From positions 1 through 55,882 of the IMG/VR virus record IMGVR_UViG_3300011443_000016: a DNA stretch of 55,882 bases. The stretch is one strand, 5' to 3'. The translations under genes and the position numbers were made by a program. Below are positions 1-55,882 of the stretch, piece after piece (the first letter of the stretch is position 1; every line of letters begins with the position of its first letter). The DNA is from a virus (taxonomy: Duplodnaviria > Caudoviricetes). The notes beneath the pieces are model-generated. The model ran no database searches, had not been told where the DNA came from, and was given only the letters and a program-made list of their open reading frames with translations.

Positions 1-123
1 AGCGGAACGCGGCGACAGCACCACCATTACGACACAGGCTTTTGCAGCCTTGTTCCGCGAACAGGCGCAGAAGGAATTCACGTTCAAGCCAACGGGCGCT
101 GAACCGGGAAACATTTACCGACT
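1..123 (+). repeat. Terminal direct repeat (circular assembly overlap), copy 1
   Basis: 1-123 is identical to 55760-55882, and the reading frame runs through the junction. Confidence 0.97.
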
Positions 124-253
124 CGATTGGGATATAGGCGACCTGCTCACCTGCGTTTGGGATGATGAATTGATTGATTTACGCGTAAGTGAGGTTGAAA
201 TCACGCTGGATAGTGGCGGCGAAACCATCACCCCGCGATTGGAGCCAATCTGA
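1..253 (+). CDS. 3' part of minor tail/baseplate hub protein (continues from 54900 across the junction)
   Basis: In frame with the 54900 ORF. The C-terminus YRLDWDIGDLLT...RVSEVEITLD is typical of ReqiPepy6 gp37-like tail proteins. Confidence 0.75.
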   Translation, partial: AERGDSTTITTQAFAALFREQAQKEFTFKPTGAEPGNIYRLDWDIGDLLTCVWDDELIDLRVSEVEITLDSGGETITPRLEPI

Positions 254-573
254 TGAGTGACATGGCTGAATTGGTTTACAGTGAACTGAAGAAGGATTTG
301 GCGGCGCTGCAACGGCAAGTGACGGATAACAGCCGTGTCGAACGTGCTGAAATTGCTGATTCGATTCCGGCTTATACGTTGACGAATGCGCCGCTGGCAG
401 TCGATGGCGGGCTGGGCGATGGTACGAACGGCGGTTATATCACGCTGGCCTGGATTTCCAACGGGCGCAAGAGTGGTGAAACGGCGGGTAACGGAACAGG
501 AGCATTGTGCTTCTATAACACCGCAACAAATAGCTGGTTTGGGGTTCGTTCAGAAGTCGCTATAACCGTCTAA
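253..573 (+). CDS. Small tail-associated hypothetical protein
   Basis: Coupled to the upstream stop (TGATG), with an N-terminal coiled coil, inside the tail module. Confidence 0.6.
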   Translation: MSDMAELVYSELKKDLAALQRQVTDNSRVERAEIADSIPAYTLTNAPLAVDGGLGDGTNGGYITLAWISNGRKSGETAGNGTGALCFYNTATNSWFGVRSEVAITV

Positions 574-1355
574 TCATCATTTTTCTTTTGTCGTTGCCAT
601 CTTAGCTTGGCGGCATCGCTCATTCTCTTTTTAGTTTCTTCGCTGTGCATTCTGCCTTTGCCTGCGATACTCAACTTTTTACGGGTTTCATCACTTGCGG
701 GCGGCCTGTTTTTGGCAACCTCGCTAAGTTTCCGGCGTGTCTCATCACCGCGAATTTTACCTTTGTTCACTTTACTGAGTTTATGCCGGGTTTCTTCAGT
801 TACTATCCTGCCCTTGCCTGCTTCACTGATTTTTCGTCTATGTTCCTCGCTGAGTTTTTGCCCTTTTCGCGATTTGTTTAATTGCAAAAAATGTTCTCGC
901 TGTTTCTGGGTTGGAATTCTGTCTTTATTGGCCTCTCGCTGAGCCACAGCCATTCGCGCTCGTTGTTCGGGATCTAGGATATGAGGGATTGATTTTTGCA
1001 CAATGCTCATTTTAAGCAATGACTCAGGTGAGTGTTTCAACCCTCGCATTGGAGCAGTGGCATCAACGGAAATGTTATAGCAAATCCCTTTAGGTATATA
1101 AACATTCAAGTAATGTTGTTCACGGCTGTTTAACTCCGCGATTGAGCAGCGTTCAAGAATTTTAAACTGGAATACTTTTTCTCCGTATTTATTCCAGGCA
1201 TGTTGCAGGTGTTGATTGTGGTGTCTGTTTTTCTTTAAGTCTCGCTTATGCTCAGTTTGACGAGCGCGAATATCTTCGGCTTGGCCGATATAAATCTTGT
1301 TGTTTTTAGTGTTGAGGATAACGTAAATGCCGGACGTGGGTGTATACTTAACCAT
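570..1355 (-). CDS. GIY-YIG homing endonuclease with NUMOD3-type repeats
   Basis: SGIYVILN...YIGQA motif, HHNQHLQHAWNKYGE, repeated [19 protein letters not shown] units; AT-rich and antisense to the tail operon. Confidence 0.9.
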   Translation of the reverse strand: MVKYTPTSGIYVILNTKNNKIYIGQAEDIRARQTEHKRDLKKNRHHNQHLQHAWNKYGEKVFQFKILERCSIAELNSREQHYLNVYIPKGICYNISVDATAPMRGLKHSPESLLKMSIVQKSIPHILDPEQRARMAVAQREANKDRIPTQKQREHFLQLNKSRKGQKLSEEHRRKISEAGKGRIVTEETRHKLSKVNKGKIRGDETRRKLSEVAKNRPPASDETRKKLSIAGKGRMHSEETKKRMSDAAKLRWQRQKKNDD

Positions 1356-1430
1356 GATAGTCTCCGATCAGACTGTCCATCTACCCGGTGTTTCAAGCAC
1401 GCGGGTAGATTCGTATTTCCTCTCATTTTA
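1343..1430 (-). promoter_or_regulatory. Endonuclease leader: -10 TAAAAT, GC hairpin, GGAG SD, opposing -10 TATACT
   Basis: -10 at 1430-1425; hairpin ATCTACCCG-C-GTG-cttgaaa-CAC-CGGGTAGAT (1410-1379); + strand TATACT at 1343-1348. Confidence 0.55.
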
Positions 1431-1472
1431 CTACAATTTTCTGACCATCACAAGCGAAGTGGCGGTGACGAC

Positions 1473-2390
1473 ATGACTGAAAACAACCAACTAGGCGACC
1501 TACTGCATATTGAAACCTTCGATGGTCAGGAATTATTCTTTGGCGATCCTGATTTCAAGCTGCTGGCCTATGGCAACCTGGGCGCACCGCCCACTAATTT
1601 CATCACCCGGCAAGGTTACAAACAAAACGGTGTAACCGAAGTCGATTATTTGCTTGCGCCGCGTCAGATCAGTGTGGAAATCTTTCGCAGCAAAGCCTGT
1701 GACCGTCAGACCTATTGGGACAACCGTTTGGCGCTGCATGAATTCCTGCGCCCCAATCGCAATGGACCGCTGACGTTCACACTGCGCACGCCCAATGGCG
1801 ATTTGCGCTCCATCGTGGTGCGGGCTGATCCTGGCATGGTGTTTCCGCCAACGGAACAATCCAACAACAATTGGGCGCTGCAAGAATCGTTTGACTTCAC
1901 AGCATTTGATCCGGTGTTTTTTAATGCCGAACAAACACTGAGCGCGTTAGTGGTTGCGGTTCAAACTGAACTGGTGTTCCCGATTACGTTCCCGATCACC
2001 TTTGGAACCAGCGGATTATTTTTAACCACCGGAGTATTCACGTATACCGGGACGTGGAAATCGTATCCGATCATTACGCTGGATGGACCATACACCCGCG
2101 CTGTCATCACCAATGTCGAGGCGAATGTGGCTTTCTACATGAGTGTGGCAATTGGCACAGGCGAACAGCGTATTATTAATTTGACACCCGGCGCACAGTC
2201 GATCACGGATGCCAACGGCGTGAATAAGTTCAGCGATTTGGGCGCAGGGTCAAACCTGATTAATTTTGCCATCTACCCTGATCCTGAAGTGGCAGACGGA
2301 CAACAGGAAATCACGATCCAATTGGTGGACGGAGTCAATGGGGTAAGCGGGGCAAGTGTGGCATATTTTGATCGTTACTTTGGGCTATAA
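1473..2390 (+). CDS. Distal tail protein (Dit-like, siphovirus tail component)
   Basis: Start re-assigned to MTENNQ. Motifs QNGVT..YLLAPRQI, FTAFDPVF, LVFPITFPITFG, YTGTWKSYPIITLDGP and C-terminal YFDRY. Confidence 0.75.
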   Translation: MTENNQLGDLLHIETFDGQELFFGDPDFKLLAYGNLGAPPTNFITRQGYKQNGVTEVDYLLAPRQISVEIFRSKACDRQTYWDNRLALHEFLRPNRNGPLTFTLRTPNGDLRSIVVRADPGMVFPPTEQSNNNWALQESFDFTAFDPVFFNAEQTLSALVVAVQTELVFPITFPITFGTSGLFLTTGVFTYTGTWKSYPIITLDGPYTRAVITNVEANVAFYMSVAIGTGEQRIINLTPGAQSITDANGVNKFSDLGAGSNLINFAIYPDPEVADGQQEITIQLVDGVNGVSGASVAYFDRYFGL

Positions 2391-2405
2391 AGGGAATAAA
2401 CAACC

Positions 2406-3782
2406 ATGACACAAGCCTCTGCACCGCAAGACGGAATCCTGGTTGGCGATGCGTCCCTTGCACCCTATGATGCCGATGAATGGGGATTAATCTGGTCAAA
2501 GATCAACGGCTTTGGAAGCCGTGCTAATTATGGGTCTATCCTGGGTTATGACAATGGAACGAATTACAGCCTTGAAGTGACCGCCACCAATCCAGCCACT
2601 TCTAATGTGGAAGTGAAGATTGGCGCAGCGTTGGTCACGGGAACATTGTACTGGACGGATGCGACGGAGACCCTGGCAGTTGCCGCTAATGCATCCGGCA
2701 ATGCGCGTATTGATACCGTGATTCTACGAAAAGATTATGTTTTGCAAACCATTCGGTTGATCGTGCTGCAAGGCACGCCCGCCGCTAGTCCAGTATCCCC
2801 GACCTTGACCCAAAGCGCAGGTTCATCCTGGGAAATCCCACTGGCTGATATTGCGGTTGCCAATGGCTTTACAACCATTGCGCAAACCGACATTACGCCC
2901 CGCGCGATTGCGGTGAATACTGCACCTGCGGTGTATCTGGACGGCATCCTGAACAATTCAGGCGCAGACTTAAATACGGGCGATGTGGTCATATGGGACA
3001 CCTCTACTAATCAGGCTGTGACCACTACCACCACGTTGAATAATTATCTTGTGGCAGGTGTTTGGGTTGGGAAAACCGCCACTGGCAGTCGTGGCCGTTT
3101 GCAGGTGGGCGGCGTGGGATTGGTGCGCGTCAATTCAACTGGTGGCGCGATTGGGCGTAATTGCCCGATTGTAACCTACACGACTGCCAAGCAGGGGATC
3201 AGTCCTTTCACCAGTATCAGCACCCGACGTTCATGGTGGCAGGTGGGGAAAACACTGGAATCCATCAGCACGAATTCGCTGGTGTTGGCACTCTGTGTGA
3301 TTGACATTCGCCCGCCTCAAGACGAGGCTTATATTTTGCTGGTGGATAGCAAGGCGAGCGCATCGGCGGGCGGCGGGTTCACGGCTGGAACGCAAACCCG
3401 CACCTTGAACACTGAACTATTTGATACAGATGACATTTGCAGTTTATCCGCCAATCAATTCACATTACCAACGGGTAAATATCGCGTGGATGCCTCTGCG
3501 CCTGCTCATGCGGTCAATCTGCATCAATTGGCGGTTGGTCTTGTGTCAGGTTCAGGGTCAGCAACCGCGCGCGGTGAAAATGCGTATGCACCAACAGGTG
3601 TTCAAACGTCAGCGCGGTATCGGGGTATTTTGATTGTGACCAGTGCTACCGCCGTCTTTTCTTTGCAGCATACCGGGCAAACCACCAAGAACACCGATGG
3701 ATTCGGATTAGCCACATCTTTCGGCGGTGAAATTTACGCCACGATTGAAATCTGGCGGATTAACGACGACCACAGTTCATGA
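2406..3782 (+). CDS. Tail fibre / receptor-binding protein 1
   Basis: NASGNARIDTVILR and WEIPLADIAV motifs, Thr/Gly-rich, beta-rich C-terminal domain; paralogue of 4334-5662. Confidence 0.7.
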   Translation: MTQASAPQDGILVGDASLAPYDADEWGLIWSKINGFGSRANYGSILGYDNGTNYSLEVTATNPATSNVEVKIGAALVTGTLYWTDATETLAVAANASGNARIDTVILRKDYVLQTIRLIVLQGTPAASPVSPTLTQSAGSSWEIPLADIAVANGFTTIAQTDITPRAIAVNTAPAVYLDGILNNSGADLNTGDVVIWDTSTNQAVTTTTTLNNYLVAGVWVGKTATGSRGRLQVGGVGLVRVNSTGGAIGRNCPIVTYTTAKQGISPFTSISTRRSWWQVGKTLESISTNSLVLALCVIDIRPPQDEAYILLVDSKASASAGGGFTAGTQTRTLNTELFDTDDICSLSANQFTLPTGKYRVDASAPAHAVNLHQLAVGLVSGSGSATARGENAYAPTGVQTSARYRGILIVTSATAVFSLQHTGQTTKNTDGFGLATSFGGEIYATIEIWRINDDHSS

Positions 3783-3793
3783 GAGGGACGAAC

Positions 3794-4333
3794 ATGAAAT
3801 ACAAAATGACGATTGCAACCTTGCTTTTCTTGTTGATCTTCACCCTTCCGGCGCAGGCAGAAGGGATCACTGTATGCCGCGACACCTCAGTGGGATGGTT
3901 TCGTTATCGTTTTGAGCATATCGACTGGACGCTGGACACACTGCATTATGTGGCTGACGGCGCAAGTGCGGACGGTGATACACTGATTGCCGATGCGCTG
4001 CGCGAAGACAACGGCGATGGATGGGTGTTCAAGGATGAGGCGTTCCTGGCCTATCACATTGGCGGTGGTGAGTATTTCGTGATTAAAGGCACGCCGGACA
4101 CTGCGCCCTGCGGCGATGGCGAGGCAGGCTGGCAACCGGGTGCGCCCAGCATTTATATCCCCATGACTTCGGATTGTGCCTTTATCGAAATCCAAGATGC
4201 TTATGAGCATTGGTCATTGGTCACATCGAATGGTGAGCCTGTGCTGCTGCATTACGGGCAAGCGCTCATTGGAAGCACAAGCCAATCGACTGATCCGACA
4301 GATTATCGCGCGATTCCAACGGAGTGCTATTAA
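3794..4333 (+). CDS. Secreted hypothetical protein (signal peptide)
   Basis: MKYKMTIATLLFLLIFTLPAQA-EG is a Sec-type signal with an AxA cleavage site. Confidence 0.6.
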   Translation: MKYKMTIATLLFLLIFTLPAQAEGITVCRDTSVGWFRYRFEHIDWTLDTLHYVADGASADGDTLIADALREDNGDGWVFKDEAFLAYHIGGGEYFVIKGTPDTAPCGDGEAGWQPGAPSIYIPMTSDCAFIEIQDAYEHWSLVTSNGEPVLLHYGQALIGSTSQSTDPTDYRAIPTECY

Positions 4334-5662
4334 ATGACTGAAATAAGCCGTCCCTGGAACGGAACGGTCACGGGCGATGCCGGACCGTACTCCGATACCG
4401 ATTGGCAGGAATTGTATCAGGCGATTATCGGCTGGGGCGGTAGCCGCGCCAACAATGGTGTGTTCCTGAGCAGTGGCGCACAGCCCAACGACGGGCTGAA
4501 GGTGGAAGAAAGTTCACCTGCTGCGGCGACAGTGGACGTGCTGGCGGGCGCTGCGCTCATCCAGGGGATTGCCTATATTTCTGATGCGACTGAAACGTTG
4601 GCGATTGGCGCGAATGCCAGCGGCAATGCCCGTATTGATACGGTGGTGCTGCAAGCGGATTATGCATTGCAAACCGTTCGGTTGGCGATTCTTCCTGGCA
4701 CGCCTGCTGCTTCCCCGGTTGCGCCGTCGCTGACTCAAACCGCAGGCATCATGTGGGAAATTCCACTGGCGAACATCGCAGTGGCGAATGGGTTTACTAC
4801 CATTACCGATTCTGTTATTTCCCCCCGCCGTGATTGGGTGAATGCGCCGCCTGGGATTTACCTGGATCATATCGTCAATAACGATGCCAGCGATTTGATT
4901 AATGGCGATGTGGTGATATGGGACAGCGCGGCTGACCATGCCGTAGAAACCTCCACCACGCGCGGTGATCTGTTAGCAGCAGGCATATGGGCAGGCGGTT
5001 CAGCCGCACAGGGCGATTATGGGCGCGTGTTGACGGAAGGTGTGGGTTATGTACTGACCGATGCCGCCGTGACGCGCGGGGATCGGTTGGTCGTCGGTTC
5101 AACCGCCAAGAAAACCAGCGCCAACGTTGGCACAAGCGGACTGGTGATTGCCCGCGCGCTGGAAACGACAGCGGGCGCTGGGCTGGCCTTGTGTTATGTG
5201 AAAGTGGAACGCTTGCATGATGATTATATTCTCATTCAGGATCAGAAGGCGCAGAACACCGCAGGCGGCACAGCCACCAGCGGATCATTCCAGAAGCGCG
5301 ATTTGAATACGGAAGTTGTGGACACGGGCGGACTCGCTGCTATTGCGTCCAGCGTGATTACCTTGCAGCCAGGAACGTATCGCTGCCAGTGGAGTTGTCC
5401 GGCGAATAACGCTGTTTTGCAGAATCAATCCCGTCTGCGCAACACATCCGACACGATTGATTATATGGGTACGACTGAGCGCGCCGGGGCAAATATCCAG
5501 TGCCGTTCTACAGGTGCAGCCCGGTTCACCATCACCAGCGCCAAGAATTTTGAATTACAGCATCAGGTCAATACTACCGTTGCCACCAATGGTTTCGGCG
5601 TGGCGGGCAACTTTGCAACCGAGGTTTTTAGCATCATTGAATTCTGGCGTGAAGGCTTCTAA
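4334..5662 (+). CDS. Tail fibre / receptor-binding protein 2
   Basis: Collinear with 2406-3782 (ANASGNARIDTVVLQ, GTPAASPV, WEIPLANIAVANGFTTI, RDLNTEV). Confidence 0.7.
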   Translation: MTEISRPWNGTVTGDAGPYSDTDWQELYQAIIGWGGSRANNGVFLSSGAQPNDGLKVEESSPAAATVDVLAGAALIQGIAYISDATETLAIGANASGNARIDTVVLQADYALQTVRLAILPGTPAASPVAPSLTQTAGIMWEIPLANIAVANGFTTITDSVISPRRDWVNAPPGIYLDHIVNNDASDLINGDVVIWDSAADHAVETSTTRGDLLAAGIWAGGSAAQGDYGRVLTEGVGYVLTDAAVTRGDRLVVGSTAKKTSANVGTSGLVIARALETTAGAGLALCYVKVERLHDDYILIQDQKAQNTAGGTATSGSFQKRDLNTEVVDTGGLAAIASSVITLQPGTYRCQWSCPANNAVLQNQSRLRNTSDTIDYMGTTERAGANIQCRSTGAARFTITSAKNFELQHQVNTTVATNGFGVAGNFATEVFSIIEFWREGF

Positions 5663-5687
5663 GGTTTCAATAATCGAACCGTGACAG

Positions 5688-5725
5688 ACCGTTAAGCGTG
5701 ATACAATTCTTAACGGTTTTTGTTT
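5688..5725 (+). terminator. Hairpin plus T-run with an extended -10 (TGaTACAAT) in the loop
   Basis: ACCGTTAAG (5688-5696) / CTTAACGGT (5709-5717), followed by TTTTGTTT. Confidence 0.45.
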
Positions 5726-5755
5726 ACTCAGGCTTCAACCATTAAGGATGGTTTG

Positions 5756-6424
5756 ATGTTCATTCTAACGCTAACCCCTACGCCGACACCCGTTCCCCCT
5801 GCCGAAGTGGTGGAGCAGGCCGTGCGCGTTATTGATGTGTTTCAAAGTTTAGGACCGTTGATGGCGCTGTTATTCGTGGTGGCGTTGGCGCTGGCAGTCG
5901 TGATGGTCATTTCCTATTTCAACCGAGGCAGCACGTCCACCGCGTTGACGGTGGTGGCGAATGCAGCGGCGCAAAAGGATAAGGAACTGGCTGAACTGAA
6001 AGCCCAATGGGGACAGGATCGCCAGCGCCATGTGGAAAGTCTGAGCGCGATTGCTAATCAAGCCAACCGCGCCAATGATTTATTTGAAGCCATGAATAAG
6101 CGCGGAATTGAACGCGATAAGCAGCAGCAGCGCATGGTGGAAAACCAGGATCGCATTGCGGCCTCATTTGATGTGCTGCTGCATGAAGGCAGTGCGCCGC
6201 TGCGCGTGGTGGCGAATGACGTGGCGGCGATTATGCTCAAGATTGGCGAACTCGACAACCGCACCAGCAATTGGCAAGCAGCCATGAATGACATTCCCCT
6301 CATTCGTGCCGATTTTAATAGCCGCTTAGATAAGCTGCTGGCTGAAATGGCGAAACGATCCACCAAACCGATCCCCCAGGTTCAAGTCCCCGAAACAACC
6401 AACGGAGAAACACCAACGCCATGA
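5756..6424 (+). CDS. Membrane protein with coiled coil (lysis-region, holin-like position)
   Basis: One long TM segment followed by a heptad-rich region; AAGGA SD; immediately before the hydrolase. Confidence 0.5.
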   Translation: MFILTLTPTPTPVPPAEVVEQAVRVIDVFQSLGPLMALLFVVALALAVVMVISYFNRGSTSTALTVVANAAAQKDKELAELKAQWGQDRQRHVESLSAIANQANRANDLFEAMNKRGIERDKQQQRMVENQDRIAASFDVLLHEGSAPLRVVANDVAAIMLKIGELDNRTSNWQAAMNDIPLIRADFNSRLDKLLAEMAKRSTKPIPQVQVPETTNGETPTP

Positions 6425-8508
6425 ACCGCTTTGGATTCAATGTCCACGCCCAGCGCGTCCCCGATCAGGAATACCTGCTGCAAACTGTGCGCGCGATGCA
6501 GCCCAAGTGGATGCTGGTCATGGACGGGATTGGCCTGTGCCAGCAGATTAAGGCGCAAGTTCCCGCTTGCAATGTCATTTCCCGCATCTATCCAGACGAA
6601 AACTGGTCTACGGTGAATGCAAAGGATTGGGTGGCGAACAAGAAAGCAGAAATCCAGGGTGCAGACCTGTGGTGCTATACCTTCAACGAGGTGGGTTCAT
6701 CGCCTGAATACCTGCAACTGAATGCCGACATTATTACTGAGGCAGCAAAAGTCGGCTTGAAGGTCGTGGTCGGTAATATGAGCGTTGGCACACCTGCCAA
6801 TCCCGCTGATTGGGAGACAACCGCAGGACACAATCTGATGACCGCGCTGAACACGCATCGATCCATCGCCGTGCTGGGCTTGCATGAGTACGGTTGCGCA
6901 GTCGTCACGAGTGGTTTCTATGGCGGCTATCCCGACAATGCCGGGGTTGCGCCTGGACAGACTGATCCGCCTGGACAAAATCTGATTCCACAAGCCAACT
7001 GGCCTGCTGAGCCAGCACCGTGCTATCACCTGGGGCGTTTCAAGTTTCTACTGGATGCCTGCGAACGAATGAACATTCCCCCGCCGCGCATCGTCCTGAC
7101 TGAACACGGGTTTGATGATGTGAGCGATATTAAAGCCTGGACGCAAACACTGCACATGACCCCGCCTTATACCAGCATTCGCGGTTGGAAGTCGATCAAG
7201 AATCAGTGGCAGCAGTGGTATCCCGGTTGGTCGCACGAACAAGCCTATTTTGAGCAGTTGAAATATGCGGACGCAACCTTGTATCAGGGTTCGCCGGTTG
7301 AGGCGCAACTGCTTTTCTGCTGGGGCCATACCTCCGATATGTGGGATCAATTCGATGTGGCGCATGCGCGTGATTTGCATACGCTGCTGGCGAGTCTTCC
7401 CCCTGAAACCGATAACGGCGGAAACGGAGAACCACCCTCAATGACTAGAATTGATTTGCTCCCCTATCTGAATGGGAACGGGGTGCGCAAGGTATACAAA
7501 CTCGGACATAACCAGGCGATGGGTGGTGGCGTGGAACTGCTGCAAACCCAACTGGAAGGCAGCGCGGGCGGTTTCCGCCATGTCAAGCAGGGCGGCGCTG
7601 AGCAGTTCAGCAAGTGGGAACGGCTGCTGGGTGATGCGCACTGGATTTATCGTGACCTGGATACGTCCGGCCAAACCGATGTGTATCGCCTCAAGGATGC
7701 TGACTTGTCGGGTTGGTCGCGCTGGTGTCCGCGTTACATGGTAGTCGGTGAAAAGTATCATCGCAATCCAGTCGTGACGTGGTACAAGAAATCGACTGGC
7801 GCAGTCGTCGGCGCACCGGGACATGATCCCTCTGATATTCGGTTGGTTGCTGTGATCCCCTCCCTGCACCTGCCGGAGAGTGGCATCACAATTGCCGATG
7901 CAGTGGAACTGGAATGGATACCCAACGGGCGCACCGATTGGGAAGAAAAATACTGGTATGCGAAGGGTTATGGACTGGTCGCATGGCAGAATCGCGCGGG
8001 CTGGCGTTCATTCGTTTCCGAACTCAGCAGCCCTTACACGCCTGTCCCTGAAGACTTGAGTGGCACGTGGGACAATCCACCCGCACCGCCCAATGCCCCG
8101 CCGCCCAACAGTGGCGCAGTCAATCCACCGAAACCCAGCAATGCGACTGATCCGGTTGCCGTGCCGATTGATGGACAATGGAAACTGCGGGCTGAACCCG
8201 ATACCAGCGCTGCCCAGATTGGGATGCTCAAGACGGGTGAAACCGTGACGATGTACCGCGTGCCAGAAACCAATAATGATAACAACGTCTGGCACTTCAT
8301 TGAGCGCGGGGTAATTGTTCCAGCCGGAGAAGCGATACAAGGCTATACGGCTGCGCCCATTCCAGCTGCACCTGAACCGCCTATCCCGGCTGAACCGCTG
8401 GTCACGACGATGACGGTCACGATTGAAGCACCTGCCGGAACAGATATGGCACAGTTGGAAAGTTGGTTGGCGAAAATCACCCGCCTTACTTTTCGCGCCG
8501 ATGAATAA
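6421..8508 (+). CDS. Putative endolysin: glycoside-hydrolase-like domain, Pro-rich linkers, SH3b-like domain
   Basis: FNE...LHEY...LTEHG pattern of TIM-barrel hydrolases; WKLRAEPDTSAAQIGMLKTGETVT is an SH3b-like motif. Confidence 0.55.
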   Translation: MNRFGFNVHAQRVPDQEYLLQTVRAMQPKWMLVMDGIGLCQQIKAQVPACNVISRIYPDENWSTVNAKDWVANKKAEIQGADLWCYTFNEVGSSPEYLQLNADIITEAAKVGLKVVVGNMSVGTPANPADWETTAGHNLMTALNTHRSIAVLGLHEYGCAVVTSGFYGGYPDNAGVAPGQTDPPGQNLIPQANWPAEPAPCYHLGRFKFLLDACERMNIPPPRIVLTEHGFDDVSDIKAWTQTLHMTPPYTSIRGWKSIKNQWQQWYPGWSHEQAYFEQLKYADATLYQGSPVEAQLLFCWGHTSDMWDQFDVAHARDLHTLLASLPPETDNGGNGEPPSMTRIDLLPYLNGNGVRKVYKLGHNQAMGGGVELLQTQLEGSAGGFRHVKQGGAEQFSKWERLLGDAHWIYRDLDTSGQTDVYRLKDADLSGWSRWCPRYMVVGEKYHRNPVVTWYKKSTGAVVGAPGHDPSDIRLVAVIPSLHLPESGITIADAVELEWIPNGRTDWEEKYWYAKGYGLVAWQNRAGWRSFVSELSSPYTPVPEDLSGTWDNPPAPPNAPPPNSGAVNPPKPSNATDPVAVPIDGQWKLRAEPDTSAAQIGMLKTGETVTMYRVPETNNDNNVWHFIERGVIVPAGEAIQGYTAAPIPAAPEPPIPAEPLVTTMTVTIEAPAGTDMAQLESWLAKITRLTFRADE

Positions 8509-9001
8509 CGAATACCTGCAAACGCCCTACATATCACAGTGGGCGACACAGGCCAGCAATCGCGGCAACGACTGCGGCCAAACCTGCGTAGCAATGCTGG
8601 CTTGGTTGCGCGGCGTATATAAGCCTGTGAACGCTTATATTTATCAAAGCGATTCCACCGGGCTGTCCACTGCTGATGATTTGGTGGCAAACCTGACCGG
8701 GATTGCTCATCTGTCTGCATCCAGCAAAACCTTGCCACCCAACACGCTCACGCCACCCGGTTCAATCTGTCTGGTGCAGTATTCAATTTTCCCGGTTGGC
8801 ACGGGTGAGTATGAAAAGCAGGATGATTTTAGCGGGCTGCACTGGTTCATTGTCCTGAACGAAGTCCCAGGGGAATACGTAGAAACGAATGATCCTGATT
8901 ATTACGGGGAGCGCATCGCGGAAGGCGAGAACAAACGTTATCGCTGGGCGGACTGGCTCAAAGAAATTTCACAACAGCGCACGGTAGTTTCACTCGACTA
9001 A
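8501..9001 (+). CDS. Peptidase C39-like protein
   Basis: PYISQW...NDCGQTCVAM, HWFIV and NDP give the Cys/His/Asp catalytic pattern. Confidence 0.75.
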   Translation: MNNEYLQTPYISQWATQASNRGNDCGQTCVAMLAWLRGVYKPVNAYIYQSDSTGLSTADDLVANLTGIAHLSASSKTLPPNTLTPPGSICLVQYSIFPVGTGEYEKQDDFSGLHWFIVLNEVPGEYVETNDPDYYGERIAEGENKRYRWADWLKEISQQRTVVSLD

Positions 9002-9012
9002 AGGAGTCAAAT

Positions 9013-9618
9013 ATGTTCAAAATTGAAAATTGGATTGTCGTCCTGGTGTTGATCCTGGCCTTGCTGCTGCCCGTTGCAGTGTTGGCGCAGGAAGCAACGC
9101 CAGAACCTACGCCCGTCATTGTCGAATCGCCACCGCCTGACGAGGTAACGGAAGAACCCGGCGATCCCCCAGCCACCACGCCAGAAAACCTGCTAGGACA
9201 ATTGTTTGCGCTGCTCAAGGATGGGACGTATATGGTTTGGGCTGCGGCGGGCGTATTGATCTTCACAGGCTTGTTCAAGATTGGCGCGCGGATGCTGGGC
9301 TTTGTGATTGAAGGCAACGCAGCTATTCTGCTGGCACTGGTGATCCAGGTCTTAATCTGGATTGGTTATTCAATTGCAAACTACCTGGGACAAGGCGAAG
9401 CGTTCAAGACAAATTATCTGGTCTTGGCGGACATTGCCCGTTCCCTCTTGCCGTTGGCTGGCTCAATCGCGCTGGGTCATTTTGGCTATCAAGCGTTCAA
9501 GGCGCAAGGCACGCCCGTGCTGGGGTATAAACCGCGCGCCAAAACCAATCCGACACCTAAACCGCTGGAACTGAAGCGTGAAGGCGAAGGCGCTGATTGG
9601 ACAAAGCCCGCGCTATAG
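9013..9618 (+). CDS. Multi-pass membrane protein, holin candidate
   Basis: Signal peptide (AQEATPEP) plus about 3 TM segments and a basic tail; AAGGAG SD. Confidence 0.55.
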   Translation: MFKIENWIVVLVLILALLLPVAVLAQEATPEPTPVIVESPPPDEVTEEPGDPPATTPENLLGQLFALLKDGTYMVWAAAGVLIFTGLFKIGARMLGFVIEGNAAILLALVIQVLIWIGYSIANYLGQGEAFKTNYLVLADIARSLLPLAGSIALGHFGYQAFKAQGTPVLGYKPRAKTNPTPKPLELKREGEGADWTKPAL

Positions 9619-9641
9619 ACTCTGCGAAATGAGTGCAATAC

Positions 9642-9675
9642 AAAACACCCGCTATCCAGGCGGGTGTTTTTATTT
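9642..9675. terminator. Bidirectional intrinsic terminator between convergent operons
   Basis: AAAACACCCGC-tatccag-GCGGGTGTTTT. Confidence 0.85.
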
Positions 9676-9746
9676 CCTACGATGCCCCTAAAACGCTCTA
9701 GGATGCGTTTCTAGCGGTTTTACAGTAGGCGTGTGTTAGATTGTAG

Positions 9747-9986
9747 CTAGTCGTCCATTTCCGTGTCGTCTTCGTCTTCCTCGTCCGCATCATAATCCGG
9801 CGTGGAAATGTACTCGCCCATCTCATTGAGCGCTGCCATGTATTCCGCGCCGCTGGCCTTGTCGATCCAGGCTGAAGCTCGGTCACTGGATGCCAGCGCT
9901 GCCACACCACGCCGATCCAGCATGTTCACTTCGCCGCCTTCACGAACTTCTGCCAGTGCTTTCACAACATACAGGGGCGTAATCAT
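9747..9986 (-). CDS. DUF5049-like small protein with acidic tail
   Basis: VREGGEVNMLDRRGV resembles the IRxxGxxNMxD pattern; GAGG SD. Confidence 0.55.
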   Translation of the reverse strand: MITPLYVVKALAEVREGGEVNMLDRRGVAALASSDRASAWIDKASGAEYMAALNEMGEYISTPDYDADEEDEDDTEMDD

Positions 9987-10024
9987 GTGTCGTTTCCTCT
10001 CATTAACCGATCTGACCTGAATTG

Positions 10025-10823
10025 GCCTGATCGAATTGCGAACCGTGTTTATACCTTGCGGCACTTCCAGCCTTTGTGATGAGGCCATTTTCCATTTGCC
10101 ACACCGGACATTTTGCTATCATTTAAATTGTTTTCTCGGCAAAATCCCTTTAATCCTTTGATTTCAAACTCGAAGCCTTCCGGGGGAATGACGATGTATC
10201 GTTCACTGTTTGCCTCGCCAATCTTGCGGCGATGTTCTTTACTGACTTCATGCTCTTTATTTGCCTCGCCAATCTTGCGGCGGGTTTCTTCACTGACTTC
10301 ATGCCCCCTGGCTGCCTCACTCAATTTGCGGCGATGTTCCTCACTGAGATGCTTACCAAAATTAGCATTATTCGATCCCTTGCGTGCCTCGCTCAGTTTT
10401 CTCCGTGTTTCTATGCTGTGAGATTTACCTTTGAGTGCTTCACTTATTTTGCGGCGATGTTCCTCACTGGCTTTCCGCCCACGCATCGGCGCTTTAGCAC
10501 TTGTTCCAATGTTGTAGCAAATGCCTTTCGGCATATAAATATTGAGAAAATGATCCTCGCGTGCTTCTAACTGATCGACTGAACAATATTCCAGCACCTT
10601 GAATTGAAAGGCATTTTCACCATATTTATTCCATGCGGCTTGAAGATGTAAATTATGATGATATTGACCATTCAATTCACGGCGGTGATACTGCCAACGC
10701 TCCTTAAAATTAACCGCGCTGCCGATGTAAATTTTACCGTTTTTCGTGTTGAGGATAATGTATATGCCTGAGACTGGATCGCTCATCGTATGCCACCCGT
10801 TTCAGCCTGATCGAATTGCGAAC
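10025..10823. mobile_element. GIY-YIG cassette bounded by 19-bp direct repeats
   Basis: GCCTGATCGAATTGCGAAC at 10025-10043 and at 10805-10823. Confidence 0.75.
10049..10786 (-). CDS. GIY-YIG homing endonuclease with NUMOD3-type repeats
   Basis: SGIYIILN...[16 protein letters not shown] repeats, C-terminal HHKGW; paralogue of 570-1355. Confidence 0.9.
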
Positions 10824-11061
10824 ATTCGGCATCGTACAGTTCCACCGATTCCGCGCGCCAACTGCTGACGGTGCGCCGGATTTGCTCCGTGCTGATGGTT
10901 TCAAATCCCCAGCCCTTAAACAGTGTGAGCGTGCCGTCAATGTTGGTGGTCACATATTCAGCATCGGTTTGCACATCGGGAAAGCCAGCGGGCGCAAACC
11001 AAACGATTGAGCCAGGGTACAAGTTCACCACCTGCACGTTTCCACTGAGTAGGTTAGTCAT
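10783..11061 (-). CDS. Hypothetical protein
   Basis: ATGA-coupled on both sides; AGGAG SD. Confidence 0.65.
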
Positions 11062-11483
11062 GATTTAAATCTCCTGGGCGGTGTATCAAATCCGTTCCGG
11101 CGAAAGCGTTCATTGCACGCATGGCAGCGTCCTTTGCGCAGTGGCTTTGATGGTTTCCCGCAGTTGACGCATGGTTCAGCGGGATGACTATTGCGCTTTG
11201 AATGGACGAACTGTTCCATACGCCCGTCTATTTTCATGTGACAAGCACGACACACGAACATGATATTGCTGCGCTCATTATTGCCCGTGTTTCCGTCCAC
11301 GTGATGCCGATCCACCGCCTGCGCTATAAAACAGTTTTCGCATAACGGCAAATGTCTGTACAGTCTTCGCGCCCTGCTACGCTTTGTATCTGGGTGCGCA
11401 GCATCGCCTTTCCAGCTTGAACTCTGATTGCCGCGTAAAACGACTTTGTAAGGTGCTTTAAGATTCCAGCCTCGTTTGCTCAC
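11058..11483 (-). CDS. HNH endonuclease with zinc-binding motifs
   Basis: CENC...HHVDGNTGNN...CRACH, plus C-terminal CxxC pairs. Confidence 0.8.
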   Translation of the reverse strand: MSKRGWNLKAPYKVVLRGNQSSSWKGDAAHPDTKRSRARRLYRHLPLCENCFIAQAVDRHHVDGNTGNNERSNIMFVCRACHMKIDGRMEQFVHSKRNSHPAEPCVNCGKPSKPLRKGRCHACNERFRRNGFDTPPRRFKS

Positions 11484-11827
11484 GATACCCCCATTTGCAT
11501 TTCAGCTTTTCTCTGGCAGTAAATTTCCCAACGCTTTGCGCCTTCTGCGCCTCTAAACTGCACAAGATTAGGTATTGAAACCATTTTCTGCGCAGTTATT
11601 TTCCCACCGACTGCACCCCATTTTTTGAAGTCCCCCGCGTTACTATGCAGGGCAGTGTGGCAACGTTGACAAAGAAAGGATAAGTTCAGCGTATCATCCG
11701 TGCCGCCTTCGCAGCGTGGAACGTTGTGGTGAATGTGGCGGGCGACACGGCGGCAACCGCACTGGCACATGATCGAGTTGCCGTTGCTGTCTTTGAGGGG
11801 CGGGTAAATTTGCTGTAGGGTTTTCAT
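11480..11827 (-). CDS. HNH endonuclease
   Basis: CQCGC...HHNVPRCEGGTDDTLNLSFLCQRCH. Confidence 0.8.
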   Translation of the reverse strand: MKTLQQIYPPLKDSNGNSIMCQCGCRRVARHIHHNVPRCEGGTDDTLNLSFLCQRCHTALHSNAGDFKKWGAVGGKITAQKMVSIPNLVQFRGAEGAKRWEIYCQRKAEMQMGVS

Positions 11828-11857
11828 GAGCTTGAGCCTCAGTTGAAAATTTTGTAA

Positions 11858-12106
11858 TTAGATGGTTAAGCGAATGACGATGTAAGCTGAACCGTCGATT
11901 GGGTATGCATTAACAACCAATTCACGACGGGCGCTGCTGAATACCGCTGCGTGTAATCCTTTGCCGCTGGTGGTGTCAAGTGCGTCACCGATGATGCGGA
12001 CAGCCTTGAACTGCTTAAAATTTTCAGTTTTGATCCCGCGCGCAAGGAGTGCGGTTTCAATTTGTTCTTTTGTAAGATTAACTTTGGAGCTAATGGTGAT
12101 TTTCAT
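11858..12106 (-). CDS. Hypothetical early protein
   Basis: First ORF after a consensus promoter; TGAGGCTCA SD. Confidence 0.7.
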   Translation of the reverse strand: MKITISSKVNLTKEQIETALLARGIKTENFKQFKAVRIIGDALDTTSGKGLHAAVFSSARRELVVNAYPIDGSAYIVIRLTI

Positions 12107-12144
12107 TTGTGAGCCTCATTTGCTTGTTATTTGACTATGAATTC

Positions 12145-12184
12145 ATTATACTCTCAATTTAATTTATTGTCAATACCCAAAATT
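12145..12184 (-). promoter_or_regulatory. Sigma70 promoter TTGACA-17-TATAAT within the conserved 18-bp box
   Basis: -35 at 12173-12168, -10 at 12150-12145; box AATTTTGGGTATTGACAA. Confidence 0.9.
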
Positions 12185-12211
12185 AAAGTGGGCAGGTTTC
12201 CACGCCTGCCC
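12180..12211 (-). terminator. Probable intrinsic terminator
   Basis: GGGCAGG/CCTGCCC stem (12190-12211), followed by a T-rich run on the minus strand. Confidence 0.5.
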
Positions 12212-12221
12212 TGGTTTGCTG

Positions 12222-12659
12222 TTATTCCAGTTCCCGCAGGAACGCGGCGATGCGCTCCCGTGACCATTCCAGTTGGTCGTTGAGGCGATAGATCAGGGTG
12301 GCGATGGCATCTGGTTCACCCTGGCTGATAACGTCCTGATCTTCCAGAATAATTGAGCGCTCCGATTCGCGCTCCTTCACGTCATACAGCGCTAGGATAG
12401 CGTTGTAATCGGTCATATAACAAATTAAATCAAGGCGTTCAAACTCATCCATGCCTCGCCGCATGAATGCGCATTCCGCCGCTGCGCCCAGCGCACAGGT
12501 TTGACAATCATAGGTATGCTTGTCAGGATTCCATCGAGCCTGCTTGACCAGCCCGCCACGCGCCTGTGGGCGCAACTGTGCGCCGCATTCGATCCCCTCT
12601 GCCAGGGCGTTGAGCGCTGCCTTTTGTTTCTTGCTCATTTTACGTTTGAATAATTTCAC
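12222..12659 (-). CDS. Hypothetical protein (CALGA...LND motif)
   Basis: GTG start with GGGAG SD; TCALGAA and LIYRLNDQ...RERIAAFL resemble a common phage hypothetical family. Confidence 0.6.
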   Translation of the reverse strand: MKLFKRKMSKKQKAALNALAEGIECGAQLRPQARGGLVKQARWNPDKHTYDCQTCALGAAAECAFMRRGMDEFERLDLICYMTDYNAILALYDVKERESERSIILEDQDVISQGEPDAIATLIYRLNDQLEWSRERIAAFLRELE

Positions 12660-12758
12660 GGTTGCTTGTCTCCCTCATTGGTCTGATCGGTTTGAAAGCG
12701 GGGAACGGTTGCCCGTCCCCCTATGACGGCTCAAGCGATTGAGCCAACACCCCACAAA

Positions 12759-13892
12759 TTAACGGCGGGCGATGCTCACCTGCTGCGCAGCGCGGCTGAA
12801 CAGGCTGTCAGGCGCAGTCAGGATTGATCCCGCCTGGGTTTCCATCTCCACACGGGCAGCGCTGTCTTCAATCTTGCTGGCGGCGAAGGATACGCCGTTC
12901 ACCAGTCCCATGTGTGTTTCCTGACCTTCTGTGCCGATCAGGATTTGACTCTGGGTTTCGTCCGCCCAATTGTACTGCTTGCTCAAGCCTGCCAACACTT
13001 CTGCCAGATTGGGCAGCGCCTTGTTGGTCACTTCGTAGATGCGGTTCAGTACATGCGCGCCTACGGGCAGAATGTCCGCGAACGACTGCTGCAAGCGTCC
13101 CAGCAAAACCTGAGTTTCGCCCAGATGACGCAACTGAATGTTTTCCTTGTGTTCCACGATGATCGAATTGGCGCAGCCGTGCCGCTGCACCAGTGCCTTG
13201 ACCGACAGCCCGCCGCGTCCAGTTTCTTCATTGCCGACGTATGCGCCGAAACCATAGGGGCGGTTGCCCACATCGCCGCGCCGGGTTTCGCCCTGCGGCA
13301 CGATTTCAGGATTCTGGACTTTGGGGTTCTGAAAGACGATGCGCATATCCAGGCGATCACGGGTGATGCTGCTGTTATGCACCTTCAGGTCGGGCATGGC
13401 TGATCCGGTTGCCGCCAGAACTTCGTGGACGGCGTTCAAGACTTGCGTATTGTCCACAATCCCATACTTGTCGGTGAGGATGGCGCGAATATCTTTGCCG
13501 TGTGTGCGCACCAGCAAGCCTTTGCTCTCAATCTGCGGGATCAGGTCATTCATGATGGCGGCGAAATACTTGGGATACCGCACCAGCATCACGTCCCAAT
13601 CGGCGCTGTCCATTGTCGTGCCGTTGCCTTTGCCGAAGTAGGGAACGCTCACTCGTCCCAGCAGTTGGCGCAGGGCGTTGGTTTCGAGGGTCAGATTGGC
13701 GACTCGTTCAAAGCCACCTGGCACACCGAACAGGTCAGCAGGTTTGGTGAAATTCACCTTGCCCGTGTTGGTCACGCTGAAATGGCTGGGCGCACCTTCC
13801 AGATCGACTTTTTTCTTGTCGAATTTTTCACTGGCAGCAATCAGCTTGTCCAGTTCCTTGAGTTGAGTCTTGATGGCGGTTTGGCTGGTCAT
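12759..13892 (-). CDS. DUF932-like protein
   Basis: RAILTDKYGIVDN, GNEETGRG, RHGCANS and RH motifs. Confidence 0.65.
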   Translation of the reverse strand: MTSQTAIKTQLKELDKLIAASEKFDKKKVDLEGAPSHFSVTNTGKVNFTKPADLFGVPGGFERVANLTLETNALRQLLGRVSVPYFGKGNGTTMDSADWDVMLVRYPKYFAAIMNDLIPQIESKGLLVRTHGKDIRAILTDKYGIVDNTQVLNAVHEVLAATGSAMPDLKVHNSSITRDRLDMRIVFQNPKVQNPEIVPQGETRRGDVGNRPYGFGAYVGNEETGRGGLSVKALVQRHGCANSIIVEHKENIQLRHLGETQVLLGRLQQSFADILPVGAHVLNRIYEVTNKALPNLAEVLAGLSKQYNWADETQSQILIGTEGQETHMGLVNGVSFAASKIEDSAARVEMETQAGSILTAPDSLFSRAAQQVSIARR

Positions 13893-13958
13893 TCGTTCTT
13901 GTCTCCTGTGACTATTTTGCCTGCGTTGAAAGGATGCGCAGCCCCCAGCTTGAACGGA

Positions 13959-14297
13959 TTAGAATGCTACCGCGTCTTCAATGATGGCGACGGCTTCATT
14001 GACGGACGAGGTAACAAAGCGGTTGACCATATACAGCACGTTGTAATCTTCGGTCAAACGGACTTCAATCGGCAGGTCGGTCAGGTAAATGAATTCGGTG
14101 GTGGCGCTGACCAGCCCGTTGTCCAGGGCGAAGTCGTAGGTGCGATCCCGCAGGATTTGCAGCAGGTCGCGGATCGACTTTTCCTCATAGTTGGCGATGG
14201 TGAAATCTTCGCGGACGAATTCCGGTTCAGCAGCGGCGCTGTCCACGATTTCGTCGGTCTGATGGGAGAAAAACAGGTTGCGGATTGGGTTGAACAT
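13959..14297 (-). CDS. Hypothetical early protein (acidic)
   Basis: First ORF after a promoter box; TGAGGCTCA SD. Confidence 0.7.
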   Translation of the reverse strand: MFNPIRNLFFSHQTDEIVDSAAAEPEFVREDFTIANYEEKSIRDLLQILRDRTYDFALDNGLVSATTEFIYLTDLPIEVRLTEDYNVLYMVNRFVTSSVNEAVAIIEDAVAF

Positions 14298-14336
14298 GAG
14301 TTTGAGCCTCAGTTAAGTTATTCGATCTATGTAATC

Positions 14337-14389
14337 ATCATAGCGTAGATTAGATTTATTGTCAATACCCAAAATTGATTTGGGTATTG
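14337..14389 (-). promoter_or_regulatory. Promoter TTGACA-17-TATGAT with palindromic operator-like site
   Basis: -35 at 14365-14360, -10 at 14342-14337; CAATACCCAAA-attga-TTTGGGTATTG (14363-14389). Confidence 0.85.
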
Positions 14390-14397
14390 TTTCCCCC

Positions 14398-14835
14398 TCA
14401 ACCGATGTAATGAATCAGGGCAAGGCGCAGCATATCTGCGTCGGTGCAGTCCTGCCCATCGTGTCGATCCTTGTACTCCCGATGCGCCTGTTCCAACAGG
14501 GTTTCCGTCAGCGGTTTCTTTTCTAGCATATAGAATTCCCGTTTCGGACGTTTCGCCCCGACTGGACGGGTGCGCGGTCTGCCCACCTTGCGCTTGGGAC
14601 GCGGCTGGTTCTCTTGCTGGGCGGCGCGCACCTGCTGAACATCCAGTCCCAGGCGTGCCAGCCCTTTGTCGGTGATTTCAAACGTCATGCCCGTGTCGCC
14701 AATCGGGATCATCCAGCCCTGCGCCACCAACGGTTGTGAGTCGGTCTGGCGAAAGATTGACACCCGTCCCCAGGGATTGCTGGCGGCTTCCCGCATCATT
14801 TCCAGTTGCACGGTACTTATATCGTATTCCATCAT
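14398..14835 (-). CDS. Putative DNA-binding protein (AT-hook-like GRPR, RHH-like C-terminus)
   Basis: KRKVGRPRTRP; ...DADMLRLALIHYI; AAGGAGG SD. Confidence 0.5.
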   Translation of the reverse strand: MMEYDISTVQLEMMREAASNPWGRVSIFRQTDSQPLVAQGWMIPIGDTGMTFEITDKGLARLGLDVQQVRAAQQENQPRPKRKVGRPRTRPVGAKRPKREFYMLEKKPLTETLLEQAHREYKDRHDGQDCTDADMLRLALIHYIG

Positions 14836-15080
14836 TAACCTCCTTGATTGGCTTGTCGATAACGGTCTGCTTGTTCCGCGCTCATGTCCAGCGCCGTGTA
14901 GAATTCCAACACCTGCGAACAGTCGTCCCCTGCGCGGTGGTAATGCGTGCGCCACTCATTCGCGCAGCCCTTTGTGCGGCAGTCCACCTGGGTCAGCGGT
15001 GCGCGGGCGGGATTGCCGGATGCCTGCTGCTGGGCGCTGGCGATGCGCCCACAGCAATTGCAGATGAACAGTGTGGTCAT
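14835..15080 (-). CDS. Small Cys-rich (zinc-binding) hypothetical protein
   Basis: CNCCG...CRTKGC; GGGAG SD. Confidence 0.55.
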   Translation of the reverse strand: MTTLFICNCCGRIASAQQQASGNPARAPLTQVDCRTKGCANEWRTHYHRAGDDCSQVLEFYTALDMSAEQADRYRQANQGG

Positions 15081-15090
15081 AGTGTCTCCC

Positions 15091-15291
15091 TCAGTCCCAA
15101 ACGTTGGCATATTTCAGCCCGGCTTCAACTTGAAGATTATTGCGGGTTACAATGCTTTCGGCGGCAATCAACACGCCCAGCGCGATGTTAAATTCCTGGC
15201 TGCAAGCGCCGAATAATTGACCGATTTTAACGGCGTAAGCCTTTGCTAATTTGTATTCGTAGATGGCTGCAAAAATTTGTTCGTTGGTCAT
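15091..15291 (-). CDS. Hypothetical early protein
   Basis: First ORF after a promoter box; AGAGGCTCA SD. Confidence 0.65.
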   Translation of the reverse strand: MTNEQIFAAIYEYKLAKAYAVKIGQLFGACSQEFNIALGVLIAAESIVTRNNLQVEAGLKYANVWD

Positions 15292-15329
15292 TTTGAGTGA
15301 GCCTCTGTTGTGTTGCTGTCGATGAAGTA

Positions 15330-15370
15330 ATCATATATCGGGAAGTAGTTTTTTGTCAATACCCAAAATT
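15330..15370 (-). promoter_or_regulatory. Promoter TTGACA-18-TATGAT within the conserved 18-bp box
   Basis: -35 at 15359-15354, -10 at 15335-15330. Confidence 0.75.
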
Positions 15371-15397
15371 GAGAAGGGTTTATAACATAGATTTTAC

Positions 15398-15426
15398 TTT
15401 ACAAAATATCAAAATGAGACTAAGAT
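15398..15426 (+). promoter_or_regulatory. Promoter TTTACA-17-TAAGAT for the candidate sRNA
   Basis: -35 at 15398-15403, -10 at 15421-15426; divergent from the leftward early promoter. Confidence 0.6.
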
Positions 15427-15432
15427 TTAAAC

Positions 15433-15503
15433 ACATCTGAGATTTGAGCCTCAAAGATTTAAAAACCACCTGCGCCCGAAAGTGTGCAGGTGGTTTTTAT
15501 TTT
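15433..15503 (+). ncRNA. Candidate trans-acting antisense sRNA (~70 nt)
   Basis: Lies between a promoter and a terminator with no ORF on this strand; contains CAUCUGAGAUUUGAGCCUCA, complementary to six gene leaders. Confidence 0.55.
15461..15503. terminator. Bidirectional intrinsic terminator
   Basis: AAAAACCACCTGCGC...GTGCAGGTGGTTTTTATTTT. Confidence 0.85.
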
Positions 15504-15505
15504 GC

Positions 15506-15943
15506 CTAGCGGACGCTGCCAGAATAATTTTTCAGCCACTTCAAATCATCGTCAGACAAAATAAACCACTCGGTTTGCTTAACCCGTTTGCTCATGTAGC
15601 GCCCGTGCAATTCGCCTTCCAGTTTGTACATATCATCCGTCTTGATCGTGCAAACGGTTTGCACATCGAATGGCAGCAGCACGCCAAAGGTTTTGGCGCG
15701 GCGGTGCAAATCGCGCGTTCTGCCTATCTTGTAATAGGTTTCATTCGTCAGCGATTGAATGACATACACGTATCCATCACGATAGCGGATTTTAGGTTTT
15801 GGCGGTGGGGATTCAAACGCTTGCAGCAGTGCCATCAATATCGAAAGCAACATGGCGACGAATACGCCGTCTGCTCGATCAAAAGTGAATGCACTAACAG
15901 CCGATAGAAAAAAGAAAAAGGATAGAAAACCAAACGTAGGCAT
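15506..15943 (-). CDS. T5orf172/GIY-YIG-family nuclease with N-terminal TM segments
   Basis: GYVYVI...YKIGRT...LEGELH...EWF, preceded by two hydrophobic stretches. Confidence 0.75.
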   Translation of the reverse strand: MPTFGFLSFFFFLSAVSAFTFDRADGVFVAMLLSILMALLQAFESPPPKPKIRYRDGYVYVIQSLTNETYYKIGRTRDLHRRAKTFGVLLPFDVQTVCTIKTDDMYKLEGELHGRYMSKRVKQTEWFILSDDDLKWLKNYSGSVR

Positions 15944-16044
15944 AGCATCACTCTCCAATGCTGACTCTCGTAATGTGGCAATCAGGGCGGCGAGAGTAGC
16001 CGCCCGTTCGGTAGCGAACCTAGATTGCTGATTGAAGTATTATA
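15941..16044 (-). promoter_or_regulatory. Structured 5' leader RNA (three-way junction with anti-SD loop)
   Basis: TATAAT at 16044-16039; GCAATC/GATTGC closes GTTCG-ctac-CGAAC and GGGCGGC-tactctc-GCCGCCC. Confidence 0.6.
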
Positions 16045-16915
16045 ACTCGTTTTGTCCATTCCCGTTAGATCGAATGTGGCGTTGGACGTTATTCACAGTG
16101 GACTTCCCAACGCCCAGGAACAGCGCCAAATCGCGCGCCTCACGTTCAATGTCCTGCGGGTTCTCAGCTAAGTGGCGTTGGACAACTTGAGTGGCATCAG
16201 GCCGCTTGGTGTGTCCAAGACTGGACGCGGCTGGGAGCATATTTTGTCCATTGGACTGTCCATTGGACAGTTGGACAGCCTGTGGTCTGGACACGCTAAT
16301 GGACGATTTCATACCTGGATAGGCTTTGTTAAATGCTTTGATAACTTCAGCGTCAAACTTTTCCAGGGCGGTTTGGTAGCTATCCTTATTGCGCTTTGCA
16401 AGGATTCGTTCAGACCGATTGATCTGCACATAAACCTTTCCCGCCATGAGTGCCATCAGCGGTGCGCCGATGCCCATAATAACCGCCACTGCAATTTCCC
16501 CGAACGTTGCAGCCTTGCCGCTTGTTCCCAGCGCCCGACTGACACTATCCAGGTTGGCAGTCATGGCAAAAAGAAACACTACGATCAGGATAGCATAACC
16601 CCACCATTTTTCGCGGACGATCAGGTAAGCGCTCAGCAGCAGCGCCAGTTCCACCGACACAAACGAAAATAGCGCCACCGCGATATACACGAATGGAGGC
16701 AGCAGTGAATTCGTGACTTCCATCAAGCGATACACGGTGCTAACCGTATGAACGCCTGAAAGCAATGAAGCACTGACAAACATTGCCGCAGTCGCTTTAG
16801 GCAACCATGCGGGCGTGTCGCTGACTTCTTCATACATTTCCAGGCGCGGCACACTCGCCGGATGCTGGGCTTCATAAAACTCCCTGTACTGAGAAAACAA
16901 TTCTTGAATGTCCAT
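16040..16915 (-). CDS. Membrane protein (about 4 TM) with C-terminal HTH
   Basis: Four hydrophobic segments, then a coiled coil, then ARDLALFLGVGKSTVNN; start chosen from the GGGAG SD. Confidence 0.6.
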   Translation of the reverse strand: MDIQELFSQYREFYEAQHPASVPRLEMYEEVSDTPAWLPKATAAMFVSASLLSGVHTVSTVYRLMEVTNSLLPPFVYIAVALFSFVSVELALLLSAYLIVREKWWGYAILIVVFLFAMTANLDSVSRALGTSGKAATFGEIAVAVIMGIGAPLMALMAGKVYVQINRSERILAKRNKDSYQTALEKFDAEVIKAFNKAYPGMKSSISVSRPQAVQLSNGQSNGQNMLPAASSLGHTKRPDATQVVQRHLAENPQDIEREARDLALFLGVGKSTVNNVQRHIRSNGNGQNEL

Positions 16916-16937
16916 TATCGCAAACTCCCTCATGTGA

Positions 16938-16967
16938 CTAAAAAGCCTCCCCGGTATGGAGAGGCTT
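16938..16967 (-). terminator. Intrinsic terminator
   Basis: Minus strand AAGCCTCTCC-atacc-GGGGAGGCTTTTT. Confidence 0.7.
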
Positions 16968-16991
16968 GTGTAACCTTGACTATCTCCCCGA

Positions 16992-18311
16992 TTAGAACGG
17001 GATTTCACTCAGCTTCAGGATGCGCAGCACATTCTCACGCACTTCCGCATTCGCATCCCCTGGTAGAAACGCTTCCACTTGCCCAGCGTCGTGTCCGCAG
17101 CGCTGGGCGATACAGGCAGCCCAAGCGTCCGCTTTCGTGCCGACAAACTCCTGCACGTGCTGAATAGGATCAACACTGATGTACAGCAGCGCTTCCATCA
17201 CTGCGCTCATATCCAAGCCTAATTTCTGATTGGCCTGGGCAATGAACTTGCCCGCCGTTTTCGCATCCAATGCCCATTCCAGGTCATTGTCTACGGGCGA
17301 TTGCGCTGCGCTTGAATTTGACCCTTTCTCGTTGGTTTTAGCGGTATTCTTTTCAATCTCGCGGCGCATCCGATTTTCAGCAATCGTCTGGACAACCTGT
17401 TCATCCGTCATGTCATCCAGGATTTCACCATCGGACACCATCTTGAAAATGGCATTGTCCCAATGATTGTCATGATCGAATAGGTGAATGGTTTCCGCCT
17501 TCACATAATCCCGATCCCATTCCTGCGCGGAATTGAATTCGGCTTCAATCGGCAGTTCACCCGTTTCCGGGTTCACGCCAGCCAGCAGCAGTTGGGCTGG
17601 GCGCATCAGCATCGGCGTGAACACCTGCTGATTGAATTCGGGTTCAATCTTGACGAATAACAGCGACATGGCCTTAATACTGCGCTTGCCATTGATCGTG
17701 ACCGGAACATCGCGCATTGCCCGCCCGATGGTGAACGGCACGGACCAGAACGCCACGCCCGTCAATTTCTGCATGAAGGCTTCTGCCATCGTCATGTAGC
17801 TGCGCAGGGCAATCACGTCATAGATCGAGGTGGTTTCAACGGTGAACTTCACCCATTCGCCTGTTGCCTGATACAGTTCAGGCAGCACGATGTCCAGCCG
17901 TCCATGCTGCTTACAATCTCGCTTGAGTGGGTCGCAAGTGCAAGCCAGCGGTTCGGTGCTGTAATCCGGTTTGATCCCATTTTCTTCCCAATGCAGCACA
18001 ATCGTTTCTTCGTCGCAGCGCTTGAGCAGGCGGGCGTGCGCCCACTGCTCATTCCAGTATTGGAAGGCTTGTTCAGGCGAGTCAGCCGCCATCAGGACGT
18101 TGTGGAATTCCTGCGGTTGGTTGCCATACAACGCTTCAAAGGCAGGGCGAATATGTTCATAGGGCGTTTCCAGCGTCAGGCGAAAATGATCCTGATCCCG
18201 GCCTGCACCGCGTTCGGTTTTCTCAGCGCCTTTGCGCAGCTTGCCCGCGCGCGGGAAATTGCCCAGCACGCCCCGGTCTATGATTTTCTGCTCCACAGAT
18301 TTGATCGGCAT
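16992..18311 (-). CDS. phiC31 gp3-like (recombination directionality factor-like) protein, C-terminally extended
   Basis: PRAGKLRKG...HFRLT, RCD, CTCD..C...GRLDIVLPE, ETTSIY; sits at the usual recombination-gene position. Confidence 0.55.
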   Translation of the reverse strand: MPIKSVEQKIIDRGVLGNFPRAGKLRKGAEKTERGAGRDQDHFRLTLETPYEHIRPAFEALYGNQPQEFHNVLMAADSPEQAFQYWNEQWAHARLLKRCDEETIVLHWEENGIKPDYSTEPLACTCDPLKRDCKQHGRLDIVLPELYQATGEWVKFTVETTSIYDVIALRSYMTMAEAFMQKLTGVAFWSVPFTIGRAMRDVPVTINGKRSIKAMSLLFVKIEPEFNQQVFTPMLMRPAQLLLAGVNPETGELPIEAEFNSAQEWDRDYVKAETIHLFDHDNHWDNAIFKMVSDGEILDDMTDEQVVQTIAENRMRREIEKNTAKTNEKGSNSSAAQSPVDNDLEWALDAKTAGKFIAQANQKLGLDMSAVMEALLYISVDPIQHVQEFVGTKADAWAACIAQRCGHDAGQVEAFLPGDANAEVRENVLRILKLSEIPF

Positions 18312-18342
18312 CGTTTGTTCTCCTTATGCCAATGATCGAACG

Positions 18343-18738
18343 TTATTCCAGGCCGCTATTCGGCACAGGCTTGCTGGCAAGAATTGCATCCATCGCCGGG
18401 ATTTTTTGACCCGGTTGCGCAATGCGTAGCCAGCGATACACTGAGCAGTTTTTGCGCATACTGTTGTCAGGATCAGATTCTTTAATCAACCAGGGCGCAA
18501 GTCGCGTCACTTCCGCTTCCACCATCGGCAGGATGACCAGCGCCAGATCAGATTTCATCCGGCTTAAGCCCTCCACAATTTCAGCGGCGCGTTGTGCCTC
18601 GCTGTGCGTATCCGGCACGATAATGTCTTGCGTGGCTTCTAGGGTGATATTTCCGTATTCCATCAGCGGAACGGTGGCACGGACGGTGATGGTGATCGGG
18701 TTGCGGACGGGTTCAGTTTCAGACGATTTGTTAACCAT
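18343..18738 (-). CDS. Hypothetical protein
   Basis: Start MVNKSS after an AGAGGCTCA SD. Confidence 0.65.
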   Translation of the reverse strand: MVNKSSETEPVRNPITITVRATVPLMEYGNITLEATQDIIVPDTHSEAQRAAEIVEGLSRMKSDLALVILPMVEAEVTRLAPWLIKESDPDNSMRKNCSVYRWLRIAQPGQKIPAMDAILASKPVPNSGLE

Positions 18739-18767
18739 TGATGAGCCTCTTTCTAACCTATTCAATC

Positions 18768-18817
18768 TTGCGGTTTCAGATGAATACCAGTATACTTCTA
18801 AAATAAAACTTTTACAA
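18768..18817. promoter_or_regulatory. Overlapping divergent promoters sharing palindromic AGTATACT
   Basis: + strand TTGCGG(18768)-17-TATACT(18791); - strand TTGTAA(18817)-17-TATACT(18794-18789). Confidence 0.65.
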
Positions 18818-18830
18818 TAGGAAAGTTGAA

Positions 18831-19190
18831 ATGGAATACAAACTGACGCTCCCTTATCCGCCGTCTGTTAACCGCCTGTATGTCCGCAATCGCTATGGTG
18901 GCGTATCGCTTTCCGCTGAAGCGCAGGCGTTCAAGGCGGGCGTAGCAGTGGTGGTATTCAATGCCCGCATCACCGAACCGTTAACGGGTGCGCTGGGCAT
19001 TGAAATTCAGGTGTATCGCAAGGCTGAACGCGGCGATCTGGATAACATTCTGAAAATCACACTGGACTCGCTCAATAAAAAATTATGGGACGATGATCGG
19101 CAGATTGTCGCCTTACATGCTTTCCGTTATCAAGACAAGCATGATCCCCGATTACTCATCCACGTATGGCAAATGAAGGAGTCAAAATGA
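18831..19190 (+). CDS. rusA: RusA-family Holliday junction resolvase
   Basis: LPYPPSVN, DLDNILK..LDSL, WDDDRQI. Confidence 0.9.
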   Translation: MEYKLTLPYPPSVNRLYVRNRYGGVSLSAEAQAFKAGVAVVVFNARITEPLTGALGIEIQVYRKAERGDLDNILKITLDSLNKKLWDDDRQIVALHAFRYQDKHDPRLLIHVWQMKESK

Positions 19191-19921
19191 GCGCAGCAGC
19201 CAAAATCATCGGTCTGGAACTGACCCAGCAAGAGGCGCAGGAATTGGTGAGGCGGATTGACCATCATCTGACCAGTGCGGAATACCAACTCAGCGCGGCG
19301 CGGGAACTCATCTGGCAACTGCATGAACATGGTGGCTGGCAGGCGTTGGGTTACAAATCGTGGAATGCCTGCGTCCAGGCCGAATTTGAGCAGTCGTCCG
19401 CCAGTGTCTACCGCCAACTGAATGCCGCCCTGGTGGAACTGGAATTGTCGCCCAATGGGAGAATCGGTGAACTGAACGAACGGGTGCTGCGCCCGTTGAC
19501 GCGCCGCAATTTCGACACGGAAGCACGGCAAGCCATCTGGTCAATCAGCCAGGAGATTGTGGGTGAGGGCGGCAAGGTGACAACGGGTGTGGTTGAGGAA
19601 GTCGTGACCGGGTTGAAAGAAATGCTGGTGAGTGGGCATACTCAAGACAGTGACGGCAACCAGCACGCCATCACCGAAATCATGCACGCTGATCTGGTGG
19701 CACGGGTGCGCGAAAAGAAAATCGCCCACAAGGAACACATTCGCCGGATGGACAAACCGCGCGATTACATCCTGGGCGGCAAACCTGCTGCGCATATCGA
19801 ACGTCAGCAGCCCTGCGATGCAGTGATTATTTTGAACCTGGATACTTTTGAAGACATTAAACTACATGAAGCACAGCGCAGTGGAAAGAAAATTTATTGT
19901 TCGCTGTGGACGGAGGATTAA
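19187..19921 (+). CDS. Hypothetical DNA-binding protein
   Basis: GWQALGYKSW...EF...SVYRQL HTH-like motif common in phages; ATGA-coupled. Confidence 0.6.
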   Translation: MSAAAKIIGLELTQQEAQELVRRIDHHLTSAEYQLSAARELIWQLHEHGGWQALGYKSWNACVQAEFEQSSASVYRQLNAALVELELSPNGRIGELNERVLRPLTRRNFDTEARQAIWSISQEIVGEGGKVTTGVVEEVVTGLKEMLVSGHTQDSDGNQHAITEIMHADLVARVREKKIAHKEHIRRMDKPRDYILGGKPAAHIERQQPCDAVIILNLDTFEDIKLHEAQRSGKKIYCSLWTED

Positions 19922-20043
19922 GTGACAAGGCGCGGGTTACGGGGATAAATTCGTTCCGCGCCTTGTGCCACATGAGAGGAACGGGTCGCCAACCGTGCAA
20001 CCGTTCGCTAGGTAGTATACCATGAAATCAACAGGAGCAACCG

Positions 20044-20394
20044 ATGACCATCCAGACACCGACCAAACCGCGCGGCAAGCGCGAAGCGATCCTCACCCCC
20101 CAGCGCAAGCAACTGATTTTGAATTTGATCCACGAGTACAGACGGATGCACGAAATCAGCCCGACATTCCTTGAGATTGCCGTTGGAATCGGGTACACAG
20201 GCACGATGGAAGGCACAGCCTATACTTACGTGATGGACTTGATTCGTGAGGGCTGGCTGCGCCGTGCTGCCCCAGGTGCGCGGGCGATCCTGCCCGTGTA
20301 TCCGCCAACTGCGGTCTATCATGAAATCACTGACCCTGACTTGAAAGTTGTGGCGCATCGTCAAAAGAATCTTAGGATTCTCAGGAGAATATAA
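20044..20394 (+). CDS. LexA-type DNA-binding-domain-only protein
   Basis: LTPQRKQLILNLI..Y......PTFLEIA...L..EGWL.R.PG.RAI; no S24 peptidase domain. Confidence 0.7.
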   Translation: MTIQTPTKPRGKREAILTPQRKQLILNLIHEYRRMHEISPTFLEIAVGIGYTGTMEGTAYTYVMDLIREGWLRRAAPGARAILPVYPPTAVYHEITDPDLKVVAHRQKNLRILRRI

Positions 20395-20774
20395 TGCCAG
20401 CCAAACCTGTCAACGTCTTTGAACAAGAGAAAGAACAACGCGAAAAGGCACTGCGTAAAAAGTATGCTGCCAAGCGGGAAAAGATGCTCAGGCAGCGCAC
20501 CGGATTAACCCGCAAGAACCACACGCTGCGCATCCAGGGCGCGGTCATGCAGGTGGTCAGCCGTGAGTTGATCCGTGAGCGCTGGCTGCATACCGAACGC
20601 AAAGACTTTTCACGCGGCGGCAAAAAGGGGCGATCCTATCACTTTGCCATCTGGCGCTACACGCTGCAATCTGCGGACGGGCGCAGGTGGACGGCGCTGC
20701 AAGCTCAGGCACACGATTCTAATCATGGGCATATGCTCAACGTGTCGGGCTTGTGGGGACTGAAACAATCCTAA
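20394..20774 (+). CDS. Basic hypothetical protein
   Basis: TAATG-coupled ORF with AGGAG SD. Confidence 0.55.
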   Translation: MPAKPVNVFEQEKEQREKALRKKYAAKREKMLRQRTGLTRKNHTLRIQGAVMQVVSRELIRERWLHTERKDFSRGGKKGRSYHFAIWRYTLQSADGRRWTALQAQAHDSNHGHMLNVSGLWGLKQS

Positions 20775-20804
20775 CCCCGATGTGTCATAAAACAAAATTT
20801 GTGT

Positions 20805-20896
20805 TATAATAGACACATCAAAAGAAGTCCCCGCGCTGTTGAAGCAGCCGGGGCATGATCCAAAAGGACAGGCTAATGGATACCTCTCAGTATACC
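20805..20896 (+). promoter_or_regulatory. Endonuclease leader: extended -10, hairpin, SD, opposing -10
   Basis: TGtTATAAT ending at 20810; hairpin 20827-20854; AAGGA SD; AGTATA at 20889-20894. Confidence 0.55.
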
Positions 20897-21352
20897 TCAA
20901 AAGACTATATCCGTTTTTGGTCAAAAGTGAATATTGCGCTTGATTCCGATTCCTGCTGGAATTGGAAAGCGTCTATCAATAGACATGGATATGGACAATT
21001 TACTCAAAAAAGCAAAGTCGTTAAAGCGCATCGTGTCGCTTGGATTTTGACTTACGGGAAAATCCCTGATGGGCTTCACGTTCTCCACACATGCGACAAT
21101 CGTGCTTGCTGCAATCCTAAACACCTATTTTTAGGCACGAACAAAGACAACGTTGATGATCGTGAACAAAAAGGGCGCAATAAGATTATGCGCGGCGAAA
21201 GTAACGGGAACTCAAAATTAACTATTTCTCAAGTAGAATATATTCGTGCGCGTTATGCTGCTGGTGGAATTTCGCAGCAAAAACTGGCTGAAGAAACCGG
21301 GATAGATCAAACCCAAGTCAGCAATATTATTCGACGCAAAGTGTGGAAATAA
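20876..21352 (+). CDS. HNH homing endonuclease with C-terminal HTH
   Basis: RFWSKV, CWNW, AHRVAW, VLHTCDNRACCNPKHLFLGT..DN. Confidence 0.92.
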   Translation: MDTSQYTSKDYIRFWSKVNIALDSDSCWNWKASINRHGYGQFTQKSKVVKAHRVAWILTYGKIPDGLHVLHTCDNRACCNPKHLFLGTNKDNVDDREQKGRNKIMRGESNGNSKLTISQVEYIRARYAAGGISQQKLAEETGIDQTQVSNIIRRKVWK

Positions 21353-21353
21353 G

Positions 21354-22202
21354 ATGAAAAATTTCCTTGAATATGTACGTCAACGACTTGAAGTCAACGA
21401 GTATAAATTCAGCAAACAATTTGCGAATCTCGATCTATTCATGCAATCCCCCGATGATAAGCTAATTTGGATTTGCTATCTCGATAAAGAAATTGAGCCT
21501 GAACAAATCAGACGTATGTTTGACTTTACAGGGCATGTTCTCGTCGTCGTTAACGAAAAACTGATTCCCAACGAAATTACTTCACGCGAAGAAACCCCAC
21601 AATGGCTTAGAGTTTTGCACGGACTCTGGATGGGGCGTATCTATGTGTGGAATGATAGGCATTTATTTGGGATTCACTTTGATTACGATAGTGGAGATAT
21701 AAGCGAGTCGGGCGCGATCCAGCCCGATGAACTACTGCTGGTCGAAACCGGCACATGGCTGCGCGGCTGGACGGGAACGTATCGGCTGGCACGGTTCTGG
21801 GATAAGTCGTGGTGGCAAGAAAGCGCCTGGACGTTTCATGAAACTTACAACCGATACAAGCAGGAACAAGAGAAGGTCAACAGCCAGCAGTGGCAGGATT
21901 ATCAGAAGGCCAGCGATAGCAGCAGTCGCCAAGCCTATGAGCAGGCGCGGGATGAATACCAACGCCAGCAGCAGCAACGCGAAAACCGCCAGGAACGTGC
22001 TTACTATGCGCCGCCTAAGCAGCAAGGCAGCAAGCGCGATTTCATGCGTGAATTCATGACCTGTGGCAACCTGAGCGCAGCGCGCAAACTGTATTTGCAA
22101 CTGGTGAAAGACAACCATCCTGATGTGCATGGTCAGGAGAAAACCGCCATCATGCAAGATATTAACGCAGCCTGGGATAAGGCGCAGGAGGTATTGATAT
22201 GA
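21354..22202 (+). CDS. Protein with C-terminal J-domain (HPD motif)
   Basis: ARKLYLQLVKDNHPDVHG....MQDINAAW, after a Gln-rich linker. Confidence 0.7.
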   Translation: MKNFLEYVRQRLEVNEYKFSKQFANLDLFMQSPDDKLIWICYLDKEIEPEQIRRMFDFTGHVLVVVNEKLIPNEITSREETPQWLRVLHGLWMGRIYVWNDRHLFGIHFDYDSGDISESGAIQPDELLLVETGTWLRGWTGTYRLARFWDKSWWQESAWTFHETYNRYKQEQEKVNSQQWQDYQKASDSSSRQAYEQARDEYQRQQQQRENRQERAYYAPPKQQGSKRDFMREFMTCGNLSAARKLYLQLVKDNHPDVHGQEKTAIMQDINAAWDKAQEVLI

Positions 22203-22429
22203 GAAAACTTATCACATGGACAATCCCGTTTATGACCGGAGTCGCCTGCCAGATCATTCTACAATCGCCCACACCTGTCTTCGGCAGACTGTTGGTGGCG
22301 CTGCTGCTGGGCTTCGTGGCGTCATTCGTGTTTGACATGGCGCTGAAAGCCTACACGGTGCAAGAATTCCAGGACGTAACGTGGAGCGTGACCGCAACGG
22401 TTGAACCTGCGGACGAGGAGCAGGTTTAG
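22199..22429 (+). CDS. Small membrane protein
   Basis: Two hydrophobic segments; GGAGG SD; ATGA coupling. Confidence 0.6.
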   Translation: MRKLITWTIPFMTGVACQIILQSPTPVFGRLLVALLLGFVASFVFDMALKAYTVQEFQDVTWSVTATVEPADEEQV

Positions 22430-22477
22430 ACATCGTTACAAGATAGTATGAATATTGAAATCATGCTGCGTTAAGAC

Positions 22478-22599
22478 TTTACGAAGTCGGCAGGCAGGGC
22501 TACAATTCGATACATGCTCAATAAATGAGCAGCGGCGGAATGACCGCCGCTTATCCACTTACACGAGGGCAGTCGCGTAAATGAATGATCTATATTCTA
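22478..22599 (+). promoter_or_regulatory. Replication operon promoter and hairpin leader
   Basis: TTTACG-17-TACAAT (22478-22506); hairpins TGCTCA/TGAGCA and AGCGGCGG/CCGCCGCT. Confidence 0.6.
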
Positions 22600-22790
22600 C
22601 CCCAACTGAACCCGAATTCCAAGACCCAAGCATTAAAACTGCATTAAATTCCCGCTGGAATTATTTTAAATCGCTGCATGGAGACATCCTCGCGGCGCAA
22701 TTTGATTCTGATTCCCTTTCCGCCAACCGCAATTTCGTCCAGATTGACCGCCAAACTTATGTAGCGTTGGCAGAAAGCATGAAATCATGA
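22581..22790 (+). CDS. Hypothetical protein
   Basis: ORF coupled to the initiator gene. Confidence 0.55.
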   Translation: MNDLYSTPTEPEFQDPSIKTALNSRWNYFKSLHGDILAAQFDSDSLSANRNFVQIDRQTYVALAESMKS

Positions 22791-23614
22791 CCGATGATGT
22801 AAAGACTATTCGCGCGCCGCGCACTAAAGATCGCCCCTACTTTTCAATGGCACGGGCAACCGCCCAGGACAACACGCTCACCTGGGAAGCGCGTGGCGTG
22901 CTGGCCTATCTCCTGAGCAAGCCGGACGATTGGCAGGTGATGATTAAAGACTTGCAGCAGAACTGCGGGCGCGACAAGGCACGAACGATCCTCAAGGAAT
23001 TGCAGGATCATAAATACCTGAGCGTTGAGCAAGTCCACGACGCTAAGGGGAAATTCTCCCGTAATCAGTACCGTGTGTTTGAGACACCGTTTACTGAAAA
23101 CCCGTCAACGGTTTACCCGTCAACGGGAAACCCGCCACTTACAGATAACAGAGAAGCACAGACTATAGAATTAGAAAAAGATACTGCGCCTGACGGCGAT
23201 CTTCCTCCCAAGAAAAGCAAAGCGGAACTGGATGCGGAATTTGAATGTATCGCGGAGGTGTGGGGGAATCGGGCGGGCGGCTGGGTGAGCAGTATGCAGG
23301 GAATGATCTTCGGCAGCAAGAAAGTGAAAGGCGAATGGCGCGATTGCCAGTTTGAACCGCCTGCCACGATTGACGAAGTGAAAGCCTTTGGCGTGTATGC
23401 CCGCAAGCGCTCACTGGATGGCGCGATGGTCACAACTGCTGCCACCATTCAGCGCTGGTTCTATGACTTCCGCAACGGCAAGCAGAAAATATCGCCCACG
23501 CCCGATGATCCCGATTATGACCCGCGCATGGATTTGAGTATTCCAGTTCCGTTTGACCCAGCAGATATTTTTAAGGGCAAGCCATATTCGCCCAGAGAGG
23601 ATGACGAATCGTGA
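22787..23614 (+). CDS. Replication initiator / replisome organiser (wHTH)
   Basis: LTWEARGVLAYLLSKPDDW, LKELQ..KYL, internal ENPST repeats; lies before the primase-helicase. Confidence 0.75.
   Translation: MTDDVKTIRAPRTKDRPYFSMARATAQDNTLTWEARGVLAYLLSKPDDWQVMIKDLQQNCGRDKARTILKELQDHKYLSVEQVHDAKGKFSRNQYRVFETPFTENPSTVYPSTGNPPLTDNREAQTIELEKDTAPDGDLPPKKSKAELDAEFECIAEVWGNRAGGWVSSMQGMIFGSKKVKGEWRDCQFEPPATIDEVKAFGVYARKRSLDGAMVTTAATIQRWFYDFRNGKQKISPTPDDPDYDPRMDLSIPVPFDPADIFKGKPYSPREDDES
23085..23144 (+). repeat. 15-bp period tandem repeats, putative origin iterons
   Basis: ACCCGTCAACGG at 23100 and 23115, with degenerate copies at 23085 and 23130. Confidence 0.6.
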
Positions 23615-23928
23615 ATGAGTTTAAAGATTTGTACGCACCGCGTCAGCAGGGAACGTGGGTCACGCCCCGGCAAGGCTTAACAGTCGGGATGGATTTGCAC
23701 GACTGGAAGCGCTTTGTGGTGCGCGCCGTGCTGGTCATTCGCCGCGACCCTGATGCGGAACGGCGCATCCGTAAGGCGCAGCGCTTGTTGACAAAGACGC
23801 AGCGTGTCGGTGCGCAGTGGGGCGGTTGGTACGTACAGAACTTAATCACGAATGTGATCCGTGATGCGCGTTGGGATATTGAGGATCGAGTAAACGTCCG
23901 CATGAATCAATTGGAGCTATGGTCATGA
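23611..23928 (+). CDS. Hypothetical protein
   Basis: GTGA/ATGA coupling on both sides. Confidence 0.55.
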   Translation: MNEFKDLYAPRQQGTWVTPRQGLTVGMDLHDWKRFVVRAVLVIRRDPDAERRIRKAQRLLTKTQRVGAQWGGWYVQNLITNVIRDARWDIEDRVNVRMNQLELWS

Positions 23929-25751
23929 CGACAGGTGATGCAGTGCTGGCACGACTGGCACAATATGATGTGAAAAAAGACTCAACGGGTGCGTATCGGT
24001 TCAACAGCCCATTCCGCGCGGGAGCAAACTCGCACAGTTGCAGCCTGACGCTGGACGGCGATGGTGAACATGGCGCATGGCAGGACTTCAACGGTGGCGA
24101 CAAGGGCAGCTTGTACGAACTGGCAACCCGGCTGGGCGTGCCGATTGAGGGCAAGGAACGTCAGCAGGTAGCCGACAGTAAACGGGCATACAAGAATCTG
24201 GCGGAATATGCTGCGCTGAAAGGTGTGCCGGAAAGCGTGTTTCTGACCGCCAAGTGGAGCCAAGAAACCGTCACGTATGACAAGCGACCTGCCTTTGAAT
24301 TCCCGACGCAAGGCGGCAAGCGCTATCGCTTTGCCGATGGCAATAAGCCCGCCTTCAAATCACAGGTGGGATACAAAGCCTGCTGGTATGGCCTGACGCG
24401 GGCGATTGAACTGGCGAAGGAACAGAACACGGCGCTGGTAATCTGCAATGGTGAACCCAGCACGATTGTCGGCCTGCACTATCGCGTCCCGGCCTGCTGC
24501 ATCACGGGCGGCGAACAACCGACCATCCCAGCGCACCTGCTGACGCAACTGAAAGAAGTCTGGACGGGTGAAATCTGGCTGGCGCTGGATTGTGATGAGG
24601 CGGGGCGCAAGGCAGCGAACGGCAAGGCAGGACTACTGCGCGCCGCTGGGTTCACGGTCAAGGTGCTGGATTTGAACCTGAGTGAAAAGGGTGATTTAGC
24701 CGATCACTGCAAGCTGCACACCGATAGCAGCCTGGAAGCGCTCAAGAAACTTGCCCAGGATGCCCCTAAAACCGATTTTAAAGGGGTTTCTAGCAACGCA
24801 GCGCCCAGCACGGCTATAACTATCGTCAAACGCTCTGAACGCCTGTCAAACTACATTGCACGGTTGAATGATTTTGATGCCCCGCGCACAGCCGTTCCGA
24901 TCCCATTCCCAATGCGCGTCCTGCACCAATTCGGCGGCATGGCACAGGTGATGAAACCCGGCAAGATGATGGGGATTGTAGGGGTGAGCGGTGGCGGCAA
25001 AACCTCATTGGTGGAAACGCTGGTGGATGCGTGGCTGCCCTTTCATGTGCCGTGTCTGGTCTGGTCGCCGGAATGGACGCCGGATGAGTTTGTGGAACGC
25101 GCCGTGCAGCGCTATGGCGGACCACGCACCGATGAACTCTACCGCCATGAAATTTTCATTGATGAGCAGCAGCGCGGGATCAAGGATGGCTTTGGGCAGG
25201 AACTCAACGCAGGTCAGTTACAGGACGCATCGAAAGCGATTGCCAAACTACGGGCATTTGAGTCCGAAGTCGGCTACCTGGACATGCCGATGCTGACGGT
25301 GGCGCATCTGCAAAACTCGATTGATAACACGCTGCGCTCGATTGACTTCAAACCGCGCGTGCTGGTGATTGATTACATCCAACTGATGGCGGCGCTGGAA
25401 CCGGGGAACACCACCCTGTATGACCAACTGATGCGCATCAAAGCGGTAGGCAATCAGTTTGGTCTCGTTCCAGCGCTGGCTTCCCAGGTGACGAAAACCA
25501 GCGCTAAAGGGCAAAGCAACGGACGGGTTCTGGATGCGATGGATGCCCGTTATGTGAATGACGATGCGTTCAATCTGTTCATTACGATCAACCCTGACCG
25601 CAATACGCTGGGCGATTATCTGCCTGCGGCGGTGCTGAATGTTGCCAAGAACAGCCTGGGACAGCGCGGCAAGGTGCGCGTGCCTGCTAATTGGGAACGG
25701 CTGACGTTCAAAGACGAGAAACATTTCAACCAGAAATTCGATGAGGATTAG
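23925..25751 (+). CDS. Primase-helicase (TOPRIM + DnaB-like SF4)
   Basis: ICNGEPS and LDCDEAG TOPRIM motifs, KGDLAD, Walker A GVSGGGKT, VIDYIQLM, ASQ, VAKN. Confidence 0.85.
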   Translation: MTTGDAVLARLAQYDVKKDSTGAYRFNSPFRAGANSHSCSLTLDGDGEHGAWQDFNGGDKGSLYELATRLGVPIEGKERQQVADSKRAYKNLAEYAALKGVPESVFLTAKWSQETVTYDKRPAFEFPTQGGKRYRFADGNKPAFKSQVGYKACWYGLTRAIELAKEQNTALVICNGEPSTIVGLHYRVPACCITGGEQPTIPAHLLTQLKEVWTGEIWLALDCDEAGRKAANGKAGLLRAAGFTVKVLDLNLSEKGDLADHCKLHTDSSLEALKKLAQDAPKTDFKGVSSNAAPSTAITIVKRSERLSNYIARLNDFDAPRTAVPIPFPMRVLHQFGGMAQVMKPGKMMGIVGVSGGGKTSLVETLVDAWLPFHVPCLVWSPEWTPDEFVERAVQRYGGPRTDELYRHEIFIDEQQRGIKDGFGQELNAGQLQDASKAIAKLRAFESEVGYLDMPMLTVAHLQNSIDNTLRSIDFKPRVLVIDYIQLMAALEPGNTTLYDQLMRIKAVGNQFGLVPALASQVTKTSAKGQSNGRVLDAMDARYVNDDAFNLFITINPDRNTLGDYLPAAVLNVAKNSLGQRGKVRVPANWERLTFKDEKHFNQKFDED

Positions 25752-25785
25752 ATTCTCCCATTGGGAGAGAAAGTGAGCCAACCGA

Positions 25786-26250
25786 ATGAACACACGTGAG
25801 TTTGAACGGGAATTATTTATCGCCATCGAAGGATATTTTGGCGGAGATAATTGGAAAGCTAAAGACGGGCGTGATTATACCTGGGTGATGGATGATCTGA
25901 CCATGAATTGCAGTGATGAACAGTGGTTGATCGTTGATCTGACGCTGAGCATGATTGCTGACGAACTGTTCATCACAGGCGAAGTGCCGTGCAGTACGCC
26001 TGTCAGCCCGAATGAATGGGCGCACGAAGATTGGGATGAAAATGTGCCGCCTTACGTGCCGCCTGCGCCCAAAGCGTGGTGGTTCTGCATTGAAGATATG
26101 ATCCCGCGTCAAGGTACGGCAGACGAACTAATGAATTACACCGGACCGTTTGCCACTGAGCGCGAGGCGTTCATTGCAGAAATCGTCATCATGGATGAAC
26201 GGATTGACAACTTAGTGGCGGAAATCGCGCTGCTGCGAGGAAAATCATGA
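25786..26250 (+). CDS. Acidic hypothetical protein
   Basis: Open ORF coupled to the MTase. Confidence 0.6.
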   Translation: MNTREFERELFIAIEGYFGGDNWKAKDGRDYTWVMDDLTMNCSDEQWLIVDLTLSMIADELFITGEVPCSTPVSPNEWAHEDWDENVPPYVPPAPKAWWFCIEDMIPRQGTADELMNYTGPFATEREAFIAEIVIMDERIDNLVAEIALLRGKS

Positions 26251-26858
26251 CGATCATTCAAACCAACAAACCGCTGAAGAAGCGCAGCGCCTATGATTTT
26301 TATCCCACGCCACGCCCCTTCTGCGATGAAGCCCTGGAACTGATTCACTTTCAGACCTGGAACGTCTTCAAGGATGGATACGTGCCGGAACTGCATATCC
26401 TTGACCCTGGCTGCGGAACGGGTGTGTGGGGACAGGCGGCACTAGACCGCTGGCCTCACGCGGTGGTGGATGGCGTGGAAATCCGCGATGTGGACACGCC
26501 AGCAGGCTACCGGTATTTGTACCGAGGCGACTTTCGCTTGCAAGACACGGGCATGGATTATGACCTGATTATCGGCAATCCGCCGTTCGTGTATGCCGAG
26601 TCATTTGTGCGCGTTGGGCTGGACAACTTGAAAGCGGACGGTCTGATGCTCTACCTGCTGCCACTGTCTTTTCTGGCAAGCAAGGGCAGGGCGCGCGGTT
26701 TGTTTCGGCATCACCCGCCGATGGAAGTGCATGTGGCGCATCGGGTTTCGTTCACTGGCAACGGCAAGTCCGACAATACCGAATATGCCGTTTATATCTG
26801 GAAGCAGGGCTGGAAGGGAACGCCCAGCCTCAAGTGGATGCTTAGAAGCAAATCATAA
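26247..26858 (+). CDS. Amino (N6-adenine type) DNA methyltransferase
   Basis: DFYPTP, LDPGCGTG, IGNPPF. Confidence 0.85.
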   Translation: MTIIQTNKPLKKRSAYDFYPTPRPFCDEALELIHFQTWNVFKDGYVPELHILDPGCGTGVWGQAALDRWPHAVVDGVEIRDVDTPAGYRYLYRGDFRLQDTGMDYDLIIGNPPFVYAESFVRVGLDNLKADGLMLYLLPLSFLASKGRARGLFRHHPPMEVHVAHRVSFTGNGKSDNTEYAVYIWKQGWKGTPSLKWMLRSKS

Positions 26859-26862
26859 GCGC

Positions 26863-26891
26863 TTTACAAGCGGGTTGAAACGGTCTATAAT
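26863..26891 (+). promoter_or_regulatory. Promoter TTTACA-17-TATAAT
   Basis: -35 at 26863-26868, -10 at 26886-26891. Confidence 0.75.
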
Positions 26892-26922
26892 AAAAGTTAT
26901 CTTTCAGATTGGAGGATGCAGA

Positions 26923-27261
26923 ATGCGGACACGATTGGGCGCTCACTTCGGAGAAACACACATCTTCACGGCTGTCTTCCAGGGCTTCAGTCGCACCACC
27001 AGCGAGTCGAATGTGGCCTGCTTTCAGCGGGTGCGGCTGAACGGGGTAGAGGTGGCGGATCATGTGTGGGTGCATCGCAGCAAGGCGATGAAACGGCTGG
27101 GCATGGAATACGGAGACATTGTGGAATTTGAGGCGCGGGTGGGGCGTTACAGCCGGGGTGAACCACTGCGGCATGTGTCGGAAATCGAGTATGATTTCAT
27201 GCTTGAAAAAATCAAGGATGTGCGGATTATGGAACGCCGTGCAGAAAGGGAAAGCGCATGA
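26923..27261 (+). CDS. Hypothetical protein (OB-fold-like)
   Basis: GGAGG SD; DHVW...GDIVEFEARVGRY. Confidence 0.6.
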   Translation: MRTRLGAHFGETHIFTAVFQGFSRTTSESNVACFQRVRLNGVEVADHVWVHRSKAMKRLGMEYGDIVEFEARVGRYSRGEPLRHVSEIEYDFMLEKIKDVRIMERRAERESA

Positions 27262-27599
27262 ATGAACAGGTGTTTGCCGATGCTTTGAAGCACCCGCGCA
27301 TCGGGGAGACAGCCCGTGTGGAGTGGGAGCGCTATCGGGGGAACGTGAGCCAGGAAGCGGCGGTGCTGGGCATGATGGCGCAGCATACGGCGCATCTGGC
27401 AGCGGTGTACAAGGACGGCGTAGTCAGCCCCACCGATGACGGCGTGTTCATCACCGACATTCCCGACTATGACCTGACGGTGGTGGATGCTTACTTCCCG
27501 TCACTGAACCAGCGGCAGGTGGGGATTTTCAGCCGCAAGGTCGGGGAACAGGTGGCACAGGTAATGATCGGACGTTTACAGATGCGATTAGGCCAATAA
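27258..27599 (+). CDS. Hypothetical protein
   Basis: ATGA-coupled ORF. Confidence 0.6.
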   Translation: MNEQVFADALKHPRIGETARVEWERYRGNVSQEAAVLGMMAQHTAHLAAVYKDGVVSPTDDGVFITDIPDYDLTVVDAYFPSLNQRQVGIFSRKVGEQVAQVMIGRLQMRLGQ

Positions 27600-27615
27600 G
27601 GGAGGGCAAACAACC

Positions 27616-28206
27616 GTGAAAAGCCGAACGACCAAAGACCCGCGCGTGATGAATACCAATGGCACATTATCCAAACCGCGTATGCTGGTGGTGGAAGCGT
27701 TGGAAGCACAGGGCAAAGAAGGCGCTACCATTGACGAACTGGTGGAATTGCTCACTCAGGATTTGAATGTTGATAATCCTAAAATGTCCATCGGGCAATC
27801 CCTGTCCAAGATGGAAAATGACCAATATATTATTCGTTCTCGCAATCGCTGGTATCTGAAGGAACATGCACCCAGCGCCCAACCTGCGCTCCCACCACAA
27901 GCCAACGGACGGGTGCAGCCGATTGCGCCGATAGCACAGAAGCGCAGCGGCAAGACGGTGGAACTGTACACTAGCCCGCGCGTGTTTAGTGATGTGATCG
28001 GCCTGTCACTGCTCATCAAAGAACAGTGGTTTAAGCTGCCTTTGTTCGGCGGGGTGCGCATCTGCATGGGACACGAGTCGCCCATCTGGTCGCCCGAACA
28101 GGAAACCTTCAGCGATGTGAGCGTGATTAAGATTCTGCTCAAGGATGGGCGTGTGGTGGAGGAACGGCCTGCGCTGAAAGATTTAGTGACAATCGCCCCT
28201 GAATAA
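27616..28206 (+). CDS. Winged-helix domain protein
   Basis: GATIDELVELL...SIGQSLSKM...YIIRSRNRWYL. Confidence 0.55.
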   Translation: MKSRTTKDPRVMNTNGTLSKPRMLVVEALEAQGKEGATIDELVELLTQDLNVDNPKMSIGQSLSKMENDQYIIRSRNRWYLKEHAPSAQPALPPQANGRVQPIAPIAQKRSGKTVELYTSPRVFSDVIGLSLLIKEQWFKLPLFGGVRICMGHESPIWSPEQETFSDVSVIKILLKDGRVVEERPALKDLVTIAPE

Positions 28207-28217
28207 TCCTCAATCTT

Positions 28218-28292
28218 AATTTTGGGTATTGACAAATAATTCAATACCCACTATACTGAGTATATAAGTTTAATTTTTCACCTTGAGGCTCA
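28218..28292 (+). promoter_or_regulatory. Promoter TTGACA-17-TATACT in the 18-bp box, with inverted repeat and TGAGGCTCA SD
   Basis: -35 at 28229-28234, -10 at 28252-28257; TGGGTATTGA-8-TCAATACCCA. Confidence 0.88.
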
Positions 28293-28300
28293 CACTCAAA

Positions 28301-28741
28301 ATGACCACCGCCAAAACCTTCTACACCGACAAAGAATTGACCCGCCGCAGCACGGCGCAACTGATCGCCATTTACAACCGCCTGTTCAATACGAATGTTT
28401 GGGACGAATATTTCAACCCGTTTGAACACCGGATGGAAATCTGGATGGCGCTGTGGATGGAAATGCGGGCGCAGGAAGTGGTGGCGCTGTTCACGGATGC
28501 GGATCGTGGCACAGGCGAGAAATATAAGGCCATGAAGATTAACATCACGCCAGACGGTTGGATTATCACCTGGGGCAAACATCACAGCACAACTCGCAAA
28601 TCGAACGCAAAAGTGAATGAAAGTCAAAAAACTTTAATGCGTCAATTGAAGGCCGATGGCGAAACATATCGTTGGATTGCTGATGTGTTTGGCATTACTG
28701 ATAGTGCTGTTTTTTACATCTTAAATAAAAGAGGAGCCTAA
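28301..28741 (+). CDS. Early protein with C-terminal HTH
   Basis: GETYRWIADVFGITDSAVFYIL. Confidence 0.65.
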   Translation: MTTAKTFYTDKELTRRSTAQLIAIYNRLFNTNVWDEYFNPFEHRMEIWMALWMEMRAQEVVALFTDADRGTGEKYKAMKINITPDGWIITWGKHHSTTRKSNAKVNESQKTLMRQLKADGETYRWIADVFGITDSAVFYILNKRGA

Positions 28742-28831
28742 CTTTTTTATTCATACTTGAGAAGTGATAATCGTTGGTTGTGATATATATCGCAATTTGT
28801 GATAAGATTGTGAAATTACAGGAGGATTTCA

Positions 28832-29368
28832 ATGGCGAAACAACCCAAGATTACACGACGCAAAATTACCGATTATATTCCCGACAATTCAAATGCAAAT
28901 TCTGGTTCAGAACGCGGTTTGCAAATGGTCGAAGATAGCCTATCTCAGGACGGGGTAGGGCGATCTATTGTTGCAGATGGACATGATCGAATCCCAGCGG
29001 GCAACAAAACGCTTGAAGCGGCTATGAATGCTGGTATTGAAGATGTGATCGAAATTGAAACCGATGGGCGTGCCTTGATCGTCCACAAGCGCATCGATTG
29101 GGATTTGGCCGATCCTCAAGGTGCGGCACGTCGCTATGCTTATCGAGATAATCGGGCATCTGAAGTGTCATTGAATTGGGATATTGAACAAATAAAAAGC
29201 GATCTCGATCAAGGAATTGATTTAAGCGGATTGTTTTCCGAATTAGAATTGAAAACACTACTGGATAAAATCGTTCTCCCCGATGATTGGAAAGAATTTG
29301 ATGAATCGGTTGCCAATGAAGTCGAATACTTCACTTGCCCGGAATGTGGGCATAAGTTCCCGAAATGA
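28832..29368 (+). CDS. ParB/Srx-like N-terminal domain protein with zinc ribbon
   Basis: DYIPD..NAN, GRSIV.D....AGN.T, DNR, C-terminal CPECG; typical partner of phage MTases. Confidence 0.7.
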   Translation: MAKQPKITRRKITDYIPDNSNANSGSERGLQMVEDSLSQDGVGRSIVADGHDRIPAGNKTLEAAMNAGIEDVIEIETDGRALIVHKRIDWDLADPQGAARRYAYRDNRASEVSLNWDIEQIKSDLDQGIDLSGLFSELELKTLLDKIVLPDDWKEFDESVANEVEYFTCPECGHKFPK

Positions 29369-30792
29369 TTAATGTTTTCGATTTGTTTCCAAAGGCACAA
29401 AATAGGCCGATAACGGTTCGAGAAGCCTTTTTACAATTACCAGAATTAGAACTGGATACCCCGGTAGCCTGGGGTAATAATCCCAATTGGGCAGTGTCAA
29501 AATATATCCCACGCATAAAACAGGGAGGCTCATGTGATGACGTGCATCCCAAAAAAGCAGGGTATAATTTGATAAGATTACACTCCCAAAAGGTTTCCCC
29601 AACAATCCCCAAGACTTGTAACGGTTCTTTGTTCGCCGGGTTGCTGCCACCTGAAGGCAATAGATATTGTTCTATTCAAGAATTAAAACGTCTCGCGTCA
29701 TTTCCAGACGATTTTCAACTAATCGGTAAATTTCGGGATCAATGGGCGTGCATCGGCAACAGTGTTCCACCACTTTTTATGAGGGCAATTGCTTTGCAAA
29801 TACGATCAGAAGTCTTTGATAAATCTACAGAGACATCTACAAACAATCCCCGAAATAGCTACCTGCAAATTTTAGATGCAGCATGGCGGCAACATCTAGC
29901 ACCGCGCCTATCCGATGCGCCAACGGTGATTAGCACATTCGCAGGGGCGGGTGGTTCGTCACTTGGTTACAGCATGGCGGGATACCGAGAACTGTTAGCT
30001 GTTGAATGGGACAACAATGCTGTCGAAACGTTCAAACTGAACTTTCCTGATGTGCCGGTTTATCATGGCGACATTGCCAAGTTATCCGTCGATGAGTGTT
30101 TGCAGATGGCAGGTATCCAGGCGGGCGAGTTGGATGTATTCGATGGTTCGCCGCCGTGCCAGGGATTTAGCGCTGCTGGCAAGCGCATGATGGATGATCC
30201 GCGCAACCAATTGTTTCGTGAGTACGTGCGACTGCTGAGAGGTTTGCAACCCAAAGTATTCGTGATGGAAAACGTGAGCGGTATGGTTAAGGGCAAGATG
30301 AAGCTTGTCTTTGTCGAAATCCTCAAGGAACTCAAGGCCAGCGGTTATCAGGTCAAGGCGTGCTTGCTCAATGCGATGTATTTCAATGTGCCACAGTCCA
30401 GGCAGCGTATGATATTTATCGGTGTGCGGAATGACCTGGGGATTGTGCCGAGTCATCCGAAAGCGCAGCATAAAATACTAAACGGTACGGCGTTGTTACC
30501 TGATGAACTGCAAAATAAACGTTTTTTGACATGGCGTAAAAAATTTAAACGCGACACCTTGCGCCCGTTGGGAAGCGTACCCATTACGGTTACTCGAAAG
30601 GGCATTGACCTGGAAGGGCGTGAAGTCTTTTCAGATGCATCAATAGTTCAAATATTTCAATCTTTTCCAACACAGTTTCTATTTACTGGAACAAATGCCC
30701 AAAGCGTTATGCGTATCGGTAACAGCGTTCCCCCGCTATTCATGAGGGCAATCGCCCAACATATTCGAGAGCAAATCCTAGATATGCTTTAA
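29365..30792 (+). CDS. C5-cytosine DNA methyltransferase with duplicated TRD-IX-X module
   Basis: FAGAGG, GSPPCQGFS, ENV, QSRQR; IGNSVPPLFMRAIA present twice. Confidence 0.9.
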   Translation: MINVFDLFPKAQNRPITVREAFLQLPELELDTPVAWGNNPNWAVSKYIPRIKQGGSCDDVHPKKAGYNLIRLHSQKVSPTIPKTCNGSLFAGLLPPEGNRYCSIQELKRLASFPDDFQLIGKFRDQWACIGNSVPPLFMRAIALQIRSEVFDKSTETSTNNPRNSYLQILDAAWRQHLAPRLSDAPTVISTFAGAGGSSLGYSMAGYRELLAVEWDNNAVETFKLNFPDVPVYHGDIAKLSVDECLQMAGIQAGELDVFDGSPPCQGFSAAGKRMMDDPRNQLFREYVRLLRGLQPKVFVMENVSGMVKGKMKLVFVEILKELKASGYQVKACLLNAMYFNVPQSRQRMIFIGVRNDLGIVPSHPKAQHKILNGTALLPDELQNKRFLTWRKKFKRDTLRPLGSVPITVTRKGIDLEGREVFSDASIVQIFQSFPTQFLFTGTNAQSVMRIGNSVPPLFMRAIAQHIREQILDML

Positions 30793-30887
30793 AACGAGCC
30801 ACAAGACGATCTGAGGCGTTTCCGTGTCCATACAGGTATAATCTATGCTATAATACCCATAACGCTGTTTAAAAGGAATATTTGCAC

Positions 30888-30926
30888 ATGAGTGATGAAC
30901 TGCAAGCCCAACCGAATAAATCGTAG
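30888..30926 (+). pseudogene. Orphan 5' stub of the gene at 31777
   Basis: AAGGA SD followed by MSDELQAQPNKS*, versus MSDVIQPNDKR at 31777. Confidence 0.55.
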
Positions 30927-31014
30927 TATAATAAAATAAATCCTCCGCACCGCTTCGGACAGTGGGGAGGAATAACCCAAAGGAACTAACCCTATGGATA
31001 CCTCTCAGTATACC
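30927..31014 (+). promoter_or_regulatory. Endonuclease leader: -10, hairpin, SD, opposing -10
   Basis: TATAAT at 30927-30932; TCCTCC...GGAGGA hairpin 30941-30971; AGTATA at 31007-31012. Confidence 0.55.
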
Positions 31015-31767
31015 CTAAAACAATCAAAACAATGTGAACGCTGCGGATTGTCTATTAATCATAATGGGCGCGGCAATTTCTGTTCGCAAGCCTGCTATTG
31101 GGCTTCTATGCGAAACCCCATTGAACGTATATGCAAAATTTGTAATCAGCCTTTTGTTGTGACTGCGAATCGAATAAAGCCTGGACAGGCATTATTTTGT
31201 AGTCGTAAATGTCGTGGAATATATCGCCAGCAAAGTCGTGTTGAATGTATCTGTATCCAATGCGGAAAAGACTTCTGGAAATACCCATCGGAAGTAAAGC
31301 GGGGCGGTGGAGTGTATTGCTCAGTTGAATGTTCTGGAATACATCGAACCCGGTCAATTAATTGCACCTGTTTAAATTGTGGCACTGAATTCACTTCTAC
31401 CCCTTCAAAAATTGAAAAGGGGAGCGGGAAATACTGTAGCCATAAATGTTATGCTGCGGTCAAAAGTTTGGAGTATCGCGGTGCAAAGAACCCTGAATGG
31501 CGTGGTGGGAAAAGTGATTATCGCGGGGAGAATTGGACACAGCAGCGAAAGTTAGCTTATAATCGTGATAACGGTGTATGTCAGCACTGCGGTAAGAAGC
31601 CGCAGAAGGGAAAACGAAAATTTCAGGTGCATCATATCAAACCGTTTCGCTTATTTGATGGTGATTATGAAGCAGCCAATCAACTGACGAATTTAATTAC
31701 ACTATGCGAGTCTTGTCATGGCAAAGCTGAACACGGTAAGATCGCTGTGCAGCCACATTTATTTTAG
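30994..31767 (+). CDS. HNH endonuclease with tandem Cys4 zinc fingers
   Basis: Four CxxC...(F/Y)CSxxC repeats, then RD.G.CQHCG...VHHIKP...NLITLCESCH. Confidence 0.9.
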   Translation: MDTSQYTLKQSKQCERCGLSINHNGRGNFCSQACYWASMRNPIERICKICNQPFVVTANRIKPGQALFCSRKCRGIYRQQSRVECICIQCGKDFWKYPSEVKRGGGVYCSVECSGIHRTRSINCTCLNCGTEFTSTPSKIEKGSGKYCSHKCYAAVKSLEYRGAKNPEWRGGKSDYRGENWTQQRKLAYNRDNGVCQHCGKKPQKGKRKFQVHHIKPFRLFDGDYEAANQLTNLITLCESCHGKAEHGKIAVQPHLF

Positions 31768-31776
31768 GAGTGAATC

Positions 31777-32331
31777 ATGAGTGATGTAATCCAACCAAAC
31801 GATAAACGCCTTTATATCTTCGGGAAAAATGGATGCTTGGTTCGCAGTATTGTGGATGCTAAAACAGGTAAGTCACACGCACCCTCGATTTTAGCCGATC
31901 AGGATTATTTTCCTGATGTGATGGATGCGTGTTTTGGCTTGCGATTGCAAGGACATCAACTCGCAGTGGTATCGAATGAAGGTGGCTGTGCATTCGGGAT
32001 TTTGACCGAAGAAGAAGCCGACTTGATGGCGAAAGCGGCTGCGGCTTATATCGGCACAGAGGTTTATAGGATATGCCCGTTCCATCCTAAAGGTAAAATT
32101 TCGCAATACACCAGGGAGCATCCGAATAGACTTCCCCAACCCGGCATGTTATCTGAAATCATGCATCAATTAGGGTTTCTTCCATCGGAAACGATATTTG
32201 TAGATGATTGGGAAACCAGTCGGCAAGCTGCAAACATGATCGGCGCGGGATTTGAGTGGAGTCATCAGTTCTTCAAGCGGGTCGATCCCTTTGCAGATCG
32301 CTTACACGCGGCGCTGGACTGGAAAGAATGA
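31777..32331 (+). CDS. HAD-IIIA (GmhB-like) phosphatase homologue with degenerate catalytic motifs
   Basis: VVSNEGG, CPFHP, RLPQPGML, FVDD; DxD motif replaced by GKN. Confidence 0.65.
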   Translation: MSDVIQPNDKRLYIFGKNGCLVRSIVDAKTGKSHAPSILADQDYFPDVMDACFGLRLQGHQLAVVSNEGGCAFGILTEEEADLMAKAAAAYIGTEVYRICPFHPKGKISQYTREHPNRLPQPGMLSEIMHQLGFLPSETIFVDDWETSRQAANMIGAGFEWSHQFFKRVDPFADRLHAALDWKE

Positions 32332-32588
32332 ACACGCTGCCATTCATCGAACCCAAACTGACCGCCGAAGACATTGCTGTGTATGAAGCGATTGAGGAAT
32401 TGTATTCGCTCAATGGTTATTCCCCGACCATCCGTGATCTTCGGAAACGGTTAGGCTATAAGAGTACAGACACAGCACAGCACCATATCACGCGGTTGCA
32501 TCGGGCAGGTTGGATCAGCCGGGAACCGAAACTGGCACGGGCAATCGTACCCGTCAAATATCCAAGAGTCCACTATCGCCGTAAGTAG
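32328..32588 (+). CDS. LexA-type DNA-binding-domain-only protein
   Basis: GYSPTIRDL...LGYKS......HI..L...GWI.R.P..ARAI. Confidence 0.75.
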   Translation: MNTLPFIEPKLTAEDIAVYEAIEELYSLNGYSPTIRDLRKRLGYKSTDTAQHHITRLHRAGWISREPKLARAIVPVKYPRVHYRRK

Positions 32589-32681
32589 AAATGAAAATTC
32601 CCCGCGTCAACGGGGAATTCCTTTTGCCTGACCCTGACCGGATCACATTGCATTATACGAGTATTTTGCGGACGTGCCAAT

Positions 32682-33194
32682 GTGACCTGGGATTATGGGC
32701 TGATCCAACGCAATCTAACCGAAACCAAACGACAATTGCGACAGACGACTTACCAGCGGGCGATGGAGCGCGCGGCAGATATTCGCGCAGACCGCTGGCT
32801 GGCTTACACGCCCCTCACCGCTGAGCAATTATCGGATAAGGACGTGGACACCGAAGCAGCAGACCGCATCACCGTTGCCACGTTCGGCATTCAGGGTCAC
32901 ACCTATTCCTTCTCCACTTCCCGCAGCCAAGCCCGTTATCGCCATTATCGCGTGATCCAGCGCCCAACAGAAGCCCTGGCAATCCGTCACGCCCTGAATA
33001 ATCCGGTGCTGGATTGCGACTTTGAACCGCTGCCCGTGCTGAGCATTCAGCCGCAACGTTGGTGCATCGTTTGCAAGTGTTCGCATCCGGTCAAAGACTT
33101 TGTGCGCCACCACAAGTATCTGCACGGCATTTCGTATGTGTGTAAGTCCAGGATCAAGGTGAAGCGTTATGGTGCATGGCAGATGGCAGGTTAA
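32682..33194 (+). CDS. Hypothetical protein with C-terminal Cys motif
   Basis: WCIVCK...F......G....CKS; start uncertain. Confidence 0.5.
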   Translation: MTWDYGLIQRNLTETKRQLRQTTYQRAMERAADIRADRWLAYTPLTAEQLSDKDVDTEAADRITVATFGIQGHTYSFSTSRSQARYRHYRVIQRPTEALAIRHALNNPVLDCDFEPLPVLSIQPQRWCIVCKCSHPVKDFVRHHKYLHGISYVCKSRIKVKRYGAWQMAG

Positions 33195-33257
33195 CGAAGT
33201 CTTGACAAACAACGTATAATCTTAAGGGTGAGACAATGATTATTTTATGGGAATCTT

Positions 33258-33722
33258 ATGGCGCGACCTGCTGACTTAACCCCCGAACTGCAACAACAAA
33301 TCATCTCTGCACTATCTTCTGGCGTGCCGATCAAGGATGCCTGCGCTTTTGTGGGCATTGACGACAGCACCTATTACAAGTGGATGGATCGAGGACGCAA
33401 GGGACGCAAGGGAGACAAGATTTACATCGAGTTTTTCGAGGCTGCTACACGTGCGCGCGTCATGGCACGAGTCGGCGCAGTCGCCGTGATCCGCAGTTCC
33501 GTCAAGGCGGGCAATAGCGAAGATGCACGCTGGTTCTTGGAACGCAGTGATCCTGCCAATTGGGGACGCAAGGATGTGCTGATTCAGTTGGGCATTGACC
33601 CGGCATTGCTGAAACAGTTGAAACTGACGGCTGATGAGGCGGGCGTGGATTTGTCGGCCATCTTTGAGGCGATGATAAACGAGTTTGCCAATGTCGAACG
33701 TCCAGCAACTCATCCAGAATAG
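33258..33722 (+). CDS. Terminase small subunit (HTH)
   Basis: MARP..LTPE, ACAFVGI..STYYKW, ARWFLER; directly before TerL. Confidence 0.7.
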   Translation: MARPADLTPELQQQIISALSSGVPIKDACAFVGIDDSTYYKWMDRGRKGRKGDKIYIEFFEAATRARVMARVGAVAVIRSSVKAGNSEDARWFLERSDPANWGRKDVLIQLGIDPALLKQLKLTADEAGVDLSAIFEAMINEFANVERPATHPE

Positions 33723-35154
33723 TATCCGGCGTGCCGGGTATAAGGTGTATGAGCCGCAGACGGAAACGGCTGAACCCTGGCTGGATATTTGTCCCTGGGT
33801 GGAACAGAATTTTTATCTGTATGACACAGGCGACCTGATGACCCTCTATGACTGCCAGCGCCGCCCGTTGGAATTAGCGCTCAGTCGTGATGCAGCAGGC
33901 AATTACCGCTATAACACCATTCTCTGGTCCTGGCCTAAGAAGTCGGCTAAATCGTCCGTCATTGCCGCAGTCGGTGATTACATTGCTATGAAGCAGGAAC
34001 GGGCGAGTGTCAAGCTGGTCGCCAATGACCTGAAGCAAGCCGACAGTCGTGTGGGCATGTACCTGCGTGAAAGTATCAAGCTGGGGCAGAAGGCGGGCAA
34101 GCGGGATTATGCGATCCGTATGACGCCCAGCGGTTACAAAGTGCAGTATCCCAATGGCAGCGCGATTGAATGCGTGCCGATTGATCCAACAGGTGAAGCA
34201 GGCGGTAATGATGACTTAATCGTCTATAGCGAACTGCACGGCTGGAAGTCCAAAGCCCACCAGCGCATGTGGTCCGAAATGACGCTCAGCCCGACCAAGT
34301 TTGGCAACTCACAAAGATGGATAGATACTTACGCTGGCTTTCAGGGCGAGTCGCCTATTCTTGAACAATTGTTTGATGTCGGCGTGAACCAGGGAACGCA
34401 GGTGTGGGACGATCTGGAAGTCTATACCAATGAAACCGCTAAGATGCTCACCGTCTGGGTGACGGAATGGCTACTCCCCTGGCAAATCAGCGAACAAGGG
34501 CGGCAGTATTACGCCCAGGAAGAAGCCCAGCTTGCACCGAATGAATTCCTGCGGATGCACCGTAACCAGTGGGTCAGCAGCGTGGACACGTTCGTTCCCT
34601 ACGAATGGTGGAAGGGCTGCGCAGCGGAGTATCCGGCAATCCAGTCGAATGAACCCTGTATCCTGGCTCTGGACGCGGGTGTAATATCCGACTGTTTTGC
34701 AGCGGTGCTGGTCACGCGGCGCGGTGAAAGGGTACAGGTGCAGCACAGCCAGAAATGGCAGCCGCAGAATGGCGTGGTGCTGGACTATGCGCCGATTGAG
34801 CAGGAAATCCGCAGACTGATTAACACCTATAACGTGCTGGAAGTCTGTTACGATGAATTCCAGTTGGTCGATATGATGGGACGGCTACGGGCTGAGGAAG
34901 CGGTGAATGTGCGCAAGTTTAGCCAGTCTTCGCCCAGGGCGATTGCTGATAAACGGTTATTTGACCTGATCCGGGATCGCAAATTACAGCACCGTGACGA
35001 AGCGGATATGAACGATCATATCCGGAACAGCAACCGCAAACCGGAAGACGAAAACAAGCTGCGCATCATCAAACGCGCGCCGCAATACAAGATTGATCTG
35101 GCAGTGGCGCTGAGTATGGCAGCAGACCGATCATTTGCGTATGCATTTGATTAG
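33691..35154 (+). CDS. terL: Terminase large subunit
   Basis: LYDCQ, PKKSAKS (Walker A), IVYSELH (Walker B), NQWV, LALD, YDEFQ, KIDLAVAL. Confidence 0.88.
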   Translation: MSNVQQLIQNSIRRAGYKVYEPQTETAEPWLDICPWVEQNFYLYDTGDLMTLYDCQRRPLELALSRDAAGNYRYNTILWSWPKKSAKSSVIAAVGDYIAMKQERASVKLVANDLKQADSRVGMYLRESIKLGQKAGKRDYAIRMTPSGYKVQYPNGSAIECVPIDPTGEAGGNDDLIVYSELHGWKSKAHQRMWSEMTLSPTKFGNSQRWIDTYAGFQGESPILEQLFDVGVNQGTQVWDDLEVYTNETAKMLTVWVTEWLLPWQISEQGRQYYAQEEAQLAPNEFLRMHRNQWVSSVDTFVPYEWWKGCAAEYPAIQSNEPCILALDAGVISDCFAAVLVTRRGERVQVQHSQKWQPQNGVVLDYAPIEQEIRRLINTYNVLEVCYDEFQLVDMMGRLRAEEAVNVRKFSQSSPRAIADKRLFDLIRDRKLQHRDEADMNDHIRNSNRKPEDENKLRIIKRAPQYKIDLAVALSMAADRSFAYAFD

Positions 35155-35292
35155 GTGTATACTGATATTGTGGTATCGACAAGCCTGAAGCGAACGCCCT
35201 GAAAGCAATCTCGGATACCGCAAACAGAAGCATAACCGCTGCAAGATAAGTTATGCACAAAAACCCCGCTTCTACTGAGCCGGGTTTTTTGT
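35135..35292 (+). promoter_or_regulatory. Promoter, structured ~120-nt leader and terminator upstream of portal
   Basis: TTGCGT-17-TATACT (35135-35163); stems 35169/35222 and 35230/35256; terminator 35259-35292. Confidence 0.55.
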
Positions 35293-35320
35293 TGCCTCAT
35301 AACCCCCAAAGGAACACGGC

Positions 35321-37480
35321 ATGGCTGACCAAAACCTGCTTGAAACTGAGAAAGCGCTGCCAGCCTTGAACCCTGACAAGGATGCGCGTAGCAGCGTGCA
35401 ATCGCGTGCCGATTCTACTCCCTCCTTTGGGGCGGTCAGTGACGTGCTGGGCGGTGGCGGCGTGTTCTGGCTGACGCTGGGGCAGCGGCTTGATGAGGAA
35501 CCGCGCTGGAATGCTATATATCCAAATTGGAGGGACAGATACCTCAAGGACTTTGCCCGCAGCGAGTCGATGATTGCCAGCGCGGTCTACAGCATGAAGA
35601 CCCGCATTGGTACACTGAACTATGAAGTGAACGGACCGCCGCGTGCTAAAAAGTATGCCCAGGAATTGCTGAATAACCCTGGCCTGGGCGACAACCTAAG
35701 CACACTGGTCAAGAAACTGAGCGACGATCTCAGCACCAGTGACAACGGCGCATTTCTTGAACTGTGGAAACCTGGCAAGCCTGACAAAGCACCGCCCAAG
35801 GATGCACCCTGCTATGGCATGGCGCACCTGGACAGCCGCCTATGCTGGCGTTCATTTGACCGCGATTTCCCGGTCTGGTACACCAATCCGGTCACAGGTG
35901 CAATCCGCAAGATTCACAAGGACCGTGTGGTGTTCACGGCCAATGATCCCCAGCCGATTGAACTGGCGCGCGGGATTGGCTTCTGTGCGGTATCGCGGGC
36001 GCTGCGCATGGTGCGCGTGTTTCGTAACATGCAAATCTTCGTGGATGAAAAGGTCGGTGGACGCTTTACACGGGCGCTGGGCGCTATTTCCGGTGTGTCG
36101 GCAGGGCAAGTTAAGAAGGCGCTGCAAAACCACGCCGATGAGCAGGACAATAAGGGTTATGTCGTCTATAACGATATTCCCTTCCTGATTGACCCGTCCA
36201 CTGAAGGGCGCAACGATATTAAAATCCTGCTGCAAGATTTGGCCTCCATCCCCGATGGGTTCAACTTCCGCGATGATGCCGACTTATATGCGTATATCCT
36301 GGCCTTCTGCTTTGGTGTCGATGCCCGTGAATTCTGGCCTGCAACCCAAAGCGGTGCAACCAAAGCCGATGCCACCGTGCAGAATATGAAGGCACGCGGG
36401 CGCGGCATTGGCGACCTGATCCAGACGGTGGAGGGGATGCTGCGGGCTGGCTTGCCCGAAGTGGTCACGTTTGAATATGATTTCAGCGATGATGACCAGG
36501 ACGAAACCCAGGCACGGATTCAGGGGATGCGATTGAGCAACCTGTCCACCTTGCAGCGCGATGGCGCAATCAACAGCTTAGAAGTACGGGCGATTGCCAT
36601 TGCCGAGGGTATTCTGGACGGCAAGTTGCTGGAAGACCTGAATATTCCGCTGGACAGTGACAGCGCCACCGATGCCGAACCGGACGAGAACGCCCTGGAA
36701 GCCAACGTGGATGAAACGGGTAATACCGAGAACAGTGAAGACCCGACTGACAATAAGGCACTGAGTCAGAAGACGATAGACGCTTATCGGCGCAGCCTGC
36801 GTCAGTTTGTGCGCGGTTATTGGAATGGACAGTTGGGCGCATTTGATTTCTTTGACGGCTTCGCCAACGCAATTGAACGCAACTTCACCAAAGCGTGGTT
36901 TGACGGGATGAAGCAATGGGGCATTGCACCCAATGAAATGACCGATGCTGAAAAGTCGCGGCTTAAGCTGGAAGTGAATACTGAAATCACGTATATTTCC
37001 GGCTTTGCTGATGCGATTGCAAAGGGCAGCAAGGAGAACGGCGGCGCATTGTCTCCCCTGTATGACCGCCTGGAATTGTGGGTCAACGCCTACGGGCGCA
37101 TCATGACGCTGGCAGGTGTGCTGGCAGCAGCCGACATGAAAGGGCTGTGGAAGTATGGCGACACCATCCAGCACTGCGCCTCCTGTTCAGCGTATGAGGG
37201 GTTGGTATTCCGCAATAGCGTGTGGAAGAAATGGCTTGAACCCTATCAACTGCTACCCAAAGGCAAAGGATTAGCTTGTCGCGGATTTAATTGCGATTGT
37301 TCGATTGTGAAGACCAGTGAACCCGTCCGCCCAGGCCATCCCCCGATTGTGACGAAAGGCCATACACATGGTCAGTCTGAAACTCACAGCGATCACCCCA
37401 AAGCACATGCCAACGGGCAAGGAATACACCGACGCTCTGAAGCAGTCGATTTACAAGACAGCATCCTTAGTCCATCGTGA
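35321..37480 (+). CDS. Portal protein fused to a Mu gpF-like head morphogenesis domain
   Basis: Follows TerL; DNGAFLE, IGFCAVS, FGV, EVRA portal-like pattern; acidic linker; C-terminal HCASC...C.GFNCDC. Confidence 0.7.
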   Translation: MADQNLLETEKALPALNPDKDARSSVQSRADSTPSFGAVSDVLGGGGVFWLTLGQRLDEEPRWNAIYPNWRDRYLKDFARSESMIASAVYSMKTRIGTLNYEVNGPPRAKKYAQELLNNPGLGDNLSTLVKKLSDDLSTSDNGAFLELWKPGKPDKAPPKDAPCYGMAHLDSRLCWRSFDRDFPVWYTNPVTGAIRKIHKDRVVFTANDPQPIELARGIGFCAVSRALRMVRVFRNMQIFVDEKVGGRFTRALGAISGVSAGQVKKALQNHADEQDNKGYVVYNDIPFLIDPSTEGRNDIKILLQDLASIPDGFNFRDDADLYAYILAFCFGVDAREFWPATQSGATKADATVQNMKARGRGIGDLIQTVEGMLRAGLPEVVTFEYDFSDDDQDETQARIQGMRLSNLSTLQRDGAINSLEVRAIAIAEGILDGKLLEDLNIPLDSDSATDAEPDENALEANVDETGNTENSEDPTDNKALSQKTIDAYRRSLRQFVRGYWNGQLGAFDFFDGFANAIERNFTKAWFDGMKQWGIAPNEMTDAEKSRLKLEVNTEITYISGFADAIAKGSKENGGALSPLYDRLELWVNAYGRIMTLAGVLAAADMKGLWKYGDTIQHCASCSAYEGLVFRNSVWKKWLEPYQLLPKGKGLACRGFNCDCSIVKTSEPVRPGHPPIVTKGHTHGQSETHSDHPKAHANGQGIHRRSEAVDLQDSILSPS

Positions 37481-37862
37481 TCTGCTCAGCACCGTCCGCA
37501 CCTGGGAGCATAAGCCCAAGTTCGACATTACCATCACGCAGCAGGGCGATAATTACATTGTCGCCGCTGGAACCGATGATCTGATTTACCTGTTCGTCAG
37601 TGAAGGCACGAAGCCGCATGTGATCCGCGCCAAGCGCTCACCCTACCTGGTGTTTCAATCGGGGTACAGGGCGAAGACGCGCGTGGGTATTATCGGCAGC
37701 AACGAAGGCGGCGCATTTGGCGACACAGTTGCAGCCAAGTCGGTCAAGCATCCCGGCACGAAGGCGCGCAAGTTCATTCAGAAGATTCGGGAACGGCGGC
37801 AGAAAACCGCTGAGCAAGAAGGTTCACAGGCCATCGCCAAAGTTAATCGGACGATGAAATAG
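37368..37862 (+). CDS. HK97 gp10-like neck/tail completion protein
   Basis: FVSEGTKPHVI...VKHPGTKARKF. Confidence 0.65.
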   Translation: MVSLKLTAITPKHMPTGKEYTDALKQSIYKTASLVHRDLLSTVRTWEHKPKFDITITQQGDNYIVAAGTDDLIYLFVSEGTKPHVIRAKRSPYLVFQSGYRAKTRVGIIGSNEGGAFGDTVAAKSVKHPGTKARKFIQKIRERRQKTAEQEGSQAIAKVNRTMK

Positions 37863-37871
37863 GAGACAATC

Positions 37872-38024
37872 ATGAATAACCGTTCTTTAGGTGTGATCGT
37901 ATTATCGGTATGGGCAATCGTGGCGGGCGTTCTCGCCATCACCAATCTACAAATCCAGTTTGCGCCGATTCTGCTGGGCGTGCTGCTCATTGCAGCGGGC
38001 ATCCTGCTGCTGCTGGGGCGTTAA
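37872..38024 (+). CDS. 50-aa two-TM membrane protein (below ORF-track cutoff)
   Basis: AGGAG SD; MNNRSLGVIVLSVWAIVAGVLAITNLQIQFAPILLGVLLIAAGILLLLGR. Confidence 0.7.
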   Translation: MNNRSLGVIVLSVWAIVAGVLAITNLQIQFAPILLGVLLIAAGILLLLGR

Positions 38025-38037
38025 CAGGGAGCGCATC

Positions 38038-38187
38038 ATGCGCGATTGGCCTGGACAGGGCAAGAATCAGTGGATATGGAAACGGCGCTGGGGCGCATGG
38101 TTTCGTTACTGGTATTGGCACGATCAGACAACAGGCGGGCAAGGCGGCAACCGTCCGCCGAAGCGCAGGAAAGGTAAGCGGTCATGA
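38038..38187 (+). CDS. 49-aa Trp/Arg-rich peptide
   Basis: GGGAG SD; ATGA-coupled to the next gene. Confidence 0.5.
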   Translation: MRDWPGQGKNQWIWKRRWGAWFRYWYWHDQTTGGQGGNRPPKRRKGKRS

Positions 38188-38432
38188 AGGGGATCAAAGT
38201 CGGCGCAACCGTTTGGTGTTGGGGCAAGGGCGCAGCCCGTGACGGTGAAGCAGGTATTCTGGCGGAAATTGACCGGGGCAAGCTGTATCCGTTCCGCATC
38301 AAACTGCTGAGCAAAAAGGGACACGGCCTGTGGTACAGCCTGGACGACTTTGATCTGGCAACCGATCAACAGCGCATGGAGGCCAAGTTCAAGCGGCAGG
38401 ATAATAGACTGCGCAAGTCGCCTTTCGCTTAA
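38184..38432 (+). CDS. Hypothetical protein
   Basis: Coupled ORF. Confidence 0.55.
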   Translation: MKGIKVGATVWCWGKGAARDGEAGILAEIDRGKLYPFRIKLLSKKGHGLWYSLDDFDLATDQQRMEAKFKRQDNRLRKSPFA

Positions 38433-38479
38433 TCGGTGAGAATCTACATTTGCATAGGTAAAAATAGGAGCAAAGTCGA

Positions 38480-38704
38480 ATGTTTTTCGAGACAGTTGAT
38501 TTTAACAAGGCGCTAAACAATCTACGCCTTCAAAAAGAGATTGAGCGCGAATTACGTATGGCAGAGGGGCTTGACCATTATAGGGCTGAATTTAGTCTAG
38601 TTCTTGAGGCGGCAAGAATAGCGATTGCTGCATTACATGACGGTGATATAAAGACAGCAACCGAACAATTAGAGATTATTCAATTGAAAGCGCTCGATAA
38701 CTAG
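38480..38704 (+). CDS. Hypothetical protein, AT-rich
   Basis: AGGAG SD; atypical codon usage. Confidence 0.55.
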   Translation: MFFETVDFNKALNNLRLQKEIERELRMAEGLDHYRAEFSLVLEAARIAIAALHDGDIKTATEQLEIIQLKALDN

Positions 38705-38812
38705 AACGAAAACACCCCGGCGGGCAGCGGCGAAAAACGTAGCACATAAGTGCTAAAAGTATGTAGTAGCATTCCGATTATCCGACACACTCTGAGGGGA
38801 AAGGGCGGGTTA

Positions 38813-39025
38813 ATGGATGATGAAACCGAACCACGCGGCCTATCCCTTGAATGGGATAAGGACACGGACGAAGCCATACGCTGCCTCGTGCTGATCGCTA
38901 ACGGTGTCAGTTGGCGGCAATGGGAACAACACCGAACCGACACACTAGGGATTGTAACCGAACGGGCGGCAATGGCTATTCACAGACGCATCAATGAACT
39001 GATCCGCGCCACGCATGGCAAATAA
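38813..39025 (+). CDS. Hypothetical protein
   Basis: ORF starting MDDETE; start uncertain. Confidence 0.45.
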   Translation: MDDETEPRGLSLEWDKDTDEAIRCLVLIANGVSWRQWEQHRTDTLGIVTERAAMAIHRRINELIRATHGK

Positions 39026-39121
39026 CGTTTCTCCCTGATAAGTAGTGTTATCAAGAATAAAAATTTACTCTCGCAAAACAGCGAACCCGGCAAACAGTCG
39101 GGTTTTTAATTGGAGGCTACG

Positions 39122-40492
39122 ATGCCCGAAACACAACCGCTTGAAATGGACGCGAAAGCCTGGGATGGGCATTTCGTTAGCCAGCAGGAAGCACAATACA
39201 CCACGCTATCCAGTGATCCAGGGCAAGCCTGCGCCAACTGTCGCTGGTTCAGCGCGGCTTATGACCGCTGCTTTATTGTCGAAAACTATCCGCAGCCGAT
39301 TCTGGCAACCGGACACAGCAACCGCTGGGAAGCCACGCCGCAGCCGATTGTGCTGGACGCTGAGCCGATTCCGGTGGTGATCGTAGAACCGATATTCGAG
39401 TATGACGACAGCCAGGAAATGGCGCTCAACGTCCGCAAATCACTGTATGAACGAGTGAAAGCCTTTGCGGATAACTTGCGCAGCAAAGCAGCCACCGAAA
39501 ACCAGTTTGCTTTCAACGTTCTGGATGAACAACCTGCGTTCAAGGTGTTCAAAGCAGCCAACGGGCGCAACGCCTGGATTGCACGGCATACGGGCAAATG
39601 GGTTGATCGCGAGAAAGAAATCCTGGCAGACAAAGCGCATGATCGTTACGTGAATCATGTGCTGAAGGGCGAATTCCCGCTGCCCGAACTATGGATGTGG
39701 CACGCCAAAGGGACGAGGCATGGGCAGGCCGTTGCTGTGTGGAAGTCGGGCGGGTTCGTCCTGGCAGCAGGTTATTTTGACGACAATGAACGGGGACAGA
39801 AGGCGTTCGAGTATTACCAGCGCAACGCCGGGAAAATTAAACTCAGCCATATGTTCCACTATCCCCACGAATCGAAAATTGATGGTGTGTATTACGACTA
39901 TCAAACGATTGAAATCACCACGCTCCCTGATGGAGCAGAAGCCTTTCCGTATACCAGTTTTAATGAGGTACAAACAATGGCACTCTCGCCGCAAGCTGAA
40001 ACGATGATCCAAGAGGCGCTGGGTGCTGATGCCCTGGCGGAAGCCCGTGCTGCTGACAGCAAAGCAGCCACCGACAGCAAGACACTTGATGGGCAGGGCG
40101 TGGCGTCTAAGGGCGCTGATGCCTACGATGATGCTCTGGCGGCTGAGAAGGCAGCGCTGGAAACCCGGCTCAAGACGATGGAAGATGCGCTCAAGGGTGT
40201 TCCAGACCTGGTTACGGCTGTCACTGCGATGAGTGACAGTATCAAACTGCTGACCGAAAAGCTGAACAACAGCGAAGCCGCGCGCGCCACTGAACTGGCA
40301 AAGGTGAATGATCTGGAAGCCAAGCTGTTGGAATACGGCGAACTTGCGCCGCCTGCCAGCCAGTCAGACGACACCATCCTGAGCCAACGTGAAAAAACCC
40401 TGGTTGATTCGATGATTGCGACTGCGCAAAAGGGCAGCGAACAATCATTGGTTGAAAAATTGATGGGCGCACAGCCCACCATTCATTCGTAG
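39122..40492 (+). CDS. Prohead protease/scaffold-like protein with N-terminal HiPIP-like Cys motif
   Basis: Between portal and capsid; DREKEI, LWMWH, LSH.F, EIT.LP protease-like pattern; C-terminal coiled coil. Confidence 0.6.
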   Translation: MPETQPLEMDAKAWDGHFVSQQEAQYTTLSSDPGQACANCRWFSAAYDRCFIVENYPQPILATGHSNRWEATPQPIVLDAEPIPVVIVEPIFEYDDSQEMALNVRKSLYERVKAFADNLRSKAATENQFAFNVLDEQPAFKVFKAANGRNAWIARHTGKWVDREKEILADKAHDRYVNHVLKGEFPLPELWMWHAKGTRHGQAVAVWKSGGFVLAAGYFDDNERGQKAFEYYQRNAGKIKLSHMFHYPHESKIDGVYYDYQTIEITTLPDGAEAFPYTSFNEVQTMALSPQAETMIQEALGADALAEARAADSKAATDSKTLDGQGVASKGADAYDDALAAEKAALETRLKTMEDALKGVPDLVTAVTAMSDSIKLLTEKLNNSEAARATELAKVNDLEAKLLEYGELAPPASQSDDTILSQREKTLVDSMIATAQKGSEQSLVEKLMGAQPTIHS

Positions 40493-40530
40493 GACGGCTT
40501 GCCCGTCATTATTCGTTAACGGAGGTTAAC

Positions 40531-42000
40531 ATGCCCGAAATTTTGAATCCGCAAGGGCAAGCCGGAGTCGCCGTCAAGAACGATCCCCCGCTTGCACCGA
40601 TTGGTCCGTATCTGCATGGTCCGAATGGCCTATTCAACCGCCGTGACCGCGAAAACCCGGTGTTCAGCGCCATGATGACACCGAACATGGGCGTGGCTGA
40701 TGCGCTGCCTGTGTTCAACGGCTCACGGATGCTGGATGGCGAGTACGGTGGTGTGGATGCGGCTTTTGACAGCCTGATTACTGGCCTGACGGCGGGTGAT
40801 CTGGACGATTTCAGCAACCAACCGACTGCGCCCTGCGAAGACGGTCCAGTGGGCGGGCTGCTCAAGTTCTGCACCATCGTCAACACCTTTGGCAATTACA
40901 AGATGTCCACCCGCGAAGTCGAAATTGACCGCGCCGGACGCTTGGCAGACCGCGTGGACGGTTTTGCCGTGCAGGTTGCCAATCAGTTCCCGCCTGGATT
41001 GTTCGCCGTCCCCAGCGATACCCCCACGTTGCAGAATGCCGTCAACAACGAATTGTCCATGCGCATCTGGGAAATGGTGATGGCTTTCCAGCGCATGTTC
41101 GCGCCGCGCGTGTTCACGGGTTCGCCCACGAACAACAATGGCGAGGCGAAGGACATTGTTGGGCTGGACATTCACATCAACAGCGGCAACAAGATTGACG
41201 CCACGTTCCAGACTGTTTGCACCGCTGCCAACAGCGATGTGAAGAATTTCGGCAGCGGCATTGTCGGCAGCGAAACTGCTGGCAATATCATGGCATACAT
41301 CGAAATGTGCGATGCCTTTGTGATGTTCAAAGCCCGTCGCCAGGGACTCGGCACGCCCGAATACATCATCGCCATGCGGCCTGAATTGTGGCAAGAAATC
41401 AGCGAAATCATCCCGGTTCAGAAGTATGAGAAGATCATCGCCGTGATTGACCGCGTGACCAACGGACGTGCCAACCTGGATGCCAGCGGTGCGTACAATG
41501 AACGGAATGCCATCCGTGCCTCGATGCTGATCCCGGTCAACAGTCGCTTCATTCGCGTGGTCGTGGATGACACGATTGCCGAAGCCAATATCGGCAAGGT
41601 GGCGGGCGTTCCGGCCTACACCAGCACGATCTATGGGATTCCGTTGACTGCGTTGGGGATGCCGATCACCTTCTGGGAATACTTTGACTACGGCAATCGT
41701 CAGTCGATGGCGATTGAAGCCCGCGCTGCTGGCCTGACCTGGACAACCGATGGCGGACAGTTCCGCTGGACGAGTGATTTCAGCAAAGGCTGCTTGAAGC
41801 TCAATGCCCGCTTTGCCCCGCGCCTGCGTATGCGCGCGCCGCAAATTGCCTGGCGCATTGATGCTGTTGGCTATGCCCCTTTACAGCATTTTTCGTCTTG
41901 GGACCCGAATTCGGCTTATTTTGTCGATGGTGGAGTTACTCAAGGAGAGACGCAACGGTATTACTCAGCGTGGTCCCCAAGTTCACCCGCTGGCGTATAA
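40531..42000 (+). CDS. Major capsid protein
   Basis: Position after the scaffold, strong GGAGG SD, high codon bias, 489 aa. Confidence 0.65.
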   Translation: MPEILNPQGQAGVAVKNDPPLAPIGPYLHGPNGLFNRRDRENPVFSAMMTPNMGVADALPVFNGSRMLDGEYGGVDAAFDSLITGLTAGDLDDFSNQPTAPCEDGPVGGLLKFCTIVNTFGNYKMSTREVEIDRAGRLADRVDGFAVQVANQFPPGLFAVPSDTPTLQNAVNNELSMRIWEMVMAFQRMFAPRVFTGSPTNNNGEAKDIVGLDIHINSGNKIDATFQTVCTAANSDVKNFGSGIVGSETAGNIMAYIEMCDAFVMFKARRQGLGTPEYIIAMRPELWQEISEIIPVQKYEKIIAVIDRVTNGRANLDASGAYNERNAIRASMLIPVNSRFIRVVVDDTIAEANIGKVAGVPAYTSTIYGIPLTALGMPITFWEYFDYGNRQSMAIEARAAGLTWTTDGGQFRWTSDFSKGCLKLNARFAPRLRMRAPQIAWRIDAVGYAPLQHFSSWDPNSAYFVDGGVTQGETQRYYSAWSPSSPAGV

Positions 42001-42021
42001 CCTTGATCTTCATTTTTGTGT

Positions 42022-42126
42022 TATAATTGAGGTCATAAATAGCAACAGGCCAGGAGTCGAAACCTTCTGGCCTGTCTACCAACAATGGAGTATCATTCCA
42101 TGTCAGATAACCTCGATAGTACCACA
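42022..42126 (+). promoter_or_regulatory. Endonuclease leader: extended -10, hairpin, SD, opposing extended -10
   Basis: TGtTATAAT ending at 42027; ACAGGCCAG/CTGGCCTGT 42045-42075; minus-strand TGgTACTAT at 42124-42116. Confidence 0.55.
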
Positions 42127-42771
42127 AGAACCTGCAAAACCTGTAAACAAGAACATCCCGCCACAACTGAATATTTCTACGCGGCAAAAAGTGGCGGGAA
42201 TATCTATCTGCGTGGCACATGCATTGCGTGTTACAAAGCGATTTCAAAGCAAGAACACGCGCGGCGATTTGCCGAAGACCCCGACAAAATCCGTCAGCAG
42301 CAGCGCGATTGGTTAGCTGATCCTGAGCATTATCAGGTGTATCGTGATTCTCAAAAAGAATGGATACATAGAAACCCTGAGAAGGTAAATGCGCAAGCCA
42401 GAAAATGGAAAATCGCCAACCCTGATAAGACTAAAATTATCAACAAAAAGGCGGGCGATAAATATTACGCTACTCATAAACACGTTCGCAAAGCAGGCAA
42501 ATCCCGCCGCCGCGCCCGCGAACTCGCAGCCCCAGGCCATCACACCGCCGCCGACATCCTGCTGCAAATAGCCTCGCAAACCGATAAGAAGGGGTGTTTG
42601 CGCTGTTGGTGGTGTGGATGTGCTATAATCGGTGCTTATCATGTCGATCACCGTGTAGCGCTGGCAAAGGGCGGAACGAACTGGCCTGACAATCTTGTCA
42701 TAAGCTGCCCGACCTGCAACCTGTCAAAACATGACAAGTCAGCGCAAGAATGGGCAGGGCGTTTAATATGA
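42100..42771 (+). CDS. HNH endonuclease
   Basis: CKTC...CIAC; CWWCG...HVDHRVALAKGGTN...NLVISCPTCNLSK. Confidence 0.9.
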   Translation: MSDNLDSTTRTCKTCKQEHPATTEYFYAAKSGGNIYLRGTCIACYKAISKQEHARRFAEDPDKIRQQQRDWLADPEHYQVYRDSQKEWIHRNPEKVNAQARKWKIANPDKTKIINKKAGDKYYATHKHVRKAGKSRRRARELAAPGHHTAADILLQIASQTDKKGCLRCWWCGCAIIGAYHVDHRVALAKGGTNWPDNLVISCPTCNLSKHDKSAQEWAGRLI

Positions 42772-43331
42772 CTTTACCTGATAGTGTGTATCACCTGTAT
42801 GGGCATGTCTCCCCGGCTGAGATGCAACTCCTGTACGAACTCGCCAGCAGCGTGCCGCGCAACGGCACAATCGTGGAAATCGGCAGCTTCCAGGGGAAAT
42901 CCACCGTCTGCTTAGGGCTGGGCGCGAAAGCAGCAGGCGCAAACGTGTGGGCGATTGACCCGCATAACGAACATCAGGAAACCGCACAGACCCGCTATGG
43001 AATGCACAACCACGCGGCGCTGCTGATGAACCTGTGTCTGCACGATGTAGCCGATGTGGTGCGCGTGGTGGCACTGCCTTCTGAATGGGTAGCGGTGCTG
43101 TGGAACTTCGCGATTGATCTGTTATGGGTGGATGGTGAACACGAGTATCAATCGGTGCGCAGCGACTTACTCAACTGGTCGCCTTATGCCCGTAAGATTG
43201 CCGTCCATGACTCAAGCGGACACTTCCCCGGCGTGACCCGTGCCGTCAAGGAATTTCTAATGCTGAACGATGCCTGGAAAGCCATTCGCACAGTCGATGC
43301 CATCACCCTACTGGAAAACACCGATGTATAA
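42768..43331 (+). CDS. Class I SAM methyltransferase (Methyltransf_24-like)
   Basis: VEIGSFQGKST, IDP, DLLWVDGEH.Y, HD. Confidence 0.85.
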   Translation: MTLPDSVYHLYGHVSPAEMQLLYELASSVPRNGTIVEIGSFQGKSTVCLGLGAKAAGANVWAIDPHNEHQETAQTRYGMHNHAALLMNLCLHDVADVVRVVALPSEWVAVLWNFAIDLLWVDGEHEYQSVRSDLLNWSPYARKIAVHDSSGHFPGVTRAVKEFLMLNDAWKAIRTVDAITLLENTDV

Positions 43332-46300
43332 CCTGCCTGCCAACTATGTTTCCCGGCTTGAACCGGACTACTTTGAAGACACGCTGGACGACTCGGCATT
43401 GTGGCAGGCAGATGTTTACCGACTGGCAGCGCAGTTGGCGCGGGAAGCAGAATCCAGGCTGATTATTGACATTGGTTGTGGACGCGGCGAAAAGCTGACC
43501 CAATTTGGCAACGAATTTGAAACCTTTGGGATTGATTATGGTTCAAACATCGCTCAAACCCCGGAAAGTGAACGTCATTTTTGGCGTGTCGGCAATCTGA
43601 ATGAAGAAATCATTGAACCGAAATTCTTTGATCGAACGGTGGCAATCTGCGCCGATGTAATTGAACACCTGCCTGATCCTACGGCACTGATCGAAACCCT
43701 GCGCAACGCTTGTTCCACCGCTGAGTATGTACTCGTGTCCACGCCTGACCGTGACCGGGTGTATAAAGGCAAACCGCATTTCGGTCCGCCCGTCAATCAA
43801 TACCATGTCCGTGAATGGACACTGGCGGAACTGCGGGAATGGTTTGTCTCCGTTGGTTTGCCCGTCAAATGGGGGGGCTGGACGATCAGCAATGACAAGC
43901 GACCAGATCAGGTCTGGACTTCGCTGCTGGTGCTGTCGAACAAACATGAAATAACCCAATTACCAATCAATTACCAACCTGCGCCCGATTATCGCAAGAT
44001 GGCTAAGCGGCGCAAGCAGGACTCCGCGCTGAAAGTGTGGATGACACCGACGCCCAGCGAAGCCGGACGCGATACCACCAATGCCATCAACCAGATTGTG
44101 TGCCGACTGGATGAACACCTGCCCGATTTCGGCGTGGAACTGGTCGAACACCCTGACAATGCAACGGTCTATGCGGCTCACGCGGGGCAAGGCAGTCCAG
44201 CACCGATCCATGTGGCGCATTATCACGGCCTGTATAACACGGCGGGCGGGCATGATGCCCACCACTTTTTTGCGATCAACAGTCATGTGATCCGCAACCT
44301 GCGCACGGCGAAGATCATCACTGCACCCAGCGAATGGATTGCAGACCTGATTCGCCGTGATATGCACATCAACCCTGAAATCATTGGCTGGGGCGTGGAC
44401 GTGGACGAATGGACACCCGCTGAGAACCCCGGCTTATATGCCATCTGGAACAAGGCGCGCGTGGATGCAGTCAGTGACCCAGCGCCGATGCTCGAACTGG
44501 CTAAACGTGTTCCTAACATGCCCTTCCTGACCACCTTTGGCGAAGGCACGCCCAACGTCAAAACGATTGGGCGACAGCCCTATGGAGTGATGAAAAATTA
44601 TGTCCGCAACGCATCGGTGTATCTGGCTACGGTTACAGAGACATTCGGGATTGCCACGCTTGAGGCTATGGCGGCTGGCGTCCCCGTCCTCGGTTTCCGG
44701 CATGGGAATACTGCGCACTTGGTTGAGCATGGAATCACGGGTTTCCTGGCAGAACCGAACGATATTGATGGGTTGATCGAAGGTTTAATCTATTGCATGA
44801 AATATCGTGACCGCCTGGGCGCGAACGCGCGCGAGGCAGCACGCCAGCACACCTGGGGACGGGTCGCAGCGGAAATGGCGCGGGTGTATTGGAAGACACT
44901 TGAACCGCACCAGGGCAAGAAAGTTTCCATCGTCATTCCCTGCCATAACTATGCTGAATATGTGGGGGAAGCGATTGAAAGCGCATTGGCGCAGGAAGCG
45001 AATTTTGAGTATGAAATTATCGTGGTCCTTGACCGTTGCACCGACACCAGCGCGGCAGTCGTTGGTCGCTACGCTGAGCGCGGGGTGCAAGCCGTCACTG
45101 TCGATAATGGCAGCTTATCCCAAACACGCAATGACGGCATTACGTTGGCGACGGGTGAATTCATCGTCCTCTTGGATGCAGACGATAGGCTGGGCGATCC
45201 CCGGTTTCTGCAAACGTTATCCGATGCGCTGGATAATGACCGCACACTCGGAATTGCCTTCACCGGAATAACGGTGATGAATGCAGACGGGGTGCTGGGG
45301 CATAAAAATCCCTGGCCGAAAGGCTACGATTTTGATTTGCAAGCCCAGCGCCGCAACCAAGTGCCAAGCTGCTGCATGTTCAGGCGGCAAGCCTGGGAAC
45401 GGGCGGGCGGTTTCCGTCCCTGGTTCAAGTATGCCGAAGATGCCGAATTCTGGCTGACCGTTGGCGCGATTGGTTATGGCGCTAAGCAGGTCACTGAGGC
45501 AGGTTGGTTTCACTACCGCCTGCATAACAAATCCGCTTCACAAGTCCATCGCACGGGCGAAGTACATGAACCCGACTGGACGGAATTCCAGCCCTGGACG
45601 AAAGACAACGAGCGTCCCTTTGCCGCAGGCGGCAAACCGCCGCTGGGTAGCTGGCCTGTGCGTTATTATCTGAAGCCCGATGTGAGCATCATTATCCCGG
45701 TGGGCAAAGGGCATGAGCAGTCCGTCAGAGATGCGCTGCATAGTGTGGAAGGGCAGACGCATCGCCAATGGGAATGCATCGTGGTGAATGACAGCCCTGA
45801 TGATCTGGATTTGACGGGTTTCCCCTGGGCGCAGATGTATACCACGCGCGGCCTGGGAAACAATGGGGCAGGCGCAGCCCGCAACCTGGGTGCATCGTTC
45901 GCCAATGCGCCGTTCCTGGTGTTTCTGGATGCGGACGACATACTCAAGCCGCAATTTCTGGAACTGACGCTGAAAGCCTATCGTCAGCACGGGCGTTATG
46001 CCTACACGGATTGGATGACGGATGATCGGCGCGGCAAGACGGCAATCCACCGCACGGCTGAATACAGCATGGACGCGGTTTGGCAGTCGCCATCGTTGCA
46101 TCCGGTCACGGCACTGATCCCGCGCAAGTGGTTTCTGGATGTCGGCGGGTTTGATGAGCAGATGGATGCTTATGAGGACGTTGACCTGTACATGAAACTG
46201 CTCACGCGCGGCTATTGCGGGGTGCGCGTGGATGAACCGCTGCTGGTGTATAATCTGGAAACAGGCCAGCGGCGCAAACGAGTCGAAAAAGATGTTTCCC

Positions 46301-46869
46301 GGTTCAAGACGCTGCTGACTGGTCGTTATCGGGAATTCATGGAGGGTACGCAGATGTGTGATTGTGTTGATCCGCCAAAGGGCAAAACACCCGTTCCGCC
46401 GACACCAGAGAATGCGGGCGAGTACAAAGCTGCTTATGGCGATATGGTGAAAGTGCAACTGACCTGGGAATTCGCAGGCTTATCACCCACCACGTTTCGC
46501 GGTCCAGCCACCAAAGTCTTCTATGGTGCGCGGGCGAAAGGCGACATATTCCACATTTGGGAAGCGGACTTGATTAACAGTCAGGGCGTGTTCACCAAAT
46601 TGGATGCGTATGAGGTTGAACCCGTTCCAACAGTTGTGCCACCGCCACCCGAAAGATTGGATACATTCCCTGGCATTCCTGTTCGCGAGGGCAATGCGCC
46701 CAGCAGTACAGACGAAAAACCCGTTATTGAAACCCTGCTGGACAACCTGAGCAAACGCGAGATGGTGGAATACGCTGCTGAACACGACATTGAATTGCAA
46801 CGGAAAGATTTGAAGAACCGCGAAACAATGATTGCGGCAATCCTTGAAGCACTGGCGGCTCGGGTATGA
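43324..46869 (+). CDS. Multidomain methyltransferase + GT4 + GT2 + GT2 protein
   Basis: IDIGCGRG, ADVIEHL; ETFGIATLEAMAAG; VSIVIPCHN...LLDADD...ED; VSIIIP...FLDADD...GGFDE...ED. Confidence 0.88.
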   Translation: MYNLPANYVSRLEPDYFEDTLDDSALWQADVYRLAAQLAREAESRLIIDIGCGRGEKLTQFGNEFETFGIDYGSNIAQTPESERHFWRVGNLNEEIIEPKFFDRTVAICADVIEHLPDPTALIETLRNACSTAEYVLVSTPDRDRVYKGKPHFGPPVNQYHVREWTLAELREWFVSVGLPVKWGGWTISNDKRPDQVWTSLLVLSNKHEITQLPINYQPAPDYRKMAKRRKQDSALKVWMTPTPSEAGRDTTNAINQIVCRLDEHLPDFGVELVEHPDNATVYAAHAGQGSPAPIHVAHYHGLYNTAGGHDAHHFFAINSHVIRNLRTAKIITAPSEWIADLIRRDMHINPEIIGWGVDVDEWTPAENPGLYAIWNKARVDAVSDPAPMLELAKRVPNMPFLTTFGEGTPNVKTIGRQPYGVMKNYVRNASVYLATVTETFGIATLEAMAAGVPVLGFRHGNTAHLVEHGITGFLAEPNDIDGLIEGLIYCMKYRDRLGANAREAARQHTWGRVAAEMARVYWKTLEPHQGKKVSIVIPCHNYAEYVGEAIESALAQEANFEYEIIVVLDRCTDTSAAVVGRYAERGVQAVTVDNGSLSQTRNDGITLATGEFIVLLDADDRLGDPRFLQTLSDALDNDRTLGIAFTGITVMNADGVLGHKNPWPKGYDFDLQAQRRNQVPSCCMFRRQAWERAGGFRPWFKYAEDAEFWLTVGAIGYGAKQVTEAGWFHYRLHNKSASQVHRTGEVHEPDWTEFQPWTKDNERPFAAGGKPPLGSWPVRYYLKPDVSIIIPVGKGHEQSVRDALHSVEGQTHRQWECIVVNDSPDDLDLTGFPWAQMYTTRGLGNNGAGAARNLGASFANAPFLVFLDADDILKPQFLELTLKAYRQHGRYAYTDWMTDDRRGKTAIHRTAEYSMDAVWQSPSLHPVTALIPRKWFLDVGGFDEQMDAYEDVDLYMKLLTRGYCGVRVDEPLLVYNLETGQRRKRVEKDVSRFKTLLTGRYREFMEGTQMCDCVDPPKGKTPVPPTPENAGEYKAAYGDMVKVQLTWEFAGLSPTTFRGPATKVFYGARAKGDIFHIWEADLINSQGVFTKLDAYEVEPVPTVVPPPPERLDTFPGIPVREGNAPSSTDEKPVIETLLDNLSKREMVEYAAEHDIELQRKDLKNRETMIAAILEALAARV

Positions 46870-47189
46870 GTACCGATAGGGAACTGCTGCAAGAATTATT
46901 TAACTTCCTGGTCAAGCGCAACTATGTGCAGGGCGATGAGGCAGGCATCATGGACATGGTGCAGCGTTACAAACAACCGCCGCTGACCCGTTACCATCAG
47001 GTGTGTATGCAGATGACCCAAGCCGATTATCGCAACCTGGAAAACCTGCTGGAACGCATCGTGGCGCATTTCGCACCCAAACCAGAACCCGATAGTGAAT
47101 GGCACGCGAAAATCGCGTTGGATTGGGAACTGAATAACGCGCATAAGCCGCCAACTGAGGGACCTGCCAATGTCTCCAAGCTGGATTGA
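46866..47189 (+). CDS. Hypothetical protein
   Basis: ATGA-coupled ORF. Confidence 0.6.
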   Translation: MSTDRELLQELFNFLVKRNYVQGDEAGIMDMVQRYKQPPLTRYHQVCMQMTQADYRNLENLLERIVAHFAPKPEPDSEWHAKIALDWELNNAHKPPTEGPANVSKLD

Positions 47190-47505
47190 AATCGGGATTA
47201 TCGCAGCCCTTGCCACTTATCGCATCACATTCATGATCCACAGCGAAGCGGGGCCAAAGGATATTTTTGCGCGCCTGCGGACACGGTTGGGTGTGCGCTT
47301 TGACCAGTACAGTAACCCCTACGGAACGAACTGGCTGGCAGATGGCATCCTGTGCTATTTCTGCCTGTCAGTGTGGGTTGCTACCTTTATTGTTGTTGCG
47401 CTCGTTCTAGGGCGGTTCTTGAACGTTTTAGAGGGTGTTCTGATCGTGTTGTCTCCCTTTGCTTTGTCGGGGATCGCAATCTATCTCAAGAAGGCGGTGG
47501 GCTGA
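47170..47505 (+). CDS. DUF1360-like membrane protein
   Basis: ALATYRIT...IF..LR...CYFCLSVW. Confidence 0.7.
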   Translation: MSPSWIEIGIIAALATYRITFMIHSEAGPKDIFARLRTRLGVRFDQYSNPYGTNWLADGILCYFCLSVWVATFIVVALVLGRFLNVLEGVLIVLSPFALSGIAIYLKKAVG

Positions 47506-47720
47506 TGAAAGATTTGGCTTATTTCACTGAACAGGCGCGGCGTTCCTATCGTGCTTATGGCGAGGTGACAGATTTCAAGAATTATCAGGGACTTCCAATG
47601 CCTGAATGGGACGATTTGACTGTTAAAATTCAGCAAGCATGGGTGAATGCAGTCAAACAAGTATTCCGCGATTTACAGGTGCGCGATACGGCAACCAATG
47701 AATTATTTGTCGAGGATTAA
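47505..47720 (+). CDS. Hypothetical protein
   Basis: TGATG coupling; AY...KN..G.PMP.W..L....Q.AW. Confidence 0.6.
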   Translation: MKDLAYFTEQARRSYRAYGEVTDFKNYQGLPMPEWDDLTVKIQQAWVNAVKQVFRDLQVRDTATNELFVED

Positions 47721-47722
47721 TT

Positions 47723-48940
47723 ATGGCACGCGCAAGCACCTATACCGGACTCCCGCTGGACACCTGGGCAAGTATTGTCGGCATATCGCCATTCGAGTTT
47801 AATCAGTGCATCTATCCTGCACCCAAGTCGGCGCAGTGCCAGGACAGCATTTATCAATTCCCCTGGCAGCGTGACCACTTGAGCCGGGAGGAAATTGCCG
47901 AAGCGATTGCTGACGCGGAACAAATGTTGGCCTATGAGCTTTTATACTGGCCTTATCCACGTTATTTTATTGGCGAAACCCAACTGTACACCCGTCCGCA
48001 CCAGCGCCAACTCTACGGTTATGCCGGAACCCCGCGCGGTGAGTGGAAGACGGTGCAACTGAACTGGAAGAAAATCCACAGTGGCGGGCTGTTCAACCGC
48101 ACCCTGATTGACACTATTCCAGCGATTGACATCACCAAGCTGGACGAAGACGGCGATAGTGTGTTTGAAACCTTTGAAGCTACCATCACCGATGCCGCGA
48201 TTGGTGACATTACTGACCCCTATGAACTCGCCCTGTATTTTGCCGATGATGACCGACACGGGGAAGCCGTTGGCGAAACGTGGCGGGTGCGCCCGCTGAC
48301 GATTTCAATCAGTGGCAACACGGCAACCTTCCGAGGCAGCAGGCCGCTGCTGGTCAATCCCGGAACAGAATTCGCGGTTGCGCCGACTCGGTTAGATGCC
48401 ACGAGCGATGCTATTTACGTGGACGAACTGCTGTGCTATCGGGTGTTTACCGATACCCAGGCGACAGAAGATTATCCCTATCAAGGCACGGCGCAGTGGA
48501 AAACCATCCCCGGCTGCGCGCAGGATTGCACCTTTGCCCTGCGTGAATTGTGCCTGGGCGAACACAACAATGAGCAAGGGCGCATCTTCGTTTCCTTCGG
48601 TGAAGCCTGCACATGGCCTTTTGCAGACCGTGAACCAGACCGTGTGGAAGTCAATTACCTGGCTGGACTACCACTCATTAATGGGCAGATACCGAACGAA
48701 ATGGCGCGCATTATCACCTACTTATCCGTGTCGCTGCTGGCGAATGAAAAGTGCGGCTGTGACCGATCCAACCGTATCCTTGCCAAGTGGCGTGCGCCCC
48801 TCACCCGCTTTGAAGACAATAACGGCGAAGGCGCGCAAAGTTTTGTGACCAACCGCACCCCGTTTCCGAATACGGTGGGCGGTAATTATGCCTGGAAACG
48901 GGTACTCCGAATGCGAGATATTGAAAGCGTAGGAATATGA
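47723..48940 (+). CDS. Head-tail adaptor/completion protein
   Basis: AIADAEQML..., VEVNYLAG...IP; position before the tail genes. Confidence 0.55.
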   Translation: MARASTYTGLPLDTWASIVGISPFEFNQCIYPAPKSAQCQDSIYQFPWQRDHLSREEIAEAIADAEQMLAYELLYWPYPRYFIGETQLYTRPHQRQLYGYAGTPRGEWKTVQLNWKKIHSGGLFNRTLIDTIPAIDITKLDEDGDSVFETFEATITDAAIGDITDPYELALYFADDDRHGEAVGETWRVRPLTISISGNTATFRGSRPLLVNPGTEFAVAPTRLDATSDAIYVDELLCYRVFTDTQATEDYPYQGTAQWKTIPGCAQDCTFALRELCLGEHNNEQGRIFVSFGEACTWPFADREPDRVEVNYLAGLPLINGQIPNEMARIITYLSVSLLANEKCGCDRSNRILAKWRAPLTRFEDNNGEGAQSFVTNRTPFPNTVGGNYAWKRVLRMRDIESVGI

Positions 48941-49284
48941 CAGCTAAACAAGCCAAGCCCAGCGCACCCAAACAACCAGTGGAGCGCAAAACCTACACCG
49001 ACAACTCTGGCATTCCCAGGGTTGTTTTAGTTCCAGCAGGGGAAAAGGATTTGAAAGCGGGTATCCCGGTTTCACTCGATCTGTCCACCCTGTATGGACA
49101 CATGCCCAAAGCCTTCCAGCAGGCCATGTATAAAGCACTGCACGCGCAAGGCTTGATCGAACCTGCTGATTATTTTAAGAAGGGCGCAGCCGAACGTTAC
49201 CAGCGGGCGTTGCGCGATGTTCTCAAGCACGATTTTTTAAACATTCAGGCACTAGCAAAAGAGGAGATCAATCATGCCCGATGA
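48937..49284 (+). CDS. Hypothetical virion-region protein
   Basis: Coupled ORF. Confidence 0.55.
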   Translation: MTAKQAKPSAPKQPVERKTYTDNSGIPRVVLVPAGEKDLKAGIPVSLDLSTLYGHMPKAFQQAMYKALHAQGLIEPADYFKKGAAERYQRALRDVLKHDFLNIQALAKEEINHAR

Positions 49285-50764
49285 TGTGAATATCGCCAAA
49301 AGCGGACAATGGCGTGTGTTTGTCCAGCCCGATGGCAGCAGCCCGTCCAATCCCTACTTGTTTGTCGGTTGTTTGGCGCTGGGCGGCTTTCAGGAGGATT
49401 TGGGAACGGGTGAGCCGATCTATTGCCCCTCGTCAGAAGTGGCGGGCGCATTCGATATTGTGGACACCACCAATCCGCCGCCCAGCCTGCCCACTACCGA
49501 TTTTACTCAACACATGAACAGACAACTTCAGGACTTCTGGTGGGACTTGCGCAAACGGAAGTGTAAATTCAACGCCAAGATCAAAGGCTCAAACTGTGCG
49601 CGGCCTGACGATCCCGATGATTTTGAGGCGATGATTATCACTCGTGATAATCAGTTGACCGCCTTCAATACCGGGGCATTCAATGGACTGGCTGAGGATG
49701 CGGTGATTGACCTGACGGGTACGTTGCAAATGCTGGGGTTTGACCGTTTCCTGCCCATCACGTTTGGCGAAGTCGCAGACGCGGAAACCTTCAGTGAAGC
49801 GCTGGATGGAATATACGCGGACAAAATCCAGTGCGGGAACTGCGGCGCGCAATCCGATGGCTGCCAGAAGATGTATGTGTTGCTGACGACTGAGGCGGGT
49901 TCACCTGCCCTACCTGCGGCAGTGGCGTTCTCACTGGACGGCGGCAATACCTGGGATTATGACGGGATTGACTCGCTCGGCGCTCAGGCAGCAAATCGTT
50001 TGGCGCAGGTGGGAACACGCATCGTGGTCGTGTCGGAAGTGGATGAGGGTCATCACTACAAGCTGCAAAACGCGATTGACAGCGGCACAGCCGGATCATG
50101 GACGGCGGTCACGGGCGGTTATGTGGCGGGCAAAGGTCCGCAGGCCTTGTGGAGCAAATCGCCCAGCGAAACGTTTGTAGCGGCTGAAGGCGGTTATGTC
50201 TACTTCATGGCAAATCCCGCCGCAGCCGTGACGGTGTTGACCGATGGCAGCGTGACCACGCAGGACTTGAATGACATTCGTGGGCGTGGGCGCACCATCG
50301 TGGCAGTCGGTGACAGCAACGCCGTAATTGTCTCCTACAACAATGGGCAGACCTGGGCGCTGGTCGTGGGACCGAATGTGGGCGTTGACCTGAGTACGGT
50401 GGAAGTCATCAATAACAATGTCTGGTTCGTCGGCGCAACCGATGGCACGAGCTATTACACCGAAGACGGCGGATCAACCTGGGTGGAGAATACGCCCAGC
50501 GCGGACATTACCGATGTGAACCGTATCCGGTTTGTGGACGCGATTGTGGGTTACATGGTCGTGGAAATCAGCGGCGGCGTGCGCCTGTATCGCACGGCGG
50601 ACAACGGCTACTCCTGGCACTATGATGGTTCGTATGTCGGCAGTGTCCCCACCGCCGCGCGTTACAACTTTGTAACACCCTGCCCTGGGGATTACAACAC
50701 GGTGCTGGCAGGCGGTCTGGCAGCAGTCGGAACCGATGGCATTATCATCGTGGGCGCAGGCTAG
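49274..50764 (+). CDS. Probable major tail protein with C-terminal BNR/Asp-box beta-propeller
   Basis: Directly before the chaperone and tape measure, followed by a terminator; SLDGGNTW, SYNNGQTW, TEDGGSTW, TADNGYSW. Confidence 0.6.
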   Translation: MPDDVNIAKSGQWRVFVQPDGSSPSNPYLFVGCLALGGFQEDLGTGEPIYCPSSEVAGAFDIVDTTNPPPSLPTTDFTQHMNRQLQDFWWDLRKRKCKFNAKIKGSNCARPDDPDDFEAMIITRDNQLTAFNTGAFNGLAEDAVIDLTGTLQMLGFDRFLPITFGEVADAETFSEALDGIYADKIQCGNCGAQSDGCQKMYVLLTTEAGSPALPAAVAFSLDGGNTWDYDGIDSLGAQAANRLAQVGTRIVVVSEVDEGHHYKLQNAIDSGTAGSWTAVTGGYVAGKGPQALWSKSPSETFVAAEGGYVYFMANPAAAVTVLTDGSVTTQDLNDIRGRGRTIVAVGDSNAVIVSYNNGQTWALVVGPNVGVDLSTVEVINNNVWFVGATDGTSYYTEDGGSTWVENTPSADITDVNRIRFVDAIVGYMVVEISGGVRLYRTADNGYSWHYDGSYVGSVPTAARYNFVTPCPGDYNTVLAGGLAAVGTDGIIIVGAG

Positions 50765-50772
50765 TGTTTAGT

Positions 50773-50800
50773 GGGGCGGCATGTCCGCCCCTTTCTTTTC
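50773..50800 (+). terminator. Intrinsic terminator
   Basis: GGGGCGG-catgt-CCGCCCC-TTTCTTTT. Confidence 0.8.
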
Positions 50801-50830
50801 CAACCGAACAGATGACAAGGTGTTCTCAAG

Positions 50831-51394
50831 ATGACTGAATACGCAATTCCCCTGGATGCGCTGCTGAGTGAAAATTCACCCAATGGGAGAATCCCCAGCA
50901 CAGAATCGGAAACCGAATTATCGTTACCGCGCGTGGATGCTAAGCGGGGCGTGTTTATCACGTCACGCGGCGATGAAATTGAACTGTCTGACAAACCCGT
51001 TTCCGCCTTGATCGTGGATCGGTTGCAGCAAGAAGGCAAGCCCAAAATCCCGATGGTGGAAGTCACGCTGCTGGGCAAGCACAAACAGCTTGAACCGCAT
51101 GTGGGACACGAGGGTTATCAGGCGCGATTAGCCGAATGGCAAGCCGAATCGCAGATGGCGGTGCTGCGCTACCTGTTCACCGTTGGCACGAAAGGTACAC
51201 CACCGCAGGAATTCATTGAGGAACAAGCACCCTATTTCCCCTATGCAACGGCGGCTGAATGGAAGTATTTATGGATTTGTGCAAGACTCCCTGATGACGA
51301 CATGGCGGACTTTACAGAAGCCGTGATGGGGCGGGCATTGCCGACAGCGAAAGGGATGGAGGAAAGCGCAGACTCCTTTCGCAGTCAAGGTTAA
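50831..51394 (+). CDS. Tail assembly chaperone (G-like)
   Basis: Position between tail tube and tape measure. Confidence 0.65.
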   Translation: MTEYAIPLDALLSENSPNGRIPSTESETELSLPRVDAKRGVFITSRGDEIELSDKPVSALIVDRLQQEGKPKIPMVEVTLLGKHKQLEPHVGHEGYQARLAEWQAESQMAVLRYLFTVGTKGTPPQEFIEEQAPYFPYATAAEWKYLWICARLPDDDMADFTEAVMGRALPTAKGMEESADSFRSQG

Positions 51395-51671
51395 TGGCGC
51401 ACCTGCGGATCAGTACAATTTTCGCCAAGCGGCGGCGACTATTTCCTACTCAATGGAATATGAGTGCGAATCGGCGCGCATCCATGCGGGCATGAGCATT
51501 GCCGAATGGGATGCGCTGCCCGGAACACGGCAATGGCTTGATCCTGATACGGGCGGGCGCAGTAAATGTGACCTGCTGATTTTGTACCGTATGAGTAATT
51601 TCATCCCGGCTGCATCCAATGATGCCCAGGCACGGGAAGTGGAACGGAAATCCAGACGAAAGGGAGGATAG
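51374..51671 (+). CDS. Tail chaperone T-like extension, reached by a probable +1 frameshift at TCC TTT CGC
   Basis: The +1 frame is open from 51378 to the stop at 51671; GMSIAEW..L motif. Confidence 0.6.
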
Positions 51672-51675
51672 CACA

Positions 51676-54600
51676 ATGGCACTGCCAAAAATAGGCTTGC
51701 AAGCTGTCCTCGAAAATTCGGCGGGCTTCAATAAAGCCATCGACACGATGAATAAGAAGATTGACGAAACCCGCAAGAAAACTGCTGAGGCAGCTAAAGG
51801 CACAAGCCCGCTGAATCAAGCGCTGGACAAGGTCGGGGTTTCACTGGACGGCCTGAAAAACAAATTCAGCCAGATGTCCGGCGCAAGCGGACAGCTTGTG
51901 AACGGCCTTGCGGATATTGCGATGGCTTTCGGTCCAGTCGGGATTGCGATTGCAGCGGCAACGGCTGGGGCAATCGCGCTGGGCGCAGCGTTCCTGGCAC
52001 TCGGCAATCGCGGCGCAGCCCTCGTCCCCCTGGCAGAGTCGTTTGATAATCTGACGGCGAAAGTCGGCATTTCCAGCCAAGTCCTGCTGAAAAACTTGCG
52101 CGCCGCTGCCAATGGCACGGTGAGCGACTTTGATCTGATCCGCCGCGCCAACCTTGCCCTGGTCGGTGCTACGGGCGAATTCGGCAAAGCCTTTGGACGC
52201 GACCTGCCCAAGCTGCTGGCTGCTGCCCGTTCTGCTGCGAAAGCTACCGGACAAGATGTTGATTTCCTGTTTCAATCGCTGGTGACAGGTATCAAGCGCG
52301 GTTCTCCCCTACTAATTGACAACACGGGTATCGTCCTCAAGCTGGGTGCTGCCAATGAGAAATTGGCGAAGGATTTGGGCAAGTCAGTTGAGCAGTTGAC
52401 CGCCGAAGAAAAGCAGATGGCGGTTCTCAACGCGACGGTGGAAGCAGGTGCGGCGCTGACGGCTAGCCTGGGCGATGCACAGGAATCCAATTCGGAAAAG
52501 CTGGCACGTTCCAACGCAATTATCACCAACACGCTCGACAGTTTAGCCATCGCCGTTCAGCCTGCTTTCGGCGTATTGCTGGATTTGGTCAACGGTGTGC
52601 TGGCGAACTTCCAGAAATTAGCGGTAGGCCTTGCGCCGATTTTGGGCGCAGTCGCTTCGATTATCACGGAAGTATTCGGTGGGATTTTCAACACGATCAT
52701 GATGGTGATCCAGCCGATTTTTGACGCGGTGGTGAGTTTCTTGCCCTACATTGCGATCCTGTTTCAGGGCATTGCCAGTGTCGTCAACGGCGTGGTGACA
52801 GTGATCCAGAATGTGGTTGGCGGCGTGGTGAATTTCCTCAAGGATGTGGGGCAGAAATTGTTCGGGTTGGATATTTCCAACCTGGGCAAGAATCTGTTTG
52901 AAGGTGCTGCGGCGGCCTTTGGCTCATTCGCCAATGGCATTTTAGCCGTCGCTAATCAATTGATTTTTCCAGCGGTGATTGGCATTGCCAAATTCATCGC
53001 TGATTTCCTGATTGGGTTCAGCCCGCCGAAAAAGGGTCCGTTGTCGATGATCGACAAGGGCGGCGAGAATGTCATGAAGGCGTGGCTGGACGGGATTGCC
53101 GGAGTCAGCCTTGATCCGGTGGAGCAGGTCGCCAGCGAAGTGAGCCTATTGCTGGGCGACATTGGCAAGGCCAGTCTACCCATCGTGGATGCGCGACTGA
53201 AGGAACTCGATCAGGCGTTGCTTCCCTTTCAGAACCGTCTGGATATTGTTAAAAGCCAGTTTGATGCGATTGCCGCCCCAGCACAGGCCGCGCTGGACGC
53301 GATTGATCGCCAGATGCAGCAGGCGCAGGATGCGCTGGCTTCTGGTGATGTGAACGCTGCCAACACCATCCGGCAGTTGGATGCGGCGCGCGAAGCGATC
53401 CAGGGTCAATTGGATTTGCAGCAGGGGATTGTAGACCGTCAGCAAATCCAGTTAGGATTGGCGACGGCGGCGCAGTCCCAGGAACGGGCGCTGCTCAATA
53501 TCCGCAAGGCGCAATTAGCAATCACCAGCAAAGCAGCGGGCGCTGCTGGAACCGTTGCAGGTGGCGTTGCACCCAAAGCGCCCGCAGGTGGCGGCGCAGC
53601 GCCGATCACACCCCCAGGCAGCGCAGCAGGTGGCGGGTTTGTCCCGCCTGAATCATCGGTGCTGGATTTGATCGGCGGACAGGGTGCAATTGATGAGGCG
53701 ATTGGCGGCATTCAGGATGCGTTCGCAGGCCAGTTGGATGTCGGTCAACTCGATCTATTTGCCACCAATTCGGGTGCGCTGCAAGAACAGTTTGACCGGA
53801 TTGGCAGTGTGGACATCGGCGCGAAGTTTGGCGAAAAATTCAAAGGGCTGACGGACTTGTTCGATCCCAATGTGGAGAACAGTCCGGCGAATGTAGTTTC
53901 CCGTTTCTTTAGCCCTGATCCCAGCACGCCAGGATCGGTTGCCAGTTTCATCAATAACTTAGGCAATCTGGACTTGAAAGCGGTGGGCGAAAGTGTTGGG
54001 CGGGCGCTGGCAGACGTGTTTGTATTCTTCACGGGTGATGGTGAAGGCACGCTGCAAGGCATCCTGGCAATCGTGACGGGCGATGCCTCGGTGGAAGGTT
54101 CAGTGGCGAACTTCTTTTCACTGCTCCCCCAGCGGGTAGCCGATGCCGCCAGCGGGTTATTCGATCAACTGAAGACTGACGTGTTTGACCCGGTAACATT
54201 ATTCCTGACCGGACCGGATACCGATCCGAACACGCTGGCAGGAATCCTGAACACCGCCATCATATTCTTTGAACTGCTGCCCTCGCAAATCGTGGCGGCG
54301 CTGCAAGGGATTGGCGCGTCCATGTATGCGGCCTTTGCCATCCCGGTGATTAACGTCATTAACTCGGTGATTGAAGCGGCTGAAGGCGCGGTCAAGTCGT
54401 TCCTGACAGGTGTATCTAACTTCCTGCTGGGCATTGCCGATGGGCTGGGCGGCATCATCGACACCACTTCAATCCGCAATACCGCCAATGACATTGCGAC
54501 CAAAGCGGGCAGCGTCACATTCGGGCGATTGTCTACGGCACTGCCTGCGTTCCTCGTTCCGGCTGCTGCTGAAGGTGGCTTGTTCGGACCGGGTGCAATT

Positions 54601-54837
54601 GACGTGGGTGAACACGGACCGGAACGGATTTTTGCCTCGCAGCAGATTGGCATCCTGCCCACTGCACTGACGCAAGCGCTGGACGGCCTGGGCAGCATCC
54701 TGGCGCAACCGTCCCCGATGATGATCCCCGGTGGTGATACGTTCAATAACAGTTCGCAGAATTTTAACTTTAACGGCGTGCAATCCGACAACGATGCGCG
54801 CCGACGTTTTAACGCGCTTCGGGCGGGGATGCGCTAG
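51676..54837 (+). CDS. Tape measure protein
   Basis: 1053 aa, Ala/Gly-rich helical, amphipathic repeats, FSPPKKGPL, GEHGPE; GGAGG SD. Confidence 0.88.
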   Translation: MALPKIGLQAVLENSAGFNKAIDTMNKKIDETRKKTAEAAKGTSPLNQALDKVGVSLDGLKNKFSQMSGASGQLVNGLADIAMAFGPVGIAIAAATAGAIALGAAFLALGNRGAALVPLAESFDNLTAKVGISSQVLLKNLRAAANGTVSDFDLIRRANLALVGATGEFGKAFGRDLPKLLAAARSAAKATGQDVDFLFQSLVTGIKRGSPLLIDNTGIVLKLGAANEKLAKDLGKSVEQLTAEEKQMAVLNATVEAGAALTASLGDAQESNSEKLARSNAIITNTLDSLAIAVQPAFGVLLDLVNGVLANFQKLAVGLAPILGAVASIITEVFGGIFNTIMMVIQPIFDAVVSFLPYIAILFQGIASVVNGVVTVIQNVVGGVVNFLKDVGQKLFGLDISNLGKNLFEGAAAAFGSFANGILAVANQLIFPAVIGIAKFIADFLIGFSPPKKGPLSMIDKGGENVMKAWLDGIAGVSLDPVEQVASEVSLLLGDIGKASLPIVDARLKELDQALLPFQNRLDIVKSQFDAIAAPAQAALDAIDRQMQQAQDALASGDVNAANTIRQLDAAREAIQGQLDLQQGIVDRQQIQLGLATAAQSQERALLNIRKAQLAITSKAAGAAGTVAGGVAPKAPAGGGAAPITPPGSAAGGGFVPPESSVLDLIGGQGAIDEAIGGIQDAFAGQLDVGQLDLFATNSGALQEQFDRIGSVDIGAKFGEKFKGLTDLFDPNVENSPANVVSRFFSPDPSTPGSVASFINNLGNLDLKAVGESVGRALADVFVFFTGDGEGTLQGILAIVTGDASVEGSVANFFSLLPQRVADAASGLFDQLKTDVFDPVTLFLTGPDTDPNTLAGILNTAIIFFELLPSQIVAALQGIGASMYAAFAIPVINVINSVIEAAEGAVKSFLTGVSNFLLGIADGLGGIIDTTSIRNTANDIATKAGSVTFGRLSTALPAFLVPAAAEGGLFGPGAIDVGEHGPERIFASQQIGILPTALTQALDGLGSILAQPSPMMIPGGDTFNNSSQNFNFNGVQSDNDARRRFNALRAGMR

Positions 54838-54899
54838 TTTATACCTGCGCATTCTTAAAACCGCTAGAATCGCCGTATACGCAGGATTAGAGGTATTCT

Positions 54900-55882
54900 A
54901 TGCCGCTTCCAGATTATCAATTGACTGTCAGGAATCCGGCTGATGGCAGTGTGCGGATTGTGCTGGATGGTTCAGCCTTTGAAGATGTGAAATATTCCCG
55001 CGCGCTGAATGACGTTGGAATTTTTTCCATGACGCTGCCCAGCGATGCCGACTGGCCTGCCATCTTCAGCCTGGATGCGCTGATTGACATTGAGCGCACC
55101 TCGCCCCTAACCGGATTCTTGCAGACAGAAGATACCTACTTAGTCCGTCTGACGCATCGGTTTCGCAACGGCAATGAGGAACGCTTTGTGGTGGGTGGTT
55201 TGTCGCTGAATCATCTGTTGGGACGGCGCGTGGTTGATCCGAACGATGATCCCCTGGCAGCAGGTGGTTATTCGACCAAAGCCGGACCTGCTGACGACAT
55301 CCTGAGCGAATATGCCGATGAGCAGTGCGGTGCATCAGCCAGCGCTGCGCGGCAATTTCCCAATTTCAGTGTAACGCCGTCTGCCAGTGTGGGCGCGACG
55401 GCTGGGCGCAGGCTGCGTTATGACAATTTACTGGAAGTGTTTCAAGATGTGGTCAATCAATCGAATGTGGATTTTATTATCTTTCGCGTGACTGATAACA
55501 CGCTGCGCCTGACGGTTGCGCCCATCGGTACAGATCGCACCCGTACTCGCAATTATCCTGGTGCGCCCTTTGTCGAACTGAATCCCACACGCGGCAATCT
55601 GAGCGATCCGTCGCTGCTGTTTGACCGTAAGAAAGAACAAACTTATGTTTATGCGCTGGGGCAAGGACCGGGCGCGTCCCGAATTGTTTCTGAAGTGCAA
55701 GGGCTGGGCATTTACGACAGTCCTTATAACCGAATTGAATTCACCACCGACATTCGTTCAGCGGAACGCGGCGACAGCACCACCATTACGACACAGGCTT
55801 TTGCAGCCTTGTTCCGCGAACAGGCGCAGAAGGAATTCACGTTCAAGCCAACGGGCGCTGAACCGGGAAACATTTACCGACT
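54900..55882 (+). CDS. Minor tail/baseplate hub protein, ReqiPepy6 gp37-like (5' part; ends at 253)
   Basis: ATG at 54900 after GAGG; open to the end of the window; YSRALNDVG.F, LLGRRVV, VYALGQG.G..R. Confidence 0.75.
   Translation, partial: MPLPDYQLTVRNPADGSVRIVLDGSAFEDVKYSRALNDVGIFSMTLPSDADWPAIFSLDALIDIERTSPLTGFLQTEDTYLVRLTHRFRNGNEERFVVGGLSLNHLLGRRVVDPNDDPLAAGGYSTKAGPADDILSEYADEQCGASASAARQFPNFSVTPSASVGATAGRRLRYDNLLEVFQDVVNQSNVDFIIFRVTDNTLRLTVAPIGTDRTRTRNYPGAPFVELNPTRGNLSDPSLLFDRKKEQTYVYALGQGPGASRIVSEVQGLGIYDSPYNRIEFTTDIRSAERGDSTTITTQAFAALFREQAQKEFTFKPTGAEPGNIYR
55760..55882 (+). repeat. Terminal direct repeat, copy 2
   Basis: Identical to 1-123. Confidence 0.97.

Follow-up and report, generated by a model that had tools for sequence, protein, structure and literature searches.

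A candidate small RNA complementary to an extended Shine-Dalgarno motif shared by six genes of one phage

Virulent phages are known to silence early genes in concert by means of proteins: in T4, the RegB endoribonuclease and the RegA translational repressor silence many early mRNAs via a short sequence in the initiation region. In bacteria, Hfq-type sRNAs such as RybB and OmrA/B have their own promoter, a 5' seed, an A/U stretch and a Rho-independent terminator with a U tail, and act on several targets at their ribosome-binding sites. The phage RNAs that block ribosome-binding sites, c4, sar and OOP, act on a single gene or operon each and come mostly from temperate phages; c4 is processed out of the transcript that carries its target. 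In the relevant part of a 2025 review of phage sRNAs (PMC12197685), c4 is described as a trans-acting RNA of 77 nt that pairs around the ant ribosome-binding site and has its complementary bases in loops, sar, OOP and others are given one target each, and a supplement tabulating 38 uncharacterised sRNAs is announced. A report on Pseudomonas phage transcriptomes lists, in its accessible part, many candidate non-coding RNAs without a shared Shine-Dalgarno (SD) logic (PMC10914365). Our limited search of the literature found no phage RNA directed against an SD motif shared by several of the phage's own early genes.

The stretch of DNA analysed here, which we call the window, is 55,882 bp long and has direct terminal repeats; as a virus record it is complete. 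Pfam and PHROGs scans of the window identified a large terminase, a tape-measure protein, a primase-helicase and RusA, and free-standing homing-endonuclease genes of the GIY-YIG, HNH and T5orf172 types are numerous. Genes are directed leftward across 9.7-18.8 kb and rightward elsewhere. Neither an integrase nor a CI-type repressor was present among the 50 window proteins scanned with Pfam. An earlier note on this DNA, made from its letters alone, had spoken of a genome with no recognisable CI; this is right for the scanned set, with the qualification that an 86-aa LexA_DNA_bind protein (Pfam), a LexA-type winged helix, is encoded at 32328-32588. Among GenBank phages, no relatives were found by blastn of window positions 14000-17000, and no match by tblastn with the primase-helicase or with a 439-aa protein encoded near the locus under study.

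That locus spans positions 15398-15503, and its sequence matches the one quoted in the earlier note, which had proposed a non-coding unit enclosed by a plus-strand promoter and a strong terminator and divergent from a leftward early promoter. We found the promoter-like site and the terminator where the note placed them, and the -35 hexamers of the divergent promoters lie 38 bp apart. The elements of the locus are as follows.

15330-15370, minus strand: leftward early promoter TTGACA-18-TATGAT with an 18-bp cassette, divergent from the candidate sRNA unit
15398-15426, plus strand: promoter-like site of the candidate sRNA, TTTACA-17-TAAGAT, 9/12 in the promoter scan
15433-15503, plus strand: candidate sRNA of about 71 nt, comprising a 5' seed region, an A/U-rich linker, a terminator hairpin and a U tail
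15444-15453, plus strand: seed TTGAGCCTCA, complementary to the leader motif; a weak 4-bp hairpin places the 5' half in its loop
15460-15499, both strands: bidirectional intrinsic terminator of 16 pairs, 7 of them G-C

The start of the candidate RNA at 15433 was placed from the position of the -10 hexamer. The 71-nt RNA has a predicted folding energy of -29.2 kcal/mol (z -6.8), with UUUGAGC in a hairpin loop, and the plus strand of the unit contains no ATG. The terminator, predicted at -25.9 kcal/mol on the plus strand and -22.2 on the minus strand, also closes the leftward operon at the T5orf172 gene 15506-15958. Across 9.7-18.8 kb we found nothing else on the plus strand that would need a plus-strand terminator at this site, and hairpin strength shows no consistent strand preference across the window and its close relative, G001, described below. 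The promoter of the window unit, at 9/12, is weak; 17 sites as good as this occur in 8.5 kb, where shuffles give 6.5, and a loose scan with a permissive hairpin finder (197 hits) gives about 10 promoter-plus-hairpin pairs per genome.

The general make-up of an sRNA gene, that is, its own promoter and an intrinsic terminator around a short non-coding RNA, is predicted both in the window and in G001. T4 RegA and RegB, of which we noticed no homologue in the scanned set of window proteins, are protein regulators; the one proposed here would be an RNA. From promoter to U tail the unit has the same layout as RybB and OmrA/B, from which it differs in that the regulator and all of its proposed targets lie on one phage and in that the shared target is an extended SD motif; the Rfam match to OmrA-B is far below threshold (12.3 bits vs 40). 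Like P1 and P7 c4, as portrayed in part of the review (PMC12197685), it is a phage-encoded RNA predicted to pair at a ribosome-binding region, here in silico over 8-10 contiguous bp at -9.8 to -15.6 kcal/mol. Unlike c4, which serves temperate immunity through one operon, ant, it has six dispersed targets and no lysogeny genes in the scanned set; its layout is not one of co-transcription with, or processing from, a target leader, since it has its own promoter-like site opposite its neighbours and its targets lie in other operons. The Rfam covariance model of c4 matched neither the whole window nor the G001 locus. No Rfam family reached its gathering score in the whole window, and at E values up to 10 the region 15350-15560 and the G001 locus returned terminator-driven rows far below threshold, with no C4 among them. 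The likeness to P1 c4 or P4 CI RNA drawn in the earlier note concerns the proposed mechanism and does not extend to family membership. With P22 sar and lambda OOP, which the same part of the review gives as RNAs of ~68-77 nt that share a terminator with the opposite strand and block a gene by pairing (PMC12197685), the candidate would have these traits in common; unlike them, cis-encoded as they are against a single overlapping target, it is proposed to reach several leaders in trans by means of a 9-10-nt seed. By analogy, the unit would work like c4 and sar and like bacterial seed-type sRNAs, without being a member of the c4 family.

A pattern search for the leader motif, (T/A)GAGGCTCA (WGAGGCTCA), gave seven exact matches in the window against 0.56 expected, and none of 100 shuffles reached seven. 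Six genes had been reported to carry the motif as their SD region, and the search together with the ORF list recovered all of them, every coordinate exact, with the copies 3, 3, 5, 5, 6 and 8 nt ahead of the ATG of real ORFs. These copies, and one more copy of the 8-mer, are listed below.

11833-11841, minus strand: target motif TGAGGCTCA, 5 nt before the ATG of the HNH endonuclease gene 11480-11827; intra-operon, with no promoter in front
12110-12118, minus strand: target motif TGAGGCTCA, 3 nt before the ATG of an 82-aa gene, 11858-12106; cassette 12167-12184 upstream
14303-14311, minus strand: target motif TGAGGCTCA, 5 nt before the ATG of a 112-aa gene, 13959-14297; cassette 14359-14376 upstream
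15298-15306, minus strand: target motif AGAGGCTCA, 6 nt before the ATG of a 66-aa gene, 15091-15291
18742-18750, minus strand: target motif AGAGGCTCA, 3 nt before the ATG of a 131-aa gene, 18343-18738, the first gene of a leftward operon
28284-28292, plus strand: target motif TGAGGCTCA, 8 nt before the ATG of a 146-aa gene, 28301-28741; cassette 28218-28235 upstream
29525-29532, plus strand: eighth copy of GAGGCTCA (GGAGGCTCA), inside the C5-methylase ORF 29365-30792 and 9 nt before an in-frame GTG

The HNH endonuclease alone among the six target proteins can be named; the other five have no Pfam or PHROGs match, and protein-atlas look-ups of two target proteins returned no function. An identical 18-mer cassette, AATTTTGGGTATTGACAA, which contains the -35 hexamer and occurs four times against 0.07 expected, precedes targets 12110, 14303, 15298 and 28284, and the promoters of these four genes match the consensus at 11-12 of 12 positions. 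With the weaker promoter TTGTAA-17-TATACT in front of the 18742 copy, five of the six targets are the first gene behind a promoter, as had been claimed. Most other genes in the window use GGAG or AGGAG-type sites, and in the 24 nt ahead of called starts no 8-mer is more enriched than GAGGCTCA, which has six of its eight copies there. The distance from motif to ATG is tight (3-8 nt) and that from the -10 hexamer to the motif is loose (23-38 nt for five targets); the position of the motif follows the start codon rather than the promoter. The conserved 3' end of 16S rRNA pairs with GAGG only, and CUCA cannot extend this pairing. Given that only GAGG is explicable by pairing with 16S rRNA, the CTCA half would be under some constraint other than ribosome pairing, and the sequence evidence indicates that the leader motif itself is in all likelihood functional.

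Two of the alternatives to an RNA-mediated switch turn on the form and setting of these copies. If TGAGGCTCA were a double-stranded DNA operator, at which a phage protein such as the 86-aa LexA-type protein blocked early transcription just past the promoters, one could account for the quasi-palindrome TGAG-G-CTCA in five of the seven window copies, for the placing of five target copies downstream of a -10 hexamer at the distances given above, and for the presence of a gene for a small LexA_DNA_bind protein. However, the palindrome is not conserved, and the operator explanation is weakened for this reason: the copies in G001 (3/3) and in four metagenome fragments read AGAGGCTCA, in which the A at position 1 breaks the 4-bp arms. 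Moreover, no copy departs from gene orientation, the copies keep a tighter spacing to the ATG than to the promoter, and at 11833 there is no promoter at all. The tight ATG distance, the loose promoter distance and the non-conserved palindrome together favour a role of the motif at the RNA level and disfavour a dyad operator, which we consider quite improbable. Alternatively, the copies might be functionless relics of duplicated promoter-leader cassettes, as the identical 18-mer common to four cassettes and the leaders at 12110 and 14303, similar throughout, could suggest. The other leaders differ between the identical -35 block and the motif, though, the motif occurs without a cassette at 11833 and 18742, and it is invariant within the otherwise diverged leaders of G001 and of fragments L014, L015 and L017; this last point weakens the relic explanation, and we give it very little weight.

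Returning to the candidate sRNA, we examined its predicted pairing with the phage leaders. Net pairing energy was defined as the cofold of the full-length RNA with a 50-nt initiation region minus the self-folding of each partner; these values replaced those of duplexfold, which takes no account of intramolecular structure and proved noisy. The earlier note had expected the six motif leaders to rank at the top. Five of them do, and the sixth stands at rank 7 of 83, with energies from -15.6 to -9.8 kcal/mol against a median of -3.3. By cofold net energy the targets are ordered as follows.

14303 target: -15.6 kcal/mol, rank 1/83
11833 target: -14.7 kcal/mol, rank 2/83
15298 target: -12.5 kcal/mol, rank 3/83
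28284 target: -11.7 kcal/mol, rank 4/83
12110 target: -10.9 kcal/mol, rank 5/83
18742 target: -9.8 kcal/mol, rank 7/83

In G001, two motif leaders rank 1 and 2 of 90 on the same measure. The contiguous pairing of 8-10 bp covers GAGG, and for 11833 and 14303 it lengthens towards the start codon to ~15 bp with one bulge. The extended similarity in that direction to which the note had pointed, CATGAGTTTGAGCCTCA vs CATCTGAGATTTGAGCCTCA, is present. We stress that the top ranks largely follow from the shared 9-mer; as modelled, they indicate that the seed is not buried and that no competing leader exists. The hairpins predicted for the window and G001 RNAs engage half of the seed in base pairs.

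It had also been claimed that the mRNA is complementary to the sRNA in every case. This is true, and it is automatic, the copy at the sRNA locus being oriented like the leader copies: all eight copies of GAGGCTCA in the window, the one in the candidate sRNA included, share the local gene orientation. Because all copies are co-oriented with genes and the RNA is read from the opposite strand, complementarity is not independent evidence. Read on the minus strand, the locus consists of the terminator of the T5orf172 gene, the motif and then, 8 nt on, an ATG opening an 18-codon ORF (15436-15380).

Evidence of another kind comes from G001, a genome of 58,838 bp in which the neighbouring protein is 61% identical; no other close relative has a complete record. 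Its equivalent intergenic position follows a different homing endonuclease gene and a 53-aa ORF. There we found a strong, bidirectional hairpin terminator with AGAGGCTCA 11 nt downstream and, on the opposite strand, TTGACA-18-TATGAT (11/12) facing the motif and the terminator; this facing promoter ranked first among 14 promoter-like sites in the 6.4 kb scanned. The predicted G001 RNA (88 nt folded, ~80 nt from the likely start) has an energy of -33.9 kcal/mol and would present UUGAGCC, with the core TTGAGCCTC, in the 9-nt loop of an 8-bp hairpin ahead of the terminator. An alignment of the window and G001 intergenic regions scored above 500 of 500 shuffles and 300 of 300 random windows. Its conserved blocks are the leftward -35, AAGGGTTATAA between the divergent promoters, the sRNA -35 and the terminator; 15 of the 21 positions in the sRNA spacer and -10 are the same in both genomes (hand count on the alignment), and the first ~20 nt of the candidate RNA, TTGAGCCTC included, are conserved. 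Neither the sequence nor the length of the seed-to-terminator linker is shared, and the -35 to -35 spacing is 41 bp in G001 against the 38 bp of the window.

The G001 locus keeps terminator, seed and a much better promoter together with the leader motif; in this one genome the outcome favours the earlier note, which had named relatives with the leader motif but no sRNA locus as a refutation. Both target genes with G001 orthologues, the HNH gene and the 131-aa gene, keep the leader motif (2/2), and all three G001 copies of AGAGGCTCA are in gene orientation, with A at position 1; one G001 early leader reads AGAAGCTCA, mismatching the seed. Conservation of the locus is that between two sequences, the window and G001. 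From the sequences, the strongest argument that the plus-strand unit is real is that it was predicted in the window and then found in G001, and we regard transcription of this strand as fairly likely. In the window targets position 1 of the motif is mostly U and the seed flank is A; in the G001 targets it is A and the seed flank U. As far as the sequences go, this shift from T to A would fit seed-target co-evolution and a shared sense consensus equally well. The core of the seed is identical in these two sequences and lies partly in a loop.

A second unit of like architecture lies on the minus strand at ~32594-32680, at another bidirectional terminator; parts of it are conserved in G001, and no anti-SD seed is evident in it. 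Its existence agrees with a reading in which the plus-strand RNA at 15433-15503 is made and has a purely local role, reinforcing the operon boundary through pairing with and destabilisation of read-through RNA, or through polymerase collision, with no action in trans. The candidate RNA is indeed fully complementary to leftward read-through and to the 3' hairpin of the upstream operon. Such a role leaves unexplained why an exact 9-mer is kept in both genomes when its flanks and the linker have diverged, and we judge it improbable.

In G001, too, the motif after the terminator is followed by a start codon, a GTG 7 nt on that opens an 18-codon ORF. We estimate that chance alone would place a start codon within 3-8 nt in about one case in four per genome; its presence in both genomes counts mildly against the sRNA reading. 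It is one of the points in favour of an account in which the motif is a sense-strand RNA element only, either an extended initiation signal or a site for an RNA-binding protein (a repressor or a site-specific RNase), the copy at 15445 is a vestigial or minor start site of a tiny ORF on read-through RNA, and the plus-strand promoter-like sites have no sRNA role. The orientation of the copies is what this account predicts, being that of the gene in 8/8 GAGGCTCA copies in the window, in 3/3 AGAGGCTCA copies in G001 and in 4/4 fragment copies, and other extended SD motifs (AAGGAGCC, AAGGAGTC) recur in relatives, with no antisense copy there. Against it, the two mini-peptides are unrelated, the window one being hydrophobic and the G001 one not, and the conserved -10 block falls in different frames relative to them; the copy lies between a strong terminator and the next promoter, so that sense transcription would be rare; the conserved promoter block on the opposite strand, near-consensus in G001, is left unexplained; and CUCA, as stated above, does not extend the pairing with 16S rRNA. 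We hold the sense-only account to be rather unlikely, while giving it more than passing weight.

The same ORFs bear on the idea of a type I toxin-antitoxin-like pair, with the overlapping antisense RNA keeping down expression of an 18-aa hydrophobic peptide (minus strand, 15436-15380). In its shortness and hydrophobicity MCLNLSLILIFCKVKSML, the peptide of the window, would suit this role, and the antisense RNA would cover its initiation region. Its G001 counterpart, on the other hand, is non-hydrophobic, unrelated and begins with GTG, and the ORF stands behind a strong terminator with no promoter; comparing the window with G001, we did not find the conserved hydrophobic toxin ORF under an antisense RNA that marks Ibs/Sib-like pairs. 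Because the peptides are unrelated and the frames differ, a conserved peptide, a type I toxin included, is unlikely, and the toxin-antitoxin idea in particular is extremely improbable.

Wider relatives extend the view of the leader motif. The 439-aa neighbouring protein has about 50 homologues at 41-64% identity, and a metagenome scan yielded six short contigs, L012-L017, all of which stop short of the sRNA locus, L012 ending inside the T5orf172 gene just before it. Ahead of the first leftward gene, four of the six fragments (L013, L014, L015 and L017) keep all 8 nt of GAGGCTCA 3-4 nt before the ATG, reading AGAGGCTCA, in gene orientation in every case. L013 is nearly identical to the window and hence not independent; outside the motif, L014, L015 and L017 have leaders divergent from that of the window. 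The L012 leader reads GAGGTTCA, and the L016 leader has no such motif. A terminase search gave 42 loci of distant relatives, of which 15 records were searched for the motif without evidence of it: three had a single GAGGCTCA, against eight hits of the reversed control. Six distant relatives examined as whole sequences contained no analogous combination of an extended leader motif with an antisense copy, and the early regions of G004 and G008 contained no comparable intergenic unit; a promoter-plus-terminator pair at 19140-19231 of G004 was dropped, as it sits between late genes. Scans of viral contigs with 322-aa and 185-aa neighbour proteins, and of genome contigs with an alignment of the 439-aa protein, gave no matches, and a viral-contig search with P0018, a homologue of the 439-aa protein, returned G001 and nothing further. 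The exact cassette 18-mer gave five unrelated single hits in viral contigs, none with the motif. The 16-mer GAGGCTCAAACTCATG occurs at 18 loci, among which G001 alone has proteins in common with the window.

We propose, tentatively, that a multi-target anti-SD sRNA acting as a candidate early-gene switch is the best single explanation of these observations, its chief rivals being the sense-only account and the local boundary role. Positions 15398-15503 would form an independent plus-strand transcription unit, with a host sigma-70-type promoter, an RNA of ~71 nt and a bidirectional terminator, from which host RNA polymerase would make the RNA; the promoter of the unit is arranged back to back with an early one. 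Towards its 5' end the RNA would carry UUGAGCCUC(A), partly exposed in a hairpin loop, and this seed would pair with the extended SD (A/U)GAGGCUCA 3-8 nt before the start codons of six phage genes, five of them first cistrons behind strong host-type promoters. Pairing over the GAGG core would block 30S binding and so bring about joint translational repression of early genes, probably followed by mRNA decay, the overall logic being that of an RNA counterpart of protein-based early shut-off. If the RNA is transcribed, we regard its action in trans on the leaders as likely. Which way the effect goes, when it sets in and what part Hfq or RNases might play are points that we infer. The earlier note's claim of a single trans-acting anti-SD switch gains partial support from the locus order, the seed and the leader motifs kept in G001; complementarity and co-variation, as arguments for it, would be predicted equally by a sense copy. 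To judge from its sequence, the locus looks like a duplicated leader that gained an opposite-strand promoter.

A broader and more doubtful, though possible, reading extends the anti-SD switch to the clade. In an apparently virulent siphophage clade, one anti-SD RNA of 70-80 nt may co-repress the phage's own early regulon, made up of the first cistron of each strong host-type early promoter plus a homing endonuclease gene, in an RNA-only shut-off, with co-evolution of an 8-nt motif and its seed, and the sRNA gene may have arisen from a duplicated leader read backwards. In the lineage of L012, a seed co-evolving with the leader GAGGTTCA would read TGAACCTC, or would keep G for a G-U pair. If the proposal is true, a trans-acting RNA with its own early regulon, addressed through a private SD extension, would add a new means of scheduling the lytic programme, and an 8-10-nt tag plus one small RNA would constitute a compact, portable and orthogonal translational switch. 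Synthetic leader fusions make the case directly testable though the phage is uncultured.

In G001, the sole close relative with a complete record (58,838 bp), four rightward genes share an extended Shine-Dalgarno site that differs from the one in the target leaders of the candidate small RNA (sRNA), and no antisense copy of the G001 sequence is present in that genome. From this we infer that shared extended initiation regions are possible without an sRNA. We also observed, elsewhere in G001, a hairpin whose loop sequence is similar to the seed region of the sRNA and could pair with GCTCAAA, its complement in the downstream leader. In the window itself, a further copy of the motif lies inside a methylase gene, where it could be an internal start, a seventh target or a chance occurrence.

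G001 17831, 21863, 56071 and 17036: extended Shine-Dalgarno site TAAGGAGCC(AACCATG) of the four rightward genes
G001 58712-58744, minus strand: hairpin with GATTTGAGCGATT in its loop, directly upstream of the HNH operon promoter
Window 29525-29532: GGAGGCTCA, within the C5 cytosine methylase ORF (29365-30792), with an in-frame GTG 9 nt further on

Four early promoters of the window carry an identical 18-mer, while their spacers and leaders differ. Just ATTGACAA of this 18-mer remains in G001. The upstream AATTTTGGGT could serve as an UP-like element or as a phage-specific factor site. A second, short block, located between the two divergent -35 hexamers and kept in both genomes, could be a regulator site for both promoters.

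Window 12167-12184, 14359-14376, 15353-15370 and 28218-28235: 18-mer AATTTTGGGTATTGACAA
Window 15371-15392, and about 13283-13300 at the corresponding locus of G001 (L011): AAGGGTT(T)ATAA

A second orphan promoter-to-terminator unit is possibly a second candidate small RNA, of about 50-60 nt. It is surrounded by a rightward gene block, and its terminator is a bidirectional hairpin directly after an 86-aa LexA_DNA_bind gene.

Window 32594-32680, minus strand: promoter TTGGCA-17-TATAAT (11/12) facing the terminator
G001 about 22530-22625: counterpart, with -35, -10 and terminator partly kept

The window has an unusually high load of homing-endonuclease genes, with GIY-YIG plus NUMOD3, HNH, T5orf172 and HNH_3 among their domain types. 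Because the place of the T5orf172 gene is taken in G001 by a different HNH gene, this position, immediately upstream of the terminator, resembles a hot spot for insertions. The window also encodes a methyltransferase-glycosyltransferase fusion, which is unusual cargo in a siphophage and whose neighbours are structural genes, and has a strong terminator at a convergent junction.

Window 10049-10786, 11480-11827, 15506-15958, 20855-21352, 30994-31767 and 42100-42771: free-standing homing-endonuclease genes
Window 43270-46869: 1199-aa protein, a methyltransferase domain fused to several glycosyltransferase domains
Window 9642-9670: strong bidirectional terminator where the rightward tail genes meet the leftward early genes

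Follow-up and report, generated by a model that had tools for sequence, protein, structure and literature searches.

The window, i.e. the entire 55.9-kb genome (55,882 nt) of an uncultured siphovirus-like phage, contains five copies of a leader of ~105-115 bp that recurs in front of unrelated genes, retains a -10-like hexamer of the opposite strand at the level of nucleotides, and has its RNA structure biased towards the antisense strand. This cassette probably equips the gene behind it with a start region and a brake of its own, the latter by means of a short antisense RNA over SD and ATG. If so, a ready-made brake moves together with homing-nuclease genes of several unrelated families.

The leader consists of a -10 box, an A-rich stretch, a GC hairpin (hairpin 1), the SD, the ATG and, at +7 to +17, the opposite-strand -10-like hexamer. 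The sense -10 box is nearly always TATAAT and has no regular -35, the opposite-strand hexamer is most often TATACT, and the facing -10 boxes are separated by 79-100 bp in all modules. Hairpin 1 is GC-rich, mostly with a bulged C in its 5' arm, and lies 4-25 nt downstream of the -10. In total we find 29 copies of this one design, counts that are not independent because the modules have common ancestry: besides the five of the window (G000), seven, three, five and one are present in its relatives G001, G002, G003 and G004, respectively, and eight other environmental contigs contribute five (IMG/VR) and three (metagenome). Scanned for the composite design, 713,550 bases of IMG/VR nuclease loci yield 13 matches versus none in reversed controls, and G000-G004 yield 27 versus one in controls. 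The leader is portable, as had been predicted: at least five phage genomes have this design, in places even identical in sequence, ahead of nuclease genes of four architectures. Its supposed restriction to nucleases does not hold: 25 of the genes behind the 29 leaders encode nucleases (GIY-YIG, HNH_3 and two HNH types), the other four do not.

Table 1. Features of the five leader modules of the window; antisense RNAs and their ends are predictions.
Module	Feature	Position	Strand
1355	GIY-YIG + NUMOD3 homing endonuclease gene (Pfam, PHROGs)	570..1355	-
1355	Sense -10 box TAAAAT, GIY-YIG cassette	1425..1430	-
1355	Hairpin 1, GC stem, bulged C in 5' arm; T-rich tail behind it on + strand	1379..1410	-
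1355	SD	1362..1365	-
1355	Opposite-strand -10-like hexamer TATACT, within codons 3-5	1343..1348	+
1355	Predicted antisense RNA, 64 nt; 5' hairpin with anti-SD, then hairpin 1, then T tail	1355..1418	+
20876	Sense -10 box TATAAT, TG at -15/-14	20805..20810	+
20876	Hairpin 1	20829..20853	+
20876	SD	20864..20868	+
20876	HNH_3 + HTH endonuclease gene	20876..21352	+
20876	Opposite-strand -10-like hexamer TATACT, codons 5-7	20889..20894	-
20876	Predicted antisense RNA, 62 nt	20821..20882	-
22581	Sense -10 TACAAT	22501..22506	+
22581	Hairpin 1; kept in G001	22527..22555	+
22581	69-aa non-nuclease gene, first ahead of replication genes	22581..22790	+
22581	Opposite-strand hexamer TAGAAT; kept in G001	22594..22599	-
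22581	Predicted antisense RNA, 69 nt	22519..22587	-
30994	Sense -10 box TATAAT	30927..30932	+
30994	Hairpin 1	30941..30971	+
30994	SD	30980..30984	+
30994	HNH (PF01844) endonuclease gene; orthologue G001 19316-20077, 51% aa identity	30994..31767	+
30994	Opposite-strand -10-like hexamer TATACT	31007..31012	-
30994	Predicted antisense RNA, 68 nt	30933..31000	-
42100	Sense -10 box TATAAT, TG at -15/-14	42022..42027	+
42100	Hairpin 1, 12 bp	42045..42075	+
42100	SD, inside small sense-strand hairpin that also contains start codon	42087..42090	+
42100	HNH (PF01844) endonuclease gene, third architecture	42100..42771	+
42100	Weak opposite-strand hexamer TACTAT, 4/6, TG before it; least convincing of set	42116..42121	-
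42100	Predicted antisense RNA, 73 nt	42037..42109	-

The original prediction named four of these genes (1355, 20876, 30994 and 42100); its observation is confirmed and its interpretation partly supported. All four possess -10, hairpin, SD and opposite -10, the last of these weak at 42100. The gap between -10 and hairpin measures 8-18 nt, versus the 8-17 nt initially given, and the dG of hairpin 1 ranges from -14.9 to -20.0. The hairpins at 1379-1410 and 20827-20854 do have the described core in common. The A-rich stretch before the hairpins is likewise real, with 5, 6, 8 and 6 T (genes 1355, 20876, 30994 and 42100) in the 10 nt past the hairpin on the antisense strand versus 2, 2, 1 and 1 on the sense strand.

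The 21-nt string noticed before at the start of genes 20876 and 30994 occurs exactly twice in the window, both times as the opening seven codons of a gene; by our own arithmetic, chance would yield ~4e-4 such pairs in 56 kb. The two products differ in architecture, one comprising HNH_3 (PF13392) and HTH in 158 aa, the other 257 aa with HNH (PF01844) at the C-terminal end, and BLASTP aligns little past the seven common residues (E 0.002). The same seven codons, with one base different, also open a GIY-YIG gene in metagenome contig L273. Hairpin 1 of the 30994 module is unlike that of the G001 orthologue in sequence, folds with -17.3 and two G.U pairs on the antisense strand versus -14.9 on the sense strand, and is followed by the best antisense T tail among the four originally named modules (8/10). 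The hairpin of the 42100 module is stabler on the sense strand (-20.0 versus -18.8). The GIY-YIG gene ending at 570 belongs to a ~900-bp cassette (about 549-1452) that is missing in G001 according to blastn of G000 and G001 and the junctions. The product of the 69-aa gene has no match in Pfam or PHROGs, and the 5' hairpin of the antisense RNA predicted there folds with -12.1, versus -6.6 for the sense strand. This fifth module had been overlooked, as had a second GIY-YIG gene of the window (10049-10786, minus), which does not carry the leader design.

The opposite-strand hexamer is conserved as nucleotides and not as peptide, the distinction chosen beforehand as a refutation test. AGTATA is found downstream of the ATG in 12 of the 29 modules (11 in G000-G004), read as xAG-TAT-Axx in eight and as AGT-ATA in four, and both frames occur among the aligned N-termini of homologous GIY-YIG genes. 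Both strands of G000-G004 contain 67 AGTATA sites in total, 11 of which fall within the 22-nt windows past the 21 module ATGs, with 0.07 expected. In MAFFT alignments the motif aligns by itself, its final two bases being invariant or almost so, and the identity of orthologue pairs has its maximum (73-87%) over -31 to +14 and is 30-50% immediately downstream. A hexamer with T1, A2, T6 and at least 5/6 matches at +4 to +27 is present on the antisense strand of 22 modules, some extra modules having been selected with the hexamer as a criterion, versus three on the sense strand, the background rate being 6% of 30-nt windows. Seven modules have only 3-4 of 6 matches, which singly could be chance, and a hexamer of at least 5/6 is missing in 7/16 and 2/7 looser 'leader' candidates (two sets). 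As already noted in the original prediction, the antisense hexamers have no -35; since the sense promoters of the modules likewise lack a regular -35, this is a trait of the promoter class and does not mark the antisense box alone as defective. A proper TG at -15/-14 accompanies only 4/18 antisense hexamers, and a two-hexamer sigma-70 scan of positions 18000-33000 misses the ones at 20889 and 31007.

Structural features show the same orientation. The 10 nt after hairpin 1 contain on average 5.72 T on the antisense strand versus 2.07 on the sense strand, with the antisense value higher in 28/29 modules. Stronger tails are found at the four canonical terminators of the window (9640-9690, 35255-35310, 39075-39115 and 50765-50805), only 4-5 of 16 antisense tails look strong by tail score, and the A-rich stretch could alternatively mark where the sense transcript begins. 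Hairpin 1 and the predicted antisense start enclose a second hairpin, which carries the anti-SD. It is stabler on the antisense strand in 26/29 modules (mean dG -9.29, z -3.55, G.U in 48 of 262 pairs, versus -5.53, -1.61 and 7 of 209 on the sense strand; z scores from mononucleotide shuffles, here and for the controls). The control set, 188 genes of G000-G003, gives z ~0 on both strands, with G.U in 140/801 sense and 103/694 antisense pairs, and an antisense dG of -7 or lower is reached by four of these genes versus 25 of the 29 modules. Hairpin 1 is stabler antisense in 20/29 modules, with 29/340 G.U pairs versus 7/311 on the sense strand. The sense-strand SD is mostly unpaired within weak surrounding structure (mean -5.5). 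RNAalifold on MAFFT alignments returns no consensus structure, so that the structural support comes from folds of single sequences. Together, four strand-specific signals that are independent of one another argue for a structured antisense RNA, as the original prediction supposed.

In the mechanism we propose, the backward promoter would give rise to an antisense RNA 60-82 nt long (median 64 nt), starting at the start codon or just within the gene. Its first 25-30 nt would form a hairpin exposing the anti-SD in or at the loop, and at its 3' end it would carry the GC hairpin in complementary form and, behind this, a T-rich tail. The 5' UTR being its full complement, this RNA would mask SD and AUG by base pairing or flag the duplex for cleavage, and translation would take place only if sense transcription exceeds antisense transcription. 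Because the antisense promoter must sit within the gene, the cassette would bring along the first 3-7 codons, and therefore unrelated nucleases would share a starting peptide. Firing of the hexamer, the start and stop points of the RNA and repression are what we infer from this arrangement. Among the sequencing runs listed as containing this DNA, none is of RNA.

T4-type phages possess PeSLs (promoter-early stem-loops), cassettes of promoter, stem-loop, SD and ATG that are repeated beside variable genes and thought to drive modular shuffling, and the design of the leader fits this concept as outlined in the cited excerpts (PMC2839356, PMC4122927). Both are small composite cassettes recurring in a genome next to variable genes. 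The leader could accordingly be a mobile promoter/stem-loop unit and recombination point that provides each free-standing gene with its own promoter, no antisense RNA being made; the sense mRNA would begin with the A-rich stretch and be stabilised at its 5' end by hairpin 1, and the conserved hexamer would have another role or be a mere part of the homology tract. One leader indeed occurs on different genes with hairpins seemingly swapped, the leader of 20876 being 76% identical to that of G001 19316 and not to that of 30994; moreover, the sense start would fall 1-10 nt upstream of the hairpin, and the T tails are modest. We nevertheless consider this reading unlikely, as it leaves unexplained why the backward hexamer is retained while flanking codons and SD spacer diverge, the 22-versus-3 strand asymmetry, the antisense G.U excess in both hairpins (77 versus 14 summed), and a second hairpin that folds well only antisense and is missing in control genes. 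In the PeSLs covered by these excerpts, furthermore, the stem-loop mostly overlaps the -10 or separates it from the -35 and terminates upstream transcription, whereas the module hairpin follows the -10 and has its T tail on the opposite strand only; those PeSLs possess a complete sigma-70 promoter whose upstream part is AT-rich, a backward -10 within the gene is not described there, and their hosts are T4-like myoviruses, whereas the module occurs in a siphovirus-like group.

Alternatively, the hexamer may be a true promoter or RNA polymerase site that acts on the DNA, sense transcription being blocked or hit by convergent transcription or by a polymerase parked at the hexamer, with the short RNA as a by-product. 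The constant facing arrangement of the -10 boxes would suit this, and a terminator beyond the antisense start would bound the collision zone, but a by-product is not expected to retain a 5' anti-SD hairpin with G.U pairs on the antisense strand, which resembles selection on the RNA itself; we regard this as distinctly unlikely for the module, although the two mechanisms are not mutually exclusive. Highly improbable is a common start that merely reflects a conserved N-terminal peptide or chance, with the hexamer functionless as nucleotides. Such -10-like strings of at least 5/6 do arise in leaderless homologues (30/144 and 12/69), mostly via GIY codons of AT-rich phages, with several GIY-YIG relatives in unrelated phages among them, and the AT-rich contig L209 has a Ser-Ile-Pro start without a clear hairpin. 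This reading is already disfavoured by the two reading frames of the motif and the AGTATA enrichment; in addition, all four Ser-Ile starts among modules use the identical codon pair, of 18 possible, and the motif is missing in 4/4 nuclease genes without leader.

In IS10/Tn10, RNA-OUT acts against RNA-IN to control transposase translation. The likeness to RNA-OUT or type I antitoxins, initially suggested, holds for the layout: the weak promoter of a mobile-element nuclease-type gene faces a convergent promoter just within the coding 5' end, an antisense RNA of ~70 nt, predicted for the module, covers SD and start codon, and the control moves with the element. It does not extend to sequence, and no Rfam family matches the module at gathering score. 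RNA-OUT forms one long stem-loop and is part of one transposon end, whereas the module is predicted with two hairpins (anti-SD and terminator) and is a leader common to unrelated phage genes, its antisense expression being predicted. Countertranscripts (ctRNAs) are also found in pMV158/pT181/pIP501-type plasmid replicons. The sar RNA of phage P22, listed as 68/69 nt, pairs with ant mRNA (PMC12197685). Like the predicted RNA, ctRNAs and sar are short (50-90 nt), lie opposite a leader, are complementary to the translation start and end in an intrinsic terminator hairpin; they serve one replication or antirepressor gene in a fixed place, whereas the module is mobile and present on at least eight gene types.

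Homing endonuclease genes of the T4 family, the same gene class, whose expression likewise seems to require limits, are controlled in translation by RBS-sequestering hairpins combined with late promoters, according to the sections cited (PMC2988022); in seg43 of Aeromonas phage 25 a stable hairpin lies immediately upstream of the RBS and leaves it uncovered (PMC2988022). As in the module, own promoters adjoin RNA hairpins; unlike there, the SD region of the module is weakly structured on the sense strand and no promoter lies inside the hairpin. Those sections bring up antisense transcripts at such genes solely as a potential by-product of insertion (PMC2988022). Cyanophage S-PM2 produces CfrI, an antisense RNA of ~225 nt beside the homing endonuclease gene F-CphI, which the cited extracts describe as joining the psbA 3' end to the endonuclease gene (PMC12197685, PMC5931967, citing Millard et al. 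2010). CfrI is likewise an antisense RNA in physical linkage with a free-standing homing endonuclease gene, here of a lytic phage; as far as these extracts describe it, it is longer and confined to a single locus, whereas the module is a repeated portable leader covering the SD.

The window is a whole virus record of 55,882 bp with 52.7% G+C, and its ends overlap by ~77 nt. According to Pfam and PHROGs its gene set is siphovirus-like (small and large terminase, tape measure, tail proteins, RusA, primase-helicase, methyltransferases) and includes five clear homing-endonuclease genes, listed in the table. A phage RNA polymerase was not seen in the window. As selfish elements, homing endonuclease genes may harm the genomes that bear them; to our knowledge, little has been described of their restraint in phages outside the T4 group.

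Homing-endonuclease genes (Pfam, PHROGs) and full sigma-70 promoters of the window
Feature	Position	Strand	Assignment
GIY-YIG gene	570-1355	-	Pfam, PHROGs
GIY-YIG gene	10049-10786	-	Pfam, PHROGs
HNH_3 gene	20876-21352	+	Pfam, PHROGs
HNH gene	30994-31767	+	Pfam, PHROGs
HNH gene	42100-42771	+	Pfam, PHROGs
Full sigma-70 promoter	12107-12221	-	
Full sigma-70 promoter	14298-14397	-	
Full sigma-70 promoter	~15390-15430	-	
Full sigma-70 promoter	28207-28282	+	

Four of these nuclease genes, starting at 1355, 20876, 30994 and 42100, had been described as sharing a leader with an opposing promoter element, and every part of that description was recovered in place. At each gene a -10 box is followed after 8-18 nt by a GC hairpin (dG -14.9 to -20.0) and then by an SD, and the first eight codons contain a -10-like hexamer on the opposite strand, the one at 42116-42121 being weak (4/6). 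The 21-nt start common to 20876 and 30994 occurs in the window at these two genes only, and their proteins have nothing else of note in common.

The same leader precedes 16 endonuclease genes across five records, the window and four relatives. G001, reached via the HNH gene at 30994, is complete (58.8 kb), syntenic and ~70% identical to the window in nucleotides, and carries nine endonuclease genes at sites other than the window's. GIY-YIG queries led to G002 (51.6 kb, a more distant relative), G003 (52.8 kb, without nucleotide similarity) and G004 (a 6.2-kb fragment with 62% G+C). In these 16 leaders the sense -10 lies 67-83 nt upstream of the ATG (TATAAT in 13, TAAAAT in two, TACAAT in one) and is followed by hairpin, SD, ATG and the opposite-strand hexamer at +7 to +17. 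Rescanning these records brought the nuclease leaders to 17, with one more at G002 12206, and further copies are present on the IMG/VR contigs L102, L105, L107, L034 and L022 and the metagenome contigs L273, L276 and L279. The total of 29 modules, five of them in the window and seven in G001, includes four on non-nuclease genes. The scans for the module are specific: a composite scan of 713,550 bases gave 13 hits against none in reversed controls, and a scan of all five records gave 27 hits against one in controls.

The non-nuclease genes with this design are a conserved 69-aa gene (window 22581, G001 10457), which is the first gene before the replication genes, and, in G003, a phrog_464 gene and a 297-aa gene. 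The backward hexamer reads TAGAAT in three of these modules and is a 4-of-6 variant in the fourth. The cassette, small and self-contained at ~110 bp, thus serves this phage group as a general, stand-alone unit of expression, with free-standing nucleases as its most frequent users (25/29 copies). It is absent from the second GIY-YIG gene of the window (10049) and from two small HNH-like ORFs at 11058-11483 (-) and 11480-11827 (-), all three of which are located within the leftward operon; cassette-bearing and promoter-less nuclease forms therefore coexist in one genome.

Searches of GenBank phages returned nothing for region 20000-24000 in near mode and nothing relevant to the two leaders in distant mode, and the window's terminase has only 22-26% relatives there. 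The exact 21-mer had no match in viral contigs and, with one N allowed, matched only G001. A 17-base pattern gave 26 hits in prokaryote genomes against ~69 expected by chance, none of them in module context, and therefore offers no host clue.

The backward hexamer is conserved as nucleotides. AGTATA, which reads TATACT on the other strand, lies 3' of the ATG in 12/29 modules, in the frame xAG-TAT-Axx in eight and AGT-ATA in four, and both frames occur among GIY-YIG proteins with aligned N-termini. The original prediction had named peptide-level conservation as the outcome that would speak against it; the evidence favours a nucleotide signal. On both strands of the five records, 11 of the 67 AGTATA sites fall within the 22-nt windows after module ATGs, where 0.07 are expected. 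MAFFT aligns the motif unaided, and the bases matching -12 and -11 of the backward -10 box are invariant or nearly so. Between members of orthologue pairs, identity peaks over SD, ATG and first codons (73-87%) and is 30-50% just downstream; a second orthologue pair has an identity peak at the hairpin too. Seven of the 29 hexamers are weak. The backward hexamers have no -35, as the original prediction had cautioned, and a TG extension is present in few of them; the module's sense promoters are likewise without a regular -35. A reading of the motif as a palindromic operator (GTATAC) was rejected, since most variant hexamers are non-palindromic and the 11 GTATAC sites genome-wide, against 13.6 expected, are neither avoided nor enriched. 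No sense-strand pairing partner of the motif is consistent across modules.

The predicted portability across nuclease families is borne out. The GIY-YIG cassette (~549-1452) is an insertion relative to G001, where its flanks abut, and includes the leader in full. Over ~75 nt, 20876 has a leader 76% identical to the one on G001's HNH orthologue of 30994, whereas 30994's own hairpin differs in sequence; parts of leaders have therefore been exchanged. L273, a GIY-YIG relative, has the same 21-nt start except for one base, which alters codon 2, and an HNH_3-AP2 gene of G002 carries a diverged copy, so that one start region serves HNH_3, HNH and GIY-YIG genes. Variation in the stems is accompanied by compensating changes, as between 1379-1410 and its orthologue in G002. 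In most modules the sense hairpin has an unpaired C (or CG) on its 5' arm, and this arm has more unpaired bases in 19/29. At 1429-1434 (+) a TACAAT, arranged back to back with the promoter that the GIY-YIG cassette has on the minus strand, lies 39 nt upstream of the next tail gene (ATG 1473); the insert may supply a replacement promoter to this gene, severed from upstream transcription.

Four mutually independent tests point to the antisense strand. A hexamer with T1, A2 and T6 and at least 5/6 matches lies within +4 to +27 on the antisense strand in 22 and on the sense strand in three of the 29 modules, a set whose copies share ancestry and of which some were picked with the hexamer as criterion; such hexamers occur in 6% of 30-nt background windows and in none of four leaderless endonuclease genes. 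The 10 nt after hairpin 1, the GC hairpin upstream of the SD, contain on average 5.72 T on the antisense side versus 2.07 on the sense side, with the antisense side higher in 28/29. If an antisense RNA is assumed to start ~7 nt past the hexamer, it would be 60-82 nt long (median 64), would by geometry span ATG, SD and hairpin 1, and is predicted to form two hairpins in every module, with an anti-SD in or at the loop of the 5' one. The stretch of this second hairpin, between hairpin 1 and the predicted start, has a mean dG of -9.29 (z -3.55) with 48 G.U among 262 pairs as antisense, versus -5.53 (z -1.61) with 7 among 209 as sense, and the antisense fold is the more stable in 26/29. Because a G.U pair becomes an A.C mismatch in the complementary strand, the bias reveals the strand whose fold was maintained. 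In 188 control genes of the window and G001-G003, z is ~0 on both strands and G.U pairs (140/801 vs 103/694) are without such bias; an antisense fold of -7 or better occurs in 4/188 of them versus 25/29 modules.

Read on the antisense strand as a putative intrinsic (Rho-independent) terminator, hairpin 1 has a GC-rich stem with a dG of -10.9 to -28.7 across all 29 modules. In the fourth strand test it has the same bias: its G.U pairs number 29/340 antisense versus 7/311 sense, and the antisense form is more stable in 20/29. Its T tails are modest, scoring in most copies well below the canonical terminators of the window. RNAalifold gave no consensus structure on MAFFT alignments of leaders (A1, A4) or predicted antisense RNAs (A5), which were out of register, and searching A4 column by column for pairing yielded a ragged structure. 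Hairpin 1 alone (A2) has six consensus pairs, all with compensatory changes, in a poor alignment. It is moderately probable that the module encodes an antisense RNA; that a portable cassette is kept at nucleotide level with a backward -10-like element is held with much higher confidence.

By analogy, the module is laid out, and predicted to act, like short cis-antisense regulators such as IS10 RNA-OUT and plasmid countertranscripts. The proposed likeness to RNA-OUT is one of layout: in its sequence the module has a convergent promoter-like hexamer inside the 5' coding end (22/29 antisense vs 3/29 sense), and its predicted RNA, with the start assumed, would cover SD and start codon by geometry. 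It did not extend to the curated RNA-OUT model, which, like the plasmid ctRNA families and the rest of Rfam, had no match at gathering score in the whole window. A permissive Rfam scan of 20760-20930 found nothing near any gathering score; the best antitoxin match was fstAT with 17.4 bits versus a gathering score of 72 (E 0.73). The suggested kinship with type I antitoxins fails in that known antitoxin RNA families are unmatched and the genes behind the module encode nucleases of 158-261 aa and further proteins of 69-297 aa instead of small hydrophobic toxin peptides. Two more short regulators, P22 sar and lambda OOP, are listed in PMC12197685.

The nearest portable promoter/stem-loop cassettes are the PeSLs of T4-type phages. 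Like these, the module combines a sigma-70-like promoter, a stem-loop, an SD and an ATG in a unit that recurs within the genome. As to PeSL-style shuffling, one leader occurs on unrelated genes and hairpins differ between orthologues; no module-module recombination junction was seen. PeSLs, according to PMC2839356, place the stem-loop between -35 and -10 or over the -10 and terminate in the sense direction; the module's begins 4-25 nt past the -10 and has a sense-side tail averaging 2.07 T in 10 nt. T4-family endonuclease genes are under the control of RBS-sequestering hairpins and late promoters, a promoter inside the hairpin freeing the SD (PMC2988022), whereas the sense fold at the module's SD is weak, with a mean of -5.5 kcal/mol and the SD unpaired in the loop for the most part. 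Within the set only the small sense-strand hairpin at 42085-42102 pairs the SD with bases beside the start codon in the T4 manner, and by this analogy may add to cassette control at this one HNH gene. CfrI of cyanophage S-PM2, the only antisense RNA with a link to a phage homing endonuclease that turned up in the literature searched, differs from the module, as cited in PMC12197685 and PMC5931967, in being longer and confined to a single locus. In the same literature no antisense promoter was found described as common to homing endonuclease gene leaders, CfrI being nearest.

In the broadest form of the antisense-RNA reading, two-hairpin countertranscripts of ~64 nt would be the standard brake on free-standing homing endonucleases across a broad clade of uncultured phages from freshwater and groundwater, the cassette would be the recombining unit, and copies could cross-regulate in trans; jointly these claims are tentative and rather unlikely. 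The recombining unit would comprise promoter, 5' UTR, antisense promoter and first few codons, and any nuclease reading frame landing behind it would inherit a self-limiting expression unit. Sharing a leader in one genome, 20876 and 30994 could cross-regulate in trans, which would resemble IS10 multicopy inhibition. A portable leader carrying its own antisense control, as in the main reading, would explain how nucleases of unrelated families settle harmlessly in new genomes and why unrelated genes have identical first codons, and would add a new RNA family, so far only in uncultured phages, to the short list of phage cis-antisense regulators.

Other promoters and leaders occur nearby. The four full sigma-70 promoters of the table (TTGACA, 17 nt, TATAAT or TATACT), each preceded by the same conserved ~11-nt stretch, contrast with the cassette's -10-only promoters and are likely early promoters. 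Upstream of the small terminase, TTGACA and TATAAT are just 7 nt apart in both phages (window 33202-33220, G001 23774-23792), too short for a normal sigma-70 promoter. A different leader precedes a LAGLIDADG gene of G001 (51475-52251, minus strand; L096 11475-12251): directly after a TATAAT comes a short hairpin with the SD in its loop, and a backward hexamer is absent.

Ahead of the HNH cassette of 30994, window 30837-30927 holds two more TATAAT boxes 12 nt apart and then a 12-codon ORF, whose stop codon is just upstream of the cassette's -10. A low-depth contig of DNA run X2, among contigs of four DNA runs compared with 20501-40500, joins 30919 to 31900 and would skip promoter and HNH gene; it was not used because its short side is only 21 letters at likeness threshold 85. 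A C5 cytosine methyltransferase gene (29365-30792) lies between a ParB-like gene and this cassette; it is missing in G001, where the two are adjacent. Among the structural genes, 43270-46869 encodes a 1199-aa protein, conserved in G001, in which a methyltransferase domain, GT4/GT1-type domains and two GT2 glycosyltransferase domains are fused. The neighbours 2406-3782 and 4334-5662 both have an N-terminal virion-protein and a C-terminal tail-fibre domain (same PHROGs), and G001 matches both with cross-hits.
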